Of a DNA stretch of 64,000 nt, positions 1 through 64,000 are shown piece by piece. The stretch is from an uncultured bacterium (lineage in GTDB: Bacteria; Bacillota_I; Bacilli_A; RFN20; CAG-826). The stretch's first letter is position 1, and the number at the start of each line of letters is the position of its first letter. A program made the position numbers and the translations under genes. Location: the NCBI GenBank assembly GCA_949285325.1, contig CASDYZ010000007.1:149629-213628 (forward strand), read 5' to 3'. The notes under the pieces are model-generated. The model searched no databases, had not been told where the DNA came from, and saw only the letters and a list, made by a program, of their open reading frames with translations.

Positions 1-593
1 AGTTTAAAAATAAATTAGATAAGTTTATCGACATCGATAATGAACTTGAAAAAAGAGATACCGATAGAATTATTAAATTAATAGAAGAAGATAAATATCG
101 ACTACTAGTTATAGAAAAAATAATAAGCCATGAGATTTGTGGGTTTTGTATGTTTTATGTCGGTAGCAATAAAGATATATTTATCGACTATTTATCGATT
201 GATGAAAAATATAAAAAAGAAGGACTTGGGACTAGGTTATATAATATTGTCGCCTCACAATGTAGAAGTAAAAATATCAAAGGGATATTCTTTCAAACTT
301 ATAAACCTATTTCAGGGGATGATAAATTAAAAATCGTCTTAGATTTTGTCTCACATTTTAACGCCAGTAGGGTGTATGTCGATGAATATCGAAGTCCTCT
401 TGAATTAGTTTATCCAAACAATCAATATGCTTTGTGGTTCATCCCTTTTACTAACGAGACTCTTCCAGCCAGTTGGATGCAAAAAAGTGTTAAAGAAGCG
501 ATATTAGGGATGTATGGTAATAGCAAAGAAAATAGAGATATTGTAGAATCATATATTACCAAAATTGGTGAATTTTTTGGAAAAGAGGAATAA
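1..593 (+). CDS. GNAT-family N-acetyltransferase, 5' partial (continues upstream of window)
   Basis: Frame 3 is open from base 3 to the TAA at 591-593, with no in-frame ATG before 150, so the real start lies outside the window. LLVIEK..CGFCMFY..IDYLSIDEKYKKEGLGTRLYN resembles GNAT motif A (R/Q-x-x-G-x-G/A). Confidence 0.55.
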   Translation, partial: FKNKLDKFIDIDNELEKRDTDRIIKLIEEDKYRLLVIEKIISHEICGFCMFYVGSNKDIFIDYLSIDEKYKKEGLGTRLYNIVASQCRSKNIKGIFFQTYKPISGDDKLKIVLDFVSHFNASRVYVDEYRSPLELVYPNNQYALWFIPFTNETLPASWMQKSVKEAILGMYGNSKENRDIVESYITKIGEFFGKEE

Positions 594-602
594 GAAAAAA
601 AT

Positions 603-1937
603 ATGGAAAAAGAATTAACATTAAAACAATTAGATTTATTTGAAAAAGATTTAAATAAGAGAGAAGATTTTAAGGTCATTAGAAATAGCGTAGTTAAAAA
701 CGGGATTATTGAAAGTTCAATCAATGAAGAAGAGGTAAGAAAATTAGTCGATGTATACTCTTATAAAGTTGAATCGGGATTAATCACTAATCAAAAAAGA
801 AGTGGTCGATGCTGGATGTTTGCGGCGATGAATGTCTTAAGATTAAAAGTGATGGATAAACTCAATATCGACAATATGGAACTATCCCAATCATATCCAT
901 TATTTTTTGATAAATTAGAAAAATCTAATTTCTTTTTAGAAAATATTTTAAGGACACTAGATGAAAAAGTTGGCTCGCGATTATTAGATTTTCTTTTATC
1001 TAAACCTGTGCAAGACGGCGGGCAGTGGACGATGATTGTCAACTTAATTAAAAAATATGGTGTCGTTCCAAAAAGTGTGTATGGTGAAAGTGCGTCGAGC
1101 TCTAATACGACAGCATTAGATAAATATTTAACTTTAAAATTGAGAGAATACGCGCTTACTTTAAGAAAAGAGTATCAAAGTGGTAAAGATATAAATCATT
1201 TAAGAGAACTAAAAGAAAAGATGCTCGATGAGATTTACCACGTTTTGGCGGTGTCGCTTGGTGTACCACCTAAAAAATTTGATTATGAATATGTCGATAA
1301 AGATAATGTGTACCATAAGATAAAAGAGATTACACCACTAGAGTTTTATGAAAAATATGTCGGTGTTAATTTAGATGATTATGTTTCTATTTTAAACTGC
1401 CCTTCACCAACTAGACCAATCAATAAATCTATCACCGTCAAATATTTAAACAACATGGAAGGTGGAGAAAAGGTCATATATTTAAATTTAAATATAGATA
1501 GAATGAAAAAGTTATGTGTTTCTCAACTTAAAGATAATGAAGTAGTGTGGTTTGGTTGTGATGTCTCTCAATTTTCTTTAAGAGATAAAGGATATCTCTC
1601 CACTAAAATTTTAGATGTCGATAAATTGTTAAACACTAAATTTAATATGAATAAAGGTGAAAGAGTCGATTACGGTGAATCTCTTATGACACACGCGATG
1701 GTGTTGACTGGAGTCAATATGATAGATGACAATCACATGGATAGATGGAGAATAGAAAATTCTTGGGGAGAAGATGTCGGTTTTAAAGGATACTTTGTCA
1801 TGAGTGATGAATGGTTTACTAATTTTGTCTATCAAGCTGTCATCAATAAAAAATATTTAACAAAAGAAGAATTAGAATCATTAAAAGAAAAACCGATTGA
1901 ATTAGAACCTTGGGATCCGATGGGTTCACTCGCTTAA
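603..1937 (+). CDS. pepC: aminopeptidase C / bleomycin-hydrolase-type cysteine peptidase (family C1B)
   Basis: 444 aa. Catalytic-Cys motif QKRSGRCWMFAAMN near residue 70. C-terminal HAMVLTGV and ENSWGEDVGFKGY (His/Asn region). Length and ends are typical of PepC. Confidence 0.9.
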   Translation: MEKELTLKQLDLFEKDLNKREDFKVIRNSVVKNGIIESSINEEEVRKLVDVYSYKVESGLITNQKRSGRCWMFAAMNVLRLKVMDKLNIDNMELSQSYPLFFDKLEKSNFFLENILRTLDEKVGSRLLDFLLSKPVQDGGQWTMIVNLIKKYGVVPKSVYGESASSSNTTALDKYLTLKLREYALTLRKEYQSGKDINHLRELKEKMLDEIYHVLAVSLGVPPKKFDYEYVDKDNVYHKIKEITPLEFYEKYVGVNLDDYVSILNCPSPTRPINKSITVKYLNNMEGGEKVIYLNLNIDRMKKLCVSQLKDNEVVWFGCDVSQFSLRDKGYLSTKILDVDKLLNTKFNMNKGERVDYGESLMTHAMVLTGVNMIDDNHMDRWRIENSWGEDVGFKGYFVMSDEWFTNFVYQAVINKKYLTKEELESLKEKPIELEPWDPMGSLA

Positions 1938-2041
1938 AAAATAACTACTGTTTTTTATTTATTCTTTGACATATGTTTTGTTAAAATAAAAAGGGCACCC
2001 CACAAAGGCCTTTTTTATTTTATTATCTAGGAGCAGTTTTT

Positions 2042-3643
2042 ATGAGTAAATTTATTTTTATTACCGGAGGTGTTGTCTCATCTTTAGGCAAAGGTATAAT
2101 CGCAAGTAGTGTTGGACGACTTTTAAGAAATAGAGGTTTATCTATTTTTATGCAAAAGCTCGATCCATATATCAATGTTGATCCAGGCACTTTATCCCCT
2201 TATCAACACGGGGAAGTATACGTTACTGATGACGGGGCTGAAACTGACTTAGATTTAGGTCATTATGAGAGATTTACTAACCAAAGTTTAACTAAACTTA
2301 GCAATATTACTTCAGGGCGCATTTATCAAAACGTCATAAAAAAAGAGAGGGAAGGTAAATATTTAGGTAAGACTGTTCAAGTTATCCCTCACATCACCAA
2401 TGAGATAAAAGAGCATATAAAAAAGGCTGCAAAAAATAGTGGGGCGGATGTCATTATCACCGAGATTGGTGGCACGGTTGGGGATATAGAATCTCTTCCA
2501 TTTTTAGAAGCAATAAGACAAATTAGAAGAGAATTAGGAGAAGAAAATACTTTATTTATCCATACAGTGTTGCTTCCATTTCTACCTTCTTCTGGCGAGA
2601 TGAAAACTAAACCTGCACAGCATTCGGTAAAAGAGCTTGGCTCATTAGGAATTCAACCTGATTTTATTGTTTTAAGAAGTGAGAAAAATATCAACAAAGA
2701 CATAAGGGATAAAATATCTTTATTTTGCGACGTTAATATCGAACATGTCTTTGTTTGTAAGGATGTCGAGATAATATATGAAGTTGTTTTAGAATTAGCA
2801 AAACAAAAATTAGATGAGCAAATTTGTTCACATTTTAAATTAGAAACCGCCCCACTAGATTTATCTAACTGGGAATTATTAATTAAAAATATTAAAAATT
2901 TAAAACAACAAGTAAATATTGCTTTAGTTGGTAAATATGTTTCTCTTCACGATGCTTATCTATCGGTATCTGAAGCGATAAAAGCTGCTGGATACAAATT
3001 AGGTATTAAAACAAATATCATATGGATAAATAGTGAAGATGTTAATGAAGGCAATGTTTTTGGAATGTTAAAAGACGCGGATGGGATAGTCGTACCAGGT
3101 GGGTTTGGGCAAAGAGGCACTGAAGGGAAAATAGTCACCTTGAAGTACGCGAGAGAAAATAATATTCCACTTCTTGGTATATGTTTAGGTATGCAGTTAA
3201 TGGCGGTTGAATTTGCTAGAAATGTACTAAATTTAAAAGACGCGAATACGATAGAATTTGACGAGAATACTTCTAACCCAGTAATACATCTACTTCCTAA
3301 CCAATACAAGGGCATAGATTTAGGTGGGACACTTAGACTAGGTGCTTATGAACTAGAATTAAAAGAAACATCTAAAGTATTTAAATATTATAAAAGATTT
3401 CCATTAAGTGAGAGACATAGACACCGTTATGAATTTAATAATGAATACATCTCATCATTCATCAATAACGGGATGCAAATAACTGGGATAAATCCTAAGA
3501 TAAAATTAGTGGAAGTGATTGAACTAGACAATCATCCTTTCTATGTCGGATGTCAATTTCATCCAGAATTTAAATCTAGACCTAATCACGCGCATCCATT
3601 TTTTCTCTCGTTAGTGGAAAGCGCTTTTAAATTTAAAAAATAG
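2042..3643 (+). CDS. pyrG: CTP synthase
   Basis: 533 aa. N-terminal FITGGVVSSLGKGI. Glutamine amidotransferase Cys in LGICLGMQ and QFHPEF near the C-terminus. SD AGGAG at 2029-2033. Confidence 0.97.
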   Translation: MSKFIFITGGVVSSLGKGIIASSVGRLLRNRGLSIFMQKLDPYINVDPGTLSPYQHGEVYVTDDGAETDLDLGHYERFTNQSLTKLSNITSGRIYQNVIKKEREGKYLGKTVQVIPHITNEIKEHIKKAAKNSGADVIITEIGGTVGDIESLPFLEAIRQIRRELGEENTLFIHTVLLPFLPSSGEMKTKPAQHSVKELGSLGIQPDFIVLRSEKNINKDIRDKISLFCDVNIEHVFVCKDVEIIYEVVLELAKQKLDEQICSHFKLETAPLDLSNWELLIKNIKNLKQQVNIALVGKYVSLHDAYLSVSEAIKAAGYKLGIKTNIIWINSEDVNEGNVFGMLKDADGIVVPGGFGQRGTEGKIVTLKYARENNIPLLGICLGMQLMAVEFARNVLNLKDANTIEFDENTSNPVIHLLPNQYKGIDLGGTLRLGAYELELKETSKVFKYYKRFPLSERHRHRYEFNNEYISSFINNGMQITGINPKIKLVEVIELDNHPFYVGCQFHPEFKSRPNHAHPFFLSLVESAFKFKK

Positions 3644-3727
3644 TCCGTTTTTGCATTAAATACTGATGTTTTGCGGTGCTTTTTAAAATAACTTTATAAT
3701 TTTAGTTAAAAATTTTAAAATTAATAT

Positions 3728-4621
3728 ATGATTGAAATTAAACATTTATCCAAATCATTTGGTGAAAAACATGTTCTAGATGATATTAATATCAAAATAC
3801 AAAACGGCAATATTTTTGGTCTAGTCGGCATCAATGGTGCGGGCAAGACTACCTTATTAAGACTAATAAGTGGCATTTTAAAAAGCGATAATGGCGACAT
3901 ATTATTCGATGGTAAAAATAATTTTGTCGATGAGTCAGTTAGACAAGATTTATTTTTCTTAAATGAAGATCCTTTCTATCCTCGTAATTCATCGATTAAA
4001 TCATTAATTGAATTTTATAAACAGTTTTATAATCTCGACATCTATAAGATGCATCATTATATCGATTTATTTAAGCTTGATATAAACGCCAAAAACATCG
4101 ATAAATTTTCTAAAGGGATGAAGAGACAATTATTTATTTGTATTGCCCTTTCTATCGCTCCTCGATATCTATTATTAGATGAAGCTTTTGATGGTCTTGA
4201 TCCAATGGCGAGACTAACGTTTAAAAAAGCGATAAGTGAAATGGTGACAAATAACAAAAGTATTGTGATTATTTCTTCCCACTCATTAAAAGAACTTGAA
4301 GATATTTGTGATATATATGGTTTGATAGACAACAACCACATAACAGTGTCGGGCGAAGAAAATAAACAAGTACAAGAAGAAGTTAAAACTTATCAAATGT
4401 TATTTAAAAACCACGTTGATGAGAAAGTATTTAAAGAATTTAATCCTTCATATTTCAAACAAGAAGGTAGTGTTTATAAGGTTGTCATCGCAGGGGATGA
4501 AGAGAAAATAAAAGCGGATATTATCAATAAACTTCACCCTGACTTTATTGAAACTATACCGATGAATTTTGAAGAATTTTTCATGAATGAAGTAAAAAAT
4601 AGAGGTTATAAAGATGAATAA
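3728..4621 (+). CDS. ABC transporter ATP-binding protein (ABC-2 exporter type)
   Basis: Walker A GINGAGKTT, signature FSKGMKRQL, Walker B LLLDEAFDGLD, H-loop SSHS. About 90-aa C-terminal extension. The stop overlaps the next start (ATGAATAA). Confidence 0.85.
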   Translation: MIEIKHLSKSFGEKHVLDDINIKIQNGNIFGLVGINGAGKTTLLRLISGILKSDNGDILFDGKNNFVDESVRQDLFFLNEDPFYPRNSSIKSLIEFYKQFYNLDIYKMHHYIDLFKLDINAKNIDKFSKGMKRQLFICIALSIAPRYLLLDEAFDGLDPMARLTFKKAISEMVTNNKSIVIISSHSLKELEDICDIYGLIDNNHITVSGEENKQVQEEVKTYQMLFKNHVDEKVFKEFNPSYFKQEGSVYKVVIAGDEEKIKADIINKLHPDFIETIPMNFEEFFMNEVKNRGYKDE

Positions 4622-5747
4622 GAAGAATGTATTTTTCTATTTTGTTAAGACGACCTTACCGCTTCTATTTTTTGTCACTATTATTTCATCTTTAATTGCA
4701 TTTTTAGTCATTAAATTAAATTATAGTTTTACTAATTTAGAGTATTATTCTAGGTCACCTTTAAACGGCGTGATAGTGTTAATTATTATGATGCTTTTCT
4801 ACGCATTTATCATGCCTTCTTATCAACTTAGAGTGCTTAAAGATAAAAGGAGTTCTGACATTTATTTATCCCTCCCCGTCAATACAAAAAATTTAGTGTG
4901 GTTAAAAATATTAGTGGGGATATTTGAAATTAGCATTTCTCACATTTTTATATCTTTTGTTGTGTTTTTAAGTGTCATCAGTGTGTTCGGCGGGATGGAA
5001 ATTAATCTCTTCCCTAACTTGGTGCATTTCCTTTGGGTTATACCTATAACTTTATTAATGGTATTATGCGTATTTTTAATTAATACTTTTTTATACACCC
5101 AAGGTAATAATGATAGAGACGGTGTATTTATTCAAATATTAGGGACTATCGCCTTATTTTTAATAAGCTATATGCCTTTTAGACTTATAGGTGCCTTCTA
5201 TGAAGAATTTAATAACTTTGATTTTGTAAAATACGCGAATAGTTTCTTATCTTTTTATGCTTTAATTATCCCTATTGCCACCTATAGCGATTCTCTTATA
5301 AGTGGTATGCCAGTCGAGGTGACTAATATCGATTCTAATATGTTAATTACTAGGAGTGTCTTCTTGGTGGTTTTAACTGCTTCTTGTATATTTGGTATAT
5401 TTATTTTCTATAAAAAATATTTCAAAGCTGAAAAGGTCAACGATATATCTTCTTCATGGTTTGGATATAAAGTTAGTCTACCTCTCATATTAGGATGTGT
5501 TTTATTTGAAGTTACTGTCTTACTTGCTTCTAGTGACATAAGTTCGATACTTCTTTACATTTTGTGTTTAGTATTAATTATTGGCATGTATATTGGTTTT
5601 AGCATGTTGTTCTATTTTAGAACATATAAACTGCCTATTAGTTTTTTAATAGTTTCAGTTTCTGTCATATTTGGCTCAATTATTTTAGGATATGTACCAC
5701 ATTGGTTATCATTAACAAATCCTCTCACTTATATGCTTTTAATATAA
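4614..5747 (+). CDS. polytopic membrane protein, probable ABC-2-type permease partner
   Basis: 377 aa, about 10 hydrophobic segments. Start overlaps the stop of the upstream ATPase by 8 nt. No catalytic motif recognised. Confidence 0.55.
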   Translation: MNKKNVFFYFVKTTLPLLFFVTIISSLIAFLVIKLNYSFTNLEYYSRSPLNGVIVLIIMMLFYAFIMPSYQLRVLKDKRSSDIYLSLPVNTKNLVWLKILVGIFEISISHIFISFVVFLSVISVFGGMEINLFPNLVHFLWVIPITLLMVLCVFLINTFLYTQGNNDRDGVFIQILGTIALFLISYMPFRLIGAFYEEFNNFDFVKYANSFLSFYALIIPIATYSDSLISGMPVEVTNIDSNMLITRSVFLVVLTASCIFGIFIFYKKYFKAEKVNDISSSWFGYKVSLPLILGCVLFEVTVLLASSDISSILLYILCLVLIIGMYIGFSMLFYFRTYKLPISFLIVSVSVIFGSIILGYVPHWLSLTNPLTYMLLI

Positions 5748-5779
5748 TTTGATTTATAATTTTCATCGGAGGTAATAAT

Positions 5780-6955
5780 ATGCAGTTTGATTTTGTTTTT
5801 CATAATCCTACCAAAATTTATTTTGGTAAAGATTCATTAAACAATTTAGAGCAAGAATTAAAAAAATATAAAGATAATATATTGCTCGTCTATGGCGGTG
5901 GTTCAATTAAAAGAATCGGTTTGTACGACCAAGTTATCGACATCTTAAATAAATGTCATAAAAATGTTTTTGAATTAAGTGGAGTCATGCCTAACCCAAC
6001 ATATGAAAAGATGATGGAAGGGGCGAGGATGGTAAAAGAACACGACATCGATTTAATTCTTGCAGTTGGAGGAGGCTCTGTCATCGATTTATCTAAAGGT
6101 GTATCTGTAAGCGCCTACTCTAAAGAAGAACCATTTGAAAAATATTGGTTAAAAAAAGAAGCGCTAGACAATAAGACTGTACCAGTCGCCTCTATTTTAA
6201 CGATGGTGGGAACTGGTTCAGAAATGAATGGTGGCTCAGTTATAACTCATGAAGTAAAGAATTTAAAAGTAGGACGCGTCTTCCCATCAAGTGTCTATCC
6301 TAAATTCTCTATTTTAAATCCAGAATATACTTATTCAGTCCCACTTTATCAAATGAAGTCAGGTATATTTGATATCATGTCCCATTTGATGGAACAATAT
6401 TTCAGTGGTCATGACGACAACGTCAGCGACGATTTGATTGAAGCGTTAATTAAATCGACGATTAAAAACACTAAAAACGCCATTGAAAATCCTAAGGATT
6501 ATGAAGCGAGAAGCAATATAATGTGGATCGCTACCCTCGCACTTAATACATTGGTGGGGTGCTCTAAAGAGCAGGACTGGGAAGTGCACGCGATCGAACA
6601 CCAAATCAGCGCGTTTACCGACTGCGCGCATGGAATGGGGCTAGCCGCGATATCTGTCCCATATTATCAACATATATATAAATATGGTTTAGATAAATTT
6701 AAACGCTTCGCGATTAATGTATTTAATGTCGAAGAAACAAATAAAACAGATGAGCAAATTGCTTTAGAAGGTCTCGATGCTTTAAAAGATTTTATCGTCA
6801 GTTCTGGCATGATCTATTCTATTAAAGATTTAGGTGTAAAAGAAGATATGATTAGACCTATCGCTGATACATGCGCCTTGGGTGGTGGATACAAACAAAT
6901 CAACCATGACGAGATATACGATATTTTATTAAAAAGTTACAACAATAATTACTAA
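5780..6955 (+). CDS. iron-containing (group III) alcohol dehydrogenase, BdhA/YqhD-like
   Basis: 391 aa. LVYGGGSIKR and AVGGGSVIDLSKG nucleotide-binding loops. Conserved metal-binding His cluster (HAIEHQIS..CAHGMG). SD GGAGG at 5769-5773. Confidence 0.85.
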   Translation: MQFDFVFHNPTKIYFGKDSLNNLEQELKKYKDNILLVYGGGSIKRIGLYDQVIDILNKCHKNVFELSGVMPNPTYEKMMEGARMVKEHDIDLILAVGGGSVIDLSKGVSVSAYSKEEPFEKYWLKKEALDNKTVPVASILTMVGTGSEMNGGSVITHEVKNLKVGRVFPSSVYPKFSILNPEYTYSVPLYQMKSGIFDIMSHLMEQYFSGHDDNVSDDLIEALIKSTIKNTKNAIENPKDYEARSNIMWIATLALNTLVGCSKEQDWEVHAIEHQISAFTDCAHGMGLAAISVPYYQHIYKYGLDKFKRFAINVFNVEETNKTDEQIALEGLDALKDFIVSSGMIYSIKDLGVKEDMIRPIADTCALGGGYKQINHDEIYDILLKSYNNNY

Positions 6956-7029
6956 TTAACATTTTTGTTATATCATTTTACAAATCTATAACTAAATAAG
7001 CATATTTTATACTTTATTCATAAAATTAT

Positions 7030-7038
7030 TGCTATAAT
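7030..7038 (+). promoter_or_regulatory. candidate extended -10 promoter element (TGcTATAAT) for the ATPase/RloB cassette
   Basis: TGCTATAAT at 7030-7038, about 20 nt upstream of the ATG at 7058, followed by SD GAGG at 7048-7051. The -35 is weak (TTATTC-like). Confidence 0.35.
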
Positions 7039-7057
7039 AAATTTATGAGGTATATGT

Positions 7058-8353
7058 ATGCTTATTTCTTTTAAAATTCAAAACTTTAAATCTTTTTATC
7101 AAGAAAATATATTTTCGATGATAACTACCGCCAAATTCAAAAATTATCCTGAGCATATAAAGCAAATTAAAAATTTAACTATCCTAAAATACAGCGCAAT
7201 TTATGGACCTAATGCGGGAGGGAAGACATCTTTTATAACCGCTTTATCAGTGTTTAAAAATATTGTTTTAAATGGTGTCTCACCACTGATGAATGACTTT
7301 GCCTTTAGAGGTAAAGAAAAAGAAGACACTATTTTTGACATCGTCTTTTCTAAAGATGACAAGATTTATCGATACGCGCTTATTGTCAATTTTAAAGATG
7401 GTGAAATTAAAGAAGAATATTTAGCTAATGTTTTAACTTCTAAAAAGCAAGAAAAAGAAATATACCACGACAAAATAATAAATAACAAAGATCACAGGGC
7501 TAATATATATTTTGAAGATTATAAAATGGTGTGTGCAAAAAACATCCCTTTTTTAAGTTTTATTAATCAAGGTAAAAATTTGACTAGTCCGACGTTAAAT
7601 CCTTTTAAAAAAGCATATGAATTTTTTTATAACGATCTATTGATAATATCTTCATCTAGCTCTATTAATATGATGCATTTAAAAGACGATGAAAGTATCA
7701 ATCAAATATCTTCATTATTAAAAAAGATGCAAACCGGCATTGAAAAGATAAAATTGGTGCCTATAACTTTAGAAGATTTAGCAAAATCTCTACCAACCAA
7801 TTTATTTAATGAGGTATTGACTAGACTTAATTTATCAATAAAAGATGATTCAATTGAAGCCTTATCATTATTAAATGAATTATTTATTGTTAAAAAATAT
7901 AAAAATAAACCCCTTTCTTTTTATAGACTTATATCGGTACATAAAGGCAATGAGACTTCTCAATTTGATTTATTTGAAGAATCGGATGGCACGAAAAGAG
8001 TATTCTTTCTCTCTAGCATATTGTTAAACACTAATCCAGAAGCGGTGTATATAGTCGATGAGATAACAAGGAGTATGCACCCCCTTTTAGCGTACCGCTT
8101 CATAGAAAATGCGATTAAAAATTTAAATAATAATAATTCCCAACTTATATTCACCACTCATCTACCAAATCTCATGAACAAATATTTAAGAGTCGATGAG
8201 ATATGGTTTATCCAAAATGAATATAAAAATAAAGGTAGCAGCATCTACCCTCTTACATCATTTGTTTCAAGGAGCGACACAAATTTAGCCCAAGACTATA
8301 TTTATGGGCGTTTTGGGGCTATCCCACATTTCATTAAAGGGATCGATGATTGA
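7058..8353 (+). CDS. ABC/SMC-type AAA ATPase (AAA_15/AAA_21-like; AbiLi / AriA / OLD-ATPase-like)
   Basis: 431 aa. MLISFKIQNFKSF N-terminus, then Walker A GPNAGGKTS. C-terminal signature-like ESDGTKRVF, Walker B VYIVDEITRSMHP, H-loop FTTHLP. A long insert separates the two head halves. Confidence 0.8.
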   Translation: MLISFKIQNFKSFYQENIFSMITTAKFKNYPEHIKQIKNLTILKYSAIYGPNAGGKTSFITALSVFKNIVLNGVSPLMNDFAFRGKEKEDTIFDIVFSKDDKIYRYALIVNFKDGEIKEEYLANVLTSKKQEKEIYHDKIINNKDHRANIYFEDYKMVCAKNIPFLSFINQGKNLTSPTLNPFKKAYEFFYNDLLIISSSSSINMMHLKDDESINQISSLLKKMQTGIEKIKLVPITLEDLAKSLPTNLFNEVLTRLNLSIKDDSIEALSLLNELFIVKKYKNKPLSFYRLISVHKGNETSQFDLFEESDGTKRVFFLSSILLNTNPEAVYIVDEITRSMHPLLAYRFIENAIKNLNNNNSQLIFTTHLPNLMNKYLRVDEIWFIQNEYKNKGSSIYPLTSFVSRSDTNLAQDYIYGRFGAIPHFIKGIDD

Positions 8354-9041
8354 TATGGCACTTGCCCCATTCCCGTTAACGCGTCCACATAAAAGAGTGC
8401 AAACATATCCAAAGATATATTTTTTGATGGAGGGAGAAAAGACTGAAAAATATTATATACTCGCGATTTTTAAACTCGATGAATTTCATAATATCCCTAA
8501 TGTCGATATTGAATTTTTAGATAAGATAGACGCGGATAAGCATGTGTCGCATGTCTATAAATTAGTCGATAAGGCAGTGGAATTTAAATCTAGACTACCT
8601 CTATTTGACAATAAGAAAGATAGAATATACATATTCTACGACTTGGATGTGTTTAGAGAAGATGCTTATGAGCACATTAAAAAAATGAAACAAATCATGA
8701 GAAAATATCCTTTTATTAAGTTTGGATATACGCATCCTGCTTTTGAATTATATTTACTTATGCATAAAGAAAATGCTTATAAAAAATACATTCTTCCAAA
8801 CAAAGGTAAAATTATTAACAACGAATGGGTGAATAAAAAACGATATATAAATAATTTAACTTCCAATGTTTTAAAAATTAATCCTAAAAAAGAAGATCAT
8901 TACGAATTTTTAGTCCCTAAATATTTAATTGCCCTTGAAAACTGCAAAAACTTAAATCATAAGTTAGAAAAATTTAAAAACGAACTAACTTGCAATCTAG
9001 ATGATATTTTTGAAGAATTATTGAAATTAAATGAGGATTAA
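8346..9041 (+). CDS. RloB-like Toprim-domain protein (AbiLii-like)
   Basis: ATG 8346 overlaps the upstream TGA (ATGATTGA); the ORF-track start 8304 lies inside the upstream gene. Ordered RloB hallmarks: YFLMEGEKTEKYY (Toprim Glu), IFYDLDVF (DxD-like), GYTHPAFELYLLMH. Confidence 0.7.
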   Translation: MIDMALAPFPLTRPHKRVQTYPKIYFLMEGEKTEKYYILAIFKLDEFHNIPNVDIEFLDKIDADKHVSHVYKLVDKAVEFKSRLPLFDNKKDRIYIFYDLDVFREDAYEHIKKMKQIMRKYPFIKFGYTHPAFELYLLMHKENAYKKYILPNKGKIINNEWVNKKRYINNLTSNVLKINPKKEDHYEFLVPKYLIALENCKNLNHKLEKFKNELTCNLDDIFEELLKLNED

Positions 9042-9073
9042 TTTTATTTAAAAATAATTAATATAGTGGTGAT

Positions 9074-9493
9074 TTATGCATTTTTTGAAACAAATTCTTT
9101 AATTTTGTCAAAAGTTTTTTCACTTATAACGTGTTCGATTAAACAACAATCGTGCTCAGCGTTTTCTTCATCTATACCAAGTAGGAGTAAAAATTTTTTT
9201 ATCGTTATATGCTTCTCATAAACTTTATTTGCTTCATGTTTACCTCTTTCTGTCAAATGGATATCGCCGTATGAAACTTTTTCAATTAAGCCGAGTTGAA
9301 GAAGTTCATTCATCGCTTTAGACACCGCTGGCTTAGAGACATTTAAAAAATGGGCAATTTTTACTGATTGGACATTTTCTCCTTTTTGTTCGAGTATTAA
9401 AATTGCCTCGATATAGTCTTCAATCGATTTAGTTAAACGATTATCGCCTTGCCTCATATAATTGATTATATTCTTTTTTATTTTATTGGGCAA
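9074..9493 (-). CDS. DtxR/MntR-family metal-dependent transcriptional repressor
   Basis: 139 aa. SIEDYIEAILILEQ plus the wHTH VKIAHFLNVSKPAVSKAMNEL, then a dimerisation/metal-site region with conserved His and Cys. The ORF-track start is TTG 9493; ATG 9457 (MRQGDN..) is an alternative. Divergent from feoAB. Confidence 0.85.
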   Translation of the reverse strand: MPNKIKKNIINYMRQGDNRLTKSIEDYIEAILILEQKGENVQSVKIAHFLNVSKPAVSKAMNELLQLGLIEKVSYGDIHLTERGKHEANKVYEKHITIKKFLLLLGIDEENAEHDCCLIEHVISEKTFDKIKEFVSKNA

Positions 9494-9533
9494 ATGGCTT
9501 GCATCTAAAAAGTTAACTTTAATTAATTTTTTG

Positions 9534-9562
9534 TTGACTTTGATTTTTTCTCTTTATATTAT
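9534..9562 (+). promoter_or_regulatory. candidate sigma-70-type promoter of feoAB (TTGACT-17 nt-TATTAT)
   Basis: TTGACT 9534-9539, a 17-nt spacer, TATTAT 9557-9562. SD AGGAG 9605-9609 precedes the ATG at 9616. Confidence 0.35.
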
Positions 9563-9570
9563 TTATATGA

Positions 9571-9590
9571 AAATTAACTGCGGTTAACTT
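9571..9590. promoter_or_regulatory. candidate metalloregulator operator (20-bp imperfect palindrome AAATTAACTG|CGGTTAACTT)
   Basis: 8 of 10 positions pair across the centre. It lies just downstream of the putative -10, where a repressor would occlude the transcription start. The core TTAAC-N4-GTTAA has the flavour of DtxR/IdeR iron boxes, but I did not match it to a consensus. Confidence 0.3.
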
Positions 9591-9615
9591 TTTAATTAAA
9601 AAGAAGGAGAGACTT

Positions 9616-9888
9616 ATGCCAAAGGAAAAAAGAAAACATCTCAAGGTTGGTGAACAAGGTCATTTAAGTGATTTAAGACGTGGACAAAGATGTGTCGTTT
9701 TAAATATGCATAATGATAACAAGGCTTTGAGAAGACGTCTTCTCGATATGGGTATTACTAAAGGTGTAATTATTCGCGTGAAAAAAATTGCCCCATTAGG
9801 AGATCCAATCGACATAGAGATTAGAGATTATGAACTATGTATTAGAAAAGAAGATATGAAAGAAATAGATATCGAGGTGATTAAATAA
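9616..9888 (+). CDS. feoA: ferrous iron transport protein A
   Basis: 90 aa, small SH3-like FeoA pattern (G..V..........RRLLDMGI..G..I). Sits immediately upstream of feoB with a 1-nt gap. Confidence 0.85.
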   Translation: MPKEKRKHLKVGEQGHLSDLRRGQRCVVLNMHNDNKALRRRLLDMGITKGVIIRVKKIAPLGDPIDIEIRDYELCIRKEDMKEIDIEVIK

Positions 9889-9889
9889 T

Positions 9890-11938
9890 ATGAAAGTCGC
9901 GTTAGTAGGAAATCAAAACTCTGGTAAGACAACATTATTCAACGCGCTTACGGGGGCTAATCAAAAGGTTGGTAACTGGCCAGGCGTCACGATTGAAAGA
10001 AAAGAAGGCCACATTAAAAATACCGACATCGTCGTCGTCGATTTACCTGGAGTATATTCTCTTTCTCCTTACACATCAGAAGAAGAGATATCGAGAAATT
10101 ATGCGGTGAATGAAAAGCCAGACGTCATCATCGACATCGTCGATGCGACATGTATAGAAAGAAGCTTATATTTAACTACTCAATTGTTAGAGTTAAATAC
10201 CGATGTTATAGTCGCCCTTAATATGAGTGATATTTTAGAAAGAGAAGGTATTAATGTTAATACAGATAAACTTTCTAGTTTACTAGGGGCAAGTGTCGTC
10301 ACGATATCCGCGAAGAAAAAGACTGGTATAGATGAATTAGTCTCTTTATTAAGAAACGGCACATACATTAAAAATAATCACAATAAAATATACACTGACG
10401 ATTTAGAAAAAATCATCAGTGAAGTAAAAACTAATTATGAATTAGATTCAAGATTTGATGCGGTTAAAGTTATAGAACAAGATCCGATGTATGAACATTA
10501 TGCACTAGAAGAATCTACAAAAGAAAAAATTAGTGTTATTGAAAAAGAACATGACATGGATGTTGAACAATTAATTGCATCTCAACGTTATGACTATATT
10601 GCTAATATTAAAAAACAAAGTGTAACTATCGCACTTAATAAGAAAAATGCGATAACTGATAAATTAGATAAAATATTCTTAAACAAGTGGGCCGCTATAC
10701 CGATTTTTATAGTTATTATGGCGCTTGTATATATTTTATCAGTCGGGCTTGTCGGTGGACTTACTGTCAGTCTTATCGACTCACTATTTAACGGGGCTGA
10801 AGAGATTGAATTTAATTTCTTTGGAATCGTTTGGACTGCTCCATTTAATATAATGGGTTTAGGTCCATGGTTGCATGAATCATTATTGAGTTTAAACGCT
10901 AGCGAATGGGCTGCTAGCTTGGTTAGTGATGGTATGATAGCGGGCGTAGGAGCGGTTTTAAACTTTGTTCCTCAAATCATGATTTTGTTCCTCTGTTTAT
11001 CGATACTAGAAACAACTGGATACATGTCACGTATTTCATTCTTTCTCGATCGTATTTTCCACAAATTTGGATTAAGTGGTAAATCGCTCATCCCGTTTAT
11101 CGTCGGTAGTGGTTGCTCAGTTCCTGGAGTTATGGCAAGTAGAACTATCGAAGATGAAAATGAAAAGAAATTAACCATTACATTAACTCCTTTCATTCCT
11201 TGTTCAGCTAAATTACCAATCATTTCATTATTTGCTGGATATTTCTTCTCACCAAGTATTTCTTGGCTTGTCACCTTATCTTTATATGTCTTAGCAATCG
11301 TCGTCATATTGATAAGTGGTGTCATCATTAAAAAATTGTTCTTTAAAGGCTCACATTCAGCTTTTGTAGCAGAACTCCCTGCTTATAAAGCACCAAATGC
11401 TGGATATGTAGCTAGATATGTATTTGATAAAACATTTGCCTTTATTAAAAGAGCAGGCACGATTATTCTACTTTGTTCAGTAATTGTTTGGTTCTTAGCC
11501 TCATTCACTTGGAACTTTAATTATATCGATGGTGAAATTTATACGATTGAAGAATCATTATTAGCCAATATTGGTAGAAGTATCGCTTGGATTTTCTATC
11601 CGATGCTTGGCGATTTATCTTGGGCAGCAAGTGTCTCAGCAATTCAAGGATTGGTGGCAAAAGAACAAGTCGTATCATCGATGGAAACAATTGCTGCTGT
11701 CGCGGAAGGTGGAGATGTATTTGCGACATCGCTATTCTCATTCTTTAACGGTTGGAGTGCATATGCATTTATGGTATTCAATTTATTCTCTGCACCATGC
11801 TTCGGGGCGATTGGTGCGATGAGAAGAGAATTTGCATCTAACAAGCAACTTTGGAGTGCAATTGCTTTCCAAACAGGCTTAGCTTGGGTTTTAGCGTCCA
11901 TCATTGGAATTATTGGTATGGGGGTAACTAGCATATGA
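9890..11938 (+). CDS. feoB: ferrous iron transporter B
   Basis: 682 aa. N-terminal G-domain (VALVGNQNSGKTTLFNALTG, DLPG), followed by a polytopic membrane domain with the gate motifs. Confidence 0.97.
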   Translation: MKVALVGNQNSGKTTLFNALTGANQKVGNWPGVTIERKEGHIKNTDIVVVDLPGVYSLSPYTSEEEISRNYAVNEKPDVIIDIVDATCIERSLYLTTQLLELNTDVIVALNMSDILEREGINVNTDKLSSLLGASVVTISAKKKTGIDELVSLLRNGTYIKNNHNKIYTDDLEKIISEVKTNYELDSRFDAVKVIEQDPMYEHYALEESTKEKISVIEKEHDMDVEQLIASQRYDYIANIKKQSVTIALNKKNAITDKLDKIFLNKWAAIPIFIVIMALVYILSVGLVGGLTVSLIDSLFNGAEEIEFNFFGIVWTAPFNIMGLGPWLHESLLSLNASEWAASLVSDGMIAGVGAVLNFVPQIMILFLCLSILETTGYMSRISFFLDRIFHKFGLSGKSLIPFIVGSGCSVPGVMASRTIEDENEKKLTITLTPFIPCSAKLPIISLFAGYFFSPSISWLVTLSLYVLAIVVILISGVIIKKLFFKGSHSAFVAELPAYKAPNAGYVARYVFDKTFAFIKRAGTIILLCSVIVWFLASFTWNFNYIDGEIYTIEESLLANIGRSIAWIFYPMLGDLSWAASVSAIQGLVAKEQVVSSMETIAAVAEGGDVFATSLFSFFNGWSAYAFMVFNLFSAPCFGAIGAMRREFASNKQLWSAIAFQTGLAWVLASIIGIIGMGVTSI

Positions 11939-12129
11939 GTGGGACAGATATAGTCATATTGATTGCAGTCATTCTAATTTTAGGAGTAATCATATATTTC
12001 TCCTTCATTAGGCCTAAGATGCAAGGTCGTTCAATCGCGTGTGCGAACTGTGCATCAGCATCTAAGGTTAAAAGAATCAAAAAGAAAATAAAAAAAGAAT
12101 TAGAAAAAGATAAAAAGAACAATCAATAA
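11935..12129 (+). CDS. FeoB-associated Cys-rich small membrane protein
   Basis: 64 aa. ATGA overlap with the feoB stop. One N-terminal TM helix, then ACANCASASK and a Lys-rich tail, matching the small partner commonly found after Gram-positive feoB. Confidence 0.65.
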   Translation: MSGTDIVILIAVILILGVIIYFSFIRPKMQGRSIACANCASASKVKRIKKKIKKELEKDKKNNQ

Positions 12130-12142
12130 TAAAATTCTTTAT

Positions 12143-12175
12143 AAGGTGATGTAATTTAAACATCACCTTTTTTAT
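12143..12175 (+). terminator. rho-independent terminator of the feo operon
   Basis: AAGGTGATG (12143-12151), a 9-nt loop, CATCACCTT (12161-12169), then a T-run. Confidence 0.75.
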
Positions 12176-12295
12176 AAAATATTTATGGTAGAAATATTTA
12201 GACTAGTAATTCTAAAAATGTACAAATATGATATAATAAAAATAGCTGTACACGATTATTTTGTTTGTCTATTTGCAAGCTGGAAGGATGGGATA

Positions 12296-12787
12296 ATGTC
12301 TACTACTAAAAGATTTTGTCTAACGCTATCTGTGTTGGTTTTGAGCATATCTTTGACGTCGTGTGCCTCATCTTTTAAACCAATTTTACCCGGGGAGTAT
12401 TTTCCGTTTAATGTTCTTAAAGATGAAGAAGAGAAAACTTTTAACGAATTTACCATAAAACTTGAAGTTATTAGTAGGGAAGAGTTTGAAAGCCAAGAAT
12501 ATAATGTTTTTGAAGATCCGTGGTCAAAAAGAAACTATAAACGCGAAGAAATTTTTTTGTCTTTTGATTTAAGAATTTTAGATGAAAAGACACAGGAGTT
12601 AATTCCAATTAAATGTTATGATTTCTTTGTCGAAGAGACACATTGGAAAGAATTTCAAATTAAAGCCGAAAATAACATATTCGATTTAACTTTTATTCAT
12701 TACACACCATTGGAAAATATTATTAGTTTTACAGTTCAACAAAATGACAAAACAATAATCACTGAATATCAATTAGAAAGAAGATAA
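12296..12787 (+). CDS. hypothetical lipoprotein
   Basis: Preferred start is ATG 12296, preceded by GGAAGGA (the ORF-track start 12185 adds 37 unlikely residues). Signal peptide with lipobox: MSTTKRFCLTLSVLVLSISLTSC. No recognised domain. Confidence 0.55.
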   Translation: MSTTKRFCLTLSVLVLSISLTSCASSFKPILPGEYFPFNVLKDEEEKTFNEFTIKLEVISREEFESQEYNVFEDPWSKRNYKREEIFLSFDLRILDEKTQELIPIKCYDFFVEETHWKEFQIKAENNIFDLTFIHYTPLENIISFTVQQNDKTIITEYQLERR

Positions 12788-12975
12788 ATTAAAAAGATAT
12801 TATTAGTTTTAACTACAAGCACCATATTGGTTCAATTAATAGATTTGTAAGCGATGCATCAAATGAAAGTTTAGATTAATGAAAATACGTACACCCTAAT
12901 CATTAAAAAGCACTAGATATTTATATATAATTAAAAAAGAGGGAAAATATTATGAAAGTTGCGTCTTAAATATTA

Positions 12976-13416
12976 TTGATATTAAGTGGGATAATATCAA
13001 GTGTTCTCATCATATTTGAATTGATATCTTTATTTAGATATTTTAATATTGAAACACTCAGCAGTGTCGTCTTCTACATTTTATCAATTACGTTCGCAGT
13101 CATCGGATGTATAAAATTAAGCAAAGTAAAAACTAAAAAAGAGTTAATCCCCATCGCCATATGCGTCTTGATATTTTGCTATTTAGTCGCAGGTATTTTA
13201 ATGCTATGTATGCAAGATAAAGATTTAAATCCAAATCTAGCAAGTCAAACAAATAATAACATCAATAACAGTAATTTAAATAATAATATCAATAACACTT
13301 ATCATTCTGGGGCGATTTCAATTGAGAGCACCCACGATAATTTAGATAACACTCAAACTAAATTAAATAATCTTCAAAATCAAAATGGCGAAGATGGACA
13401 ATCTTCCCATCAATAA
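12976..13416 (+). CDS. small membrane protein with Asn-rich tail (start uncertain; see in-frame TAA finding)
   Basis: Three hydrophobic segments, then the low-complexity stretch QTNNNINNSNLNNNINN. The ORF begins at TTG 12976. A much better SD+ATG at 12938-12954 is in the same frame but separated from it by a TAA. Confidence 0.4.
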   Translation: MILSGIISSVLIIFELISLFRYFNIETLSSVVFYILSITFAVIGCIKLSKVKTKKELIPIAICVLIFCYLVAGILMLCMQDKDLNPNLASQTNNNINNSNLNNNINNTYHSGAISIESTHDNLDNTQTKLNNLQNQNGEDGQSSHQ

Positions 13417-13555
13417 TTGATATCAATTTAAAAATTTCTTGCTATTTTATTTAATTTAAACGAGTTTTGCACAATTTTTATTAATTAACACTTATTTTTT
13501 AAATTTATAATTCATATTATTTGTCTAATAAATTTACTTCAATTATAATTTGAAT

Positions 13556-14353
13556 ATGACACCAATAACTGCATTTATCATAGGAGCATCGGCAATATTT
13601 TTAGGAACGACATTAGGTAGTTTAGCCGTCTTCTTTTTTAAGAAAAATTTTAGCGATGCGGTCAATACTCTCGTTTTAGGTTTCGCTAGCGGGGTGATGT
13701 TATCAACTTCTATTTTTGGTCTACTCATCCCGGCGAGTGAAGAAGTTAGAGCGTTAGATTTTTATCAACATTGGGAATTTGTACCAATTGTTGTTGGATT
13801 TTTATTAGGTTGTTTAATTTTATATTTACTTGATATTTTAATCCCTCATATCCATCTATCCACCAATAGTGATGAAGGAGTTCACCGTGAGAAATATTCT
13901 AAACAAACTAAATTTTTTATCGCCATTACGTTGCACAATATTCCTGAAGGACTATCAGTTGGTTTTGCTGCCGGGCTAGCATTATCTTCGACAAGTGGAG
14001 AATATGTCACTTCTCTATTAGCTCTTTCTTTAGCAATCGCTATACAAAATATACCAGAAGGCGCGGCGGTATCTATCCCTTATTATGGATTAGGTGTAAG
14101 TAAGGCTAAATCTTTCTTATTAGGTACTTTAACTGGTGTCGTAGAGCCTTTATTCGCCATCATAGGTTTATTTATTGCAAGTTGGTTTGTTCCTCTTATG
14201 CCTTGGCTTTTATCTTTAGCCGCGGGCATGATGATATATGTAACATTAGATGAGATACTTCCTGAATCAATAAGTGGAAAACTATCTCATTATGGTGTTT
14301 GGTCATTTATTGTCGGTTTTATGGTAATGTTAATATTAGAAATGGTATTATAA
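13556..14353 (+). CDS. ZIP-family divalent metal (zinc) transporter, ZupT/GufA-like
   Basis: HNIPEGLSVG and QNIPEGAAVS motifs in TM4/TM5-like helices, about 8 TM segments. ATG 13556 preferred over TTG 13550. Confidence 0.85.
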   Translation: MTPITAFIIGASAIFLGTTLGSLAVFFFKKNFSDAVNTLVLGFASGVMLSTSIFGLLIPASEEVRALDFYQHWEFVPIVVGFLLGCLILYLLDILIPHIHLSTNSDEGVHREKYSKQTKFFIAITLHNIPEGLSVGFAAGLALSSTSGEYVTSLLALSLAIAIQNIPEGAAVSIPYYGLGVSKAKSFLLGTLTGVVEPLFAIIGLFIASWFVPLMPWLLSLAAGMMIYVTLDEILPESISGKLSHYGVWSFIVGFMVMLILEMVL

Positions 14354-14360
14354 ATATAAC

Positions 14361-15185
14361 ATGTTTGATTACACTATTACTCCATATTCAAAAAAGTCAC
14401 ATCGTTTTAACGAAGATAGATGCATTATCGGTTCAAATTATGCAGTAGTTATTGACGTTGAAGCGACTGTTAAGCCGTTTGGTGATTTTGCAAGCGACGG
14501 TGTTTGGTTTGCCTCTTTTATCAAAAAGAATCTTAAAAAATATGAAGAAGATGTTTTAAAAAAATTAACTATTATATCTTCGTATGCTTTAAAAGAATAT
14601 ATCGCTTTAGGAGGGGATGAAAATAAACCGCTTCCTGTCGCTTCTATCGCGGTGTTTGAACTTGAAAGTAAAAAGATTAAATTATCTTATATTGGTAATA
14701 CTGAGATTGCTATTTTAGGTAAAGATGGTTCATTAAAAAGAATGAGAGAACCTTATTTTTCAAATATTGATGAGAAGGCTAATCAGATGATGAGAGATTT
14801 TAAAAAAGAAAATAAATTGTACGACATGATGCCTTATCAAGTTGAAATAGAAAAGAAAGTAAAACAAAAATATCAAGATGCGATTAAAGACGATATGGCG
14901 TTTATTTACGCCCCATTAAGACAAGGTAAATTTATATTTAAAGTATCTTATTTTGATCCATTTGAAATTAAGACTATATACATGTATACCGATGGGTTTG
15001 CTGACGCGTATCAAGTATTTAAAATATATAAAGATTTTGGCGCGATGTTTAAGCACAATATAAACGTTAGTAAGGTTATATTTAAAATAATTAAAAACAC
15101 TTATCTCGATACTTTTTGTTCTAAATATCCTCGTTATAAAGTTGTAGATGATATAAGTGTAATTAAAATAGATGTCAATTATTAA
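14361..15185 (+). CDS. PP2C-like (PP2C_2-type) phosphatase-fold protein with a variant motif II
   Basis: 274 aa, 7 nt after the ZIP gene. RFNEDR (motif I), YMYTDGFADA (motif VIII) and VVDDISVIKI (motif XI). The DGxGG of motif II is replaced by VIDVEAT. Confidence 0.45.
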   Translation: MFDYTITPYSKKSHRFNEDRCIIGSNYAVVIDVEATVKPFGDFASDGVWFASFIKKNLKKYEEDVLKKLTIISSYALKEYIALGGDENKPLPVASIAVFELESKKIKLSYIGNTEIAILGKDGSLKRMREPYFSNIDEKANQMMRDFKKENKLYDMMPYQVEIEKKVKQKYQDAIKDDMAFIYAPLRQGKFIFKVSYFDPFEIKTIYMYTDGFADAYQVFKIYKDFGAMFKHNINVSKVIFKIIKNTYLDTFCSKYPRYKVVDDISVIKIDVNY

Positions 15186-16135
15186 AATTTATTAATATCT
15201 ATTCCAAAATAATAAGTAGCAAAGAAAAATTTACCAAATATATATTTGTTGCATGCGCTTTCATTTAAAGTGATGAATTTACCATTAGAATAATCTAAAT
15301 CTTCACTCATCGGTGGTGTAATTAAATGTTTAGAATAATCTTTTAATATTTTAACTTGTAGCCCATCTATAATGGTGTCGCTTTCTACTATACCTTCTTG
15401 TTCATAATAATATAAATTAGAATTAGCTAAGCCATATGAAGTAGATAACATAATCCCTCCATTCTCATCAATGGCGAATCCTTGAACTTTATTTGGTAAA
15501 GAATAAATTTCAATAGGAGTAGATAAATCATCTAAAGAATATTTTGTACATATTGCCATGTAGGTAGTGTTTTCATCCACTTTAACAGGGTGAGAAGTAA
15601 AATAATTTTTAGAATCATTAAATTCACCAACATATAAATAATTGTCATCGGTAAAAACAAAACTTGCTTGATTGTTAACTTCGATACCTCTTCCTATTTC
15701 TATACGTCCTGGATTATTTAAAAATAAAGATAATTTAACTGTAAAGATGTGATCATCAGAAGCAAGATAGACATTTTCATCATCGCACGCGATGCCGCCT
15801 AGATGGCCTTTAAAAGGAGTGTTATTTTGATATGCTTCATATTTTCTTATTCCGTTTTCATCTTTCGCATACACTCTAGAAGCGAGATTAGAACTTGTGT
15901 AACCGCTGAAAAGATATAAATTATTTTCTTCGCTTACACATATACCTTGAGGAACAAAATTGTTATTTAATCCAGGTATCGTCCCTAGATTTTCCATCGC
16001 CCCGTAATAAGATGAATAAATAGGATATTTTAATAGGTTAAAAGAAACAAATATCAATAGCAGCAATATGATAATTGATAATATGATTCCAAGTGGTATC
16101 TTCCATAAAAGTGATAAATGATTTTTTTTCTTCAT
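15182..16135 (-). CDS. N-terminally membrane-anchored hypothetical protein, repeat/beta-propeller-like
   Basis: 317 aa. TM helix LGIILSIIILLLLIFVSF. Repeated x-Q/G-G-I/F-A/C blades (PQGICVS, LGGIACD, VQGFAID). Start overlaps the GH13 stop by 4 nt. Confidence 0.5.
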   Translation of the reverse strand: MKKKNHLSLLWKIPLGIILSIIILLLLIFVSFNLLKYPIYSSYYGAMENLGTIPGLNNNFVPQGICVSEENNLYLFSGYTSSNLASRVYAKDENGIRKYEAYQNNTPFKGHLGGIACDDENVYLASDDHIFTVKLSLFLNNPGRIEIGRGIEVNNQASFVFTDDNYLYVGEFNDSKNYFTSHPVKVDENTTYMAICTKYSLDDLSTPIEIYSLPNKVQGFAIDENGGIMLSTSYGLANSNLYYYEQEGIVESDTIIDGLQVKILKDYSKHLITPPMSEDLDYSNGKFITLNESACNKYIFGKFFFATYYFGIDINKF

Positions 16136-17421
16136 TGTTGTCCCCCCGTTTTTAATAATATCAGTGGCAAATTTACATAAACGGTATTATCATCTACATC
16201 TACATATAGTCTTCTTATCAAATCTATATATGTGCCGTTATCAATTTTTGTGCTTACAAAATTATCACTTAAATTAAATAAACCGATAAGCTTATTATTG
16301 AACTTATCCGTTAGAGTCGCGCGGATTAATAGGCCGTCGTGATCAATATCAAAAGATTTTATACGCGAATAAAATGATAAATGTTTGATTTGTGCAAGTA
16401 TTTTAATAAATTTGTATAAATTTTGACCCCCTTTATTATATTTTTTCCAATCTAAAGGTTCTTTTTCAAATAAAGGTACATCTTTATCATCGGCATATTC
16501 TTCACCCATGTAAATAAAAGGGGTGCCCTCGATAAAAAATGAGAAGGCAAGCAAATTGCAAAGCATAAATTGATTTTTAACTAATGAGGCGATTCGTTTT
16601 TGATCATGGTTTTCTAAACAATTAATTTTTATATAACCTTGTGGTAGTATTTTATATCTATTCTTAATTGCATCAACATACTTATCAATCGTCTTAACTT
16701 CTCCAGTTAAAAATTGCTTTAAATACGGATAAGTATCATAGTCATACGATATATCAAATGTAGGATATAGTTCCTCATCTTCGTGGGCAACTTGATTTTG
16801 TGATTTTAAATATTTAATAAAACTCTCTTCACAGCTCTCTGCCAATAAGATAACTTTTCTACCAAATGTCCTTCTTACCTTTTTAAAAAATGATATAGGA
16901 ATTAAACTAGCGACATCAAATCTAAACCCATCAACCCCTAAATCTAGCCAGTATTTTAAGACGGACAATAGATATTCTTGTGTATCTTTTCTTTTTGTAT
17001 CTAAATCTATTACATCATCCCATTCACCTACTCTATTACCAAAGTCACCATCAGGTTTATGGTAATAATATTCAGGATGTGTCTTTTTTAATAAAGCATC
17101 TTTCGCGGTGTGGTGAAACACTATATCGATTATAATTTTCATTTTGTATTCATGTATTTTATTAACTAATTGAATAAAATCTTTTTTCGTCCCATGTGTT
17201 TTATCAATAGCTTTATAATCTAATATCGAATATGGCGACCCAACGCTTCCTTTCCTACCTACTTTACCAATTGGTTGAAAAGGCATTAAATAGATGATGT
17301 CGACGCCTAAATCTTTGATTCTGTCGAGATCTAACATCACTTTTTTAAAAGTACCTTGTTTAGAATAATTTCTAACAAATATTTGATAAATAACCGATTG
17401 CTTTAAAAAATTATTACCCAT
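16132..17421 (-). CDS. GH13 alpha-amylase-family glycoside hydrolase (cytoplasmic)
   Basis: 429 aa. All four GH13 regions are present: DIVFHHT, GVDGFRFDVA, LLAE, CLENHD. No signal peptide. Confidence 0.85.
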   Translation of the reverse strand: MGNNFLKQSVIYQIFVRNYSKQGTFKKVMLDLDRIKDLGVDIIYLMPFQPIGKVGRKGSVGSPYSILDYKAIDKTHGTKKDFIQLVNKIHEYKMKIIIDIVFHHTAKDALLKKTHPEYYYHKPDGDFGNRVGEWDDVIDLDTKRKDTQEYLLSVLKYWLDLGVDGFRFDVASLIPISFFKKVRRTFGRKVILLAESCEESFIKYLKSQNQVAHEDEELYPTFDISYDYDTYPYLKQFLTGEVKTIDKYVDAIKNRYKILPQGYIKINCLENHDQKRIASLVKNQFMLCNLLAFSFFIEGTPFIYMGEEYADDKDVPLFEKEPLDWKKYNKGGQNLYKFIKILAQIKHLSFYSRIKSFDIDHDGLLIRATLTDKFNNKLIGLFNLSDNFVSTKIDNGTYIDLIRRLYVDVDDNTVYVNLPLILLKTGGQQ

Positions 17422-17456
17422 GATATATCCCTTTTATTTTTTTGTTAATGAAATAT

Positions 17457-17478
17457 AATTTCATCATAATATAATTAT
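17457..17478 (-). promoter_or_regulatory. shared 22-nt promoter/operator element, copy 1 (AATTTCATCATAATATAATTAT)
   Basis: 20 of 22 identical to 27929-27950. It lies 35 nt upstream of the minus-strand GH13 ATG and contains -10-like hexamers on both strands. Confidence 0.4.
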
Positions 17479-17497
17479 AAACAAGGGAGCTTAAAAA

Positions 17498-18694
17498 ATG
17501 AAAAAATTTCTATTTATATCACCACATTTCCCAGATTCATATTATCAGTTTGTCAAAGCAATTAAAAAACGTGGATTTATCACCTTAGGTATAGGTGATG
17601 CACCTTATTATGAAATACCGCAAGGGCTGAAAGATAGCCTCGATGAATATTACACATGTTACAACATGGACAATTTTGATAATGAAGTAAATGCGGTTAA
17701 ATATTTTTTAAGTAAATATGGTCAAATTGATTACATTGAAAGCAACAATGAATATTGGTTAGAAAAAGATGCGAAATTAAGAGAAATATTTAATGTGCCT
17801 AATGGGGTTAGACCTCATCAGTTAGAATTTTATCAACATAAATCTCTCATGAAACAATACTATGAGAAAGCAGGCGTTAAAGTTGCTCAGTGGACTCTAG
17901 TTGATTCTTTAGAGCAAATGAAAGAATTTGTTAAAAAAGTCGGCTATCCAATTTTTGCTAAACCTGATATGGGAGTAGGCGCGGAAGGTGATTTTAAAAT
18001 CAATAATCTCGATGACTTAAAACATTTCTTAGAAGTTAAAAACCCAAATGTCAAATATATAGCCGAGCAATATCTAGACGGCAATATCGTCAGTTTTGAC
18101 GGGGTGAGCAATTCTAAAGCAGAAGTTATATTTTGTACGAGTAATGTCTTCCCTCCTTCAGTAGCGGATGTGGTGGAAAATAAGAGCGATATATTTTATT
18201 ACACAGTTCCTAAAGTAAATAAAAAATTAGAAGATATAGGTAGGAGAGTAATAAAAGCCTTCAATGTTAAAAATAGATTTTTCCACCTTGAATTTTTTGT
18301 CCTTAATAAGGCCGCAAAAAATTTAGCTAAAAAAGGCGAGATTGTCGCACTTGAAACGAATATGCGTCCTGCCGGAGGATATACCCCAGATCTTATCAAC
18401 TTCGCCAACAGTGTATCTTGCTATGAAATTTATGGAGATTCAATCGCCTATGATGAAAATAGGCAAAATATGAATTGGCCAAAATTTTACGCTGGATGTG
18501 CGACGAGAAGAGATGGAGTAAATTACGTTTATAGCGACGATGAGGTGTTAAATAAATACCGCCTCAACATTTGCCATCACGGAAGATATCCACAAGTATT
18601 CTCTGGGGCAATGGGAAATAGATTCTTCATGGCAAAATTTACTTCATTAGAAGAAATAGAAGAATTTAGAAATTTTGTCGAAGCGCGTCAATAA
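17498..18694 (+). CDS. ATP-grasp domain protein (carboxylate-amine ligase-like), function unknown
   Basis: 398 aa. Pre-ATP-grasp N-domain. HKSLMKQYYEKAGVKV..GYPIFAKPDMGVG..EQYLDG..LEFF..ALETNMRPAGG matches the ATP-grasp fold order. Confidence 0.7.
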   Translation: MKKFLFISPHFPDSYYQFVKAIKKRGFITLGIGDAPYYEIPQGLKDSLDEYYTCYNMDNFDNEVNAVKYFLSKYGQIDYIESNNEYWLEKDAKLREIFNVPNGVRPHQLEFYQHKSLMKQYYEKAGVKVAQWTLVDSLEQMKEFVKKVGYPIFAKPDMGVGAEGDFKINNLDDLKHFLEVKNPNVKYIAEQYLDGNIVSFDGVSNSKAEVIFCTSNVFPPSVADVVENKSDIFYYTVPKVNKKLEDIGRRVIKAFNVKNRFFHLEFFVLNKAAKNLAKKGEIVALETNMRPAGGYTPDLINFANSVSCYEIYGDSIAYDENRQNMNWPKFYAGCATRRDGVNYVYSDDEVLNKYRLNICHHGRYPQVFSGAMGNRFFMAKFTSLEEIEEFRNFVEARQ

Positions 18695-18727
18695 ATTTAT
18701 CTAAGACTTATTAGTAAAATAATTGTG

Positions 18728-18756
18728 AAGCACCTTTAACATTTAGGTGCTTTTTA
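18728..18756 (+). terminator. rho-independent terminator
   Basis: AAGCACCT (18728-18735), a 9-nt loop, AGGTGCTT (18745-18752), then a T-run. Confidence 0.7.
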
Positions 18757-18831
18757 ATTTATATTAATCACACTTGCTTTTACATCATTTTATTGTAGAA
18801 TATAAATAGATTTTTAGGAAAGTGAAAAAAT

Positions 18832-21165
18832 ATGAAAATTTTAGCAGTTATTTCGATTTTATCGTCGCTATTTATCGCCAATATTTCTTCGGCAAATATA
18901 AGACAAAATTTAAGTGAAAATTCTCTACCTTTACTAGAAGGTGAACAATTTGATTACGCCAATCAATTTTACGATGATTTTTCTAACGGTATTTCTTCTT
19001 CAAATTGGTACATTTCTAAGCGGGCTTGGGGAGAAGTTAATGGACGAACCAATGGCGGGGTGATACCAGAGAACGTTAAATACAACACCAATAAGGGAAT
19101 AGCTAGGCTCTACGCAAGGGGAGAATATTACGCCAAAGAAGAATTTAATGGTGTTGGAAGTGTAACAGACGGCTCACTTACTGGCGGAGCCCTCGTACTT
19201 AAACAAACAACTGCTCCTGGTAGATATGAAATAAGAATGAAAGTTGCCCCTCGAGTAGGTATATGTAATGCTTTTTGGACTTATACAGAAGATGAAAATG
19301 GAAATAATCATGAAATAGATATTGAATTACCAGGTAAAATTGAGGGCTATAATTCATTTAATAATGTGCTATTTACCAATTATATTGGTAATGCAACTTC
19401 AAATCAGAAAGTATTAGATTATTATTTATCAGATGATGAATATCATACTTTTGGTTTTGACTGGTATTATTCAGCTAATCATAAATTAATTAATTATTAT
19501 ATCGATGGTGAACTGCTCGCCACATCGACGACAAACGTCCCATTTTTAGAAACTAGACTTTGGGTTGGCGTGTGGATTCCTAATAATGTAGATTTTGTTG
19601 GTGAACCTTTATTTGATTCAGCTTATATGGATATAGATTATGTAAAATATATCCCGTTTAAAAATCAAATCTACACTCCTAATGATAATTTAAATCCCGG
19701 TATTGTCGCTTTAGAAGATGAATATCCTTCTGATTCTAATTTAAGTAATGAATATAATAAAATCCCAAATGGCGATTTTGAATATTATAAAAACAATCCA
19801 ACATATGAAAATATTGGTATTGATTTAAGTGGTGATTATGAAATAAGTGAAGAATACGGTAACAATAGTTACGGATTAAAATTAAATAATGGAGAATTAG
19901 AAATAGTTCTTGATTCTTCTTACGATGTAAACGATTATGATTTGAAACTTGACTATATTGGAAGTGGAAATTTATCTATAGAGTATTATTCAAAAAATAA
20001 CACGCTTTTAGACAGTAAAAATTTTATATTAAACAACAATGAGAAATACGATACATTTAGTCAAAAACTTGGCAATTGTCCAGCAAATTCATTTTATTTG
20101 AAACTGATTTTAAATACAAATTCAACTATTTATATCGATAATTTATTTTTAGGTATTTTGAATGAAATAATAGATGAACCAATCGTAAGTGATACATATT
20201 CTTCATATGGAGTAGTATTATTAAATAATTCTACTTTGACAACTGATAGTTCTTATAACGGCATATTCAAAATGGATTTTGATAACTCTAATAGAGAGTG
20301 GGTCATATCCAATGGCGGTATTTCAAATTCTAATTTTGTCTTAGGATGTAATCCTGAGTCAGCTTCAAACTCTGAACTTGCTAGCACTCATTTGATGGAC
20401 GGTAGCTCTATTGAAGAAACTAATTTTGTTAAAATATCTGACGCAATCGAAAATTATGGTTTTGAATTAGACGTTTACTATATACAAGCGATGTATATGA
20501 ACTTTGATATTACTAATTTTAAAGACATTACCTTCTATATAAATTCATATAATGTCGGTACCCCTAGTGATGCACCTTGGTATAGAAATTTAATACTTTA
20601 TTCAATAGATGAAGGTGATACGTGGAATATATTAAATTATAACAATTTAAAAGATTCTAACGGGACAGCGTCCACTGATCTTGACACATATCAAGTAGAC
20701 GGAAATATAGATAATTTAACAGTTAATAATTTTGATAAAATTCGATTTGCTTATGCCTATCTAGCGTATTTTATGGGTGGGCAAGGTGTATGTGTATCAG
20801 GTATCTCTATCAATAGAGAATCTGATTTCATGGATAAAATTGATAATGACACAAATATATGTAATTACGCTGAATATGAAAAACAGTTTTTAAATACTCA
20901 ATATAACAATTTAAGCGAAGAAGAAAAAGTAAATTTAAATACTATACATAGAAAAAACAGCCCTAATCAGACATATATAGAAGGATATAATTATCTACTT
21001 GATTATTGGAATAAATTAAACGGGCGTAACAGCGTAAATACTTTAATCAAACAACCGATGGTGTTTGTTAATGTTTTATCTTTAATAAGTGCTTTTATCA
21101 TCGTTAGTCTACTTATAAAAAATAGAAAAAAATTCTACGATAAAGATAAGAAAATAAGAAGATAA
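18832..21165 (+). CDS. secreted GH16 beta-glucanase with CBM-like middle region and C-terminal TM anchor
   Basis: 777 aa. Signal peptide. GH16 catalytic motif NHEIDIELPG (E-x-D-x-x-E). NGDFE-type CBM4_9-like segment. C-terminal helix VLSLISAFIIVSLLI followed by KNRKKF. Confidence 0.85.
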   Translation: MKILAVISILSSLFIANISSANIRQNLSENSLPLLEGEQFDYANQFYDDFSNGISSSNWYISKRAWGEVNGRTNGGVIPENVKYNTNKGIARLYARGEYYAKEEFNGVGSVTDGSLTGGALVLKQTTAPGRYEIRMKVAPRVGICNAFWTYTEDENGNNHEIDIELPGKIEGYNSFNNVLFTNYIGNATSNQKVLDYYLSDDEYHTFGFDWYYSANHKLINYYIDGELLATSTTNVPFLETRLWVGVWIPNNVDFVGEPLFDSAYMDIDYVKYIPFKNQIYTPNDNLNPGIVALEDEYPSDSNLSNEYNKIPNGDFEYYKNNPTYENIGIDLSGDYEISEEYGNNSYGLKLNNGELEIVLDSSYDVNDYDLKLDYIGSGNLSIEYYSKNNTLLDSKNFILNNNEKYDTFSQKLGNCPANSFYLKLILNTNSTIYIDNLFLGILNEIIDEPIVSDTYSSYGVVLLNNSTLTTDSSYNGIFKMDFDNSNREWVISNGGISNSNFVLGCNPESASNSELASTHLMDGSSIEETNFVKISDAIENYGFELDVYYIQAMYMNFDITNFKDITFYINSYNVGTPSDAPWYRNLILYSIDEGDTWNILNYNNLKDSNGTASTDLDTYQVDGNIDNLTVNNFDKIRFAYAYLAYFMGGQGVCVSGISINRESDFMDKIDNDTNICNYAEYEKQFLNTQYNNLSEEEKVNLNTIHRKNSPNQTYIEGYNYLLDYWNKLNGRNSVNTLIKQPMVFVNVLSLISAFIIVSLLIKNRKKFYDKDKKIRR

Positions 21166-21246
21166 TTTTAAATAATTAAATATATTTTTTAAGTTTATAA
21201 AAAAATGCATTGATTTTAAACAAAATTTAATAAATAATTAGTGTAG

Positions 21247-22668
21247 ATGATAAGTTTTGGTACAGGTGGCTTTAGAGGCATTATCGGAGATGATTTTACC
21301 CGAGAAAATGTTGAACTTATCGCACAAGGATTAAGCGATATTGTCAACGAAGAAGGTAGTAAAAAACCTATTATAATTGGGTATGATAATCGTTTTATGT
21401 CGGATTTTTTTGCCCGATGGTTTGCCCAAGTTCTCGCTGGTAACAATATTAAATGTTATGTTTATACTTCTAGTGTACCTACCCCATCAGTTATGAGTGC
21501 GACTCGCGATCTAGGTAACGATTATGGGGTGATGATAACCGCTTCACATAATCCCTACTTTTTTAACGGAGTAAAGATATTTTTAAGCCAAGGATACGAC
21601 GCGGATGTTGAATTCACCAATAAACTCGAACAATTTGTTAAAAATGTTAAAAAGATAAAATCAATATACTATAAAAAAGCCAAGAGAAATTGGTTAATTC
21701 AAGATTACTCCAACACTAATATGTATTTAAATCACATTAAAACTTTTATTAATAAAGAAGTATTAGAAAACAACAATTTAAAAGTTATATATGACAACAT
21801 GAATGGTGTCGGTGTAGTTGGCCTATCTCAGTTAGCAAAAGATTTAAAAATTAAACAATTTGATATTATTCACGGCGAGCACGATGCATTCTTTGGTTTT
21901 AATTTACCAAATCCAACTGAAGAAGCACTCAGTGTCGATTTTAAAGATAAAGTAGTCGATGGTGGTTATGATTTTGGTTTAGCTACTGATTCTGACGGCG
22001 ATAGACTTGGTGTCATCGATGAAAATGGTAATTATGTCTCAAACAATGAAATACTAGCGTGTCTTTATTATTATCTAGTTAAATATAGAGGCTATAAAGG
22101 CGACATAGTAAAAAATTGTGCGACCTCTATTTTTGTCGATAAAGTTGCAAATAAACTTGGTTATAAATGTCACGAAGTGGATGTCGGATTTAAAAATATA
22201 ACCGCCGGGATGAAAAAATATAACGCCTTGATCGGAGGAGAATCTTCTGGCGGATTAACTGTCAAAGGATATCTATACGGAAAAGATAGTGTCTTCTCAT
22301 CCGCACTTTTCATGGAGATGGTGGTCGCACTTAAAAAGAGTGTCAGTCAAATCATTAGCGATATAAAAGAAGAGGTTGGATATAAACATTATTTTGTTGA
22401 AGACTTTATTCCTTTAAGTGCGGATGTTAATAAAGTGATTGAATATATTTCATCTCACCCACCTAAATTTACTCATAAATTAATTAAATACGATCACTAT
22501 ACGAGAAATTTCAAATATTATTTTGAAAACGACTCTTGGTTATTAATTAGACTTTCAGGCACTGAACCAGCTTTTAGAATATTTGTAGAAACAGAAAATA
22601 AAGAAAAAGCTGAATTAAGTGTCATGGAGCTAAAACAATTTATAAATAATGTTCAGTTGAAATTTTAA
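21247..22668 (+). CDS. alpha-D-phosphohexomutase (phosphoglucomutase/phosphomannomutase family)
   Basis: 473 aa. Active-site TASHNP, Mg-binding ATDSDGDR, sugar loop GGESSGG, phosphate loop RLSGTEP. Confidence 0.9.
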   Translation: MISFGTGGFRGIIGDDFTRENVELIAQGLSDIVNEEGSKKPIIIGYDNRFMSDFFARWFAQVLAGNNIKCYVYTSSVPTPSVMSATRDLGNDYGVMITASHNPYFFNGVKIFLSQGYDADVEFTNKLEQFVKNVKKIKSIYYKKAKRNWLIQDYSNTNMYLNHIKTFINKEVLENNNLKVIYDNMNGVGVVGLSQLAKDLKIKQFDIIHGEHDAFFGFNLPNPTEEALSVDFKDKVVDGGYDFGLATDSDGDRLGVIDENGNYVSNNEILACLYYYLVKYRGYKGDIVKNCATSIFVDKVANKLGYKCHEVDVGFKNITAGMKKYNALIGGESSGGLTVKGYLYGKDSVFSSALFMEMVVALKKSVSQIISDIKEEVGYKHYFVEDFIPLSADVNKVIEYISSHPPKFTHKLIKYDHYTRNFKYYFENDSWLLIRLSGTEPAFRIFVETENKEKAELSVMELKQFINNVQLKF

Positions 22669-22681
22669 GGAGGAAAATACA

Positions 22682-23856
22682 ATGATTAAAACTAAACATT
22701 TAATTACAACAAGTTTTGGTGTCTTTTTCCTAGCAGGCGCGCTTGTGCTAGGAGGGAATATCACAACTAATAACTTTAAGGCCGCTGAAGCGGTAGAGAC
22801 ACCACTTACATCAACTGTAAATAATTATTATGCGATTATTGATAACAGCAGTGGTTTAATGACATCGTATCCTACTAACTGGGAATATAAAAAGGATGTC
22901 CATGTTCAATTTAATGACTCTATCGATATGACGTGGCTTGTGTCATTTGGAAGAAGAACAGGCACCAATATGCTTGCATTAGGTAACATTAATGACTCCG
23001 CTGAAAATTATGAAAATGATGTACAAGTTACTGCTGAACAGTCGACAATTACGGCAGTCACTGACACAAATTCAGATTATTTTAAAATAGCACAAGCTTT
23101 AGGATATGAAGGCGATACAACAAAATTTGTAAGCGCGGTTATAAGTGATGGATATATAGAAAATGTACAAGATTTCCATTTCTATTTTAGTGGCGCTGAA
23201 GCGGGGTATGTCACAGTTCTTTATCAAGAAGAAGGGGAAAGTAATTGGACAGTAGTTAAAACCGATGATGGAGAAAAGTCATATTATGGCGCAGATGCGA
23301 GTAATAAACAAGGTTCAAGAGTGGCAGGCTCTTGGAATCAAAGCGCATACCACAATGGTTCAACGTGGCAGTTTACAACGACCCTTCAAGGTAAGACCGC
23401 CAAAATAGCGTTCACATATGAAGTATACACCCCCGTTCAAATTATCTATATTTACGCGGTATTGAAATTAATACCCTCAATAGTGCGATAAGTTATGTCG
23501 ATAAACTCAGCAGTGAAACTGGCATTTGCGAAAAAATAACTAACAACATATCTAATTACAAATCTAATTTAGAACTCATCAATTATAAAATCACTCAAGC
23601 TGATTTAGAAGCGTTATCAGAAAAAGAATTAAATAGTGAAAATACTAGCGAAAAAACATACTACCACTTCTATAGTTATTTGTTAGGTTACGCTGGTATT
23701 GAAAATAGCGATCCATTACGAATTAATTCACCACTTACATTTATTAACGATAAGAGCGGTGTCATCACATTAACTTTAATTGGTATCGTAGTTCTAGCTG
23801 TTTTTACTGTTGGATTATTGATAGTTATTAACAAAAAACGTCATTACAACAAATAA
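22682..23856 (+). pseudogene. surface protein gene split by a 1-nt frameshift at a C5 tract (N-terminal signal anchor, C-terminal TM anchor)
   Basis: Frame 2 stops at 23489-23491. Frame 1 is open from 23422 to the TAA at 23854-23856 and encodes ..GIEINTLNSAISYVDKL..ICEK..YYHFYSYLLGY..LTLIGIVVLAVFTVGLLIVINKKRHYNK, which is collinear with the C-terminus of the 18832 protein. Adding one C to CCCCC 23430-23434 joins the two frames (391 aa). Confidence 0.6.
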
Positions 23857-23880
23857 TAAATCGTAATAATTGTTCAATTT

Positions 23881-23908
23881 AAAAAGGCATCGATTTGATG
23901 CCTTTTTT
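23881..23908. terminator. bidirectional rho-independent terminator between convergent operons
   Basis: AAAAAGGCATC, loop GATTT, GATGCCTTTTT. The A-tract and T-tract flanks allow function on both strands. Confidence 0.75.
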
Positions 23909-23936
23909 ATTAAAATTAATGCAAAACTAAATTATT

Positions 23937-26432
23937 TTAATCGATTATTTGTATATTTATTATTTCATCTTGTATTTTTGAAACATCAAAAGAATCATTA
24001 ATAGTTTCATCATTAACTATTATTTTTCTTTTACCTTGTTTCATATTTTGATAGTTAATTTTTAATAATTTATTTTTGACTCGAACAGTTAGATGAGCGT
24101 CGTCACACGGAAAATAATTTGATGGTTTAATCTTAACTATTGAAGTTAAATCAACTTTTAAACCAAACAAATCAAAAACGAGAGTTTTAATTAAAGTATT
24201 AGAGCTACCAGTATACCAATCGTTCATAGATTCTCCATCGACACCTATTTCTGGATTATAGATGTATGAATTTGGCATGACAAAAGGAGAAGTAGAGACG
24301 AATTTATGTGTTAAGGGAATAATTTTATAAATTTGTTCAAAAGCTTTTTCTCCTTCATCTAGCATAAATAATGATTTAATGGCGAACACCACACTGTGAA
24401 TGTATGTCGCCGCATTTTCGGCGGTGCCTTTTGGTAGATTAATAATTCTCCCCACCTTAAACGCATCCCTATCAAAATATTCATCAAATGTTTTATAACC
24501 ATATTTGCTATCTAAACATTCATACGCTTTTAATATTGTGTTTTTAATATCTTTATTATCTTCATATAGCCCAGAGATGCAGTAAAAGGCATTTGATGTC
24601 AAAGAGTGTCTATTTTTATTGTCAACATCTTTAAAACTACCGACAAAGAAACTCTTATTTTCACCCCATCCATGAACGATTCTTTTTTCATCTTCCTTTG
24701 ATATGATGCAGTGTTTATTAATGCTTTTCTTTAGTCTATTCGCACAATCTAAATAATAATTTATTTTATTTTCATCGTTACTATAATATTTAGTAATATT
24801 TGCCATCTCTATTAAGTTTTTATAGAGGTGGAAACTCGCCATCGACGATACTCCATTACCAAAAGATTCATTTTGGTTAGAGGAACGACCTAAACCATCA
24901 ATCGCGTCATTCCAATCACCATAAAGAGTTTTTAAACACCCAGTATCTTGATCAATATTTTTTATTAGGTAATTAATAATTTTTTCTAAATGTTTATACA
25001 CACTGTCGGTGATATTTAATATTTTTCCGCTCTTTAAACCGATAAGTTCACAGTATTTACACTCCTCATCTAAAATGCTCTTATCATTGCTATAGGATAG
25101 ATAGGTGTATATTGTCGATATAATCCATTGCCCTTGGTCGATAAATTCTCTATTGTCCATGAGCGGATTTTCTTCTCCACTTGGTAAAGAGAATTGTCGA
25201 GGGCTTTGTCCACTTGGATCAATAAAATTTAAACATTTTAATATTATCTTTCTCGCACTTTTTAAATCCCATAGCAAAGACGCTTCAACCATTTGGAATA
25301 CATCTCTTATCCCTAGAAGCATAAGTGATGAGTTTTTTGCATTCGCCCCATAATCTACTTGATATATGACATTTTTTATAAATTGGTTTAATAAAGAATT
25401 GTTTAATTTGTTGTCATTTAATGGTCCAAATTCAATACAAAAATCTTTGATGTTTGATGAAGTGTCTTTTAGTTTAATAAATTCAACATCGTTATCTTCA
25501 TATTTAAAAGATTTATTTTGATAATATTCATTATCTTTTTCATTAAATGAAATATTAATTTTGTAATCAACTTGTAATGATTCATTATTTTTTAATTTGC
25601 TTTTAACAATGTCGGAATAGGCAGAAGTTTCAGAAAATAATGTCGTCTTTTTTTCTTCTTTTATCTCTCCCATCTTAAGTGCTTTTGAATGATATAAAGC
25701 GATGTGTTTACCCCCGCTAAAACAAGCTTTAGAAGAAGTGGAGGTAACTATAATATCTTTTCTATTTACTGCTCTTTTAATATTTGCGTAATTAGTTAGA
25801 TGAATATTTCTAGAAACATCTTCAACTCCTAAAAAAGTACAACCGTCATCATTTAGTGTACATTTTTTAAACCATTTACTCTCTTCACTATCACAGGCAT
25901 TATGCTCCATGATTGGATTCATGTAAGAAGATAAATATATATCTATATCTTTATTAGTATTGTTAAACGCAAATGCTGATATCAATATATCTTTATTAGA
26001 ATTAATACCTAGTTTTAAAGCAAAAATAACATTGTTAAGTTCTTTTATGTAATATACATATTTTTTACCAAACACGCAGTAGGAATAATCATCTAAATCA
26101 TTTAAAACACCAGTAATTGAATAAGGTGTATATCCATCATTATTTTTTATCCCCCCAAAAAACATAATCCTAGGTTCTCTTCCTTCAAGAGTAGGAGGAA
26201 AAAGGTAAAATGATGATTCATTTATCGATATATATCCAGAAGCGTGAGCCCATAAAGTCAATCCATCGCAGCTATATGGGTAGCGGGAATCTCCATCTTT
26301 TCTAGGTAGAGCAAGGATAAAATTGTCATCGAGAAAATAACAAGAACTTGGTAATGTCTTTTCTTTTGGGTTAGTTTTTAAACAACTATGAATTTGCTCT
26401 AAAAGATTATATATTTCCGCTTTAGGATTCAT
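23937..26432 (-). CDS. GH94-like glycoside phosphorylase (laminaribiose/cellobiose/chitobiose phosphorylase family)
   Basis: About 831 aa from ATG 26432 (843 aa from GTG 26468, which overlaps the upstream gene by 34 nt). The family-typical catalytic segment LYGDWNDAIDGLG lies in an (alpha/alpha)6-type C-terminal half. No signal peptide. Substrate cannot be assigned from sequence. Confidence 0.65.
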   Translation of the reverse strand: MNPKAEIYNLLEQIHSCLKTNPKEKTLPSSCYFLDDNFILALPRKDGDSRYPYSCDGLTLWAHASGYISINESSFYLFPPTLEGREPRIMFFGGIKNNDGYTPYSITGVLNDLDDYSYCVFGKKYVYYIKELNNVIFALKLGINSNKDILISAFAFNNTNKDIDIYLSSYMNPIMEHNACDSEESKWFKKCTLNDDGCTFLGVEDVSRNIHLTNYANIKRAVNRKDIIVTSTSSKACFSGGKHIALYHSKALKMGEIKEEKKTTLFSETSAYSDIVKSKLKNNESLQVDYKINISFNEKDNEYYQNKSFKYEDNDVEFIKLKDTSSNIKDFCIEFGPLNDNKLNNSLLNQFIKNVIYQVDYGANAKNSSLMLLGIRDVFQMVEASLLWDLKSARKIILKCLNFIDPSGQSPRQFSLPSGEENPLMDNREFIDQGQWIISTIYTYLSYSNDKSILDEECKYCELIGLKSGKILNITDSVYKHLEKIINYLIKNIDQDTGCLKTLYGDWNDAIDGLGRSSNQNESFGNGVSSMASFHLYKNLIEMANITKYYSNDENKINYYLDCANRLKKSINKHCIISKEDEKRIVHGWGENKSFFVGSFKDVDNKNRHSLTSNAFYCISGLYEDNKDIKNTILKAYECLDSKYGYKTFDEYFDRDAFKVGRIINLPKGTAENAATYIHSVVFAIKSLFMLDEGEKAFEQIYKIIPLTHKFVSTSPFVMPNSYIYNPEIGVDGESMNDWYTGSSNTLIKTLVFDLFGLKVDLTSIVKIKPSNYFPCDDAHLTVRVKNKLLKINYQNMKQGKRKIIVNDETINDSFDVSKIQDEIINIQIID

Positions 26433-26434
26433 TT

Positions 26435-27889
26435 TTAAATGCCTGCTTGTCGTTTCCAATCTTCCCACTGTCTTTGTGTTTCGTTTTTAATTGTGTCAAA
26501 AGCACGATCAACACTAGATGTACCAGATAATATACCATTGAATGGTCTCATTGCTGAAGTACCCCACACATCAACTATATTATTTAAATAAAGTAAACTT
26601 GATGAGAAATTGGTGAAAGTAGTGGAAGTTGAATTTTTATAATCCACTAAAGAATCGACAAATGAATTAGGAGCCTCATAATTTTGAGTATCCCAAGAGT
26701 ACGCCATTAAGCCATTCGCCGTGGTGGTGAAGTTTTCACATCCCCAATTAGACACTAACAATTTAATAAATGATTTTGCTAAATCAGCTTTTGTTGATGT
26801 AGCAGGTATAGCGATATATTGGTCTTCACCAACAATATAAGAAATATTTTCATCGACAGCATTAGGCGCAGTAGGTGTCTTCATGATTTTTAAATCAAAA
26901 GTTTCAGGTAAAACGCCATCTTCCATATATCTAATTATTTCGTTATAGCACCATTCACCATTAAACATCATCGCACTATATCCGTTTAAAAAATCTTGTT
27001 GAGCTTGGTGATTTGTTTTAGATAAAGAACCTTCGACATAATTAGTTGAGTCAGAGAAAATATTATTCCATAGCTCTACAGCTTCTTTTAAATATGAATA
27101 AGCGCTGTCAGCGACTGTATAGTCAAAAGCGGTGTAATTTTCATATTTTAAAAATTCACTTATTTTTTCTTTTCCAGCAAGTTGTCCCCACCAAGTAAGA
27201 ACAGCGTAATCAAAATAGTCAGTGTTTTGTCCGGTATATACAAAAGGTCTAACCGTCGCACTTAAATCACCTTCAACTGGGATTCTATCTTCTTTGATTT
27301 TACTAATTAAAGCAGTTAATTGTTCATAAGTTTCTGGCACCCCAGTAGTGTTAGTTGGGTATTGTTCTTTAAGCCAAACATCCCACCCAGCGTCAGTAAA
27401 CATCGCTGCATTATAATAAATACCACCGACACCACTAGTCCAAGGTAATCGATAAGTATGTGTCTCACCATCCAGATTAGTAAAATATATAGAATCTTGA
27501 TATTCTTCATTAACTTTATCTTTAATTTTGACACCATCAACTTCTTCTTCAATTAAATCGTCAAGTGGATGTAATGCTCCGCTTGCGGCGTAGGTTCTCC
27601 AATCAGTGCCGACGCTTATATATAAGTCATCAGTGTTGTGGCTTGACGCCATATTTCTCGATATTAAACTTTTCGCGTCTTCACTGGCTACTAAATTAAC
27701 TTTGTAATCAGGATTTTCTTCTTCCCACTTACTAACTGCGTTTTTAATCCAGACATCGCCATAACCTAAATTTAAACAAACAATATTTAAAGTAGTTGGG
27801 TCGTTTTCTTGTCCGCCTCCACACCCACTCAAAAGTGAAAGAGATAAAAATAAAGTGCCACCTAAGAGGCAAAATAAAGATTTTTTCAT
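26435..27889 (-). CDS. ABC sugar transporter substrate-binding lipoprotein (family 1 SBP)
   Basis: 484 aa. Lipobox LSLLSGC. Trp/Tyr-rich SBP fold pattern. SD AGGAG 8 nt upstream of the ATG. Confidence 0.85.
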   Translation of the reverse strand: MKKSLFCLLGGTLFLSLSLLSGCGGGQENDPTTLNIVCLNLGYGDVWIKNAVSKWEEENPDYKVNLVASEDAKSLISRNMASSHNTDDLYISVGTDWRTYAASGALHPLDDLIEEEVDGVKIKDKVNEEYQDSIYFTNLDGETHTYRLPWTSGVGGIYYNAAMFTDAGWDVWLKEQYPTNTTGVPETYEQLTALISKIKEDRIPVEGDLSATVRPFVYTGQNTDYFDYAVLTWWGQLAGKEKISEFLKYENYTAFDYTVADSAYSYLKEAVELWNNIFSDSTNYVEGSLSKTNHQAQQDFLNGYSAMMFNGEWCYNEIIRYMEDGVLPETFDLKIMKTPTAPNAVDENISYIVGEDQYIAIPATSTKADLAKSFIKLLVSNWGCENFTTTANGLMAYSWDTQNYEAPNSFVDSLVDYKNSTSTTFTNFSSSLLYLNNIVDVWGTSAMRPFNGILSGTSSVDRAFDTIKNETQRQWEDWKRQAGI

Positions 27890-27928
27890 GAAAATTACTC
27901 CTTTTTTAAGTTTGTAAAATAAATCATT

Positions 27929-27950
27929 AATTTCATTATAATATAATTAA
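27929..27950 (-). promoter_or_regulatory. shared 22-nt promoter/operator element, copy 2 (AATTTCATTATAATATAATTAA)
   Basis: 20 of 22 identical to 17457-17478. It lies 39 nt upstream of the minus-strand SBP ATG. On the minus strand it reads TTGTTT-16 nt-TATAAT. Confidence 0.4.
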
Positions 27951-28063
27951 TCGTGAAAACAACGGAAAAATGTGAAATTGATAAACAAATTTTTTCATAA
28001 AACAAAAAAATGCTTTATTTTTTAAAAAATCATTTATAATTATTAATGTGAAGGAACAAATTT

Positions 28064-29494
28064 ATGAATAATTTTAAATTTTCTAACATTTTATTTATTT
28101 TTGCTTGTTGTCTACCTCTTTTTGGATGTGGTAATGATTCATCTAGTGAAGAAGATACATTAGACACTATTGAAGTTGGTGAACAAATAAGAATTTTAAA
28201 TAATGTAAAATTTGATGAAGACAATTTATTTTTTGATGATTTTACTAATGGTGTCGATTACGACAATTGGATAATCGGTAGTGGTGCGTGGGGCAACGGT
28301 AATGGTGGCGTCGTACCCGACAATGTTTTTTATACCGATGATGGTGTATTACTCCTAAGAGGTAATGGTCTACATTACACCAAAGGAGAAGTAAAAGGAT
28401 TAGGCATGCTTAAAGACGGTAGAAATACTGGGGCTGCCCTCATATCAAAATTTTTAACAGGTCCAGGTCGATATGAAATAAAGATGAAACCATTAGGTCG
28501 GCTTGGCGCGTGTACTGCTTTTTGGACATATAACAATATCACAGATCCTAACGGCGGAGAAAATTTAAACCACGAAATTGATATTGAAATGCCGGGCGGG
28601 AAAAACGATGGCATCATATCTTTTAAAAATGTTTTAAATACTAATTATATTACTGAATCATTTTCAACTTCTAAGGATGTTAATTATGAGTCAATTACAA
28701 GTGACGCAATTTATTTTAATGATGGCAATTTCCATACATTTGGATTCGATTGGTATACAAATCCTGGCTTAATTGTTTATTTTTGTGATGGAATTGTAAC
28801 CGCGGTAAGCGATGTATTTATCCCTGATTTATTATCTAGACTTTGGCTTGGTGTATGGTTTCCAAATAACGCTGGATTTGTTGGCGAATCTTTGTTTGAA
28901 ACTGATTATATGCAAGTCGATTGGGTAAAATATTTACCATTTGATGAATCGCAACCATTTACTGAGCAAGATGCATCCATATCGGTAAATGCCGCACTAG
29001 AAAGAGAATATCCTTCTTCCCCTGTTTCTTATCCAGAAATCAATTTAATTTCTAATGGTGATTTTGAATACGTCAGTTCTCATCCTCAAGATGGATACGG
29101 GTGGAATTATTCGAGATTAAATACTGAAGATAAAGAAGTTAGTGAAGTTTGCTACGCCAGTCACGATGGATATCAAGATTCCTATGGGGCGAGTATTAAA
29201 GAAGGCGGATACTTAACGATGAATATCGATTCTTGTTATGAAGGATATGAATATACTTTATCTTTTAAAGCAAAATCTAGTGGAAGTGATTCAAACGCTG
29301 TTATAAATTTCGTCGGAGCCTCTTCTTCAAGAGCGATCGAATCAAAGACTATTAATATTACTTCAAGTGAATGGGAAACTTATACACTAGACGTAAAAGC
29401 ACCTATCGATTCTTATTCTATTCGTCTTGAATTTTATAACAAAGAAAGTATCAGCACACTTCAAGTTGATAATGTCGAATTGGTGAGAAAATAA
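28064..29494 (+). CDS. GH16 beta-glucanase lipoprotein with C-terminal CBM4_9-like domain
   Basis: 476 aa. Lipobox LPLFGC. Catalytic NHEIDIEMPG. NGDFEY..LQVDNVELV carbohydrate-binding-module pattern. The catalytic domain is paralogous to that of 18832. Confidence 0.85.
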   Translation: MNNFKFSNILFIFACCLPLFGCGNDSSSEEDTLDTIEVGEQIRILNNVKFDEDNLFFDDFTNGVDYDNWIIGSGAWGNGNGGVVPDNVFYTDDGVLLLRGNGLHYTKGEVKGLGMLKDGRNTGAALISKFLTGPGRYEIKMKPLGRLGACTAFWTYNNITDPNGGENLNHEIDIEMPGGKNDGIISFKNVLNTNYITESFSTSKDVNYESITSDAIYFNDGNFHTFGFDWYTNPGLIVYFCDGIVTAVSDVFIPDLLSRLWLGVWFPNNAGFVGESLFETDYMQVDWVKYLPFDESQPFTEQDASISVNAALEREYPSSPVSYPEINLISNGDFEYVSSHPQDGYGWNYSRLNTEDKEVSEVCYASHDGYQDSYGASIKEGGYLTMNIDSCYEGYEYTLSFKAKSSGSDSNAVINFVGASSSRAIESKTINITSSEWETYTLDVKAPIDSYSIRLEFYNKESISTLQVDNVELVRK

Positions 29495-29495
29495 A

Positions 29496-30515
29496 ATGGA
29501 AGAAAATGTATTGCAACCAACTGAAGAAATAATAGATAAAAATTTAACTCCTAGTGAGAGAGCTAAATCTTTTAAACCTGAGCAAAAAAAGCATTTGAGT
29601 AGAAGAACTAGAGACTATATTTTTGTCATCATCATGCTTTTATATCCAGTCTTGCAGTTTGTTATAACTTGGGCTTTCGTCAATATTAATTCATTGATAC
29701 ACGCTTTTCAGTATGGAAGAATTGATGGGACTTATGAATGGGCTGGATTTGACCAATTTATTAAAATATTTGATGACTTTTTTAATTCGTCATTAAATAC
29801 GACTGGTGTCAGTTGGCTAAATAATACATCTGTAATACTACTCAATTCTTTAGGTTTTGCGTTTATTACTATTTTTATATCTTTACCATTATCTTTATTA
29901 TTTTCTTATTTTTTATCAAAGAAAATGCCATTAGCCAATGTCTTTAGAGCGATATTTTTCTTACCTAATATCATCCCAGTAGTCGCACTTACATTCGCAT
30001 TTGCTATGGGGTTTGATTCAACATATGGTTATTTATATGATTTTATGATTTGGTTAGGATTTAACGACAATTTCTTCTCGGTTTGGCCTACTTCTCAAAT
30101 AATGGTGTATATTTACTGTATTTGGGCTGGATTAGGATATAACATCATTCTTCTTTCTGGGGCGATTGGAAGAATCCCTAAAGAATTATTTGAATCAGCT
30201 AAACTAGATCACGCTGGATATTTTAAAGAATTTATCCACGTTGTCATTCCTTGCATTTGGCCGACGATAGTCACTTTAGTCATATTAGGCATGACAAATG
30301 TTTTAACTCTTTATTTACAGCCTCTTCTTTTAACTAATGGAGAAGGAAATACTTATACTATCTCATTAGATATATTCCTAGCGACCGCTTCTTATTCTCC
30401 TGCTCAGTATTGCTCCGCCGCGGCAAAAGGTTTACTTTGCTCAGCAATTTGGGCACCAATAATTATGCTAGTAAGAAATTTAATGTCAAAAAAATATCAA
30501 GGAGTGGATTATTGA
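29496..30515 (+). CDS. ABC sugar transporter permease (MalF/UgpA-like)
   Basis: 339 aa, 6 TM segments. EAA loop ESAKLDHAGYFKEFIHVVIP. Confidence 0.9.
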   Translation: MEENVLQPTEEIIDKNLTPSERAKSFKPEQKKHLSRRTRDYIFVIIMLLYPVLQFVITWAFVNINSLIHAFQYGRIDGTYEWAGFDQFIKIFDDFFNSSLNTTGVSWLNNTSVILLNSLGFAFITIFISLPLSLLFSYFLSKKMPLANVFRAIFFLPNIIPVVALTFAFAMGFDSTYGYLYDFMIWLGFNDNFFSVWPTSQIMVYIYCIWAGLGYNIILLSGAIGRIPKELFESAKLDHAGYFKEFIHVVIPCIWPTIVTLVILGMTNVLTLYLQPLLLTNGEGNTYTISLDIFLATASYSPAQYCSAAAKGLLCSAIWAPIIMLVRNLMSKKYQGVDY

Positions 30516-30516
30516 T

Positions 30517-31419
30517 ATGGAAGATTTAAAAGTAGCGTTTGAAGGCTCTCCTAAAAAGAAACAAAAAAGAATAGATGTTGGTTACCATTTTGGTAAGTGG
30601 TTTGTTTTTGGTCTATTTGTCATATATGCGATCACTCTTTTATTCCCATTTCTTTGGATGCTCATAAATTCATTTAAAACTGGTGAAGAATTTATGACTG
30701 GTAATATTTTTGGTTTTCCTAAAGTCTTTTACGGTATGAACTTTATCGAAGTACTCACTTACGAAGTTGAAGGGCAAACAGTTTGGTCGATGATTATTAT
30801 GTCGATTATCACTACAGTATTAGGCACTGTCATAAATGTATTTTTATCAGCTTGTGCGGCTTACTGCCTTGCTAAATATAAGTTTATTGGTAGAAATATA
30901 ATTTATGGTTTAGCTATCTTCACCATGGTGGTGCCAATTGTCGGTACCCTTCCTTCTCAAGTCGTCATGCTTGAAACATTTGGTATGGATGAATCATTGT
31001 TAGGAGTTTTATTCCTCTATTCTGGATGTTTTGGATTTAATTTCATCCTTCTTTATTCAGCTTTTTCAAGCATATCGACAAGTTATATGGAGGCCGCCCA
31101 AATCGACTGCGCTGGTCGATTTAAAACATTTTTTACCATCATGCTTCCAATGGCAAAAGGACCTATTATCGCTTGTTCAATTTTACAAGCAATTACATAT
31201 TGGAACGATTATTCTACCCCGAGATTATTTATGCCAAGCGACATGACAACCTTGGCGGTCGGATTACAAAAAATACAAGAAAGTTTAGGAAATACAAGTG
31301 GAGATTATCCGATGGTATTCGCCTCGATGCTCATCGCCATTTTCCCAATATTGATTTTATATTTATGCTTCCAAAAACGCATTATTGAAAGCACGAATGC
31401 TGGAGGATTAAAAGGATGA
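30517..31419 (+). CDS. ABC sugar transporter permease (MalG/UgpE-like)
   Basis: 300 aa. EAA loop EAAQIDCAGRFKTFFTIMLP. 1-nt gap from the upstream permease. Confidence 0.9.
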   Translation: MEDLKVAFEGSPKKKQKRIDVGYHFGKWFVFGLFVIYAITLLFPFLWMLINSFKTGEEFMTGNIFGFPKVFYGMNFIEVLTYEVEGQTVWSMIIMSIITTVLGTVINVFLSACAAYCLAKYKFIGRNIIYGLAIFTMVVPIVGTLPSQVVMLETFGMDESLLGVLFLYSGCFGFNFILLYSAFSSISTSYMEAAQIDCAGRFKTFFTIMLPMAKGPIIACSILQAITYWNDYSTPRLFMPSDMTTLAVGLQKIQESLGNTSGDYPMVFASMLIAIFPILILYLCFQKRIIESTNAGGLKG

Positions 31420-34394
31420 AAAACAAAAATATTATTTTATCAGTTGCGTTTCTTAGTTTGTCGTTATTGTCAGGTTGTTCAAATAATAAAATAACTTCTT
31501 TAACATTCTCTCAAAGCGAGTATGTCATTAAAAATAACGATGCAGTAGTCGTCAAAGAAAAAAGCGATGATATCATCTATTCTTTCGCGGGCGATATACC
31601 TAGTGGACTTTCTCTCAACGAGAAAAGTGGTGTCATAACTTTTGACGAGACAATTCCAAATTATACTCAAGTGTTATATTATGCATATTTAAAAAATGGA
31701 GATATTAAATCCGACTATGTCGTTTTAACACTAACAAAAGAGATAGAACAATCAGTTTTAAATTTTGTCAATCCTATCGATTATATAAGCAATGGCGATT
31801 ATATTTTAGCCACTAATTCAAATGGGCTTTCAATAAAATATGAATTAATAGGTGAACCTAACGGTATATCTATCGATTCAGTAACTGGTCGCATAAGCTT
31901 TACTGATTCAGTTATAAATGAAGAGATTTTTGAAGTAAAAATATCAAGTCACGACACTTCTTTAACAAAAGAATTTATAGCCGCGACTAAGGAGTTAGCG
32001 AGCGTTAAAAATAATGTGCAGTCAAGTGAACTTAATTCAAATTCACCTGTCGCTTATTTCATTGATTTTGATGCGATTGTTTCAAGCCAATATACAAAAG
32101 AATTTGTCGGTGTCATGTACAACAAACAAATAGTGGACGCATCAAATTACACATATAGTGATGAAAATAAACAATTAACTCTTCTCCCTTCATTTTTAAA
32201 TACATTTACTGCGGGCGAGAACGAAATAATAATTATTACATCTAGAAATACAATTTCTGTATCTTTATTAGTCGCGACTAAATTTATCCGCACTGCATCG
32301 GACTTAGCAAGTATTGGTGAAAATAGAGATGCGTTGAAAGGGTATTATATATTACTTAACGATATAGACTTGACTTCTTATCTCTCTTTGGGCGGAGAAG
32401 GATATAATGACGGCAAGGGATGGGATCCTATCGGTATATATCACGATGTGACAGATGGAACAGCCTTACTCGATACATTCCAAGGAACGTTTGACGGCAA
32501 TGGTTACACCATCAGTGGACTATATATCAATAGAAGCGATGAATTATCTTATAATTCTGGTTTATTTGGTTATGTCTCTAATCTTGGTGTCATTAAAAAT
32601 TTAGGTGTCACATCAAGAGAAGGTTTTACTAATTCTGTTCGCTCCTATAGCGGTGGTCTAGTTGGATTTAACGCGGGGAACATTTCAAACTGTTGGGCAG
32701 ACGTCGATTTAACTAATTATTCAGGTGAAAATATATTTAGAATCATCGGCGGGCTAGTTGGAAGAAATGAAGGCACGATTACTAACTGTTTTGCTTATGG
32801 AAGTGTAAGTGGCGATGAGTCAGTAGGCTCCTTTGCTGGATATAATTCTGGGACGATTGAAAATTGTTTTGCCTCAATTGAAGGAAGTGAAAAATTTATT
32901 GGAGATGGATTAGAATCATCTACTTCTATCCAATTTAATTCATTAACAGAACTTTATAATTACAATTATTCAGATATTTTAGATGTAACTTATTGGACAC
33001 ATAATCAAGGAGAAAAACCAAAATTAAACCAATATTTGCAGTATTATTTCTTATTTGACATTGAAATTGCAAATGCTGATCTAACCATTGATAAAGGTGA
33101 TGTGCTTTCTATTGAAGTAACTATTAATCCAATGAATTTGTATGAAAAGTACATTGACCAAATTATATATACAATTGATGGAGAAGGATACGTTTTAGAA
33201 GGTAATAAGATTTATACTTCTAGTGCGAGTGAATATGAATTGATAGTAACTATCTCTCTCACTGTAGAAGAAACAACATTTACCGATACAAAAACATTTA
33301 CGTTATACGATAAAGTTGAAAGCGTCACTATTTCTAGTGAAGTGTCTTCGACAATGGAAGCAGGACAAACTTATCAATTAATTTGTGATATTGTTCCACT
33401 CAGTGCTAGACAAGATGTTGAATGGCACACCGCACCATCGAATATTGAAGGGATTGTTATCGATGGGGATATGTTAACTATTACCGACGAGGTGGAGGTT
33501 GATTCGTTTAATCTTTATGCTTCGGCAAGTGGAATTAACTCTAATATGGTTACTATCACAGTTAAAAGATTTATATATTTAGAAAATATTTACACTTATA
33601 ACCAAAATACTTTACCATCGAACATAAAAATTAATATACCTTCTTCTAACAACGTATTAGACGCATTAGTGCTAGTTGATGGAGAAGAAGCAAATTATGA
33701 AACTGAAGAAAATAATATCGTTTTATCATCTAGTTTATTTACATCTAAACCAAATGAATCAATTTTAGTTAGTGTAAAAACTAATGATGGTGGTATGTAT
33801 AAGACATACGTGACATATTTTGATCATCCTCGATACGATGAAGAATATTTAAAATCAAATTCTAGTGAATATATAACTCTTTCTACAAAAGAAGATTTCT
33901 ATAAATATTTCAATATGAAAGATTACGATGAATCTAGATTTGACAATTATTATTCAAAGACATTCATCCTAACTGCAGATATCGATTTTGGCGGTGAGAC
34001 AATATATGGTATCGGCTATGAAGGTAGTAGTTTTAGTGGAAAAATTTATGGAAATGGACATAAAATAAGTAATGCAAACATTAACGAAAATGAACAATAT
34101 TTCACCTTTGATGAAGCTGGTAAACAAGATAACTACCGTTCATCAAAATACGCGGTTGGTTTCTTTGGGGCATTCAATGGCGAAATATACGATGTCGTTT
34201 TTGAAAATATTGATGTTTATGCCAATAACTGGGTTGGTACTTTCGCGTGTACGATTGAAACAAATGCAGTGCTAGAAAATATCAGTTTTATAAACTGTTC
34301 ATCTATTGCTGATGGGGGTTCTCAAGGTGATGTTGCCCCGACAATCTACGGTGAACTACGCGCGGTATATTACGATTATAGATTAGTTAAATAG
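31416..34394 (+). CDS. large surface lipoprotein with Ig-like repeats and GLUG-motif blocks
   Basis: 992 aa. ATGA overlap with the permease stop. Lipobox LSLLSGC. He_PIG-like repeats (PSGLSLNEKSGVITF, NGISIDSVTGRISF). GLUG-type repeats (SGLFGYVSNLGVIKN, GGLVGFNAGNISNC, GGLVGRNEGTITNC, GSFAGYNSGTIENC). A Big_2-like segment, and a second GLUG block near the C-terminus. Confidence 0.6.
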   Translation: MKNKNIILSVAFLSLSLLSGCSNNKITSLTFSQSEYVIKNNDAVVVKEKSDDIIYSFAGDIPSGLSLNEKSGVITFDETIPNYTQVLYYAYLKNGDIKSDYVVLTLTKEIEQSVLNFVNPIDYISNGDYILATNSNGLSIKYELIGEPNGISIDSVTGRISFTDSVINEEIFEVKISSHDTSLTKEFIAATKELASVKNNVQSSELNSNSPVAYFIDFDAIVSSQYTKEFVGVMYNKQIVDASNYTYSDENKQLTLLPSFLNTFTAGENEIIIITSRNTISVSLLVATKFIRTASDLASIGENRDALKGYYILLNDIDLTSYLSLGGEGYNDGKGWDPIGIYHDVTDGTALLDTFQGTFDGNGYTISGLYINRSDELSYNSGLFGYVSNLGVIKNLGVTSREGFTNSVRSYSGGLVGFNAGNISNCWADVDLTNYSGENIFRIIGGLVGRNEGTITNCFAYGSVSGDESVGSFAGYNSGTIENCFASIEGSEKFIGDGLESSTSIQFNSLTELYNYNYSDILDVTYWTHNQGEKPKLNQYLQYYFLFDIEIANADLTIDKGDVLSIEVTINPMNLYEKYIDQIIYTIDGEGYVLEGNKIYTSSASEYELIVTISLTVEETTFTDTKTFTLYDKVESVTISSEVSSTMEAGQTYQLICDIVPLSARQDVEWHTAPSNIEGIVIDGDMLTITDEVEVDSFNLYASASGINSNMVTITVKRFIYLENIYTYNQNTLPSNIKINIPSSNNVLDALVLVDGEEANYETEENNIVLSSSLFTSKPNESILVSVKTNDGGMYKTYVTYFDHPRYDEEYLKSNSSEYITLSTKEDFYKYFNMKDYDESRFDNYYSKTFILTADIDFGGETIYGIGYEGSSFSGKIYGNGHKISNANINENEQYFTFDEAGKQDNYRSSKYAVGFFGAFNGEIYDVVFENIDVYANNWVGTFACTIETNAVLENISFINCSSIADGGSQGDVAPTIYGELRAVYYDYRLVK

Positions 34395-34405
34395 GAGCTG
34401 ATTTT

Positions 34406-35563
34406 ATGGACAAAAAATTAGGTAAAGATCAAACATATTCAAGATTATTAAATAATCAGCTCGTCATTTCTAAGCTACAACAAAATGATTACTCTGCGAC
34501 TGATTTAGCAAAAAAATTATCCCTTTCTAATGCGACGATGTCCTCAATTATTAAAGAACTTTTAAGTGAAGGCCTTATTAAAGTGTCTTCTACTTCTTCA
34601 ATAAAAGGATGCGGAAGAAAGCAAGTATTTTACACAATTAATGAAAAATATGGACTTATACTCGCGGTTAATATATCTAATTTTCAAGCTAAAATCTCAG
34701 TATCTAACGTTAAAGAAGAAATACTCGCGACTGAGATAATCGACGTCGATAAATACAATATTGAAACTATTTATTTAATACTGTTAAAAGCGTCACAAAT
34801 ATTGATGGACGAACAATTTAGAAACACCCCATTAAAAGATATTATTATTTCTTTACCTGGTCGAGTCAATCGCTCCACAGGTGAACTTGTGTTATCTAAA
34901 CAATTTGATCCAGAATTATTTAAAGAACAAAATTTTATATCTAATTTATTTGCTAAACAATTTCCTTCCGTGCCTATCCATCTCGCAAACGATGTCAATG
35001 TATCAGCACGTGGGGAGATGAAAAAAGGCGCCTTGGTCGATGAGAAAAACGCCCTATATATTTCTCTTGACACTGGTATTGGTGGGTCATTAATCGTCGA
35101 CTCTATGTTGTTTGAAGGTGATCAAGGCTACGCTGGTGAGTTCGGTTTAATGAAAATATATTACGATGGCCGTTATGAATGTCTAGATGAATTTTCTTCC
35201 CTTAGAGTGCTCATTGAAAAGGCTGAAAAAATAAGTGGACAAAATTTAAATATGTCGAGGACAAAATTAATTGAATTATATAAAAATAATGAGCAAATTA
35301 AACAAGAAGTGCTTAAAAGTGCCTCGGTTTTAGGGAAATGTATCGCAAATTTAGTTGAAATGTTTGATATTTCTACTATCGTAATCGCAGGTAGGGCAAT
35401 CGAATTTGGTGATGAATATTTAGAAGCAGTTAAAAAAGAAACATCTCACCTGATTTACGCCCCATCAATTAAATTTTCTACTCTTGGAAGAAATAGCAAA
35501 ATAATCGGTGCGACTGTCATGGGAGTCGACTATGTATTAAGTCGCGACGCGAAGAAAAATTAG
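34406..35563 (+). CDS. ROK-family transcriptional regulator (NagC/XylR type)
   Basis: 385 aa. N-terminal wHTH (YSATDLAKKLSLSNATMSSIIKELLSEG). ROK core with DTGIGGSLIV and GYAGEFG. Confidence 0.85.
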   Translation: MDKKLGKDQTYSRLLNNQLVISKLQQNDYSATDLAKKLSLSNATMSSIIKELLSEGLIKVSSTSSIKGCGRKQVFYTINEKYGLILAVNISNFQAKISVSNVKEEILATEIIDVDKYNIETIYLILLKASQILMDEQFRNTPLKDIIISLPGRVNRSTGELVLSKQFDPELFKEQNFISNLFAKQFPSVPIHLANDVNVSARGEMKKGALVDEKNALYISLDTGIGGSLIVDSMLFEGDQGYAGEFGLMKIYYDGRYECLDEFSSLRVLIEKAEKISGQNLNMSRTKLIELYKNNEQIKQEVLKSASVLGKCIANLVEMFDISTIVIAGRAIEFGDEYLEAVKKETSHLIYAPSIKFSTLGRNSKIIGATVMGVDYVLSRDAKKN

Positions 35564-35579
35564 ATGAGAGGTAATATAG

Positions 35580-36746
35580 ATGGAACTCAAATTAATTAAT
35601 GTTTCAAAAATATATAAAGGTAAGAAGAAAAACGACGATGTAGTCGCGGTCGATAATTTTAATTTAACTATCGATAAAAAGGAATTCGTCGTCTTTGTAG
35701 GCCCCAGTGGATGTGGTAAATCAACCACTCTAAGGATGATTGCAGGACTCGAGGACATTTCTAAAGGTGAACTTTATATGGACGGTGAACTAATGAATAA
35801 AGTTGAACCAAAGTTTCGCAATGTGGCGATGGTATTTCAAAACTACGCTCTTTATCCTCACATGACTGCCTATCAAAATATGGCGTTTGGTCTTAAAAAT
35901 ATGCACATCCCAAAAGATGAAATCGATAAGAGAATAAATGAGGCAGTTAAAATATTAGATATAGAGCATCTATTACACCGTAAACCTAAAGCAATGAGTG
36001 GTGGTGAAAGGCAAAGAGTCGCTCTTGGTAGGGCGATTGTTAGAACTCCTCGATTATTTTTACTTGATGAACCTCTTTCTAATTTAGACGCCAAACTACG
36101 AGCCCAGATGCGTGTTGAAATTACTAAATTATACGACAAATTAGATACACCATTTATCTATGTTACCCACGACCAAGTAGAAGCGATGACCATGGGTACG
36201 ATTATTGTCGTCATGAGAAAAGGTGTCATTCAGCAAATTGATAGACCTGAAAATTTATACGATTTTCCTAAAAATAGATTTGTCGCTGGATTTATTGGTA
36301 CACCGCAAATGAATTTTTATGAAGTTAGTATAAAAAGAGTATTAAATTCTATTGAAATAACTCTCCCCGAAAATAATAAATTGAAGGTTGGATTAGTAAA
36401 ACTTAGAAAAATTAAAGATGAATATTTAGATGGAAATGAACATAAAGTTATTTTAGGTATTAGACCTGAACATGTTCATATAGTTAGTAAAAAACAAGAT
36501 GATAGTTTTCAAGTCGAGACAACAATTTGTGAAAACTTAGGAAGTGAGACGCTCGTATACGCTGATTTTGCGTTAGGTAAAGATAAAAATATACGTGAAT
36601 CTACTTCATCTATTGTTATTAAAAAATATGATAGGAATTTATATTCTCCTAAATCAAACATTTTTGTCGAATTTGAAAAAGATAAAATCCATCTATTTTC
36701 TAGCGATGAAAAAGAAGAGACTATTTACCAAATAGATGATAAATAA
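35580..36746 (+). CDS. sugar ABC transporter ATP-binding protein (MsmK/MalK/UgpC type)
   Basis: 388 aa. GPSGCGKST, MSGGERQRVALGRA, LFLLDEPLSNLD, VTHDQ. C-terminal TOBE-like regulatory domain. Confidence 0.92.
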   Translation: MELKLINVSKIYKGKKKNDDVVAVDNFNLTIDKKEFVVFVGPSGCGKSTTLRMIAGLEDISKGELYMDGELMNKVEPKFRNVAMVFQNYALYPHMTAYQNMAFGLKNMHIPKDEIDKRINEAVKILDIEHLLHRKPKAMSGGERQRVALGRAIVRTPRLFLLDEPLSNLDAKLRAQMRVEITKLYDKLDTPFIYVTHDQVEAMTMGTIIVVMRKGVIQQIDRPENLYDFPKNRFVAGFIGTPQMNFYEVSIKRVLNSIEITLPENNKLKVGLVKLRKIKDEYLDGNEHKVILGIRPEHVHIVSKKQDDSFQVETTICENLGSETLVYADFALGKDKNIRESTSSIVIKKYDRNLYSPKSNIFVEFEKDKIHLFSSDEKEETIYQIDDK

Positions 36747-36764
36747 TTTAAAGAAAGGACAGAT

Positions 36765-37820
36765 ATGATAAAACCAATCGATATTAAAAAGCTCCACATG
36801 TATGAAGAGATACATGAGCAAGCAGACGCTGTCAAAAAGACAAAAGAAATCAATTTAGAAAAAATCAAATTGATCGCATCAAAAATCAAAGAAAAAAATA
36901 TTACTAATGTCGTCCTTTCAGCGCGTGGTTCTAGCGACAATGTATGCGTATATTTTAAATATATGTGTGAAATATTTGCTGACATACCTTGTGGATTTGC
37001 TGCCCCTAGCGTATCGACAATATATGGCGGGAAATTAAAATATAAAAACACTTTAGTTATCGGCGTTTCTCAATCAGGCGCAGGATTAGATATTTTAAAT
37101 GTCATAGAAGAAGCTAAAAAGAGCGGGGCCCTAACAGTGGCAATTACTAATTATGAATCATCTTTATTAGCCCAAGCCGCTGATTATTCTTTATTCTTAG
37201 GTTGTGGGGATGAAAAAAGTGTCGCCGCGACAAAGACTTTTATTACAGAGATGTATTTATTAGGTTTGATGTGTGCAGAAATAAGCGACAGCAATTATTT
37301 AAGACACAATCTTGATTTAGTGCCATCACTATTAATAGAAGCATTAAATGAAGAAGATAAAGTATTTGAACTAGCAAAAAAATGTACGTCATTTTACGAT
37401 TGTTATTTCTTGTCGAGAGGTATTAACTATGTCTCAGTATTAGAGTCCGCCCTCAAATTACAAGAAACGACATATATTAAATCAAAGGCATATTCTGTCT
37501 CTGATTTTTATCACGGTCCATTTGCGGTGGTTGATTCCACACAAAACATTTTCCTTCTCCACGGACAAGGATTATGCAATATGGACTTGTACGAAATGTT
37601 TGAAAAATTGATGGATGCAAACGCGAACGTTATTGTCATAAGTAACGATCCTTATTTCACCGATTATTCAAAGACATTTTTTGTTCCAAAATGCGAGGAG
37701 TGTGTCTCGCCTTTTGTCATCATTGAAATTATGCAACTTTTCTCTTGTGCATTATCGGTTTATAAAGGAAATAATCCAGATATACCAAGAGGATTAAAAA
37801 AAGTAACTGTAACAAGGTAG
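36765..37820 (+). CDS. tandem-SIS sugar-phosphate isomerase/deaminase (AgaS / NagB-II / GlmD-like; GlmS isomerase half without glutaminase)
   Basis: 351 aa. First SIS with VIGVSQSGAGLD, second SIS around YFLSRGINY..LKLQETTYI..HGP. No N-terminal Cys glutaminase domain. Confidence 0.7.
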   Translation: MIKPIDIKKLHMYEEIHEQADAVKKTKEINLEKIKLIASKIKEKNITNVVLSARGSSDNVCVYFKYMCEIFADIPCGFAAPSVSTIYGGKLKYKNTLVIGVSQSGAGLDILNVIEEAKKSGALTVAITNYESSLLAQAADYSLFLGCGDEKSVAATKTFITEMYLLGLMCAEISDSNYLRHNLDLVPSLLIEALNEEDKVFELAKKCTSFYDCYFLSRGINYVSVLESALKLQETTYIKSKAYSVSDFYHGPFAVVDSTQNIFLLHGQGLCNMDLYEMFEKLMDANANVIVISNDPYFTDYSKTFFVPKCEECVSPFVIIEIMQLFSCALSVYKGNNPDIPRGLKKVTVTR

Positions 37821-37836
37821 TAGGAGGTTAGAATGT

Positions 37837-38667
37837 ATGCAGTTAAAGAAAGGTTTTATTTACGTTCCTAAAAATGCAAATAAAGGAAAAGTAAAATATA
37901 TGTGTATCGCTGCCCATCCTGACGATGTCGAGATAATGGCGTACCATGGTATTTTAAGAGGATACAGAAGTAAAAAGTATTCTTTTGTCGCAGTCGTGAG
38001 TGCTGATGGGGCCAATTCCGCAAGAAAAGGTCCATATAAAGATTACACCAACGACATGATGAAAGAGACAAGAATCAAAGAGCAAGAAGCTGCTGGTGAG
38101 GCAGGGCATTACAATCAAGTTATCATGTTAAATTATTCATCCGATGAATTAAAAGATAAAAACAATACCGATCCTGTTGAAGATTATTACAACATCATTA
38201 AAGAATTAAAACCAAAAACCATTTATACTCACTCTTTGTTAGATAGACATCAAACCCATCTTGCGGTGGCGATCAAAGTACTTCTTGCCTTAAGAAAATT
38301 AAATAAAGAAGATAGACCAAAATTAGTTCTTGGATGTGAAGTTTGGAGAGACTTAGACTGGGTAAATGACGACATGAAAGTATTTTTAGATGTCTCTGGC
38401 AAACCAAAACTTGCAAGAAGAGTATTAAATGTCTATAAATCGCAAATCATCGGCGGTAAACGTTATGATAAAGCAGTCATGGGTAGAAGAAAAGGACACG
38501 CGACCTTCTCATCTTCTCACAAAGTCGATAAATCTAAATTTATGAGCTACGCGATAAATATGACAAAATTGATGAAAAAGCCAAAGATTGATATCAAAGA
38601 ATGGACGCTTAATTTCATCGATGAATTTTATAAGACTGTCAGTAATCAATTTGATGAATTGATGTAA
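37837..38667 (+). CDS. PIG-L/LmbE-family de-N-acetylase
   Basis: 276 aa. The AHPDDVEI zinc/catalytic motif at residues about 25-32, plus a downstream H-x-x-H (DRHQTH). SD AGGAGG upstream. Confidence 0.75.
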   Translation: MQLKKGFIYVPKNANKGKVKYMCIAAHPDDVEIMAYHGILRGYRSKKYSFVAVVSADGANSARKGPYKDYTNDMMKETRIKEQEAAGEAGHYNQVIMLNYSSDELKDKNNTDPVEDYYNIIKELKPKTIYTHSLLDRHQTHLAVAIKVLLALRKLNKEDRPKLVLGCEVWRDLDWVNDDMKVFLDVSGKPKLARRVLNVYKSQIIGGKRYDKAVMGRRKGHATFSSSHKVDKSKFMSYAINMTKLMKKPKIDIKEWTLNFIDEFYKTVSNQFDELM

Positions 38668-38692
38668 ACAAATTAATGTATTACTTAAAAAG

Positions 38693-38720
38693 GGGTTAGA
38701 GTTATCTAACTTCTTTTTTA
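38693..38720 (+). terminator. probable rho-independent terminator of the long sugar operon
   Basis: GTTAGA (38696-38701), loop GTTA, TCTAAC (38706-38711), then TTCTTTTTT. The stem is short, hence moderate confidence. Confidence 0.5.
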
Positions 38721-38839
38721 ATTATTAAATGGTGATTTAAATAGTTTTTGATTTAAATTATTAAAAATTAACAAAAATAATAGACACCATGTCAATTAAA
38801 ATATTGCTCTTTAATTAAAATTAAATATAATTTAAAGGT

Positions 38840-39682
38840 ATGAAACAATTAAAAGATTTAATTACCGACCAAGAACGTTTTGGCTACAATTTAGAAAATT
38901 ATGAAATAATTAATATCCATACCGTCGGGCTTAAAGACGGTGAAAGTGCGTTTAAAGAATGTAAAAATTTAATCGTTACTAATTCAATGTTTGAACTTCG
39001 TTATCCGTTTTGGCACGACCACGATGTCAAGGTATCTAATTGTGTTTTTACTAAATCTTGTCGTGGTCCATTTTGGTATTCTTCTTCTATTGAACTCAGC
39101 CAAATATACGCCCAATCGGACAAGGCGTTTAGAGAGTGTGAAAATATTGTTTTGACCGATAGTGTATATCAATCTGATGAATGCTTTTGGAAGAGCAAAG
39201 ATATTAAAATTAACAATTTAAATTTTACTGGCGAATATGCTTTCTTTTTAAGTGAAGACCTCGACATAAATAACTTAATGCTCAAAGGTCACTATTCATT
39301 TCAATATGTTAATAAAGGCGTCATTAAAAATTCTAAAATCGACACTAAAGATGCGTTTTGGCACGCGAAAGATTTAACTGTCTACGATAGCGAACTTATC
39401 GGAGAATATTTAGGCTGGTATAGTGAAAATTTAACACTAGTTAGATGTAAAATCGTCTCGCATCAACCTCTGTGCTATTGCAAAAATTTAAAATTGATTG
39501 ACTGCGAGGTTATAGACTGCGATGACGCTTTTGAAAAAAGTGAAGTAAATGGAAATATAATTTCTTCAAATTTATCTATCTACAATCCGTCTAAAGGAAC
39601 CCTTGAAATACAAGGCGAATATCAATTAAATGAGGACCAATATCAAGATAAAAACAATAAAATAAATATAGTAAAAAAATAA
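38840..39682 (+). CDS. parallel beta-helix repeat protein, DUF3737-like
   Basis: 280 aa. Repeats of about 22 residues with the recurring pattern C/S-x-N-L/I-x-L/I-x-N/D-S/C, and GESAFKECKNL..RYPFWH. The family assignment is from memory, not a search. Confidence 0.4.
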   Translation: MKQLKDLITDQERFGYNLENYEIINIHTVGLKDGESAFKECKNLIVTNSMFELRYPFWHDHDVKVSNCVFTKSCRGPFWYSSSIELSQIYAQSDKAFRECENIVLTDSVYQSDECFWKSKDIKINNLNFTGEYAFFLSEDLDINNLMLKGHYSFQYVNKGVIKNSKIDTKDAFWHAKDLTVYDSELIGEYLGWYSENLTLVRCKIVSHQPLCYCKNLKLIDCEVIDCDDAFEKSEVNGNIISSNLSIYNPSKGTLEIQGEYQLNEDQYQDKNNKINIVKK

Positions 39683-39740
39683 TTTTGTTCGATTTAACCG
39701 CCTAAAATGTGTATATTATATATTTGCAAGGGGGTTAGAT

Positions 39741-41075
39741 ATGAACCACGACGAAATTAGAAAGATTTGTAAAGAAAAAAATGTCCAATACATACGCTTA
39801 CAATTTTGCGATATGCTCGGGACAATAAAAGCGGTTGAAATACCAGTATCAAAATTAGATGATGCATTAAATAATGAAATAGGATTTGACGGTTCTTCTG
39901 TTGAAGGATTTGTCCGTATTAAAGAAGCGGATATGGTGCTTCACCCTGATTTAGACACATTTTTAATATTAACTTTTGAAAATAATAAATATGGTAATGT
40001 CGCTCGTTTCATCTGCGATATTTATCGTTCAGATGGTAAACCTTTTGAAGGTGATCCTCGATACATATTAAAAAAAGAAATTGAAGTATTTAAAAAACAC
40101 GGAATTTATTCTGTAAATGTTGGATTTGAACCTGAATTTTATTTATTTAAATTAGATCAAAACGGCGAGCCTACTTTAGATTTTTCCGATAGGGCGTCAT
40201 ATTTTGATTTAACCCCACTAGATGGGGCGGAGTATGTCAGAAGAGATATTGCCCTAGAATTAGAATCATTAGGATTTACAGTTCAAACATCCCATCATGA
40301 AGTGGGACCTGGACAAAACGAAATCAATTATAAATACGATGATGTTTTAAAGACGTGTGACCGTGTATTAACATTTAAACAAGTCGTTAAAGTTATCGCT
40401 AGAAAACATGGCTATTTAGCAACTTTTATGCCTAAACCAATATTTGGGCAGGCAGGAAGCGGGATGCACACCAACTGTTCGATAATGGACGAGAATGGAC
40501 ATAATTTATTTTATGATGAAAAAGATGAATTAAGTCTTTCACTTTTATGTCGTAAATGGATAAGTGGTATTTTAAAACATGCGAGAGAATTATCGTTATT
40601 AACTAACCCGACTGTCAATTCTTACAAGCGTTTAATTAGTGGGTATGAAGCACCTGTCTATGCTTGTTGGAGTGATTCTAATCGTTCATCTTTGATTAGA
40701 ATACCTGCCGCTAAAGGGCAAGCGACAAGAACTGAAGTGAGAAATGTCGATCCTTACGCCAATCCATATTTAGCGCTTGCTGGCATAATGGCGGCTGGTC
40801 TTGACGGCATATTGAACATAAAAGATGAAAAAGATTTAATTAAACCAGTGTATGACAATATATTTGCCCTCTCTTTAGATGAGATTGAAAAGCTCGGCAT
40901 CATTCATATGCCTGAAACTTTACATGAAGCAATTTTAGAATTTAGAAAATCGAAATTGTTAAAAGATACGCTTGGTGAACATACTTATAATAAATATTTG
41001 CATGCGAAAACTGTCGAGTGGAAATCGTATCACAATTCCATTTCTCAGTGGGAAATAGACCATTATTTAAATTAA
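39741..41075 (+). CDS. glnA: glutamine synthetase, type I
   Basis: 444 aa. FDGSSVEGF, NVGFEPEFYLF, GSGMHTN, NPYLALA motifs. SD GGGGG at 39731-39735, with the ATG at 39741. Confidence 0.95.
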   Translation: MNHDEIRKICKEKNVQYIRLQFCDMLGTIKAVEIPVSKLDDALNNEIGFDGSSVEGFVRIKEADMVLHPDLDTFLILTFENNKYGNVARFICDIYRSDGKPFEGDPRYILKKEIEVFKKHGIYSVNVGFEPEFYLFKLDQNGEPTLDFSDRASYFDLTPLDGAEYVRRDIALELESLGFTVQTSHHEVGPGQNEINYKYDDVLKTCDRVLTFKQVVKVIARKHGYLATFMPKPIFGQAGSGMHTNCSIMDENGHNLFYDEKDELSLSLLCRKWISGILKHARELSLLTNPTVNSYKRLISGYEAPVYACWSDSNRSSLIRIPAAKGQATRTEVRNVDPYANPYLALAGIMAAGLDGILNIKDEKDLIKPVYDNIFALSLDEIEKLGIIHMPETLHEAILEFRKSKLLKDTLGEHTYNKYLHAKTVEWKSYHNSISQWEIDHYLN

Positions 41076-41090
41076 AGGAGATTTTGTATA

Positions 41091-42872
41091 ATGTGTGGCA
41101 TTGTTGGTAGTGTAGGATTTAAAAATACAAAAGATTACATAATAAATGGATTAAAAGATTTAGATTACCGGGGATATGATTCTGCTGGGCTTGCTTTTAT
41201 GGAAGGTAAAAATATCAATCTATATAAAGCGGTTGGCCCAGTGAGTAATTTGGAAAAGATTATTCCCTCACTTAAACAAAATCCTTATTTAGGTGTTGGG
41301 CATACACGCTGGGCGACACATGGTAAACCAAGCGAGACAAACTGTCATCCTCATCAATCTATGCACGGGCTATTTACTATTGTCCACAATGGAGTAATAG
41401 AAAACTTCTTAGAACTTAAAACTAAACTCCAATCAAAAGGATTTAAATTTGTTTCTGACACCGATACTGAAGTTATCGCCAATTTGCTTGAAGACAAATA
41501 TTTTGAAAATCGTAACATCATCAAAGCGATTGAAGATACGATGGGTGAACTAAGTGGTTCGTTCGCTGTTGTAATTATTGCGGATATAGATAATAAGCAT
41601 CTATATTTTATGAAAAGACACTCTCCTTTGATGATTGGTAGGGGTGAAGATTTTTCTCTTGTCGCATCCGACGCTTCTCCAATGATTAGATATACTGATA
41701 AATATATCGATTTAGATGATGAAACATATGGATTTATTTCCGCCAGCGACGTTGAAATTTATAAAGATAAACATCCAATTAAATTTGAATATACACCTAA
41801 ATCTCCTGATTTGACGGTTAAAGATTTAAATGGTTATCCTCACTACATGTTAAAAGAAATCGAAGAGATTGAAAGAGTAGTGAGAAGGTTAATGGTGGAA
41901 TATTACGACAAGGGAGAATTTGTTTTTGATAACAATTTGATGAACCAACTTCACCAATCAGACCACATTATTTTTGTCGCCTGTGGGACGAGTTATCACG
42001 CATCCTTAGTCGGGGCGAGATACTTTGATATGTTAGGTAAATCAACTTCAACATACATCGCTTCTGAATTTGCTTATTATCCTAAATTCCCAGGTCGTAA
42101 ACCATTCTTTATCTTCCTTTCTCAATCAGGTGAAACCGCTGATGTGATCCACTGCATGAATATCGTCAAAGAACATGATATCCCTTGTTTAGTTTTAACT
42201 AATAAAAAAGGTTCTAGCCTTGAAAGAGGATGTGATTATTCTTTGCTTTTATACGCTGGATTAGAGGTGAGTGTTGCTTCCACTAAAGCGTATGCCGCGC
42301 AGGTATGCGTGCTTGCTTTACTCGCTAATGCATACTCGAATAGAAAAGAAGTTATTAAAGATTTAGAAGAGTGCTGTGGAGTAATCGCAGATATCGACCA
42401 CAACTTAAAAGATAAAGTCTATGAAATTGCTACTCAATTAAAAGACGCGAAAGATATTTATTTTTTAGGTAGAGGCTTCGACTATGACATGTCTCTTGAA
42501 GCATCTTTAAAATTGAAAGAAATTACATATATACACTCGGAAGCAGTTGCTGGTGGTGAACTTAAACACGGCCCAATCGCTTTAATTGAACAAGATACAC
42601 CTGTCATTGTCACTATTTCTGACAATGTCACTGCCTCTTCAATGCGTAATAATATTCAAGAAGTAAAAGCGAGAGGTGCGAAAGTTTTTACATTTGTTAC
42701 TAATCCTTTATCAAACGAACATGATACAATAGTAGTGAAGTCACATAAGAGATATTTATCTCCTGTCGTTATGTCTTCTCTAGCGTTCTATTTTGCTTAC
42801 TACGTCGCAGTGCTAAATAACCGTGAAGTAGATAAGCCTAGAAACCTAGCTAAATCTGTTACGGTTGAATAA
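41091..42872 (+). CDS. glmS: glutamine--fructose-6-phosphate aminotransferase
   Basis: 593 aa. N-terminal nucleophile MCGIVG, two SIS domains (SQSGETAD), conserved C-terminus KPRNLAKSVTVE. Confidence 0.97.
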   Translation: MCGIVGSVGFKNTKDYIINGLKDLDYRGYDSAGLAFMEGKNINLYKAVGPVSNLEKIIPSLKQNPYLGVGHTRWATHGKPSETNCHPHQSMHGLFTIVHNGVIENFLELKTKLQSKGFKFVSDTDTEVIANLLEDKYFENRNIIKAIEDTMGELSGSFAVVIIADIDNKHLYFMKRHSPLMIGRGEDFSLVASDASPMIRYTDKYIDLDDETYGFISASDVEIYKDKHPIKFEYTPKSPDLTVKDLNGYPHYMLKEIEEIERVVRRLMVEYYDKGEFVFDNNLMNQLHQSDHIIFVACGTSYHASLVGARYFDMLGKSTSTYIASEFAYYPKFPGRKPFFIFLSQSGETADVIHCMNIVKEHDIPCLVLTNKKGSSLERGCDYSLLLYAGLEVSVASTKAYAAQVCVLALLANAYSNRKEVIKDLEECCGVIADIDHNLKDKVYEIATQLKDAKDIYFLGRGFDYDMSLEASLKLKEITYIHSEAVAGGELKHGPIALIEQDTPVIVTISDNVTASSMRNNIQEVKARGAKVFTFVTNPLSNEHDTIVVKSHKRYLSPVVMSSLAFYFAYYVAVLNNREVDKPRNLAKSVTVE

Positions 42873-43395
42873 TATGAATGGTGACAAAATCGGTATTGTT
42901 GAATTTAATAATTATACTCCTTTCTATAAGAAAGAATTTTTAGATGAAATCAATTTTATAAAATCGAGAATTAAAGGTATACCTTATTCGATTGAGCATA
43001 TAGGTGCAACCTCTATTCCTGGGGCAGTTGGTAGAGTGTCACTCGACATTTTAATCATGGTGGACTCTATTAATGATGTCGTCACTGCGAAAAACAAATT
43101 AATCGGTGGCGACGTATGTTTTATCGTCTCTGAAAGTGGGACTAATTTTCTTAAACTAATTAAAACCGATAAGAAGAAAAATTATGTTTATTATTACATT
43201 GCTGGTAAATCTTCTAAGGCCTCAATTTCTTTCTTAAAATTTAAATATTATCTCATGTATAATTACAAGGAATTAGAGAAGTATAACCAATATAAAAACG
43301 CTCTTAAAAACAAATATAATAAAGATGTTAAAACATATCAAAAAATGAAAGAAAAATATTTTTATGCAACACTCGAACAAATTGAAAACTTATAG
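42865..43395 (+). CDS. GrpB-family (UPF0157, nucleotidyltransferase-fold) protein
   Basis: 176 aa. IEHIGATSIPG matches the GrpB core (eHiGSTsvpG). Start overlaps the glmS stop by 8 nt. Confidence 0.6.
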   Translation: MNNMNGDKIGIVEFNNYTPFYKKEFLDEINFIKSRIKGIPYSIEHIGATSIPGAVGRVSLDILIMVDSINDVVTAKNKLIGGDVCFIVSESGTNFLKLIKTDKKKNYVYYYIAGKSSKASISFLKFKYYLMYNYKELEKYNQYKNALKNKYNKDVKTYQKMKEKYFYATLEQIENL

Positions 43396-44272
43396 AGGAT
43401 TATTTATTTCTAATCAAGAAATAGGCCATAACGCTTTTAAAATTGAAAGATTAAAAGAAGAATTTAATAAAGTCGGAATTAAGATGGATATTGTATTTAA
43501 TGACGGAACTCTTTTTGAAATAAAAGATAATAAGACTGTCTTTCACTTTCCAAAAGCTGATTTTATTATTTATTTAGATAAAGACAAATACTTAGCCACT
43601 CTTTTAAAAAGAGCCAATTATTTAGTTTTAAATGACGCGTCATTTTTAAAATTATGTGACGACAAAATGCTTTCTTACACCTATTTAGTCGATAGTGGCA
43701 TACCAGTAGTGGATACGATTGCCTCTCCACTTGTCTATCATCATCTAGTGGATGAAAACTGTGCATTTTTAGATGTGGTTGCTAGTAGGCTTGGTTTACC
43801 TTTCATCATAAAAAAAGTGTATGGTTCTTTAGGAGAGGGAGTATATTTAGCCTACGACTTAAAGCAAGCAAAAGAAATCTATAAAAAAATATATATGCAT
43901 CCTTTAGTGTTTCAATCATTTATTGATGCTTCAAGTGGTAAATCTTTAAGAGTGCTCGTTGTTGATAAAAAGATTCTTGGCGCAATTTTAAGAATTAACG
44001 ATATCGATTTTAGAAGCAACGCCCCAAGAGGCACTAGAAGCGAGAAATATGAACTAGATGAAAAGCAAATAGAAATAGTGAATAAAATTATTGATTTATT
44101 CGACATAGATTACGCTGGGCTAGATTTTGTCTTTAACCGCGATGGGGAGATTAAATTGTTAGAGATGAACGCGAATGCTTTTTTTGAGCAATTTGAGAAA
44201 ACAACTAATATAAACGTCGCCTATTCTATAGTTCAAATGATTTTAAAAAGGTTGGAAAAAAATGAAAAATAA
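43364..44272 (+). CDS. RimK-family ATP-grasp alpha-L-glutamate ligase
   Basis: 302 aa. LPFIIKKVYGSLGEGV, SLRVLVVDKKILGAILR, DFRSNAPRG, AGLDFVF..LLEMNAN follow the RimK pattern. Overlaps grpB by 32 nt. Confidence 0.8.
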   Translation: MQHSNKLKTYRGLFISNQEIGHNAFKIERLKEEFNKVGIKMDIVFNDGTLFEIKDNKTVFHFPKADFIIYLDKDKYLATLLKRANYLVLNDASFLKLCDDKMLSYTYLVDSGIPVVDTIASPLVYHHLVDENCAFLDVVASRLGLPFIIKKVYGSLGEGVYLAYDLKQAKEIYKKIYMHPLVFQSFIDASSGKSLRVLVVDKKILGAILRINDIDFRSNAPRGTRSEKYELDEKQIEIVNKIIDLFDIDYAGLDFVFNRDGEIKLLEMNANAFFEQFEKTTNINVAYSIVQMILKRLEKNEK

Positions 44273-45326
44273 CGGACTTTTAAAGCATATTTTAGTATAT
44301 TTACCTATTTTTTCTTTACTTTTTTCTTGTTCAAATATTCAAAATCCTCCGCTTGATGAATATGTTAATGAGGTTGAATATAAACAAGATTTTAAAATTT
44401 TAAATTTAACTGATATACATTTAACTACCCTTACTGACATCGATAGAGAATTTAATTATCTTGAAGATGTAATAAATTCACCTAGTAAATTAAATTTAAT
44501 CGATAATAACCTTAAACCCGATTTAATAGTGTTAAATGGAGATATTTTTCTAGGCGCGAATAAAGATATTGTTAAATCTTTCTTTAGATTTATTGATTCT
44601 TTTGATATACCATTTGCTTATACTTATGGTAATCACGACATTGAAGGAAGTTATAGCGAGTCATATATCGATAGTGTCTTAAAAGATTGTAAAAATTCTT
44701 TACTACTTAATCCTAAAGATAATATTGAAGGTAACTGCAATTACGTCGTCAATTTAGTTGACGCGAATGACAAGATTAAGTGGCAACTTTATTTCTTTGA
44801 TTCTCATTCTTATTATCCTGGTGGATATAATGTTATAAGCGACAATCAAATACAGTGGTATGAATCACAAGTTAATGCAGCGGGAAACGATATTCCTTCC
44901 CTTGCTTTCTTTCACATCCCATTTGAAGAATTTGATGAAGTTTGGAGAGAAAAAGATAAAACATTGAATGGTTATGACGGAGAAAGCTATTGGCACATGG
45001 GTGATAAAGAAGTGTCATATGGATATCGTGAAAACGAACTATTTGAAAAGATGGATGAATTAGGTAGCACCAAAGGTGTAATAGTTGGGCACAATCACGA
45101 GAATGCGACCAATTTTTATTATTCTAAAAATGGAGGGAATACCATCCGTCTCATATTTGCTTTAAAAACAGGCGATCAGTTATATAACGATGATGATTTT
45201 ATGGGCGGGACGCTTCTCACTTTACATGACGGGGATACATTTTCTCTTAATTTTATCCATCAGGGGTATGGAGATGAACCATATCTATTAAATAAAGAAA
45301 ATTTTAAGGATGGTGATTTTAGATGA
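44262..45326 (+). CDS. calcineurin-like metallophosphoesterase lipoprotein
   Basis: 354 aa. Lipobox LLFSC. Phosphoesterase motifs DIH, LNGDIF, TYGNHD, FFH, GHNHEN. Overlaps rimK by 11 nt. Confidence 0.8.
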   Translation: MKNNGLLKHILVYLPIFSLLFSCSNIQNPPLDEYVNEVEYKQDFKILNLTDIHLTTLTDIDREFNYLEDVINSPSKLNLIDNNLKPDLIVLNGDIFLGANKDIVKSFFRFIDSFDIPFAYTYGNHDIEGSYSESYIDSVLKDCKNSLLLNPKDNIEGNCNYVVNLVDANDKIKWQLYFFDSHSYYPGGYNVISDNQIQWYESQVNAAGNDIPSLAFFHIPFEEFDEVWREKDKTLNGYDGESYWHMGDKEVSYGYRENELFEKMDELGSTKGVIVGHNHENATNFYYSKNGGNTIRLIFALKTGDQLYNDDDFMGGTLLTLHDGDTFSLNFIHQGYGDEPYLLNKENFKDGDFR

Positions 45327-46219
45327 AAAACAAATTCATTTATCCGTTTGAAAATAAACTTGAATTTATAAGTTATATACTTTTGATTTTACTTTCTAGT
45401 TTTGCCTTCCACCGCATCATTATGATTTTTAATCCTCTTATATCAATATATGGGAGGGATATACATCTATACATCCCGACATTTGTTGTTTTATTTACTC
45501 CTTTAATTGTTTTAATAATGTTTTATTTTTTAAAAAGAAGTATAAATCAACAAAGACAACTTACCCATTTATCTTTATATTTGATGATAAGTGGTTCAAT
45601 TTGCTTTATATATCAACTATTTTTGATGATTTTTAAATTTGGTTTTACTTCTTTAAATCAAAATATCACAACCTTTTTCCCTTATGATATATTGCTTTAT
45701 TCGTTGATATTTATAGCTGTGGGCGCCTTTCTCCACTTTGTTAAATTAGAAAATAGAGACATTATCAATATTACAAAAAAAGAGAAAACAATGGTGGTGT
45801 TTTTATTTTTCTTCGCCTCATTTTTCACTTCCTATATCTTGATATCTTTAACGGGTTTAGATGGGATTAATATCAATAATTTCTTCTTGCTTTTACCATT
45901 TTATTTATCGCTTTTTATTCCAATTTTTATCGTTTTCTTATATCACGCTTATAATACAAATAATTTAAAAATTATTCTTCCGTTCGCATTTACTTTTTTT
46001 GGCTATATGATTGTTTGTTACGTTTGGATATGTATGGTGCTTATCTTTAATCCAGTTTTCTTATATAGCACAATTAGGCATGTGTATTGCACCCCAATAC
46101 TCGCTGGCATTTCTTTTGATTTCACTGTTCAGACAATATATACAATTGTCATGTTAATAATTTTCTTAGTTAAAATTCTTAAAATGATCAATAACGATAG
46201 AGAATATTTTACCGATTGA
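45323..46219 (+). CDS. polytopic membrane protein, unknown function
   Basis: 298 aa, about 8 hydrophobic helices. ATGA overlap with the phosphoesterase stop. No recognised motif. Confidence 0.5.
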   Translation: MKNKFIYPFENKLEFISYILLILLSSFAFHRIIMIFNPLISIYGRDIHLYIPTFVVLFTPLIVLIMFYFLKRSINQQRQLTHLSLYLMISGSICFIYQLFLMIFKFGFTSLNQNITTFFPYDILLYSLIFIAVGAFLHFVKLENRDIINITKKEKTMVVFLFFFASFFTSYILISLTGLDGININNFFLLLPFYLSLFIPIFIVFLYHAYNTNNLKIILPFAFTFFGYMIVCYVWICMVLIFNPVFLYSTIRHVYCTPILAGISFDFTVQTIYTIVMLIIFLVKILKMINNDREYFTD

Positions 46220-46268
46220 TTTAGTTAAGTTGAAAATCAGTAGTGAGTGAACTATCATATATTAATAT

Positions 46269-46976
46269 ATGAAACAAATAATCGTCTCACATTTATCTAA
46301 AATATATAATCAAAATCAACTCAATGAAGTAAGGGCAATTGACGATATTTCTTTTGAAGTTGATAAAGGTGAATTTATCGTTATTTTAGGTGCTTCAGGT
46401 GCGGGCAAAACAACTTTATTAAATCTATTAGGTGGGATGGATACCCCCACTAGTGGAGTGTATAAAATTGAAAATATAGAAGTTAATAAATTAAAAGATA
46501 GTGAACTGACAAAATTTAGAAAAAATGATATTGGTTTCGTCTTTCAATTTTATAATTTAATGCCTAATTTAACCGCGTTAGAAAATATATCTATCGCCGA
46601 AGCGATAAGCGAGAAGAAAGAAAATAAGTCACTAGAAGTATTAGAAGCAGTAGAATTAAAAAATAGAATGAATAATTTCCCATCGGAATTAAGTGGGGGA
46701 GAACAGCAAAGAATCGCAATCGCAAGAGCAATTGTTAAAAATCCTAAGCTTTTGCTATGTGATGAGCCTACCGGCGCGCTTGACTCTAAGACAGGCGCGA
46801 GCATTATCAAATTGCTAAAAAAGATAAATAAAGAAAATAACACCACTGTCATAATTGTTACCCATAACGCAAAAATAGCCTCAATTGCCTCTAGGGTGAT
46901 ACATATTCAAGATGGTAAGATTTTTAAAGATGAAATAAATAAAGATATTAAAGACCCGGGTGAAATAGAGTGGTAA
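46269..46976 (+). CDS. ABC transporter ATP-binding protein (MacB/LolD/FtsE-like)
   Basis: 235 aa. GASGAGKTTL, LSGGEQQRIAIARA, LLLCDEPTGALD, VTHN. Confidence 0.92.
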   Translation: MKQIIVSHLSKIYNQNQLNEVRAIDDISFEVDKGEFIVILGASGAGKTTLLNLLGGMDTPTSGVYKIENIEVNKLKDSELTKFRKNDIGFVFQFYNLMPNLTALENISIAEAISEKKENKSLEVLEAVELKNRMNNFPSELSGGEQQRIAIARAIVKNPKLLLCDEPTGALDSKTGASIIKLLKKINKENNTTVIIVTHNAKIASIASRVIHIQDGKIFKDEINKDIKDPGEIEW

Positions 46977-49378
46977 GATTATCGACTTTATTGTTTAAAA
47001 AAACGATGCGAAGCATGAAACAAAACTGGGGGCAATTTTTAGCTATTGTTTCAATCGCTTTAATCGCGGTTACATTGTTTTTAGGGTTAAGCGCGAACGC
47101 TTTATCTTTTGATGAGCGTGTCGATAGATTTTATGAGCAAGGTAATGTCAGCGATATTTTTATTACCACAAATGGCAATAATGATGAGATATTAAATACA
47201 TTGACATCTAATTTAAAAGACGATGTTTATATTGAAGAGAGAGGATATATACCTTCTTTATTTAATAACCGCGACGCCTTTATGGGCGTATCTCCTTCAT
47301 ATCCGACTATTTGTAAACCTATTATTGTCGAAGGTGGAGTGGATGAAAACAATGATTTTTTAATATTTGATAATACCCTTACAAGCGTTGAGGTATTTAA
47401 TAACACTGTCGCGGTTGGAGAGGCTGTTTCAATTGGCATACCTACTTCTATTATCCCCTCGCCTTACGATAGCTTTTTCCCTTCTAACGATAGTGGTGTC
47501 TTTACATTAAATTTCAAGACGACTGGCTCGATGATGTTTAATGAAAATATTGAAAATGGTGCGTACACTCCCCCTACGTTTCTTATAAGTGAAACATATT
47601 TAAAAAATAAAATTATCGATAAATTAGTTTTGTTATTTCCTACTATAGAAAATCAAATTGTAGACATCGTCAACAATTTTTCATTTACTAATCAATATTT
47701 AATTAAATTAAAAGATAGTAGACAGCTTAATCAAATTAAAAATAATTTAGTCGATATTTTTAAAAATAACAGCGACATTCTTTCCATCAACACAATCGAT
47801 GAAATGCCTTTCAATATGATTATCCAATCAGATATACAACAAGCGACACAGCTTACATATGTCTTCCCATTTTTCTTTTTCTTTGTCGCCATATTAGTTA
47901 TATTGACTACAATATCACAGCTCATAATAAAAGAAAGAACTGACATAGGAACATTAAAAGCGCTTGGTGTGCCATCTAAAACTATATTTCTTTCATATTT
48001 AATCTTAATGCTCTCACTCGTCGGCGTCGGTTTTATTCTAGGTGCGATAATTGGCCCGTTATTAATCCCTTATGTCATGAACATAAAATATGAAATATTA
48101 TATATTCTCCCTCGCATTAGATATGTCTTCCCAATTCTATATTTTTTCATCACTTTCTTTATCTTATCTATCTTAACGACATTGGTAGTGTTTCTCGCCT
48201 GCAAAGAGGAATTAAAATTATCACCAGCAGCGAGCATGCGACCTAAAAAATATAAAGCGATAAAATCAAAAAATAAAAATGTTTCAAAACCACCTAAATT
48301 TTTATCTCTTAAAATGGCGTTTAGAAATATAAGATTAAATATTGTTAAATCTTTAATGGTGGTCATTGGTGTGACTGGTTGCACCGCTTTATTGGTATGT
48401 GGGTTTGGGATTGATGACACAATTACATATAGTATAAATCATACGATGGATCATTTTTTCTCTACCGATATAAGACTAACTTATACGCAAGACACTCAAT
48501 CGATTAAATATACCCTTTTAAATATTGATGGAGTAAAAGAAGTAGAGGAGATGAGAAATGCCTCGATAACTATCATAGGAGAAAATAATATCGACACAAA
48601 ATTATATGTCGTTGACGGAGAGCATCCTTTCAATAAAGTAGATTTTGATTACGACAAAATCGCTATTTCACAAAAAGTTGCTCAAGATGCACATATAGGA
48701 GTAGGAGATGAAATTACTTTTTCACTTTTAGGTATTAATTATCAAGGAGAAGTAGGAACGGTATATGACACTTTTTTACAGCACGGCATATACGTAAACG
48801 CAAGTTATGAACCTTATGCGTCTTTATATGAGGTTGTCAACAGTGCGTTAATTAATGTCGAGGATGGATACGATATCGATGAAGTCGCAAATAATATTAA
48901 AAATAATGTGAGTCAAGTCGGTCTAGCACAAACTAAAGAATACACCATTAATTATGTAGGTGACGTCGCTGGCTCAATTAAATATATGACCCTTACTGTC
49001 AAAGTGTTTGCCATACTTCTTGCTGTTGTCGTATTATATAATCTCGCGTATTTAAATTTTAAAGAGAGGATACGTCAAATGGCTACTCTTAAAGTACTTG
49101 GATTTTCTAATTTTAACATCGCTAAATCTTTAATTTATGAAACGATGCTACTGGTGTTTGTTGGGACAATATTTGGATTACTATTAGGCTTTCCAACTGA
49201 ATTTTTAGTGCTTTACATCAATAGAAATTCAATTGTTGAATTTTTATATACAGTTACTCCTTTAACATATTTTATTAGCTTTTTAATTTCGTTCGTCACT
49301 GGTCTATTAATTAATATTTTATTATCTTTATATATTAAGAATGTTAAAATGGTTGAGTCGCTTAAGAGCATTGAATAA
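46970..49378 (+). CDS. FtsX-family ABC transporter permease (duplicated FtsX domain, 10 TM)
   Basis: 802 aa. GTG 46970 overlaps the upstream stop (ATG 47006 is the alternative). Two TM1-extracellular domain-TM2-4 units, each ending in an FtsX-type helix bundle. Confidence 0.85.
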   Translation: MVRLSTLLFKKTMRSMKQNWGQFLAIVSIALIAVTLFLGLSANALSFDERVDRFYEQGNVSDIFITTNGNNDEILNTLTSNLKDDVYIEERGYIPSLFNNRDAFMGVSPSYPTICKPIIVEGGVDENNDFLIFDNTLTSVEVFNNTVAVGEAVSIGIPTSIIPSPYDSFFPSNDSGVFTLNFKTTGSMMFNENIENGAYTPPTFLISETYLKNKIIDKLVLLFPTIENQIVDIVNNFSFTNQYLIKLKDSRQLNQIKNNLVDIFKNNSDILSINTIDEMPFNMIIQSDIQQATQLTYVFPFFFFFVAILVILTTISQLIIKERTDIGTLKALGVPSKTIFLSYLILMLSLVGVGFILGAIIGPLLIPYVMNIKYEILYILPRIRYVFPILYFFITFFILSILTTLVVFLACKEELKLSPAASMRPKKYKAIKSKNKNVSKPPKFLSLKMAFRNIRLNIVKSLMVVIGVTGCTALLVCGFGIDDTITYSINHTMDHFFSTDIRLTYTQDTQSIKYTLLNIDGVKEVEEMRNASITIIGENNIDTKLYVVDGEHPFNKVDFDYDKIAISQKVAQDAHIGVGDEITFSLLGINYQGEVGTVYDTFLQHGIYVNASYEPYASLYEVVNSALINVEDGYDIDEVANNIKNNVSQVGLAQTKEYTINYVGDVAGSIKYMTLTVKVFAILLAVVVLYNLAYLNFKERIRQMATLKVLGFSNFNIAKSLIYETMLLVFVGTIFGLLLGFPTEFLVLYINRNSIVEFLYTVTPLTYFISFLISFVTGLLINILLSLYIKNVKMVESLKSIE

Positions 49379-49381
49379 TTT

Positions 49382-50302
49382 ATGAATAAAAATAAAATAA
49401 GAACTAAAAAATCAAATTATAAAAATAATAAAGATAAAGATTTTATCGTAAAAAATAATGACGAATTGCTGTCTTTTTTATTTAAATGTTTTCCTTCTCA
49501 ATCGAGAAATTCTATTAAATCGCTTCTATCTTCTCATCAAGTTTTAGTCAATGGTGCGAGCATTACTCAGTTCAATTTTAAACTTTATCCAAAAGATGTT
49601 GTCACTATTTGCTACTCTAGACCTAAAATTAAAAAAGATAATTCATTACCTTTTAAAATCATTTACGAAGACGATGAATTTATCGTCATCGATAAACCAA
49701 CTAGACTCCTATCTATCGCCACCGACAAAGAAAAAGGACAGACAGTCTATAGATATTTGACCGACTATGTACAAAGAAAAGATAAACATAACCGTGTATT
49801 TATCGTCCACCGTCTCGACGAGGACACAAGTGGAGTGATGATGGTGGTAAAAGACGCAAAACTCAAAGAATTATTCACATCAAATTGGAATGAACTAGTG
49901 TCTAAACGAGGGTATTACGCACTGGTGGATGGAGTGATGAAAGAAAAAGAAGGGACATATTCTTCTTATTTAAAAAAGAACGCACAGACAATGATGTATT
50001 CATCTAAGGATAAAAAAGGACAATATGCGGTTACGCATTTTAAACAAATTAAGGCAAGTAATTTATATACTTTACTCGATGTCAATATCGATACTGGAAG
50101 AAAAAATCAAATAAGAGTTCATCTATTTGAACACGGCTATCCTGTCGTTGGTGACGATAAATATGGCGAGCCTTCTAACCCTCTTAATAGACTTGGTCTA
50201 CATGCATATGAGCTCGATATTAAACATCCAATCACTGGCAAATTGTTTAAATTTAAATCAGATATTCCCCAGTCATTTTTATCATTATTTAAAAGTAAAT
50301 AA
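49382..50302 (+). CDS. RluA-family 23S rRNA pseudouridine synthase with N-terminal S4-like domain
   Basis: 306 aa. Catalytic HRLDEDTSGVMM. GRKNQIRVHL motif. Confidence 0.9.
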   Translation: MNKNKIRTKKSNYKNNKDKDFIVKNNDELLSFLFKCFPSQSRNSIKSLLSSHQVLVNGASITQFNFKLYPKDVVTICYSRPKIKKDNSLPFKIIYEDDEFIVIDKPTRLLSIATDKEKGQTVYRYLTDYVQRKDKHNRVFIVHRLDEDTSGVMMVVKDAKLKELFTSNWNELVSKRGYYALVDGVMKEKEGTYSSYLKKNAQTMMYSSKDKKGQYAVTHFKQIKASNLYTLLDVNIDTGRKNQIRVHLFEHGYPVVGDDKYGEPSNPLNRLGLHAYELDIKHPITGKLFKFKSDIPQSFLSLFKSK

Positions 50303-50342
50303 TTCTATTAATTGATGCGATTTTTTTATATAATAAAAAGGT

Positions 50343-51890
50343 ATGAAAAACCGCATCTTAAACTCTTTATACACAAGTTCAATGTCTATCATCCCAGTGA
50401 TAGTCATTATTATAATATTATCTTTTGTTGGACTTAGCCCTTTAAAAGGTAATGATTATTTATTGTTAGGTGTTGGGACTTTTATATTGATACTTGGTTT
50501 ATCCCTTTTCCAACTGGGCGCGTCTCGTGGACTTACTAAAGTTGGTGAATATATGGGTTCGTCTCTTTCTAAACAATCAAACATTTGGATAATAATATTA
50601 TTTGCTTTTATCCTAGGGACACTTATAACATGCGCTGAACCATCAATTATGATTGTCTCCACACAAGTGTCTATACCTAAATGGATACTGATAGGCGCGA
50701 TTGCGATTGGCGTTGGTATATTTGTCGCGTTAGGTGTAGTAAGAATCTTACTTAGAAAATCTTTAAAAGTTTGGTATTTATTTTTATACGCGATTGTCTT
50801 CATGCTTTTATGTTTGATTGAAGATGGGCAGTTCTTACCATTTATTTTCGACGCGGGAGGAATTACAACTGGCTCTGCAACCGTGCCATTTATTCTTGCT
50901 TTAGGTGCGGGTGTAGCGACCGTTGGTGGTGGCAAAAACGCTTCTAAAGATTCATTTGGTCTAGTCGGTATTGCCTCTATTGGGCCTATTCTTACAATGA
51001 CTCTACTTATTTTGTTATATAAAAGTGGCTTTCAAGAATATATTTATAATTCCCCAATTATGAATGAGAGCAATATTTTTTCTAAATTTATAGCGGCGAT
51101 GCTACCATCTAGTTCTGTATCTTTCGGTTCTTTAATTGAAGTAGCGATGGCCCTCATCCCAATACTATTAGTGTTCTTCATTTATAACGGATTATATATC
51201 CATTTATCTAAAGCCAAAATTTTAAAATTATTGATTGGATTTTTATATTCTTATGTCGGTTTAGTTTTATTTTTAACCGCAGTAAACGCCGTTATGAACC
51301 CGATGGGTACATATATTGGTGAACAGTTAGCACTTCAACCAAATTTTGTCATCGTTATCATCTGTTTGATATTAGGTTTAGTGACAATTTTATGTGAGCC
51401 AGCTGTACATGTTTTAACAGGGCAAATTGAAGCCATCTCCGACGGCAGAATTAAAAAGACAACAGTTTTATTAACTTTATCAATTGGTGTAGGTTTAGCT
51501 ATCATGCTAGCGGCCATACGTGCAATTTATGGTTTTTCTATCATGTATTATATTGTACCTGGGTACGCAATTTCTCTGGCATTGATGTTTATATGTAACG
51601 ACACATACACCGCGATTGCGTTTGATAGCGGGGGGACCGCAAGCGGGCCTATGTCAGTTTCCTTTATTTTGCCTATGATTATTGGATTGACTGTCGGTTT
51701 AGGGAATGGCGATAAAATTTATGAACTTGCTTTCGGTGTCGTCGGTTTAATTGCTCTAACTCCAATCATTGGGATTCAATTTCTTGGTGTTTATGAGAAA
51801 ATTAAAGCATACCGCTCACTTGTTTTTATGCGACGACAAAAATACGCTGAAGACGATGCACAAATTATACATTTTAAGGAGGATCAGTAG
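50343..51890 (+). CDS. DUF1538-family polytopic membrane protein (two DUF1538 repeats)
   Basis: 515 aa. Internal duplication, with each half containing a ..G..L..CAEP.. segment (LITCAEPSIMIVSTQV and TILCEPAVHVLTGQI). The family assignment is from memory of DUF1538 sequences. Confidence 0.6.
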   Translation: MKNRILNSLYTSSMSIIPVIVIIIILSFVGLSPLKGNDYLLLGVGTFILILGLSLFQLGASRGLTKVGEYMGSSLSKQSNIWIIILFAFILGTLITCAEPSIMIVSTQVSIPKWILIGAIAIGVGIFVALGVVRILLRKSLKVWYLFLYAIVFMLLCLIEDGQFLPFIFDAGGITTGSATVPFILALGAGVATVGGGKNASKDSFGLVGIASIGPILTMTLLILLYKSGFQEYIYNSPIMNESNIFSKFIAAMLPSSSVSFGSLIEVAMALIPILLVFFIYNGLYIHLSKAKILKLLIGFLYSYVGLVLFLTAVNAVMNPMGTYIGEQLALQPNFVIVIICLILGLVTILCEPAVHVLTGQIEAISDGRIKKTTVLLTLSIGVGLAIMLAAIRAIYGFSIMYYIVPGYAISLALMFICNDTYTAIAFDSGGTASGPMSVSFILPMIIGLTVGLGNGDKIYELAFGVVGLIALTPIIGIQFLGVYEKIKAYRSLVFMRRQKYAEDDAQIIHFKEDQ

Positions 51891-52279
51891 TGGCGAGAAT
51901 TAGAAAAGCAAAAAAACAAACTCAAACTGCTTTTGAAGACTCAAAAGAACTTAAAAAAATATCGATGTACGTCGTTATTGTTAATCATGGACAAGGAGAA
52001 GCAGTACTAAAATTATTACAATCTTTAAAAATAAGTCTTCAATTTGTTCAGTACGGGCAAGGTACTGCATCAAAGCAAGTCTACGATATTTTAAGCATGG
52101 AAGATAATTCTAAAGATGTAATTGTCTGCCTTTCATCTACCGATAAACTCCCATATATAAGAATTGAATTAGAAGCATTTTTTGCCGCCTCAAGAGCAAA
52201 TAAAGGCATAGGTTTTGCTATCCCTCTTACAAGCATTATTGGAGTTGCGATATATAAATTTATAACAAATACGATTTAA
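51890..52279 (+). CDS. divergent PII-like small protein
   Basis: 129 aa from GTG 51890, which overlaps the upstream TAG (ATG 51965 is the alternative). MYVVIVNHGQGEAVLKLL..GIGFAIPL parallels the downstream PII-like protein but lacks its ARGGT loop. Confidence 0.4.
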   Translation: MARIRKAKKQTQTAFEDSKELKKISMYVVIVNHGQGEAVLKLLQSLKISLQFVQYGQGTASKQVYDILSMEDNSKDVIVCLSSTDKLPYIRIELEAFFAASRANKGIGFAIPLTSIIGVAIYKFITNTI

Positions 52280-52291
52280 GGAGAAAAAATA

Positions 52292-52603
52292 ATGGAGAAA
52301 GATTTTGAATTAATTTTAGTATTAGTAAATGCTGGATATACTGACCAAGTCATGGATGCGGCAAGAAAAGAAGGTGCTAGAGGTGGAACAATTTTGCACG
52401 CGCGTGGCACGGCGACAAAAGAGATGCAGTCAAAATATGGTATTATTATTACTCCTGAAAAAGAATTAGTTTTAATATTGGTATCTAAGGATATCAAAGA
52501 TAATATTTTAAAAGCGGTTTATGAATCCGCTGGTCTTCAAACCGATGGGCAAGGAATTGCTTTCTCTCTTCCTGTTACTGATGTTGTTGGAATGAAGTTT
52601 TAA
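52292..52603 (+). CDS. PII-family signal-transduction-like protein
   Basis: 103 aa. A beta-alpha-beta x2 pattern: LILVLVNAGYTDQVMDAARKEGARGGTILHARG..ELVLILV..GIAFSLPV. SD GGAG upstream. Confidence 0.65.
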   Translation: MEKDFELILVLVNAGYTDQVMDAARKEGARGGTILHARGTATKEMQSKYGIIITPEKELVLILVSKDIKDNILKAVYESAGLQTDGQGIAFSLPVTDVVGMKF

Positions 52604-52876
52604 AAAAAGTTTATAAATAAATTGATAGCATTAAAACTTAGTGATTATCATAAGTAGAAACTATTTTTTTAATCTTCTAGATTTTCTTTATTGTAATCAA
52701 CAATAAAATGGCGTAAATCATCATTTATATTGAAAATAAAATCACTAAAATTTTTATTTTAGTCATAATTATTTCTTAAAATACTTGTATTTTGCACTGA
52801 ATTTGAATAAAAATCATTAATTTTTCACTATCTATTAAATTTTTGAAGATAGTCTAGTCTCGTATTCTTCTATATT

Positions 52877-54709
52877 TTATTCGTTTTCGTTTTCTCTTCT
52901 TTTATGTGCGTCATATTTTTTTCTTTCACTCGTATTCAATATCATTTTTCTCATACGGTAAGTCTTAGGTGTTATCTCAACTAGTTCATCCAGGTTAATG
53001 TAATCTAAACATGCCTCAAGACTCATTTTTCTCGGCGTTTTTAATACGACAGTATTATCTTTTGTTGAACTTCTAACATTAGTTAGATTCTTTTTAGTGA
53101 CTACATTGACCGCTAAATCGATATCGTATCTATTTTCACCGACAATCATACCTTCATATACTTGAGTATTTGGTTCAATAAATAGAGTACCTCTCTCTTC
53201 GACATGTTCAATCGCATAAGGGGTAGCCATCCCGCCTTCTGTCGCTACTAAAACGCCTAATTTTCTTTCACCTAATTCCATTTTCTTATATGGACGATAT
53301 TCTCTAAACGTATGTGATATAATGCCATATCCTTTTGTCAATGTTAGAAAATTATTAGTGAAACCAATCAAACCTCTAGACGGGATAACATAATCTAATC
53401 TAGTCGTGGTGGAAGAAGCGTCCATATTAATTAATTCAGCTTGTCTAGAGCCAATTGACGTCATGATGTCACCAACATATTCATTAGGTGCATCAATCAT
53501 TAAATCTTCATATGGTTCTGATTTGACACCATCGATTTCTTTTATAATGACGCGGGGTTTGGATACTTGCAATTCAAATCCCTCTCTACGCATATTTTCA
53601 ATTAAGATGGATAGGTGTAATTCACCCCTACCGCTTACAATCCAAGATTCGCTGTTAGGGATTCTTTCAATTCTTAAAGCGACATCTTTTTGTGCTTCTT
53701 TAAATAATCTTTCATCAATCTTTCTAGCGGTTAAGAGTTTACCGTCTTTACCAGAAAGTGGAGAAGAATTAACCCCAAAGGTCATCTGCAAAGTAGGTTC
53801 ATCTAATTTAATTTTAGGGAGTGGTTCTAGATGATTAATATCGCATATAGTTTCTCCAACATTGATGTCAGATAACCCCGCGACAGCGACAATATCGCCC
53901 GCGCTGGCGCTCTCTATCTCAATTCTTTTAATCCCAACAAATCCATATAATTTTAATATTCTAAATTGTCTATTTGTCCCATCATTTCTAACGACACTGA
54001 CATTGTCATTAACTCTTATTGTCCCGCGATGTATCGTCCCAATTCCAATTCTTCCAACAAAATCGTTATAATCTAATAAAGCGACTTGTAATTGAAGAGG
54101 TCCTTCTACACATACGTTTGGTTCAGGTATTTCTTTTATGATTGTGTCAAATAGACAATCCATCCCCTCTTTTTGCGTTGATAAATCTGGATCTAATGAA
54201 CTAGTTCCTTTTATCGCAGAAGTATAGACAACCTTAAAATCTAACAATTCATCAGGTGCACCTAATTCAATAAATAAAGTTAAAACTTCATCTAATGTTT
54301 TTTGTATATTTATATTTGGTCTATCTATTTTATTTATGACAACGATTGGTTTTATATGTGCCTCTAATGCTTTTTTTAAAACAAATCGAGTTTGAGGCAT
54401 CGTTCCTTCAAAAGCGTCAACTAAGAGCAAAACCCCATCAACCATATTCATTATTCTTTCAACTTCACCACCAAAATCAGCGTGCCCTGGTGTGTCTAAA
54501 ATATTGATTTTGTTATCTTTATAATGAATTGAAGTAGTTTTAGCTAATATAGTTATGCCTCTTTCTCTTTCAATATCATTGCTGTCCATTACTCGTTCAT
54601 TGACATCTTCATTAGTTCGAAATGTCCCTGAACATTTCAATAATTGGTCTATCAATGTTGTTTTTCCATGATCGACGTGTGCGATAATTGCAATATTTCT
54701 AGTTTTCAT
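52877..54709 (-). CDS. typA: translational GTPase TypA/BipA
   Basis: 610 aa from ATG 54709 (SD GGAAGGGA upstream; the ORF-track start 54760 adds 17 unlikely residues). [33 protein letters not shown]. Confidence 0.95.
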
Positions 54710-54877
54710 TGTTTCCCTTCCAATCTTTTCTATATTAGAAAAGAAAGAAAATATTTTCAAGAAAAAATCAATACTTTAGTCTCAAATCTATTTACTTTTT
54801 TGTCTTTATGTTTAATTGTTATTTAATTATTTTGCTTTTAATTATAAAATAAAAGCACGATTTAACAAAGGCAACTA

Positions 54878-57800
54878 ATGGACGTTATATTTCAAAAAGA
54901 TAAGAAAAAAAATGAATCAAATAAAATAAAAGAATGGTTTGGTAAAACCTTTGCTTTTTTAAAAGACAAAAATTCTTTATTTTATTATTTTCTAATATTA
55001 TTAGGCATTGGTTTGCTTTTCTTTTTGTCTTTATTAGTTTTTAATTTATTTACCACCCCCTACAGTGGCGATTACTGTGCTCAACAATTTTCTTTTTATA
55101 CGAACGGATATGATGATTGGTGGCATTTTTTAAGAACTGGTCAATTTGTTTTATATGACACAAATACATATTTAGGTGTAAATAATATTGGCTCAAATGC
55201 TTTCTATTATTTATTTGATCCATTTTTCTTACCAATTTTAATATTCCCTAGGCAGTTAGTGCCTCAAGGAATGGCAATTTTAACAATATTTAAACTTGCC
55301 TTTGGCGGTCTTGCGTTCTATGGCTATATTCGTTATTTAGGCGCATCTAAATCAAGTGCGAAAATCGCTGGCATAGCTTATTCTTTCTGCGGTTGGGTTA
55401 CTTGGTATTTATGGTTTAATCATTTTGCTGAAATAATTATTTGTTTACCTCTTATTTTATGGGGTGTTGAAAAAGTTTTAAAAGAAAAGAAACCATTTTT
55501 ATTGATGGGTTCTTTGTTCTTAATGGGGCTTGTTAATTTTTTCTTTTTAATTTGTTTTACAATGTGTGCTTTTTTATATGCGATGTTTAGATTTTTTCAG
55601 CACGTTAAAGATAGAAGTTGTAAAGAAAATTTTACTATTTTAGGAATTGGTTTTATTGGCTTTTTTGCTGGCTTATTGATGTCTTTAGTTATCGTTTTGC
55701 CCGCGGCCATGGTCGCAGTAAATTCCGATAGGGCAACTAACGCGACATATTTAGATGGACTTGTAGACGCATTTAAAAACTTTGACATATTAAAAGTATT
55801 AAAATTTTTATTTTCATGGGGTGATGTCGATAATGGTAGAGATTACCGCACCGCATATCCTATTATTGATTTTTTCTTCCCAGTTATGAGTGATAGAGGC
55901 ACACCATTAACTAAATTAGGTAATGAGACATACGATAATGTTGCTGGTTCATTATTTTGTTATTCCCCTATAATCATTTTATTTGTTCCCGCTCTTATAA
56001 GGTCGGTAAAAGAAAAACATTATTCACCTTTAATCGCTACTGGATTATTTATCTTAATGTTGACGACACCATTCTTCTATTATCTATTTCACGGTTTTAC
56101 TGTCGCATATTCAAGATGGACGTTATTCGTGACGATAAGTTTAATTGCTTATGTTGGATTATATTTAGACAAGATAAAAACCGACAATAAAAAGAATATA
56201 TTGTGGGGATATTTATTTGCGTTGGGTGGTGGAGTATTATCTATTGTCCTAGCAAGCGCGATTGTGTCTAACAATTCCGATATGGCGGAGAGATTTGGAA
56301 ATTTTACTCTTTTGATTTGTGGTATAGTCTACGTCATTTACGCAAGTATTGTCGCGGGCCTTATTTATTCTTATTTTGATAAAAGTTATTTAAATAATTT
56401 ATTGACAGGAATATTAGTATTTGAATCAACAATCATGGGTGCACTTACTACTTTTGGGCACGGCTATACTCCTTATACAACTGTTAACAATGGACTTAAT
56501 GAAAATAACGCACTTGCATCGATTGTAAAGCGTATAAATAATGATGACGACACTTATTTTAGAGCCTATTCATCTCTTGCTGATGACAACGCAAAAAATG
56601 ATGGGATGAGAAATGGATATAACGGGATGGGCTTTTTCCATTCTATTTATAATTTTAATATTTTAGATTTTTTAAGATGGTCGAGGATGACTCAAAATAT
56701 CGGCGGTTGGAGTGGTTCATATGTCGAAAAAAGACAAAATCTCGACACCTTTTTGGGCGTTAAATATTATTTTATTGAGAAAGATAAAGTTCCAGATATT
56801 GAAGGTATAGTTCCTAACGTACCTCTTGGCTATAAAGATGTAAGTGATGAATATTCTAATGATTATTTTTATGTTTTTGAAAATGAACATTGGATTAATT
56901 TTACTTTCGCGTTTGATGAAATTTTTTCCCACCAAAATGAAGAGGGAACCAGTGTTATGTCGAGTGGCAATTTTGCAACTCTTAGAAACGAAGATATGTA
57001 TTTAAAATATGGGATATTAAGCCATGAAGATACACTAGAAGTACTCGAAGAAACCGGTGGCGAAATTGAACTTGAAGAAAATTTGCCTGGTAATTCATCA
57101 TCTAATAATGATTATTCTCAGTTATCTATATCAAACTATTCATATGAAGGCAATTCTACTCAATATGTACGATATTTTTATTCGACAGAAGAAACCGCCT
57201 CAAATATGGATCCAAATGAATTGGCAAAATATTTAAGAGATAAAGAAAGTGAAGAATATCCAGGAAATGACAAGGGCGGAAAAAAAGTTATTTTTATCGC
57301 GCCTCGCGATTTAAATAATAACTTACCTTACGATGAAGATGGTGTCATATTTTATCTAAATTCAACCTTCCAAAATTCATATAAGATTAACGCTTATTTA
57401 ATCGACGAAGATTATAATGTTATAACTTACGACAACCACAGCGATAATGCGACTACTTCAACGAGTAAAAGTATTAGGGGGCTATATTCTCGCCCGGATG
57501 AAAGTGGTAAGGCAAAACAGTTAAAAGCAGTAATGATCGTGCCTCGTTATTTTGGTATAAACTCTTATTCTCTCGCCTATGAGCTTGCTACCGATTATTA
57601 CGATACAATTGAGAAAATCTTGCAAAACCCTATTGAAAATATTGAATATACAACAAATAAATTTACTTTTGATACAAATTATGATGAGTATAAATTTATC
57701 GTGACCCAGCTTCCTTATGAAGATGGGTGGCAAGTTAAAGCAAGTGATGAAGGAGGTAATAAACAAGATTTAAAAGTATATAAAGCACAGGGCGGGTTTG

Positions 57801-57991
57801 TCAGCTTTATCGCTCAAAAAGGACTAACTCATTACGTATTAGAATTTTATCCACCTTACCTTCAAATAGGTTCATATTTGTCTATTGTTGGTATGTTTAT
57901 GTTTTATACTTATTTTATTTCTTATTACTATGTCGCTTTTAATTTAGTCGGTAAAGACGAAATTAAAAAATATAATAAATTTAATTATTAA
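54878..57991 (+). CDS. YfhO-family large membrane protein (putative glycosyltransferase-C-fold glycan/lipid glycosylation enzyme)
   Basis: 1037 aa. N-terminal half has about 13 TM helices, with QQFSFYTNGYDDWWHFLRTGQFVLYDTNTYLGVNNIGSNAFYYLFDPF matching the YfhO N-terminal pattern. Large extracytoplasmic domain and a final TM helix. Confidence 0.55.
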   Translation: MDVIFQKDKKKNESNKIKEWFGKTFAFLKDKNSLFYYFLILLGIGLLFFLSLLVFNLFTTPYSGDYCAQQFSFYTNGYDDWWHFLRTGQFVLYDTNTYLGVNNIGSNAFYYLFDPFFLPILIFPRQLVPQGMAILTIFKLAFGGLAFYGYIRYLGASKSSAKIAGIAYSFCGWVTWYLWFNHFAEIIICLPLILWGVEKVLKEKKPFLLMGSLFLMGLVNFFFLICFTMCAFLYAMFRFFQHVKDRSCKENFTILGIGFIGFFAGLLMSLVIVLPAAMVAVNSDRATNATYLDGLVDAFKNFDILKVLKFLFSWGDVDNGRDYRTAYPIIDFFFPVMSDRGTPLTKLGNETYDNVAGSLFCYSPIIILFVPALIRSVKEKHYSPLIATGLFILMLTTPFFYYLFHGFTVAYSRWTLFVTISLIAYVGLYLDKIKTDNKKNILWGYLFALGGGVLSIVLASAIVSNNSDMAERFGNFTLLICGIVYVIYASIVAGLIYSYFDKSYLNNLLTGILVFESTIMGALTTFGHGYTPYTTVNNGLNENNALASIVKRINNDDDTYFRAYSSLADDNAKNDGMRNGYNGMGFFHSIYNFNILDFLRWSRMTQNIGGWSGSYVEKRQNLDTFLGVKYYFIEKDKVPDIEGIVPNVPLGYKDVSDEYSNDYFYVFENEHWINFTFAFDEIFSHQNEEGTSVMSSGNFATLRNEDMYLKYGILSHEDTLEVLEETGGEIELEENLPGNSSSNNDYSQLSISNYSYEGNSTQYVRYFYSTEETASNMDPNELAKYLRDKESEEYPGNDKGGKKVIFIAPRDLNNNLPYDEDGVIFYLNSTFQNSYKINAYLIDEDYNVITYDNHSDNATTSTSKSIRGLYSRPDESGKAKQLKAVMIVPRYFGINSYSLAYELATDYYDTIEKILQNPIENIEYTTNKFTFDTNYDEYKFIVTQLPYEDGWQVKASDEGGNKQDLKVYKAQGGFVSFIAQKGLTHYVLEFYPPYLQIGSYLSIVGMFMFYTYFISYYYVAFNLVGKDEIKKYNKFNY

Positions 57992-58838
57992 TTTTATTGA
58001 CGATTTTATATATCTCTTTTTTATTGATTTTATATTTATCTGCGATATATTTAACCGCATCTTTTTTACTCATATTTTTATTTAAGTAATCATTTATCTC
58101 ACTTATTATTTTTTCATCACTAATTTCTTCTTTTTCAATATTTTTAAATCCTTCAACAATTAAAACCATCTCACCTTTAAGGGTTGTTTCATCAATATCT
58201 TTAAGTTCATATGTTGAGCCAAAAATATATTCTTCATTTATCTTGGTTAATTCTCTTGCTATAACCATATCTCTATTACCAAACACATCATAAATATCAT
58301 TTATTGTTTTTAATATACGGTGTATAGATTCATAAAAAATTATAGTGTATGGTATATTTTTAAGTTCTTCTAATTCCTTAAGGCGTGATGATTGTTTACT
58401 TTTTAAAAATCCATAAAATAAAAAATGATTAGTATCTAATCCTGATGAAGATAAAGCGTTGATTAGAGCGCATGGTCCAGATACTGATGACACGCATATG
58501 TCATTATCTAAACACAATTTGACTAATATTTGTCCTGGATCAGATATCGCGGGATAACCAGCATCGGACATATAAATTACGTTTTTGCCTGACTTTATAT
58601 GTTCAATAATTTGATACGCTCTTTCTTTTTCGTTATGGAGTTCCATTGAAATAAAATTCTTTTTATGAATATTAAATAAAGATAAAAGTTTTGATGCGAC
58701 ACGCGTATCTTCACATGCGATAATATCAGCGTTTTTTATAATGTCTATCGCCCTTTGGTTCATCTCGTTTAGATTACCGATAGGTGTTGCGACTAGATAT
58801 AAAATTAAATTATTTTCAAAATTTTTATTTCTCTTCAT
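57981..58838 (-). CDS. rsmI: 16S rRNA (cytidine1402-2'-O)-methyltransferase
   Basis: 285 aa. LYLVATPIGNL N-terminus, tetrapyrrole-methylase fold motifs (CEDTR, SDAGYPAISDPG). Conserved position after ricT. Confidence 0.9.
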   Translation of the reverse strand: MKRNKNFENNLILYLVATPIGNLNEMNQRAIDIIKNADIIACEDTRVASKLLSLFNIHKKNFISMELHNEKERAYQIIEHIKSGKNVIYMSDAGYPAISDPGQILVKLCLDNDICVSSVSGPCALINALSSSGLDTNHFLFYGFLKSKQSSRLKELEELKNIPYTIIFYESIHRILKTINDIYDVFGNRDMVIARELTKINEEYIFGSTYELKDIDETTLKGEMVLIVEGFKNIEKEEISDEKIISEINDYLNKNMSKKDAVKYIADKYKINKKEIYKIVNKINN

Positions 58839-59724
58839 TTTCTATTCTTTTATTTTTTGTTAATTTAGTTTGTTTATAAAATTCATCAAGTGGGATAGTT
58901 TGGGCTGTTTCTTCATTCCTTAGTTCAACCATCTTTGATATGACGTTGATTGAAGTAACAGTAAATTCTTGTTTATCGATAAATACTTTTTTACCTAATT
59001 CTGGAAAACTTTGTTTTAATTCAGTATAAGTATCATCTTCATATTTTAAACAGCAAAATAATTTACCGCACGCGCCGGATAGTTTAGGGATATTGATTGT
59101 CAACATTTGGTTTTTTGCCCTGTTGATTGAAATACCATCAAATTCATTTAAAAAAGTAGAACAGCATAAAGGTAGTCCGCATACTCCTAGCCCGCCGATA
59201 GCTTTAGCTTTATCTCTCGCCCCGATTTGTCTAAGTTCAATCCTGGCGTGTAATCGAGAAGCAAGCACTTTGAGCAGTTCTCTAAAATCAACTCTTTCAT
59301 CGGCAAGATAAGAAAAAATAACTTTTGTTTTATCTAGAGTATATTCACAGCTAGTTAGACGCATATCTAAACCTAAATTTTTAATTTCATTTTCACAAAT
59401 TTGAAGTGCGTATTTAGCGTCTTTTAAATTGTTTTGAAATTGTTTGATATCGCTTTCACTTGCTTTTCTTATAACAGGCTTTAATCCTAATTCACTCTTA
59501 TAATTATCGATTAAAACTGGTTCGATGGTAATTTCTCCTATTTCAACCCCTCTTACTGTCTCAACAACAACCTTGTCACTAAGTTTTAAATCTAATTCTT
59601 TAAATCCAAAAAAATATGAACGTAGGCCACTGTGAAACTTTACTCCAACAAAGTGTGAATAATTGTTATTAGAATAATTTTTATTATCGTCATTAATATT
59701 CATTTTCTTGCTTTTCCTCTCCAC
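58825..59724 (-). CDS. ricT: PSP1-domain protein RicT/YaaT
   Basis: 299 aa (ATG 59703 is the alternative start). PSP1 core with a Cys cluster (GVCGLPLCCSTFL, CGKLFCCLKYE). Conserved holB-yaaT-rsmI order. Confidence 0.85.
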   Translation of the reverse strand: MERKSKKMNINDDNKNYSNNNYSHFVGVKFHSGLRSYFFGFKELDLKLSDKVVVETVRGVEIGEITIEPVLIDNYKSELGLKPVIRKASESDIKQFQNNLKDAKYALQICENEIKNLGLDMRLTSCEYTLDKTKVIFSYLADERVDFRELLKVLASRLHARIELRQIGARDKAKAIGGLGVCGLPLCCSTFLNEFDGISINRAKNQMLTINIPKLSGACGKLFCCLKYEDDTYTELKQSFPELGKKVFIDKQEFTVTSINVISKMVELRNEETAQTIPLDEFYKQTKLTKNKRIENEEK

Positions 59725-60703
59725 AAATAGAAATTATTAAATTATCTAAAAGCAAGGATGTATTAACATTTAAGTTAAGCATTGTTCTAGCTTTTGATAT
59801 TTGTAATATACTCTCTTCAACATTGTTTAATTGCTTTGAAAGTTCACTAATTATTGTAGCACAACTAGTTAAAATTATATTCTTTTCATTTTTTATATTT
59901 AATATATCGTGAAACAAATATAAGAGCATATCTAGAAAAAACCTTGCAGATTCCTTCTCTTTTAAAAGAGGTTCAATGTCTTTTTGCATAATATATATAG
60001 CTTCTCTTTTATCTTTTTTAATTGCTTCTAGTAATGAAAATAAAGCTTGTTTAGCGTTTAAATATTCATTTTTAGTTTCTTTGTTGTCTAGTACTTGTTT
60101 TAATAAATCAGCGTCTGAATAAAAGCTCGATAATAATTCTGCATCTATTCTTTCTACACCAAGCTGTAATGCGTCGTTAACTATATCAATTTGATTAACT
60201 TTCTTTAGATGGATAAGCTGACATCTAGAAATAATAGTAGGAAGGACTAGGCTCTCATTATTAGTTGTTAAAAGTGCATATATATTATCTTCTGGCTCTT
60301 CTAAAAATTTTAATAACGAATTGATTGCTTCAATCGTCATATTTTCCACTAGATGGAGTATGTATATTCTTATACCTTTTCTTTCAAGTGGTGTCTTTTC
60401 AAATCTATTTTCAATATCGTATACTGCTTCTTTTTTAATGGAGCTTTTAGCCCCATCATACACAATTAAATCTGGATAATTATCACTTTCAACTCTTAGG
60501 CAAGTAATACAGCTATTGCACGCCCAAGGAGAGGGGTCATCGCACAATATGCTTTTAGCTAAAAATTTAGCAGTTTCTAGTAGAGGCACACCCCCTTCAC
60601 CAGAAATTAAATAAGCATGAGAAAGAGATTTATTCTTTAATGCTGAATAAAATGTCTTATAAACAATTGGTTGATATTTTTCTAAATATTTTTCAATTTG
60701 CAT
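59693..60703 (-). CDS. holB: DNA polymerase III subunit delta'
   Basis: 336 aa. HAYLISGEGG (degenerate P-loop), zinc module CNSCITCLRV, SRCQ sensor motif. Overlaps tmk. Confidence 0.85.
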   Translation of the reverse strand: MQIEKYLEKYQPIVYKTFYSALKNKSLSHAYLISGEGGVPLLETAKFLAKSILCDDPSPWACNSCITCLRVESDNYPDLIVYDGAKSSIKKEAVYDIENRFEKTPLERKGIRIYILHLVENMTIEAINSLLKFLEEPEDNIYALLTTNNESLVLPTIISRCQLIHLKKVNQIDIVNDALQLGVERIDAELLSSFYSDADLLKQVLDNKETKNEYLNAKQALFSLLEAIKKDKREAIYIMQKDIEPLLKEKESARFFLDMLLYLFHDILNIKNEKNIILTSCATIISELSKQLNNVEESILQISKARTMLNLNVNTSLLLDNLIISICGEEKQENEY

Positions 60704-61314
60704 AATTTATCTAGTATTACTTTTAAGACCATCTCTCCAACTTCTTGTTGCGATTTAGATGCATCAATTATTACAAATCTTTCAGGAAATCTTTTAGCTA
60801 ATTCTAAAAATGTCGAGCGAACTTTATGGTGAAATTTAAGTGATTCTAAATCGAGCCTATTTACTTCTCTATTTGAATTAGCTTGGATTCTAGCTAGTCC
60901 TAATTCTGGTTCTATATCAAATAAAAGTGTCAAGTCAGGCCAAGTGCTTTCAGTAGCAAATAAATTGATGTTTAATACATTATCAATCCCTAATCCTCTA
61001 GCCCCGCCTTGGTACGCCAAAGAGGAATCTAAAAAGCGGTCGCATATTACTATTTTACCCATCTTTAAACTAGGCCATACTTTTTCTACAAGATGTTGTC
61101 TTCTACTAGCGGCATATAAAAGCGCTTCAGTTCTTGCGTCCATCGCTTTATTGTTTTTATCCAAGATAATATTTCTTATTTGTTCAGCGATAGGCGTACC
61201 ACCTGGTTCTCTAGTTTCAACAATTTCATAACCCATTTCTTTTAGTTTACTGACCGCGAATTTTGTTGCACTTGTTTTTCCTGAACCTTCAGGCCCTTCT
61301 AGTGTAATAAACAT
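60682..61314 (-). CDS. tmk: thymidylate kinase
   Basis: 210 aa. FITLEGPEGSGKTS P-loop, DRF..SSLAYQG motif, LID region. Confidence 0.95.
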   Translation of the reverse strand: MFITLEGPEGSGKTSATKFAVSKLKEMGYEIVETREPGGTPIAEQIRNIILDKNNKAMDARTEALLYAASRRQHLVEKVWPSLKMGKIVICDRFLDSSLAYQGGARGLGIDNVLNINLFATESTWPDLTLLFDIEPELGLARIQANSNREVNRLDLESLKFHHKVRSTFLELAKRFPERFVIIDASKSQQEVGEMVLKVILDKLCKLKNI

Positions 61315-61324
61315 AATTTTCCCC

Positions 61325-61921
61325 TTATATTTTTATTCTACCTTCTAAGGCACGAGTTAATGTCAATGAATCAGCGTAATCTAGGCTTGCACCAATTTGA
61401 AGACCATAAGCAAGGCGGGTGACAGCGACATTATATTCTTCTAATTTCTTTGCCAAATATAAGCCGGTTGTTTCTCCCTCGATTGTTGGATTAGTCGCAA
61501 TAATTACTTCTTTAATGTCGTTAGATTTAATTCTTTCAATTAATGAACTAATATTTAAATCTTCAATCGATACTCCCTTGTTTGGGGCAATCACGCCACC
61601 TAGGACATGATAGACACCACTGTATTCACCTATTTTTTCAAATGCGAGGACATCCTTAGGATAAGAGACGACCATAATTTGAGAGTGATCTCTTTCATTG
61701 TTTTTACATATTGGACAAAGTTCATCCTCACTTAAATTAAAGCATATTTTACATTGGTGAATGACTTTGTGTAGGTCGCTTATAGAAGACAGTAATTCTT
61801 CAACATCTTCTTCCTTCATTGAAAGAAGGGCGTACGTAAGTCTTTCCGCACTTTTCTTACCAATTGAAGGTAATTTTGATATATTTTCAACCGCTCTTTC
61901 GATCGCCTTTAATTGCTCCAT
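61325..61921 (-). CDS. recR: recombination protein RecR
   Basis: 198 aa. HhH N-terminus, zinc finger CKICFNLSEDELCPIC, Toprim domain. Confidence 0.97.
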   Translation of the reverse strand: MEQLKAIERAVENISKLPSIGKKSAERLTYALLSMKEEDVEELLSSISDLHKVIHQCKICFNLSEDELCPICKNNERDHSQIMVVSYPKDVLAFEKIGEYSGVYHVLGGVIAPNKGVSIEDLNISSLIERIKSNDIKEVIIATNPTIEGETTGLYLAKKLEEYNVAVTRLAYGLQIGASLDYADSLTLTRALEGRIKI

Positions 61922-62223
61922 TAAAAGCCAAATCCTCCAGCTCTTCCAGTGATTGATTCTTCTATATCTTCTTCAGCTTTTTTAATTTTTTCAATTAATT
62001 CGTTAATTGCCATACTAATCATTTCTTCAACCATTTCTTTATTCTCTTTATCAAAAGCATCTTCATCGATGGAAATGGTCGATACTTTAAAATCACCTTT
62101 CATTGTGACAGAAACTGCCCCACCGACAGTTGTGATGAAATCTTTGTTTCTCAATTCATCTTTTGCTTTTTTAAGCTCTCTTTGTAATTTTTGAGCTTGA
62201 ATCATCATTTGTTGCATGTTCAT
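61921..62223 (-). CDS. ybaB: YbaB/EbfC-family nucleoid-associated protein
   Basis: 100 aa. MNMQQMMIQAQKLQRELKKA N-terminus. Conserved dnaX-ybaB-recR order. Confidence 0.92.
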   Translation of the reverse strand: MNMQQMMIQAQKLQRELKKAKDELRNKDFITTVGGAVSVTMKGDFKVSTISIDEDAFDKENKEMVEEMISMAINELIEKIKKAEEDIEESITGRAGGFGF

Positions 62224-62227
62224 AATT

Positions 62228-63913
62228 TTATTCTCCTATAAACTCTAAATTAATTGTGTCTTCCTTAGGAAGCTTTTTTATTTGTAAAAGGTTCATGTAT
62301 AGTCCTTGGAAAGAAATTGAATCACTTCTTGAAAGAGCATATACAAACATCTTTTTTTTGAATATGTTAAAGATTACGTTTTGTAAATCAGCTTGATTGC
62401 TTACTAAATTGACTTTTTCAGCGAGAGTTGGTGATTGATATTCTAACACAAGCATCTTCTTAGATACAACAAGTGGACGTCCGTCTGCTAGTAGTGTCGC
62501 AGCCTTGCCAAGTTTAGGGTTAGGTATATATTTTTTAATGTCGTTCCAAGAAGATAACATTTGGTTTTTTAAATCTTTTTTAGAAACGACCATAACCTCA
62601 ACTAATTTCTCTTTTTCAACAAAAAAGTGGTCGTTTTGCATTGAATTTGCTAAATAAATATATTTATCATTGATAATTGGTTGAGGTATATCAACGATAA
62701 TTTTCTCTTCTTCTTCAAATAAAGAAGCTTGCTCTTTCTTAACATCTTCTTTAGCTTTTTCTTGCTTTATTTTTTCTATTTTCTCTTCTTTTGTTTCTAC
62801 TACATTTATTTTCTCTTCTCTTCTAATTTCTTTTGTCTCTGATATTGAGCATAATTTTAATAGACAAATTTCAAATAAAGTCGATATAGAAGAAACAGAT
62901 TTATAATCTTTTAAAGTTGTCAATAATGCATCTATCATTTCAATAATTTTTTTAGATTTAATTTGTTTAGATAATTCACGAGCGTCTTGCGCGCTTAATA
63001 TTTCGAGTTGATCGACAAAACCAGTATTTTGATAGATCAATATATCTTTAAGAATGTTAAGTAAATCACTAGTTAATCTTTTTATATCTGAACCCTTGTT
63101 GATGTAATTGTGGAGTCGATTTAAAACATCACTTACATCGTTATCAACAATAGATAGGAGAAGGGCTATTTTTTCTTCTTTTGATTCAAGAGCAAAAATG
63201 TCTAAAATATCTTCAACGTCTAAACTATTAGAAGAATAAGCTAGCACTTGATCTAAAATAGATAGAGCGTCTCTCATCCCTCCATCACACAATGAGACAA
63301 TTAAATCAACAGCGTCTTGATTATATTCCACATTTTCTTTTTCTAACACTACTTTAAGTCTAGATGATATTTCATTATTTGATAGTTTAGAAAAATCATA
63401 TCTTTGACATCTAGACAAAATGGTAGGAAGAATTTTATGAGGTTCAGTTGTCGCAAGTATAAATATTACATGTTCTGGAGGTTCTTCAAGCGTTTTTAAT
63501 AAAGCATTAAATGCACCGGGAGTCATCATGTGAACTTCATCAATAATATAAACTTTATATTTTCCTAGTATGGTGCCATACTTAACTTTTTCAATTAAAT
63601 CTCTTACCTCATCAACGCCATTATTGCTCGCCGCATCGATTTCAATAACATCTGGATGTGAGCCCTCGTTAATTGCGACGCAGTTCTCGCAGTGATTACA
63701 TTGATGCCCAACGCCTTCGTCACAGTTAAGTGCCTTAGCAAGCAATTTAGCCATTGTAGTTTTACCAGTGCCACGTGGGCCAGCAAAAAGATATGCGTGG
63801 GCTATCTTTCCACTCGCAAGTGCATTTTTTAAAGTTTTGACGATGTGAGTTTGTCCAGCAACTTCGTCAAAGGTTGTCGGACGATAAGTTCGATAAAGTG
63901 CTTTGTACGCCAT
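62228..63913 (-). CDS. dnaX: DNA polymerase III subunits gamma/tau
   Basis: 561 aa. GPRGTGKTT, zinc module CNHCENCVAI, DEVHM, SRCQ. Confidence 0.95.
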   Translation of the reverse strand: MAYKALYRTYRPTTFDEVAGQTHIVKTLKNALASGKIAHAYLFAGPRGTGKTTMAKLLAKALNCDEGVGHQCNHCENCVAINEGSHPDVIEIDAASNNGVDEVRDLIEKVKYGTILGKYKVYIIDEVHMMTPGAFNALLKTLEEPPEHVIFILATTEPHKILPTILSRCQRYDFSKLSNNEISSRLKVVLEKENVEYNQDAVDLIVSLCDGGMRDALSILDQVLAYSSNSLDVEDILDIFALESKEEKIALLLSIVDNDVSDVLNRLHNYINKGSDIKRLTSDLLNILKDILIYQNTGFVDQLEILSAQDARELSKQIKSKKIIEMIDALLTTLKDYKSVSSISTLFEICLLKLCSISETKEIRREEKINVVETKEEKIEKIKQEKAKEDVKKEQASLFEEEEKIIVDIPQPIINDKYIYLANSMQNDHFFVEKEKLVEVMVVSKKDLKNQMLSSWNDIKKYIPNPKLGKAATLLADGRPLVVSKKMLVLEYQSPTLAEKVNLVSNQADLQNVIFNIFKKKMFVYALSRSDSISFQGLYMNLLQIKKLPKEDTINLEFIGE

Positions 63914-64000
63914 AAAATATACCTATTAATGATTATACTCAAATATCGTTGAAATGAGAATAAATTAATATTAATTTAAACTAAAATTCTTGCTATCTTT

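Follow-up and report, generated by a model that had tools for sequence, protein, structure and literature searches.

An intact two-gene module of the AbiL family, in which a gene for an ABC-type ATPase is followed by one for an RloB/Toprim-like predicted nuclease, was recognized by sequence in the window, the 64,000-nucleotide stretch of DNA from an uncultured bacterium that we analyzed. Both genes are on the + strand, the ATPase gene first (7058-8353) and its partner second (8355-9041), with a gap of 1 nt. The two genes are intact and abutting, and all ATPase motifs and acidic nuclease motifs are kept. The AbiL family is a known kind of anti-phage or toxin system, and the locus adds a real but ordinary member to it.

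The genes are members of the AbiLi and AbiLii/RloB families, and chance was ruled out by the HMM E-values (AAA_21, 2.2e-26; AbiLi, 6.3e-68; AbiLii, 3.3e-14; RloB, ~5.5-5.7e-15). The PADLOC definition of AbiL, an AbiLi and an AbiLii protein encoded adjacently, agrees with the locus in profile matches, adjacency, strand, and order. The first-pass annotation had proposed AbiL, PARIS, or a split OLD-like system; its AbiL/split-OLD reading was borne out by the two PADLOC models, each the top match for its respective protein, and by Pfam AAA_21 and RloB. In addition, a lactococcal prophage pair annotated as 'abortive phage resistance protein' aligned with both proteins (ATPase, 7e-27; partner, 7e-5), with the EG-TE, DxD, and FE..LL.H motifs in register.

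The ATPase

The AAA_21 match covered residues 47-374 of the ATPase. Of the two Pfam families named beforehand for this protein, AAA_21 was significant, but AAA_15 fell just below its cutoff (32.0 versus 32.1 bits). The AbiLi profile PDLC02335 headed the 38 PADLOC matches with 227 bits, homologues from Lactococcus, Fusobacterium, and Flavobacterium had similar scores with this profile, and PHROG 5836 was matched at 1.6e-54. A near-invariant M1 and an MLIxFxxxNFxSF consensus among homologues back the ATG at 7058 as the start.

Motif conservation was judged from alignment columns that are invariant, or nearly so, among 48-64 homologues. The split ABC/SMC head described earlier for this frame was confirmed, all of the quoted motifs being present with key residues invariant among the homologues (Table 1). 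Walker A, the signature, Walker B with its catalytic Glu, and the H-loop are present and split by an insert, as in ABC/SMC-type ATPases of the AAA_15/AAA_21 clade. The AF2 model (pLDDT 88.7) has a Rad50/SMC-like head fold. Foldseek returned 152 PDB matches to it at E<=1e-3, with Rad50 first (2.4e-12), followed by SMC heads, PtuA, and OLD 6p74.

Table 1. Features of the AbiL-type locus, with positions given in the window and residue numbers in the encoded protein
Feature	Position	Strand	Basis or remark
Extended -10 TGCTATAAT (TGnTATAAT)	7030..7038	+	direct reading; presumed promoter role
Shine-Dalgarno GAGG	7047..7050	+	7 nt before ATG 7058; GAGGTG kept in sister species
abiLi-like gene, ABC/SMC-type ATPase, 431 aa	7058..8353	+	ATG start, TGA stop; Pfam, PADLOC, PHROG, AF2
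Walker A / P-loop GPNAGGKTS, aa 50-58	7205..7231	+	G50, N52, G55, K56 invariant in 64 homologues
ABC signature-like ESDGTKR, aa 308-314	7979..7999	+	S309, G311 invariant; E308, T312, R314 at least 90% conserved
Walker B VYIVDE, aa 330-335	8045..8062	+	D334, E335 invariant
H-loop FTTHLP, aa 365-370	8150..8167	+	H368 invariant; T366, T367 at least 90% conserved
Junction TGA-T-ATG	8351..8357	+	abiLi stop, then conserved abiLii ATG 8355 1 nt on
abiLii-like gene, RloB-family (Toprim-like) predicted nuclease, 228 aa	8355..9041	+	Pfam RloB, PADLOC AbiLii, AF2
EGEKTE, aa 26-31, predicted catalytic Glu	8430..8447	+	directly after beta1 (model strand 20-25)
DxD motif D96-L-D98	8640..8648	+	end of beta3 (model strand 90-96); D96 invariant, D98 at least 90% conserved
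PAFELYLLMH helix, aa 128-137	8736..8765	+	after beta4; P128 invariant; E131, L134 at least 90% conserved

The RloB-family partner

The longest ORF in the frame of the partner runs from 8304 to 9041, with an alternative ATG at 8346. The Pfam comparison proposed for this protein was significant for RloB (PF13707), which scored 56 bits where the cutoff is 31.5, and the matching PADLOC profile was PDLC02337 AbiLii. A word-indexed homologue search with AbiLii found itself and the sister-species protein only, and an exhaustive representative search was needed for more; all 80 partner relatives (80/80) matched the RloB and AbiLii profiles.

Direct reading found all three RloB/Toprim motifs that had been claimed for the partner, YFLMEGEKTEKYY, IFYDLDVF, and GYTHPAFELYLLMH, and their Glu, acidic residues, and Pro are conserved in the relatives. 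Among the 80, residues E26, G27, D96, and P128 are invariant, and T30, E31, D89, D98, and E131 are at least 90% conserved. The second motif had been termed a DxD-like acidic pair; the acidic pair is there, but the "-like" can be dropped since the motif is a true DxD. The PAFELYLLMH helix aligned with SIEVWLLLH of the lactococcal prophage AbiLii-type protein.

RloB has been placed in the Toprim class, with a conserved E and DxD (PMC12065111; HHpred statement in PMC10440598). The AF2 model of the partner (pLDDT 92.8) has a beta-alpha-beta-alpha-beta-alpha-beta core, and it shows the alternating core with a Glu at the end of beta1 and a DxD at the end of beta3 by which Toprim proteins are defined (PMC12065111). 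A Foldseek search of PDB and BFVD with this confident model returned no Toprim or OLD structure, the best match being lumazine synthase at E 0.02, and single-sequence and profile searches of the PDB sequences gave no match for either protein. When the partner was aligned by hhalign with the single P2 Old sequence, EGEKTE was set on VEGKTE, without significance. The plasmid and phage collections held no diverse relatives of the P2 Old C-terminal domain from which an OLD-Toprim profile could be built. Traces of OLD-Toprim were seen among the partner relatives, PF20469 in 1 of 80 (4e-4) and GajA in 1 of 80 (6e-4), so that a link from RloB to the OLD Toprim is only weakly detectable. The link of the partner to Toprim rests on motifs and the literature.

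Expression signals and the gene junction

The pair had been credited with its own extended -10 and Shine-Dalgarno sequence, and both are present, TGnTATAAT and the Shine-Dalgarno sequence also being kept in a sister species. There, TGTTATAAT lies at an equal distance to the start although the remaining spacer has diverged. The -10 element was not listed by a consensus scan because it has no -35 match.

The partner had also been proposed to start inside the ATPase stop (ATGATTGA, ATG 8346). This ATG is in frame, but the start kept in the sister species is the ATG at 8355. The sister-species junction reads TAA-TT-ATG and leads into the same MALAPF N-terminus (protein start MALAPFPLTRP); the upstream ATG there lies in another frame. 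AAAGGGA at the gene junction, 12 nt upstream, is a weak element. The 1-nt gap, together with the promoter and Shine-Dalgarno sequence kept in the sister species, suggests that the pair forms an operon, and translation of abiLii may be coupled to that of abiLi by termination-reinitiation. Genetic code 11 fits the window (157 TGG codons). A Mycoplasma-type code 4, under which translation would continue past the ATPase TGA, was rejected, as none of the 51 long ORFs contains an in-frame TGA and TGA is the stop codon of 7 genes.

Genomic setting and conservation in a sister species

The cassette is neighbored by genes for an Fe-ADH, an ABC transporter, CTP synthase (pyrG), dtxR, feoAB, and a ZIP transporter. 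The other annotated ORFs of the window are metabolic or housekeeping, with no defence island around the cassette. For the flanking genes, the closest relatives that bear a name are MAGs of uncultured Bacilli, Acholeplasmatales, Anaeroplasmataceae, and Coprobacillus. Scans of the whole window found no tRNA, tmRNA, or Rfam family, and the cassette is not bordered by convincing repeats, either direct or inverted; the only boundary pair (7006-7033 / 9034-9061) was 71% complementary AT-rich sequence and was judged to be due to chance. The GC contents of the two genes, 28.9% and 27.9%, correspond to z scores of -1.1 and -1.5 against all 51 window genes, and GC3 is at the mean (z +0.2, same 51 genes). 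The earlier impression that the cassette is more AT-rich than its neighbors held against the immediate adh (35.5%) and feoB (36.1%), themselves unusually GC-rich, but there was no anomaly against the 51 genes.

In the sister species, this cassette occupies the equivalent site, with 75% and 74% amino acid identity, a level like that of the flanks. Between the window and the sister, the cassette has a pN of 0.17-0.19 versus a saturated pS of 0.80-0.91, resembling the flanking genes; pN and pS are given instead of dN/dS because synonymous sites are saturated. The cassette was found in every contig seen of the two species. The shared site, the flank-like divergence, and the saturated synonymous sites indicate that the cassette is old and has been inherited vertically, with purifying selection acting on the pair since before the two species split. 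It is not a recent arrival, being syntenic in the sister species and as diverged as its flanks. An extra 119-aa ORF of the sister was considered as a third component and rejected, having no homologue or remnant in the window and no family match.

The cassette is absent from more distant relatives in which synteny is partly conserved (adh...feoAB or dtxR-feoAB kept). A comparison of this junction in related genomes had been suggested as a check of whether the cassette is variably present, and it is, being missing from more distant relatives that keep adh...feoAB.

Distribution of homologues

The distribution of homologues is mobile and defence-like: they are patchy over phyla, plasmids, and prophages and are nearly always the same pair. 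Beyond the sister species, identity of the ATPase drops to only ~33% in the next-best relatives, which belong to Bacteroidota, Clostridia, Cloacimonadota, and an archaeon. Plasmid matches comprised 146 records. Among them are Klebsiella plasmids of 3.5-5 kb with little besides the pair, which in one examined was all that was annotated, and a Fusobacterium plasmid, the best plasmid match of the window ATPase (31.8% identity), in which the pair adjoins a SMODS gene. PHROG and prophage matches were also found. Of the 6 homologous loci that were inspected, 5 have the adjacent, same-strand layout with the ATPase first, and the exception is a Peptostreptococcaceae locus. AbiL-type pairs wedged among housekeeping genes are not unusual, as in the order metG-AbiLi-RloB-HAD of Flavobacterium psychrophilum.

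Proposed mechanism and alternative explanations

Taken as a whole, the locus is probably an AbiL-family module read as one mRNA from its own extended -10, with an ATPase that senses and holds and a nuclease that aborts infection. The steps of this mechanism were drawn by analogy with PARIS, P2 Old, and the validated AAA:RloB toxin-antitoxin pair. A single mRNA for both genes would arise from the extended -10 promoter. AbiLi, the ABC/SMC-type ATPase, would oligomerize and keep the RloB/Toprim-like AbiLii inactive, and it may double as the infection sensor. A phage-derived trigger, with ATP binding or hydrolysis, would then release or activate AbiLii, which could cut nucleic acid through its Glu and DxD metal site. 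The most likely target would be host or phage RNA such as tRNA, with DNA a possible one too. The cut would stop translation or replication, and infection would be aborted. One observation that speaks against this scheme is that AbiLi of F. nucleatum supplied in trans did not neutralize AbiLii (PMC3985639), so that an antitoxin function of the ATPase is either not universal or not straightforward.

Such a pair might instead be a selfish toxin-antitoxin (addiction) module with an RloB toxin and an ATPase antitoxin, kept because its loss is lethal and having no net anti-phage role. Precedents exist for toxic RloB-type proteins, one of them neutralized by its AAA partner: AbiLii of F. nucleatum is toxic on its own in E. 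coli (PMC3985639), and the RloB-like toxin of C. algidicarnis (node D44) is neutralized by its own AAA ATPase (PMC10440598). That the cassette has stayed in one place while two species diverged to saturation at synonymous sites, and is present in all contigs seen, would also fit addiction, as would its position outside any defence island. Against this, the prototype itself has an abortive-infection phenotype, L. lactis AbiL aborting phage c2 after transcription according to the summary given in PMC13064643, and the family is found on prophages and beside CBASS-like genes. A 431-residue ATPase with fully conserved catalytic motifs would moreover be a costly antitoxin unless it also senses, and toxin-antitoxin and Abi roles can coexist. 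We consider pure addiction unlikely.

The cassette lies outside a defence island, is core-like in composition, and is fixed in every contig seen of two species, which makes it less typical of fast-turnover defence genes. It is conceivable, if quite unlikely, that a small lineage of uncultured gut-type Bacilli has acquired a divergent AbiL clade as a permanent component passed on by vertical descent, located at the adh|dtxR site in both species and held by addiction, host co-option, or long-lived defence against a persistent phage family. Were this so, the RloB nuclease might have a target (e.g. a specific tRNA) unlike that of AriB.

A domesticated housekeeping ATPase-nuclease of the lineage, akin to a Rad50/SbcC- or RecF-like repair factor, would account for an ATPase fold that matches Rad50/SMC heads, the core-like composition, and the synteny and purifying selection in two species. 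This is very unlikely, as the cassette is missing from the next relatives with conserved flanks and the closest homologues beyond the two species (~33% identical) are scattered over phyla, plasmids, and prophages. The best-scoring models are defence-system models, and no Mre11/SbcD-type partner was found.

PARIS (AriA/AriB), whose ATPase responds to anti-restriction proteins such as Ocr by freeing a DUF4435 Toprim tRNase that cuts tRNA-Lys, likewise comprises two genes for an ABC ATPase and a small nuclease, and PADLOC 'AriA' models matched the ATPase at 4.9e-27 and 7.3e-09. The top 'AriA' match is a generic AAA_21 profile, judging from its length and coordinates, which equal those of Pfam AAA_21 (47-374 versus 3-304/304), and the ATPase scored 227 bits for AbiLi versus 94 for AriA. 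AriB or DUF4435 was unmatched by the partner at E<=1 and was found in none of 80 relatives. AbiLii and AriB have no significant sequence similarity, and their structures superpose poorly (PMC13064643). The PARIS label of the first-pass annotation was therefore dropped, membership being effectively refuted, and the reading is extremely improbable. An RloA/RloB-type accessory pair of a type I restriction-modification locus is equally improbable: the Pfam family takes its name from RloB of type I R-M operons (Pfam description; PMC10440598), but no hsdR, hsdM, hsdS, or methylase adjoins the cassette, and no hsd gene or DNA methylase was found among the otherwise metabolic or housekeeping annotated ORFs of the window (several ORFs were unscanned). 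MADS (MAD3/MAD4) was rejected, as NF047739 MAD3 scored 30.9 bits against a cutoff of 420 with no methylase nearby, and so was a fused OLD of class 1 or 2, because a stop separates the ATPase from the partner and the two are read in different frames.

Comparison with known systems

The gain from the AbiL assignment is modest: a further AbiL-type module, assigned with confidence, in a low-GC lineage that is uncultured and without characterized defence systems, at a locus that standard defence-annotation pipelines (PADLOC, DefenseFinder) would call already. It does show that purifying selection can hold such a module at a single chromosomal position while one species becomes two, and the compact pair could be a tractable model for the trigger and substrate of AbiL, a family-wide question.

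AbiL (AbiLi/AbiLii) was reportedly described by Deng et al. in 1999 as an abortive-infection system of Lactococcus lactis. The window pair shares its gene order, abutting genes, and AbiLi and AbiLii/RloB profile matches, whereas identity to the lactococcal prophage pair is only ~25% and ~23% (the family models and this prophage homologue stand in for the pND861 prototype in the comparison). AbiL of L. lactis is plasmid-borne; the window pair is chromosomal, among housekeeping genes of an uncultured low-GC host. The AAA(D29):RloB-like(D44) pair of C. algidicarnis (NetFlax, PMC10440598) and F. nucleatum AbiLii (PMC3985639), set beside the window by description, have a like domain pair. In both, the RloB effector is experimentally toxic, and its ATPase neutralizes it in the one case but not, in trans, in F. 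nucleatum.

PARIS resembles the window pair in its split ABC ATPase and small Toprim-class nuclease, and probably in a logic by which the sensor holds the effector. PARIS and AbiL have been placed in the same AAA_15/21 ATPase radiation, AbiL being grouped with ABC-ATPase and Toprim systems (PMC11464382). The effector of PARIS is DUF4435 in contrast to RloB here, and the ATPase insert also differs (PMC13064643). OLD-family nucleases share the ABC ATPase head fold (class-1 structure 6p74, 6.4e-09) and a Toprim-type E...DxD signature. P2 Old (class 1) has AAA_15/AAA_21 and OLD-like_TOPRIM domains, and the GajA model matched the window ATPase weakly (2.1e-07) and in the C-lobe only. In OLD and in Gabija GajA (class 2), ATPase and nuclease are fused, whereas they are separate genes in the window. 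Septu PtuA/PtuB and the retron-associated PtuAB are likewise two-gene systems of an ATPase and a nuclease with a similar ATPase fold (8eea, 8sux, 9n6c; E ~1e-9), but the Septu effector PtuB is an HNH nuclease, whereas the partner in the window is an RloB protein.

Identity and domain structure of the AbiLi and AbiLii proteins

The ATPase and partner genes are intact, co-oriented, and abutting, with a conserved promoter of their own and complete catalytic motifs in both products. AbiL was among the systems named in the first-pass annotation, and it is the one borne out by the best-matching models, so that the cassette very probably belongs to this family. The ATPase matched PADLOC AbiLi at 6.3e-68, with all other PADLOC matches far weaker, and Pfam AAA_21 at 2.2e-26, with AAA_15 marginally below the cutoff. 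The partner matched Pfam RloB (5.7e-15) and PADLOC AbiLii (3.3e-14), and nothing else in either collection.

The peptide motifs quoted earlier for both proteins were all found, and lie on columns invariant or nearly so in homologues. In the ATPase these include Walker A residues G50, N52, G55, and K56, S309 and G311 of the ESDGT signature, Walker B D334 and E335, and H368 of the H-loop. Its AlphaFold model (pLDDT 88.7) matched Rad50 heads (2.4e-12), SMC heads, Septu/retron PtuA, and the class-1 OLD nuclease 6p74, and carries a mixed alpha/beta insert at approximately residues 195-300.

Relatives of the partner are rare, an exhaustive HMMER search returning 170 representative clusters of 1.84 billion at E<=1e-3. 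From these, 80 full-length relatives were aligned, and all 80 matched both RloB and AbiLii. Residues E26, G27, D96, and P128 are invariant, and T30, E31, D89, D98, and E131 are at least 90% conserved. The confident AlphaFold model (pLDDT 92.8) has a beta-alpha-beta-alpha-beta-alpha-beta core in which E26 directly follows strand 1 and D96xD98 closes strand 3. Such Glu and DxD placement is the Toprim signature (PMC12065111), which the predicted partner core thus displays. Foldseek searches with the model found no Toprim or OLD structure, the sole match in a viral library being another "RloB-like protein", and the partner profile matched no PDB sequences. With hhalign, EGEKTE aligned to VEGKTE of P2 Old without significance, and OLD-like_TOPRIM (4e-4) and GajA (6e-4) were each touched by only 1 of the 80 relatives.

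Gene organization and chromosomal setting

The extended -10 and SD read ahead of abiLi are both present, and TGCTATAAT and GAGG are kept in the sister species with the spacer around them diverged. The two genes had also been described as overlapping at "ATGATTGA"; they do abut, but this overlap is not the conserved arrangement, since the sister partner begins at the same residues as ATG 8355 (MALAPFPLTRP...), 2 nt past a TAA, and its upstream ATG is out of frame. The conserved start at ATG 8355 lies 1 nt past the ATPase TGA. This 1-nt gap and the poor SD ahead of abiLii suggest that its translation depends on ribosomes completing abiLi, which would hold the toxin, the abiLii product, sub-stoichiometric. 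The standard code fits, with no in-frame TGA codons and TGA as the stop of 7 genes.

Coordinates of features in the window and at related loci
Feature	Locus	Coordinates	Strand	Description
Extended -10 TGCTATAAT	Window	7030-7038		Read in sequence
SD GAGG	Window	7047-7050		Read in sequence
ORF A, ATPase (abiLi)	Window	7058-8353	+	431 aa
Second ORF, partner (abiLii)	Window	8355-9041		Frame differs from ORF A
Inverted repeat, divergent dtxR-feoA intergenic region	Window	9506-9530 / 9570-9594		25 nt, 84% complementary, GTTAAC cores
ORF overlapping feoB stop (ATGA)	Window	11935-12129	+	64 aa, Cys-/Lys-rich (CANCASASK...)
Carbohydrate-utilisation cluster	Window	23937-38667
YfhO-family membrane protein	Window	54878-57991
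Extra ORF between abiLii and dtxR	Sister species (L002)	12037-12396	+	119 aa, own SD
HATPase_c_4 + TrmB-type HTH gene	GCA_965325165.1 (L089)	6626-7558	-	309 aa
Closest plasmid AbiLi/RloB pair	Fusobacterium varium pFV113-g1-1 (L087)	4001-7038
AbiLi homologue and second ATPase pair	Peptostreptococcaceae bacterium AGR-M142 (L094)	6001-10978

The window, part of a 235-kb metagenomic scaffold, is unremarkable chromosomal DNA encoding pyrG, an ABC transporter, Fe-ADH, dtxR-feoAB, a ZIP transporter, a GH94/GH16 sugar locus, glnA, glmS, typA, and dnaX. The flanking genes have their nearest named relatives in uncultured Bacilli, Acholeplasmatales, Anaeroplasmataceae, and Coprobacillus MAGs. Searches of the window for tRNAs, Rfam elements, integrases, and convincing repeats on either side of the cassette came up empty, and no R-M or further defence genes were seen near it. 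The impression that the cassette is more AT-rich than its neighbours did not survive computation. Its genes have 28.9% and 27.9% GC against 32.0 +/- 2.7% across the window's 51 genes (z -1.1 and -1.5), with GC3 at the mean; they appear AT-rich because the comparison was with adh and feoB, among the most GC-rich genes of the window.

Elsewhere in the window, the inverted repeat is a candidate DtxR-family operator for feoAB. The 64-aa ORF, kept downstream of feoB in relatives (62% identity in L002, 47% in L089, and 38% in L093, another relative), may encode a FeoB-associated small protein. The carbohydrate cluster, consistent with a glycan-degrading lifestyle in the gut, comprises a GH94 phosphorylase, a GH16 glucanase, a sugar ABC transporter, a 992-aa surface-type protein, a ROK regulator, and enzymes of the SIS and PIG-L types.

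Inheritance and distribution

Only one sister species, GCA_949292105.1, is represented in the genome collection; it has the same cassette at the same site, and the cassette was present in 4/4 contigs with an identical adh. Between the two species, AbiLi is 75% and AbiLii 74% identical, most flanking genes being 59-83% identical and an ABC permease the outlier (36%). Synonymous sites are saturated (pS 0.80-0.91), and cassette pN is flank-like (0.17-0.19); the pair therefore predates the species split and has been retained under purifying selection. The extra sister ORF ends in a clean hairpin terminator, AGCAGGTTTGACCTGCT plus a T-run, has no match in Pfam or PHROG, and has no remnant in the window, whose abiLii-dtxR gap spans just 32 bp.

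The more distant L089, whose FeoB is 67% identical, has LemA-pepC-adh...feoAB with no AbiL between adh and feoA, and two further relatives have amidohydrolase-dtxR-feoAB and lack the cassette. The adh|feoA junction behaves as a variable slot. At L089 the HATPase_c_4 gene replaces AbiL and dtxR, and Fic and AAA_14/DUF4143 genes lie downstream of feoB.

After the sister, the nearest ATPases, found in Bacteroidota, Clostridia, Cloacimonadota, a betaproteobacterium, and an archaeon, reach only ~33% identity. Among plasmids, 146 records carry homologous pairs, some of them tiny Klebsiella plasmids; further pairs lie in a Lactococcus prophage, where the annotation is abortive phage resistance, and in Flavobacterium psychrophilum, with metG on one side and a HAD hydrolase gene on the other. 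Patchy, mobile spread of this kind is what a defence or TA module would be expected to show, and in this lineage the cassette looks like an old acquisition. The F. varium pair lies between transposases with a SMODS-domain (CBASS-type nucleotidyltransferase) gene directly behind it, and makes up a small island of defence genes on a mobilizable plasmid. On the AGR-M142 chromosome, an AbiLi homologue sits beside an IS element and the lysis module of a prophage. The ORF that follows it, of 93 aa, has no called RloB match, and a second AAA_21 ATPase plus 191-aa pair lies 1.7 kb downstream; the locus may represent a system that has decayed or a variant form.

Proposed mechanism and comparison with known systems

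Lactococcal AbiL acts after transcription to abort c2-type phage, as summarised in one paper (PMC13064643). F. nucleatum AbiLii was toxic alone in E. coli, and AbiLi in trans gave no rescue (PMC3985639); a C. algidicarnis RloB-like toxin was neutralised by its cognate AAA ATPase (PMC10440598). The PARIS ATPase AriA, which is related, keeps the Toprim nuclease AriB sequestered; a phage protein sets AriB free, and it then cuts tRNA-Lys (PMC11464382). We lean toward a similar sequestration-release mechanism for AbiLi/AbiLii. AbiLi oligomers would keep AbiLii inactive and detect infection, the mixed alpha/beta insert being the candidate sensor; AbiLii, once released or activated, would cleave nucleic acid via its Glu/DxD metal site, aborting infection.

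A pure addiction module, which we consider rather improbable, would agree with the cassette having been retained for so long. A domesticated repair function is unlikely because the distribution is patchy and near relatives lack the cassette. PARIS, R-M-linked RloAB, MADS, and fused OLD each miss a tested defining feature; for PARIS, which the first-pass annotation had entertained, the ATPase "AriA" match (4.9e-27) is generic, since its length and coordinates coincide with Pfam AAA_21. The sole mildly notable feature of the cassette is its long vertical retention at one site; AbiL is already a known system, and standard defence annotation would label the cassette as such.
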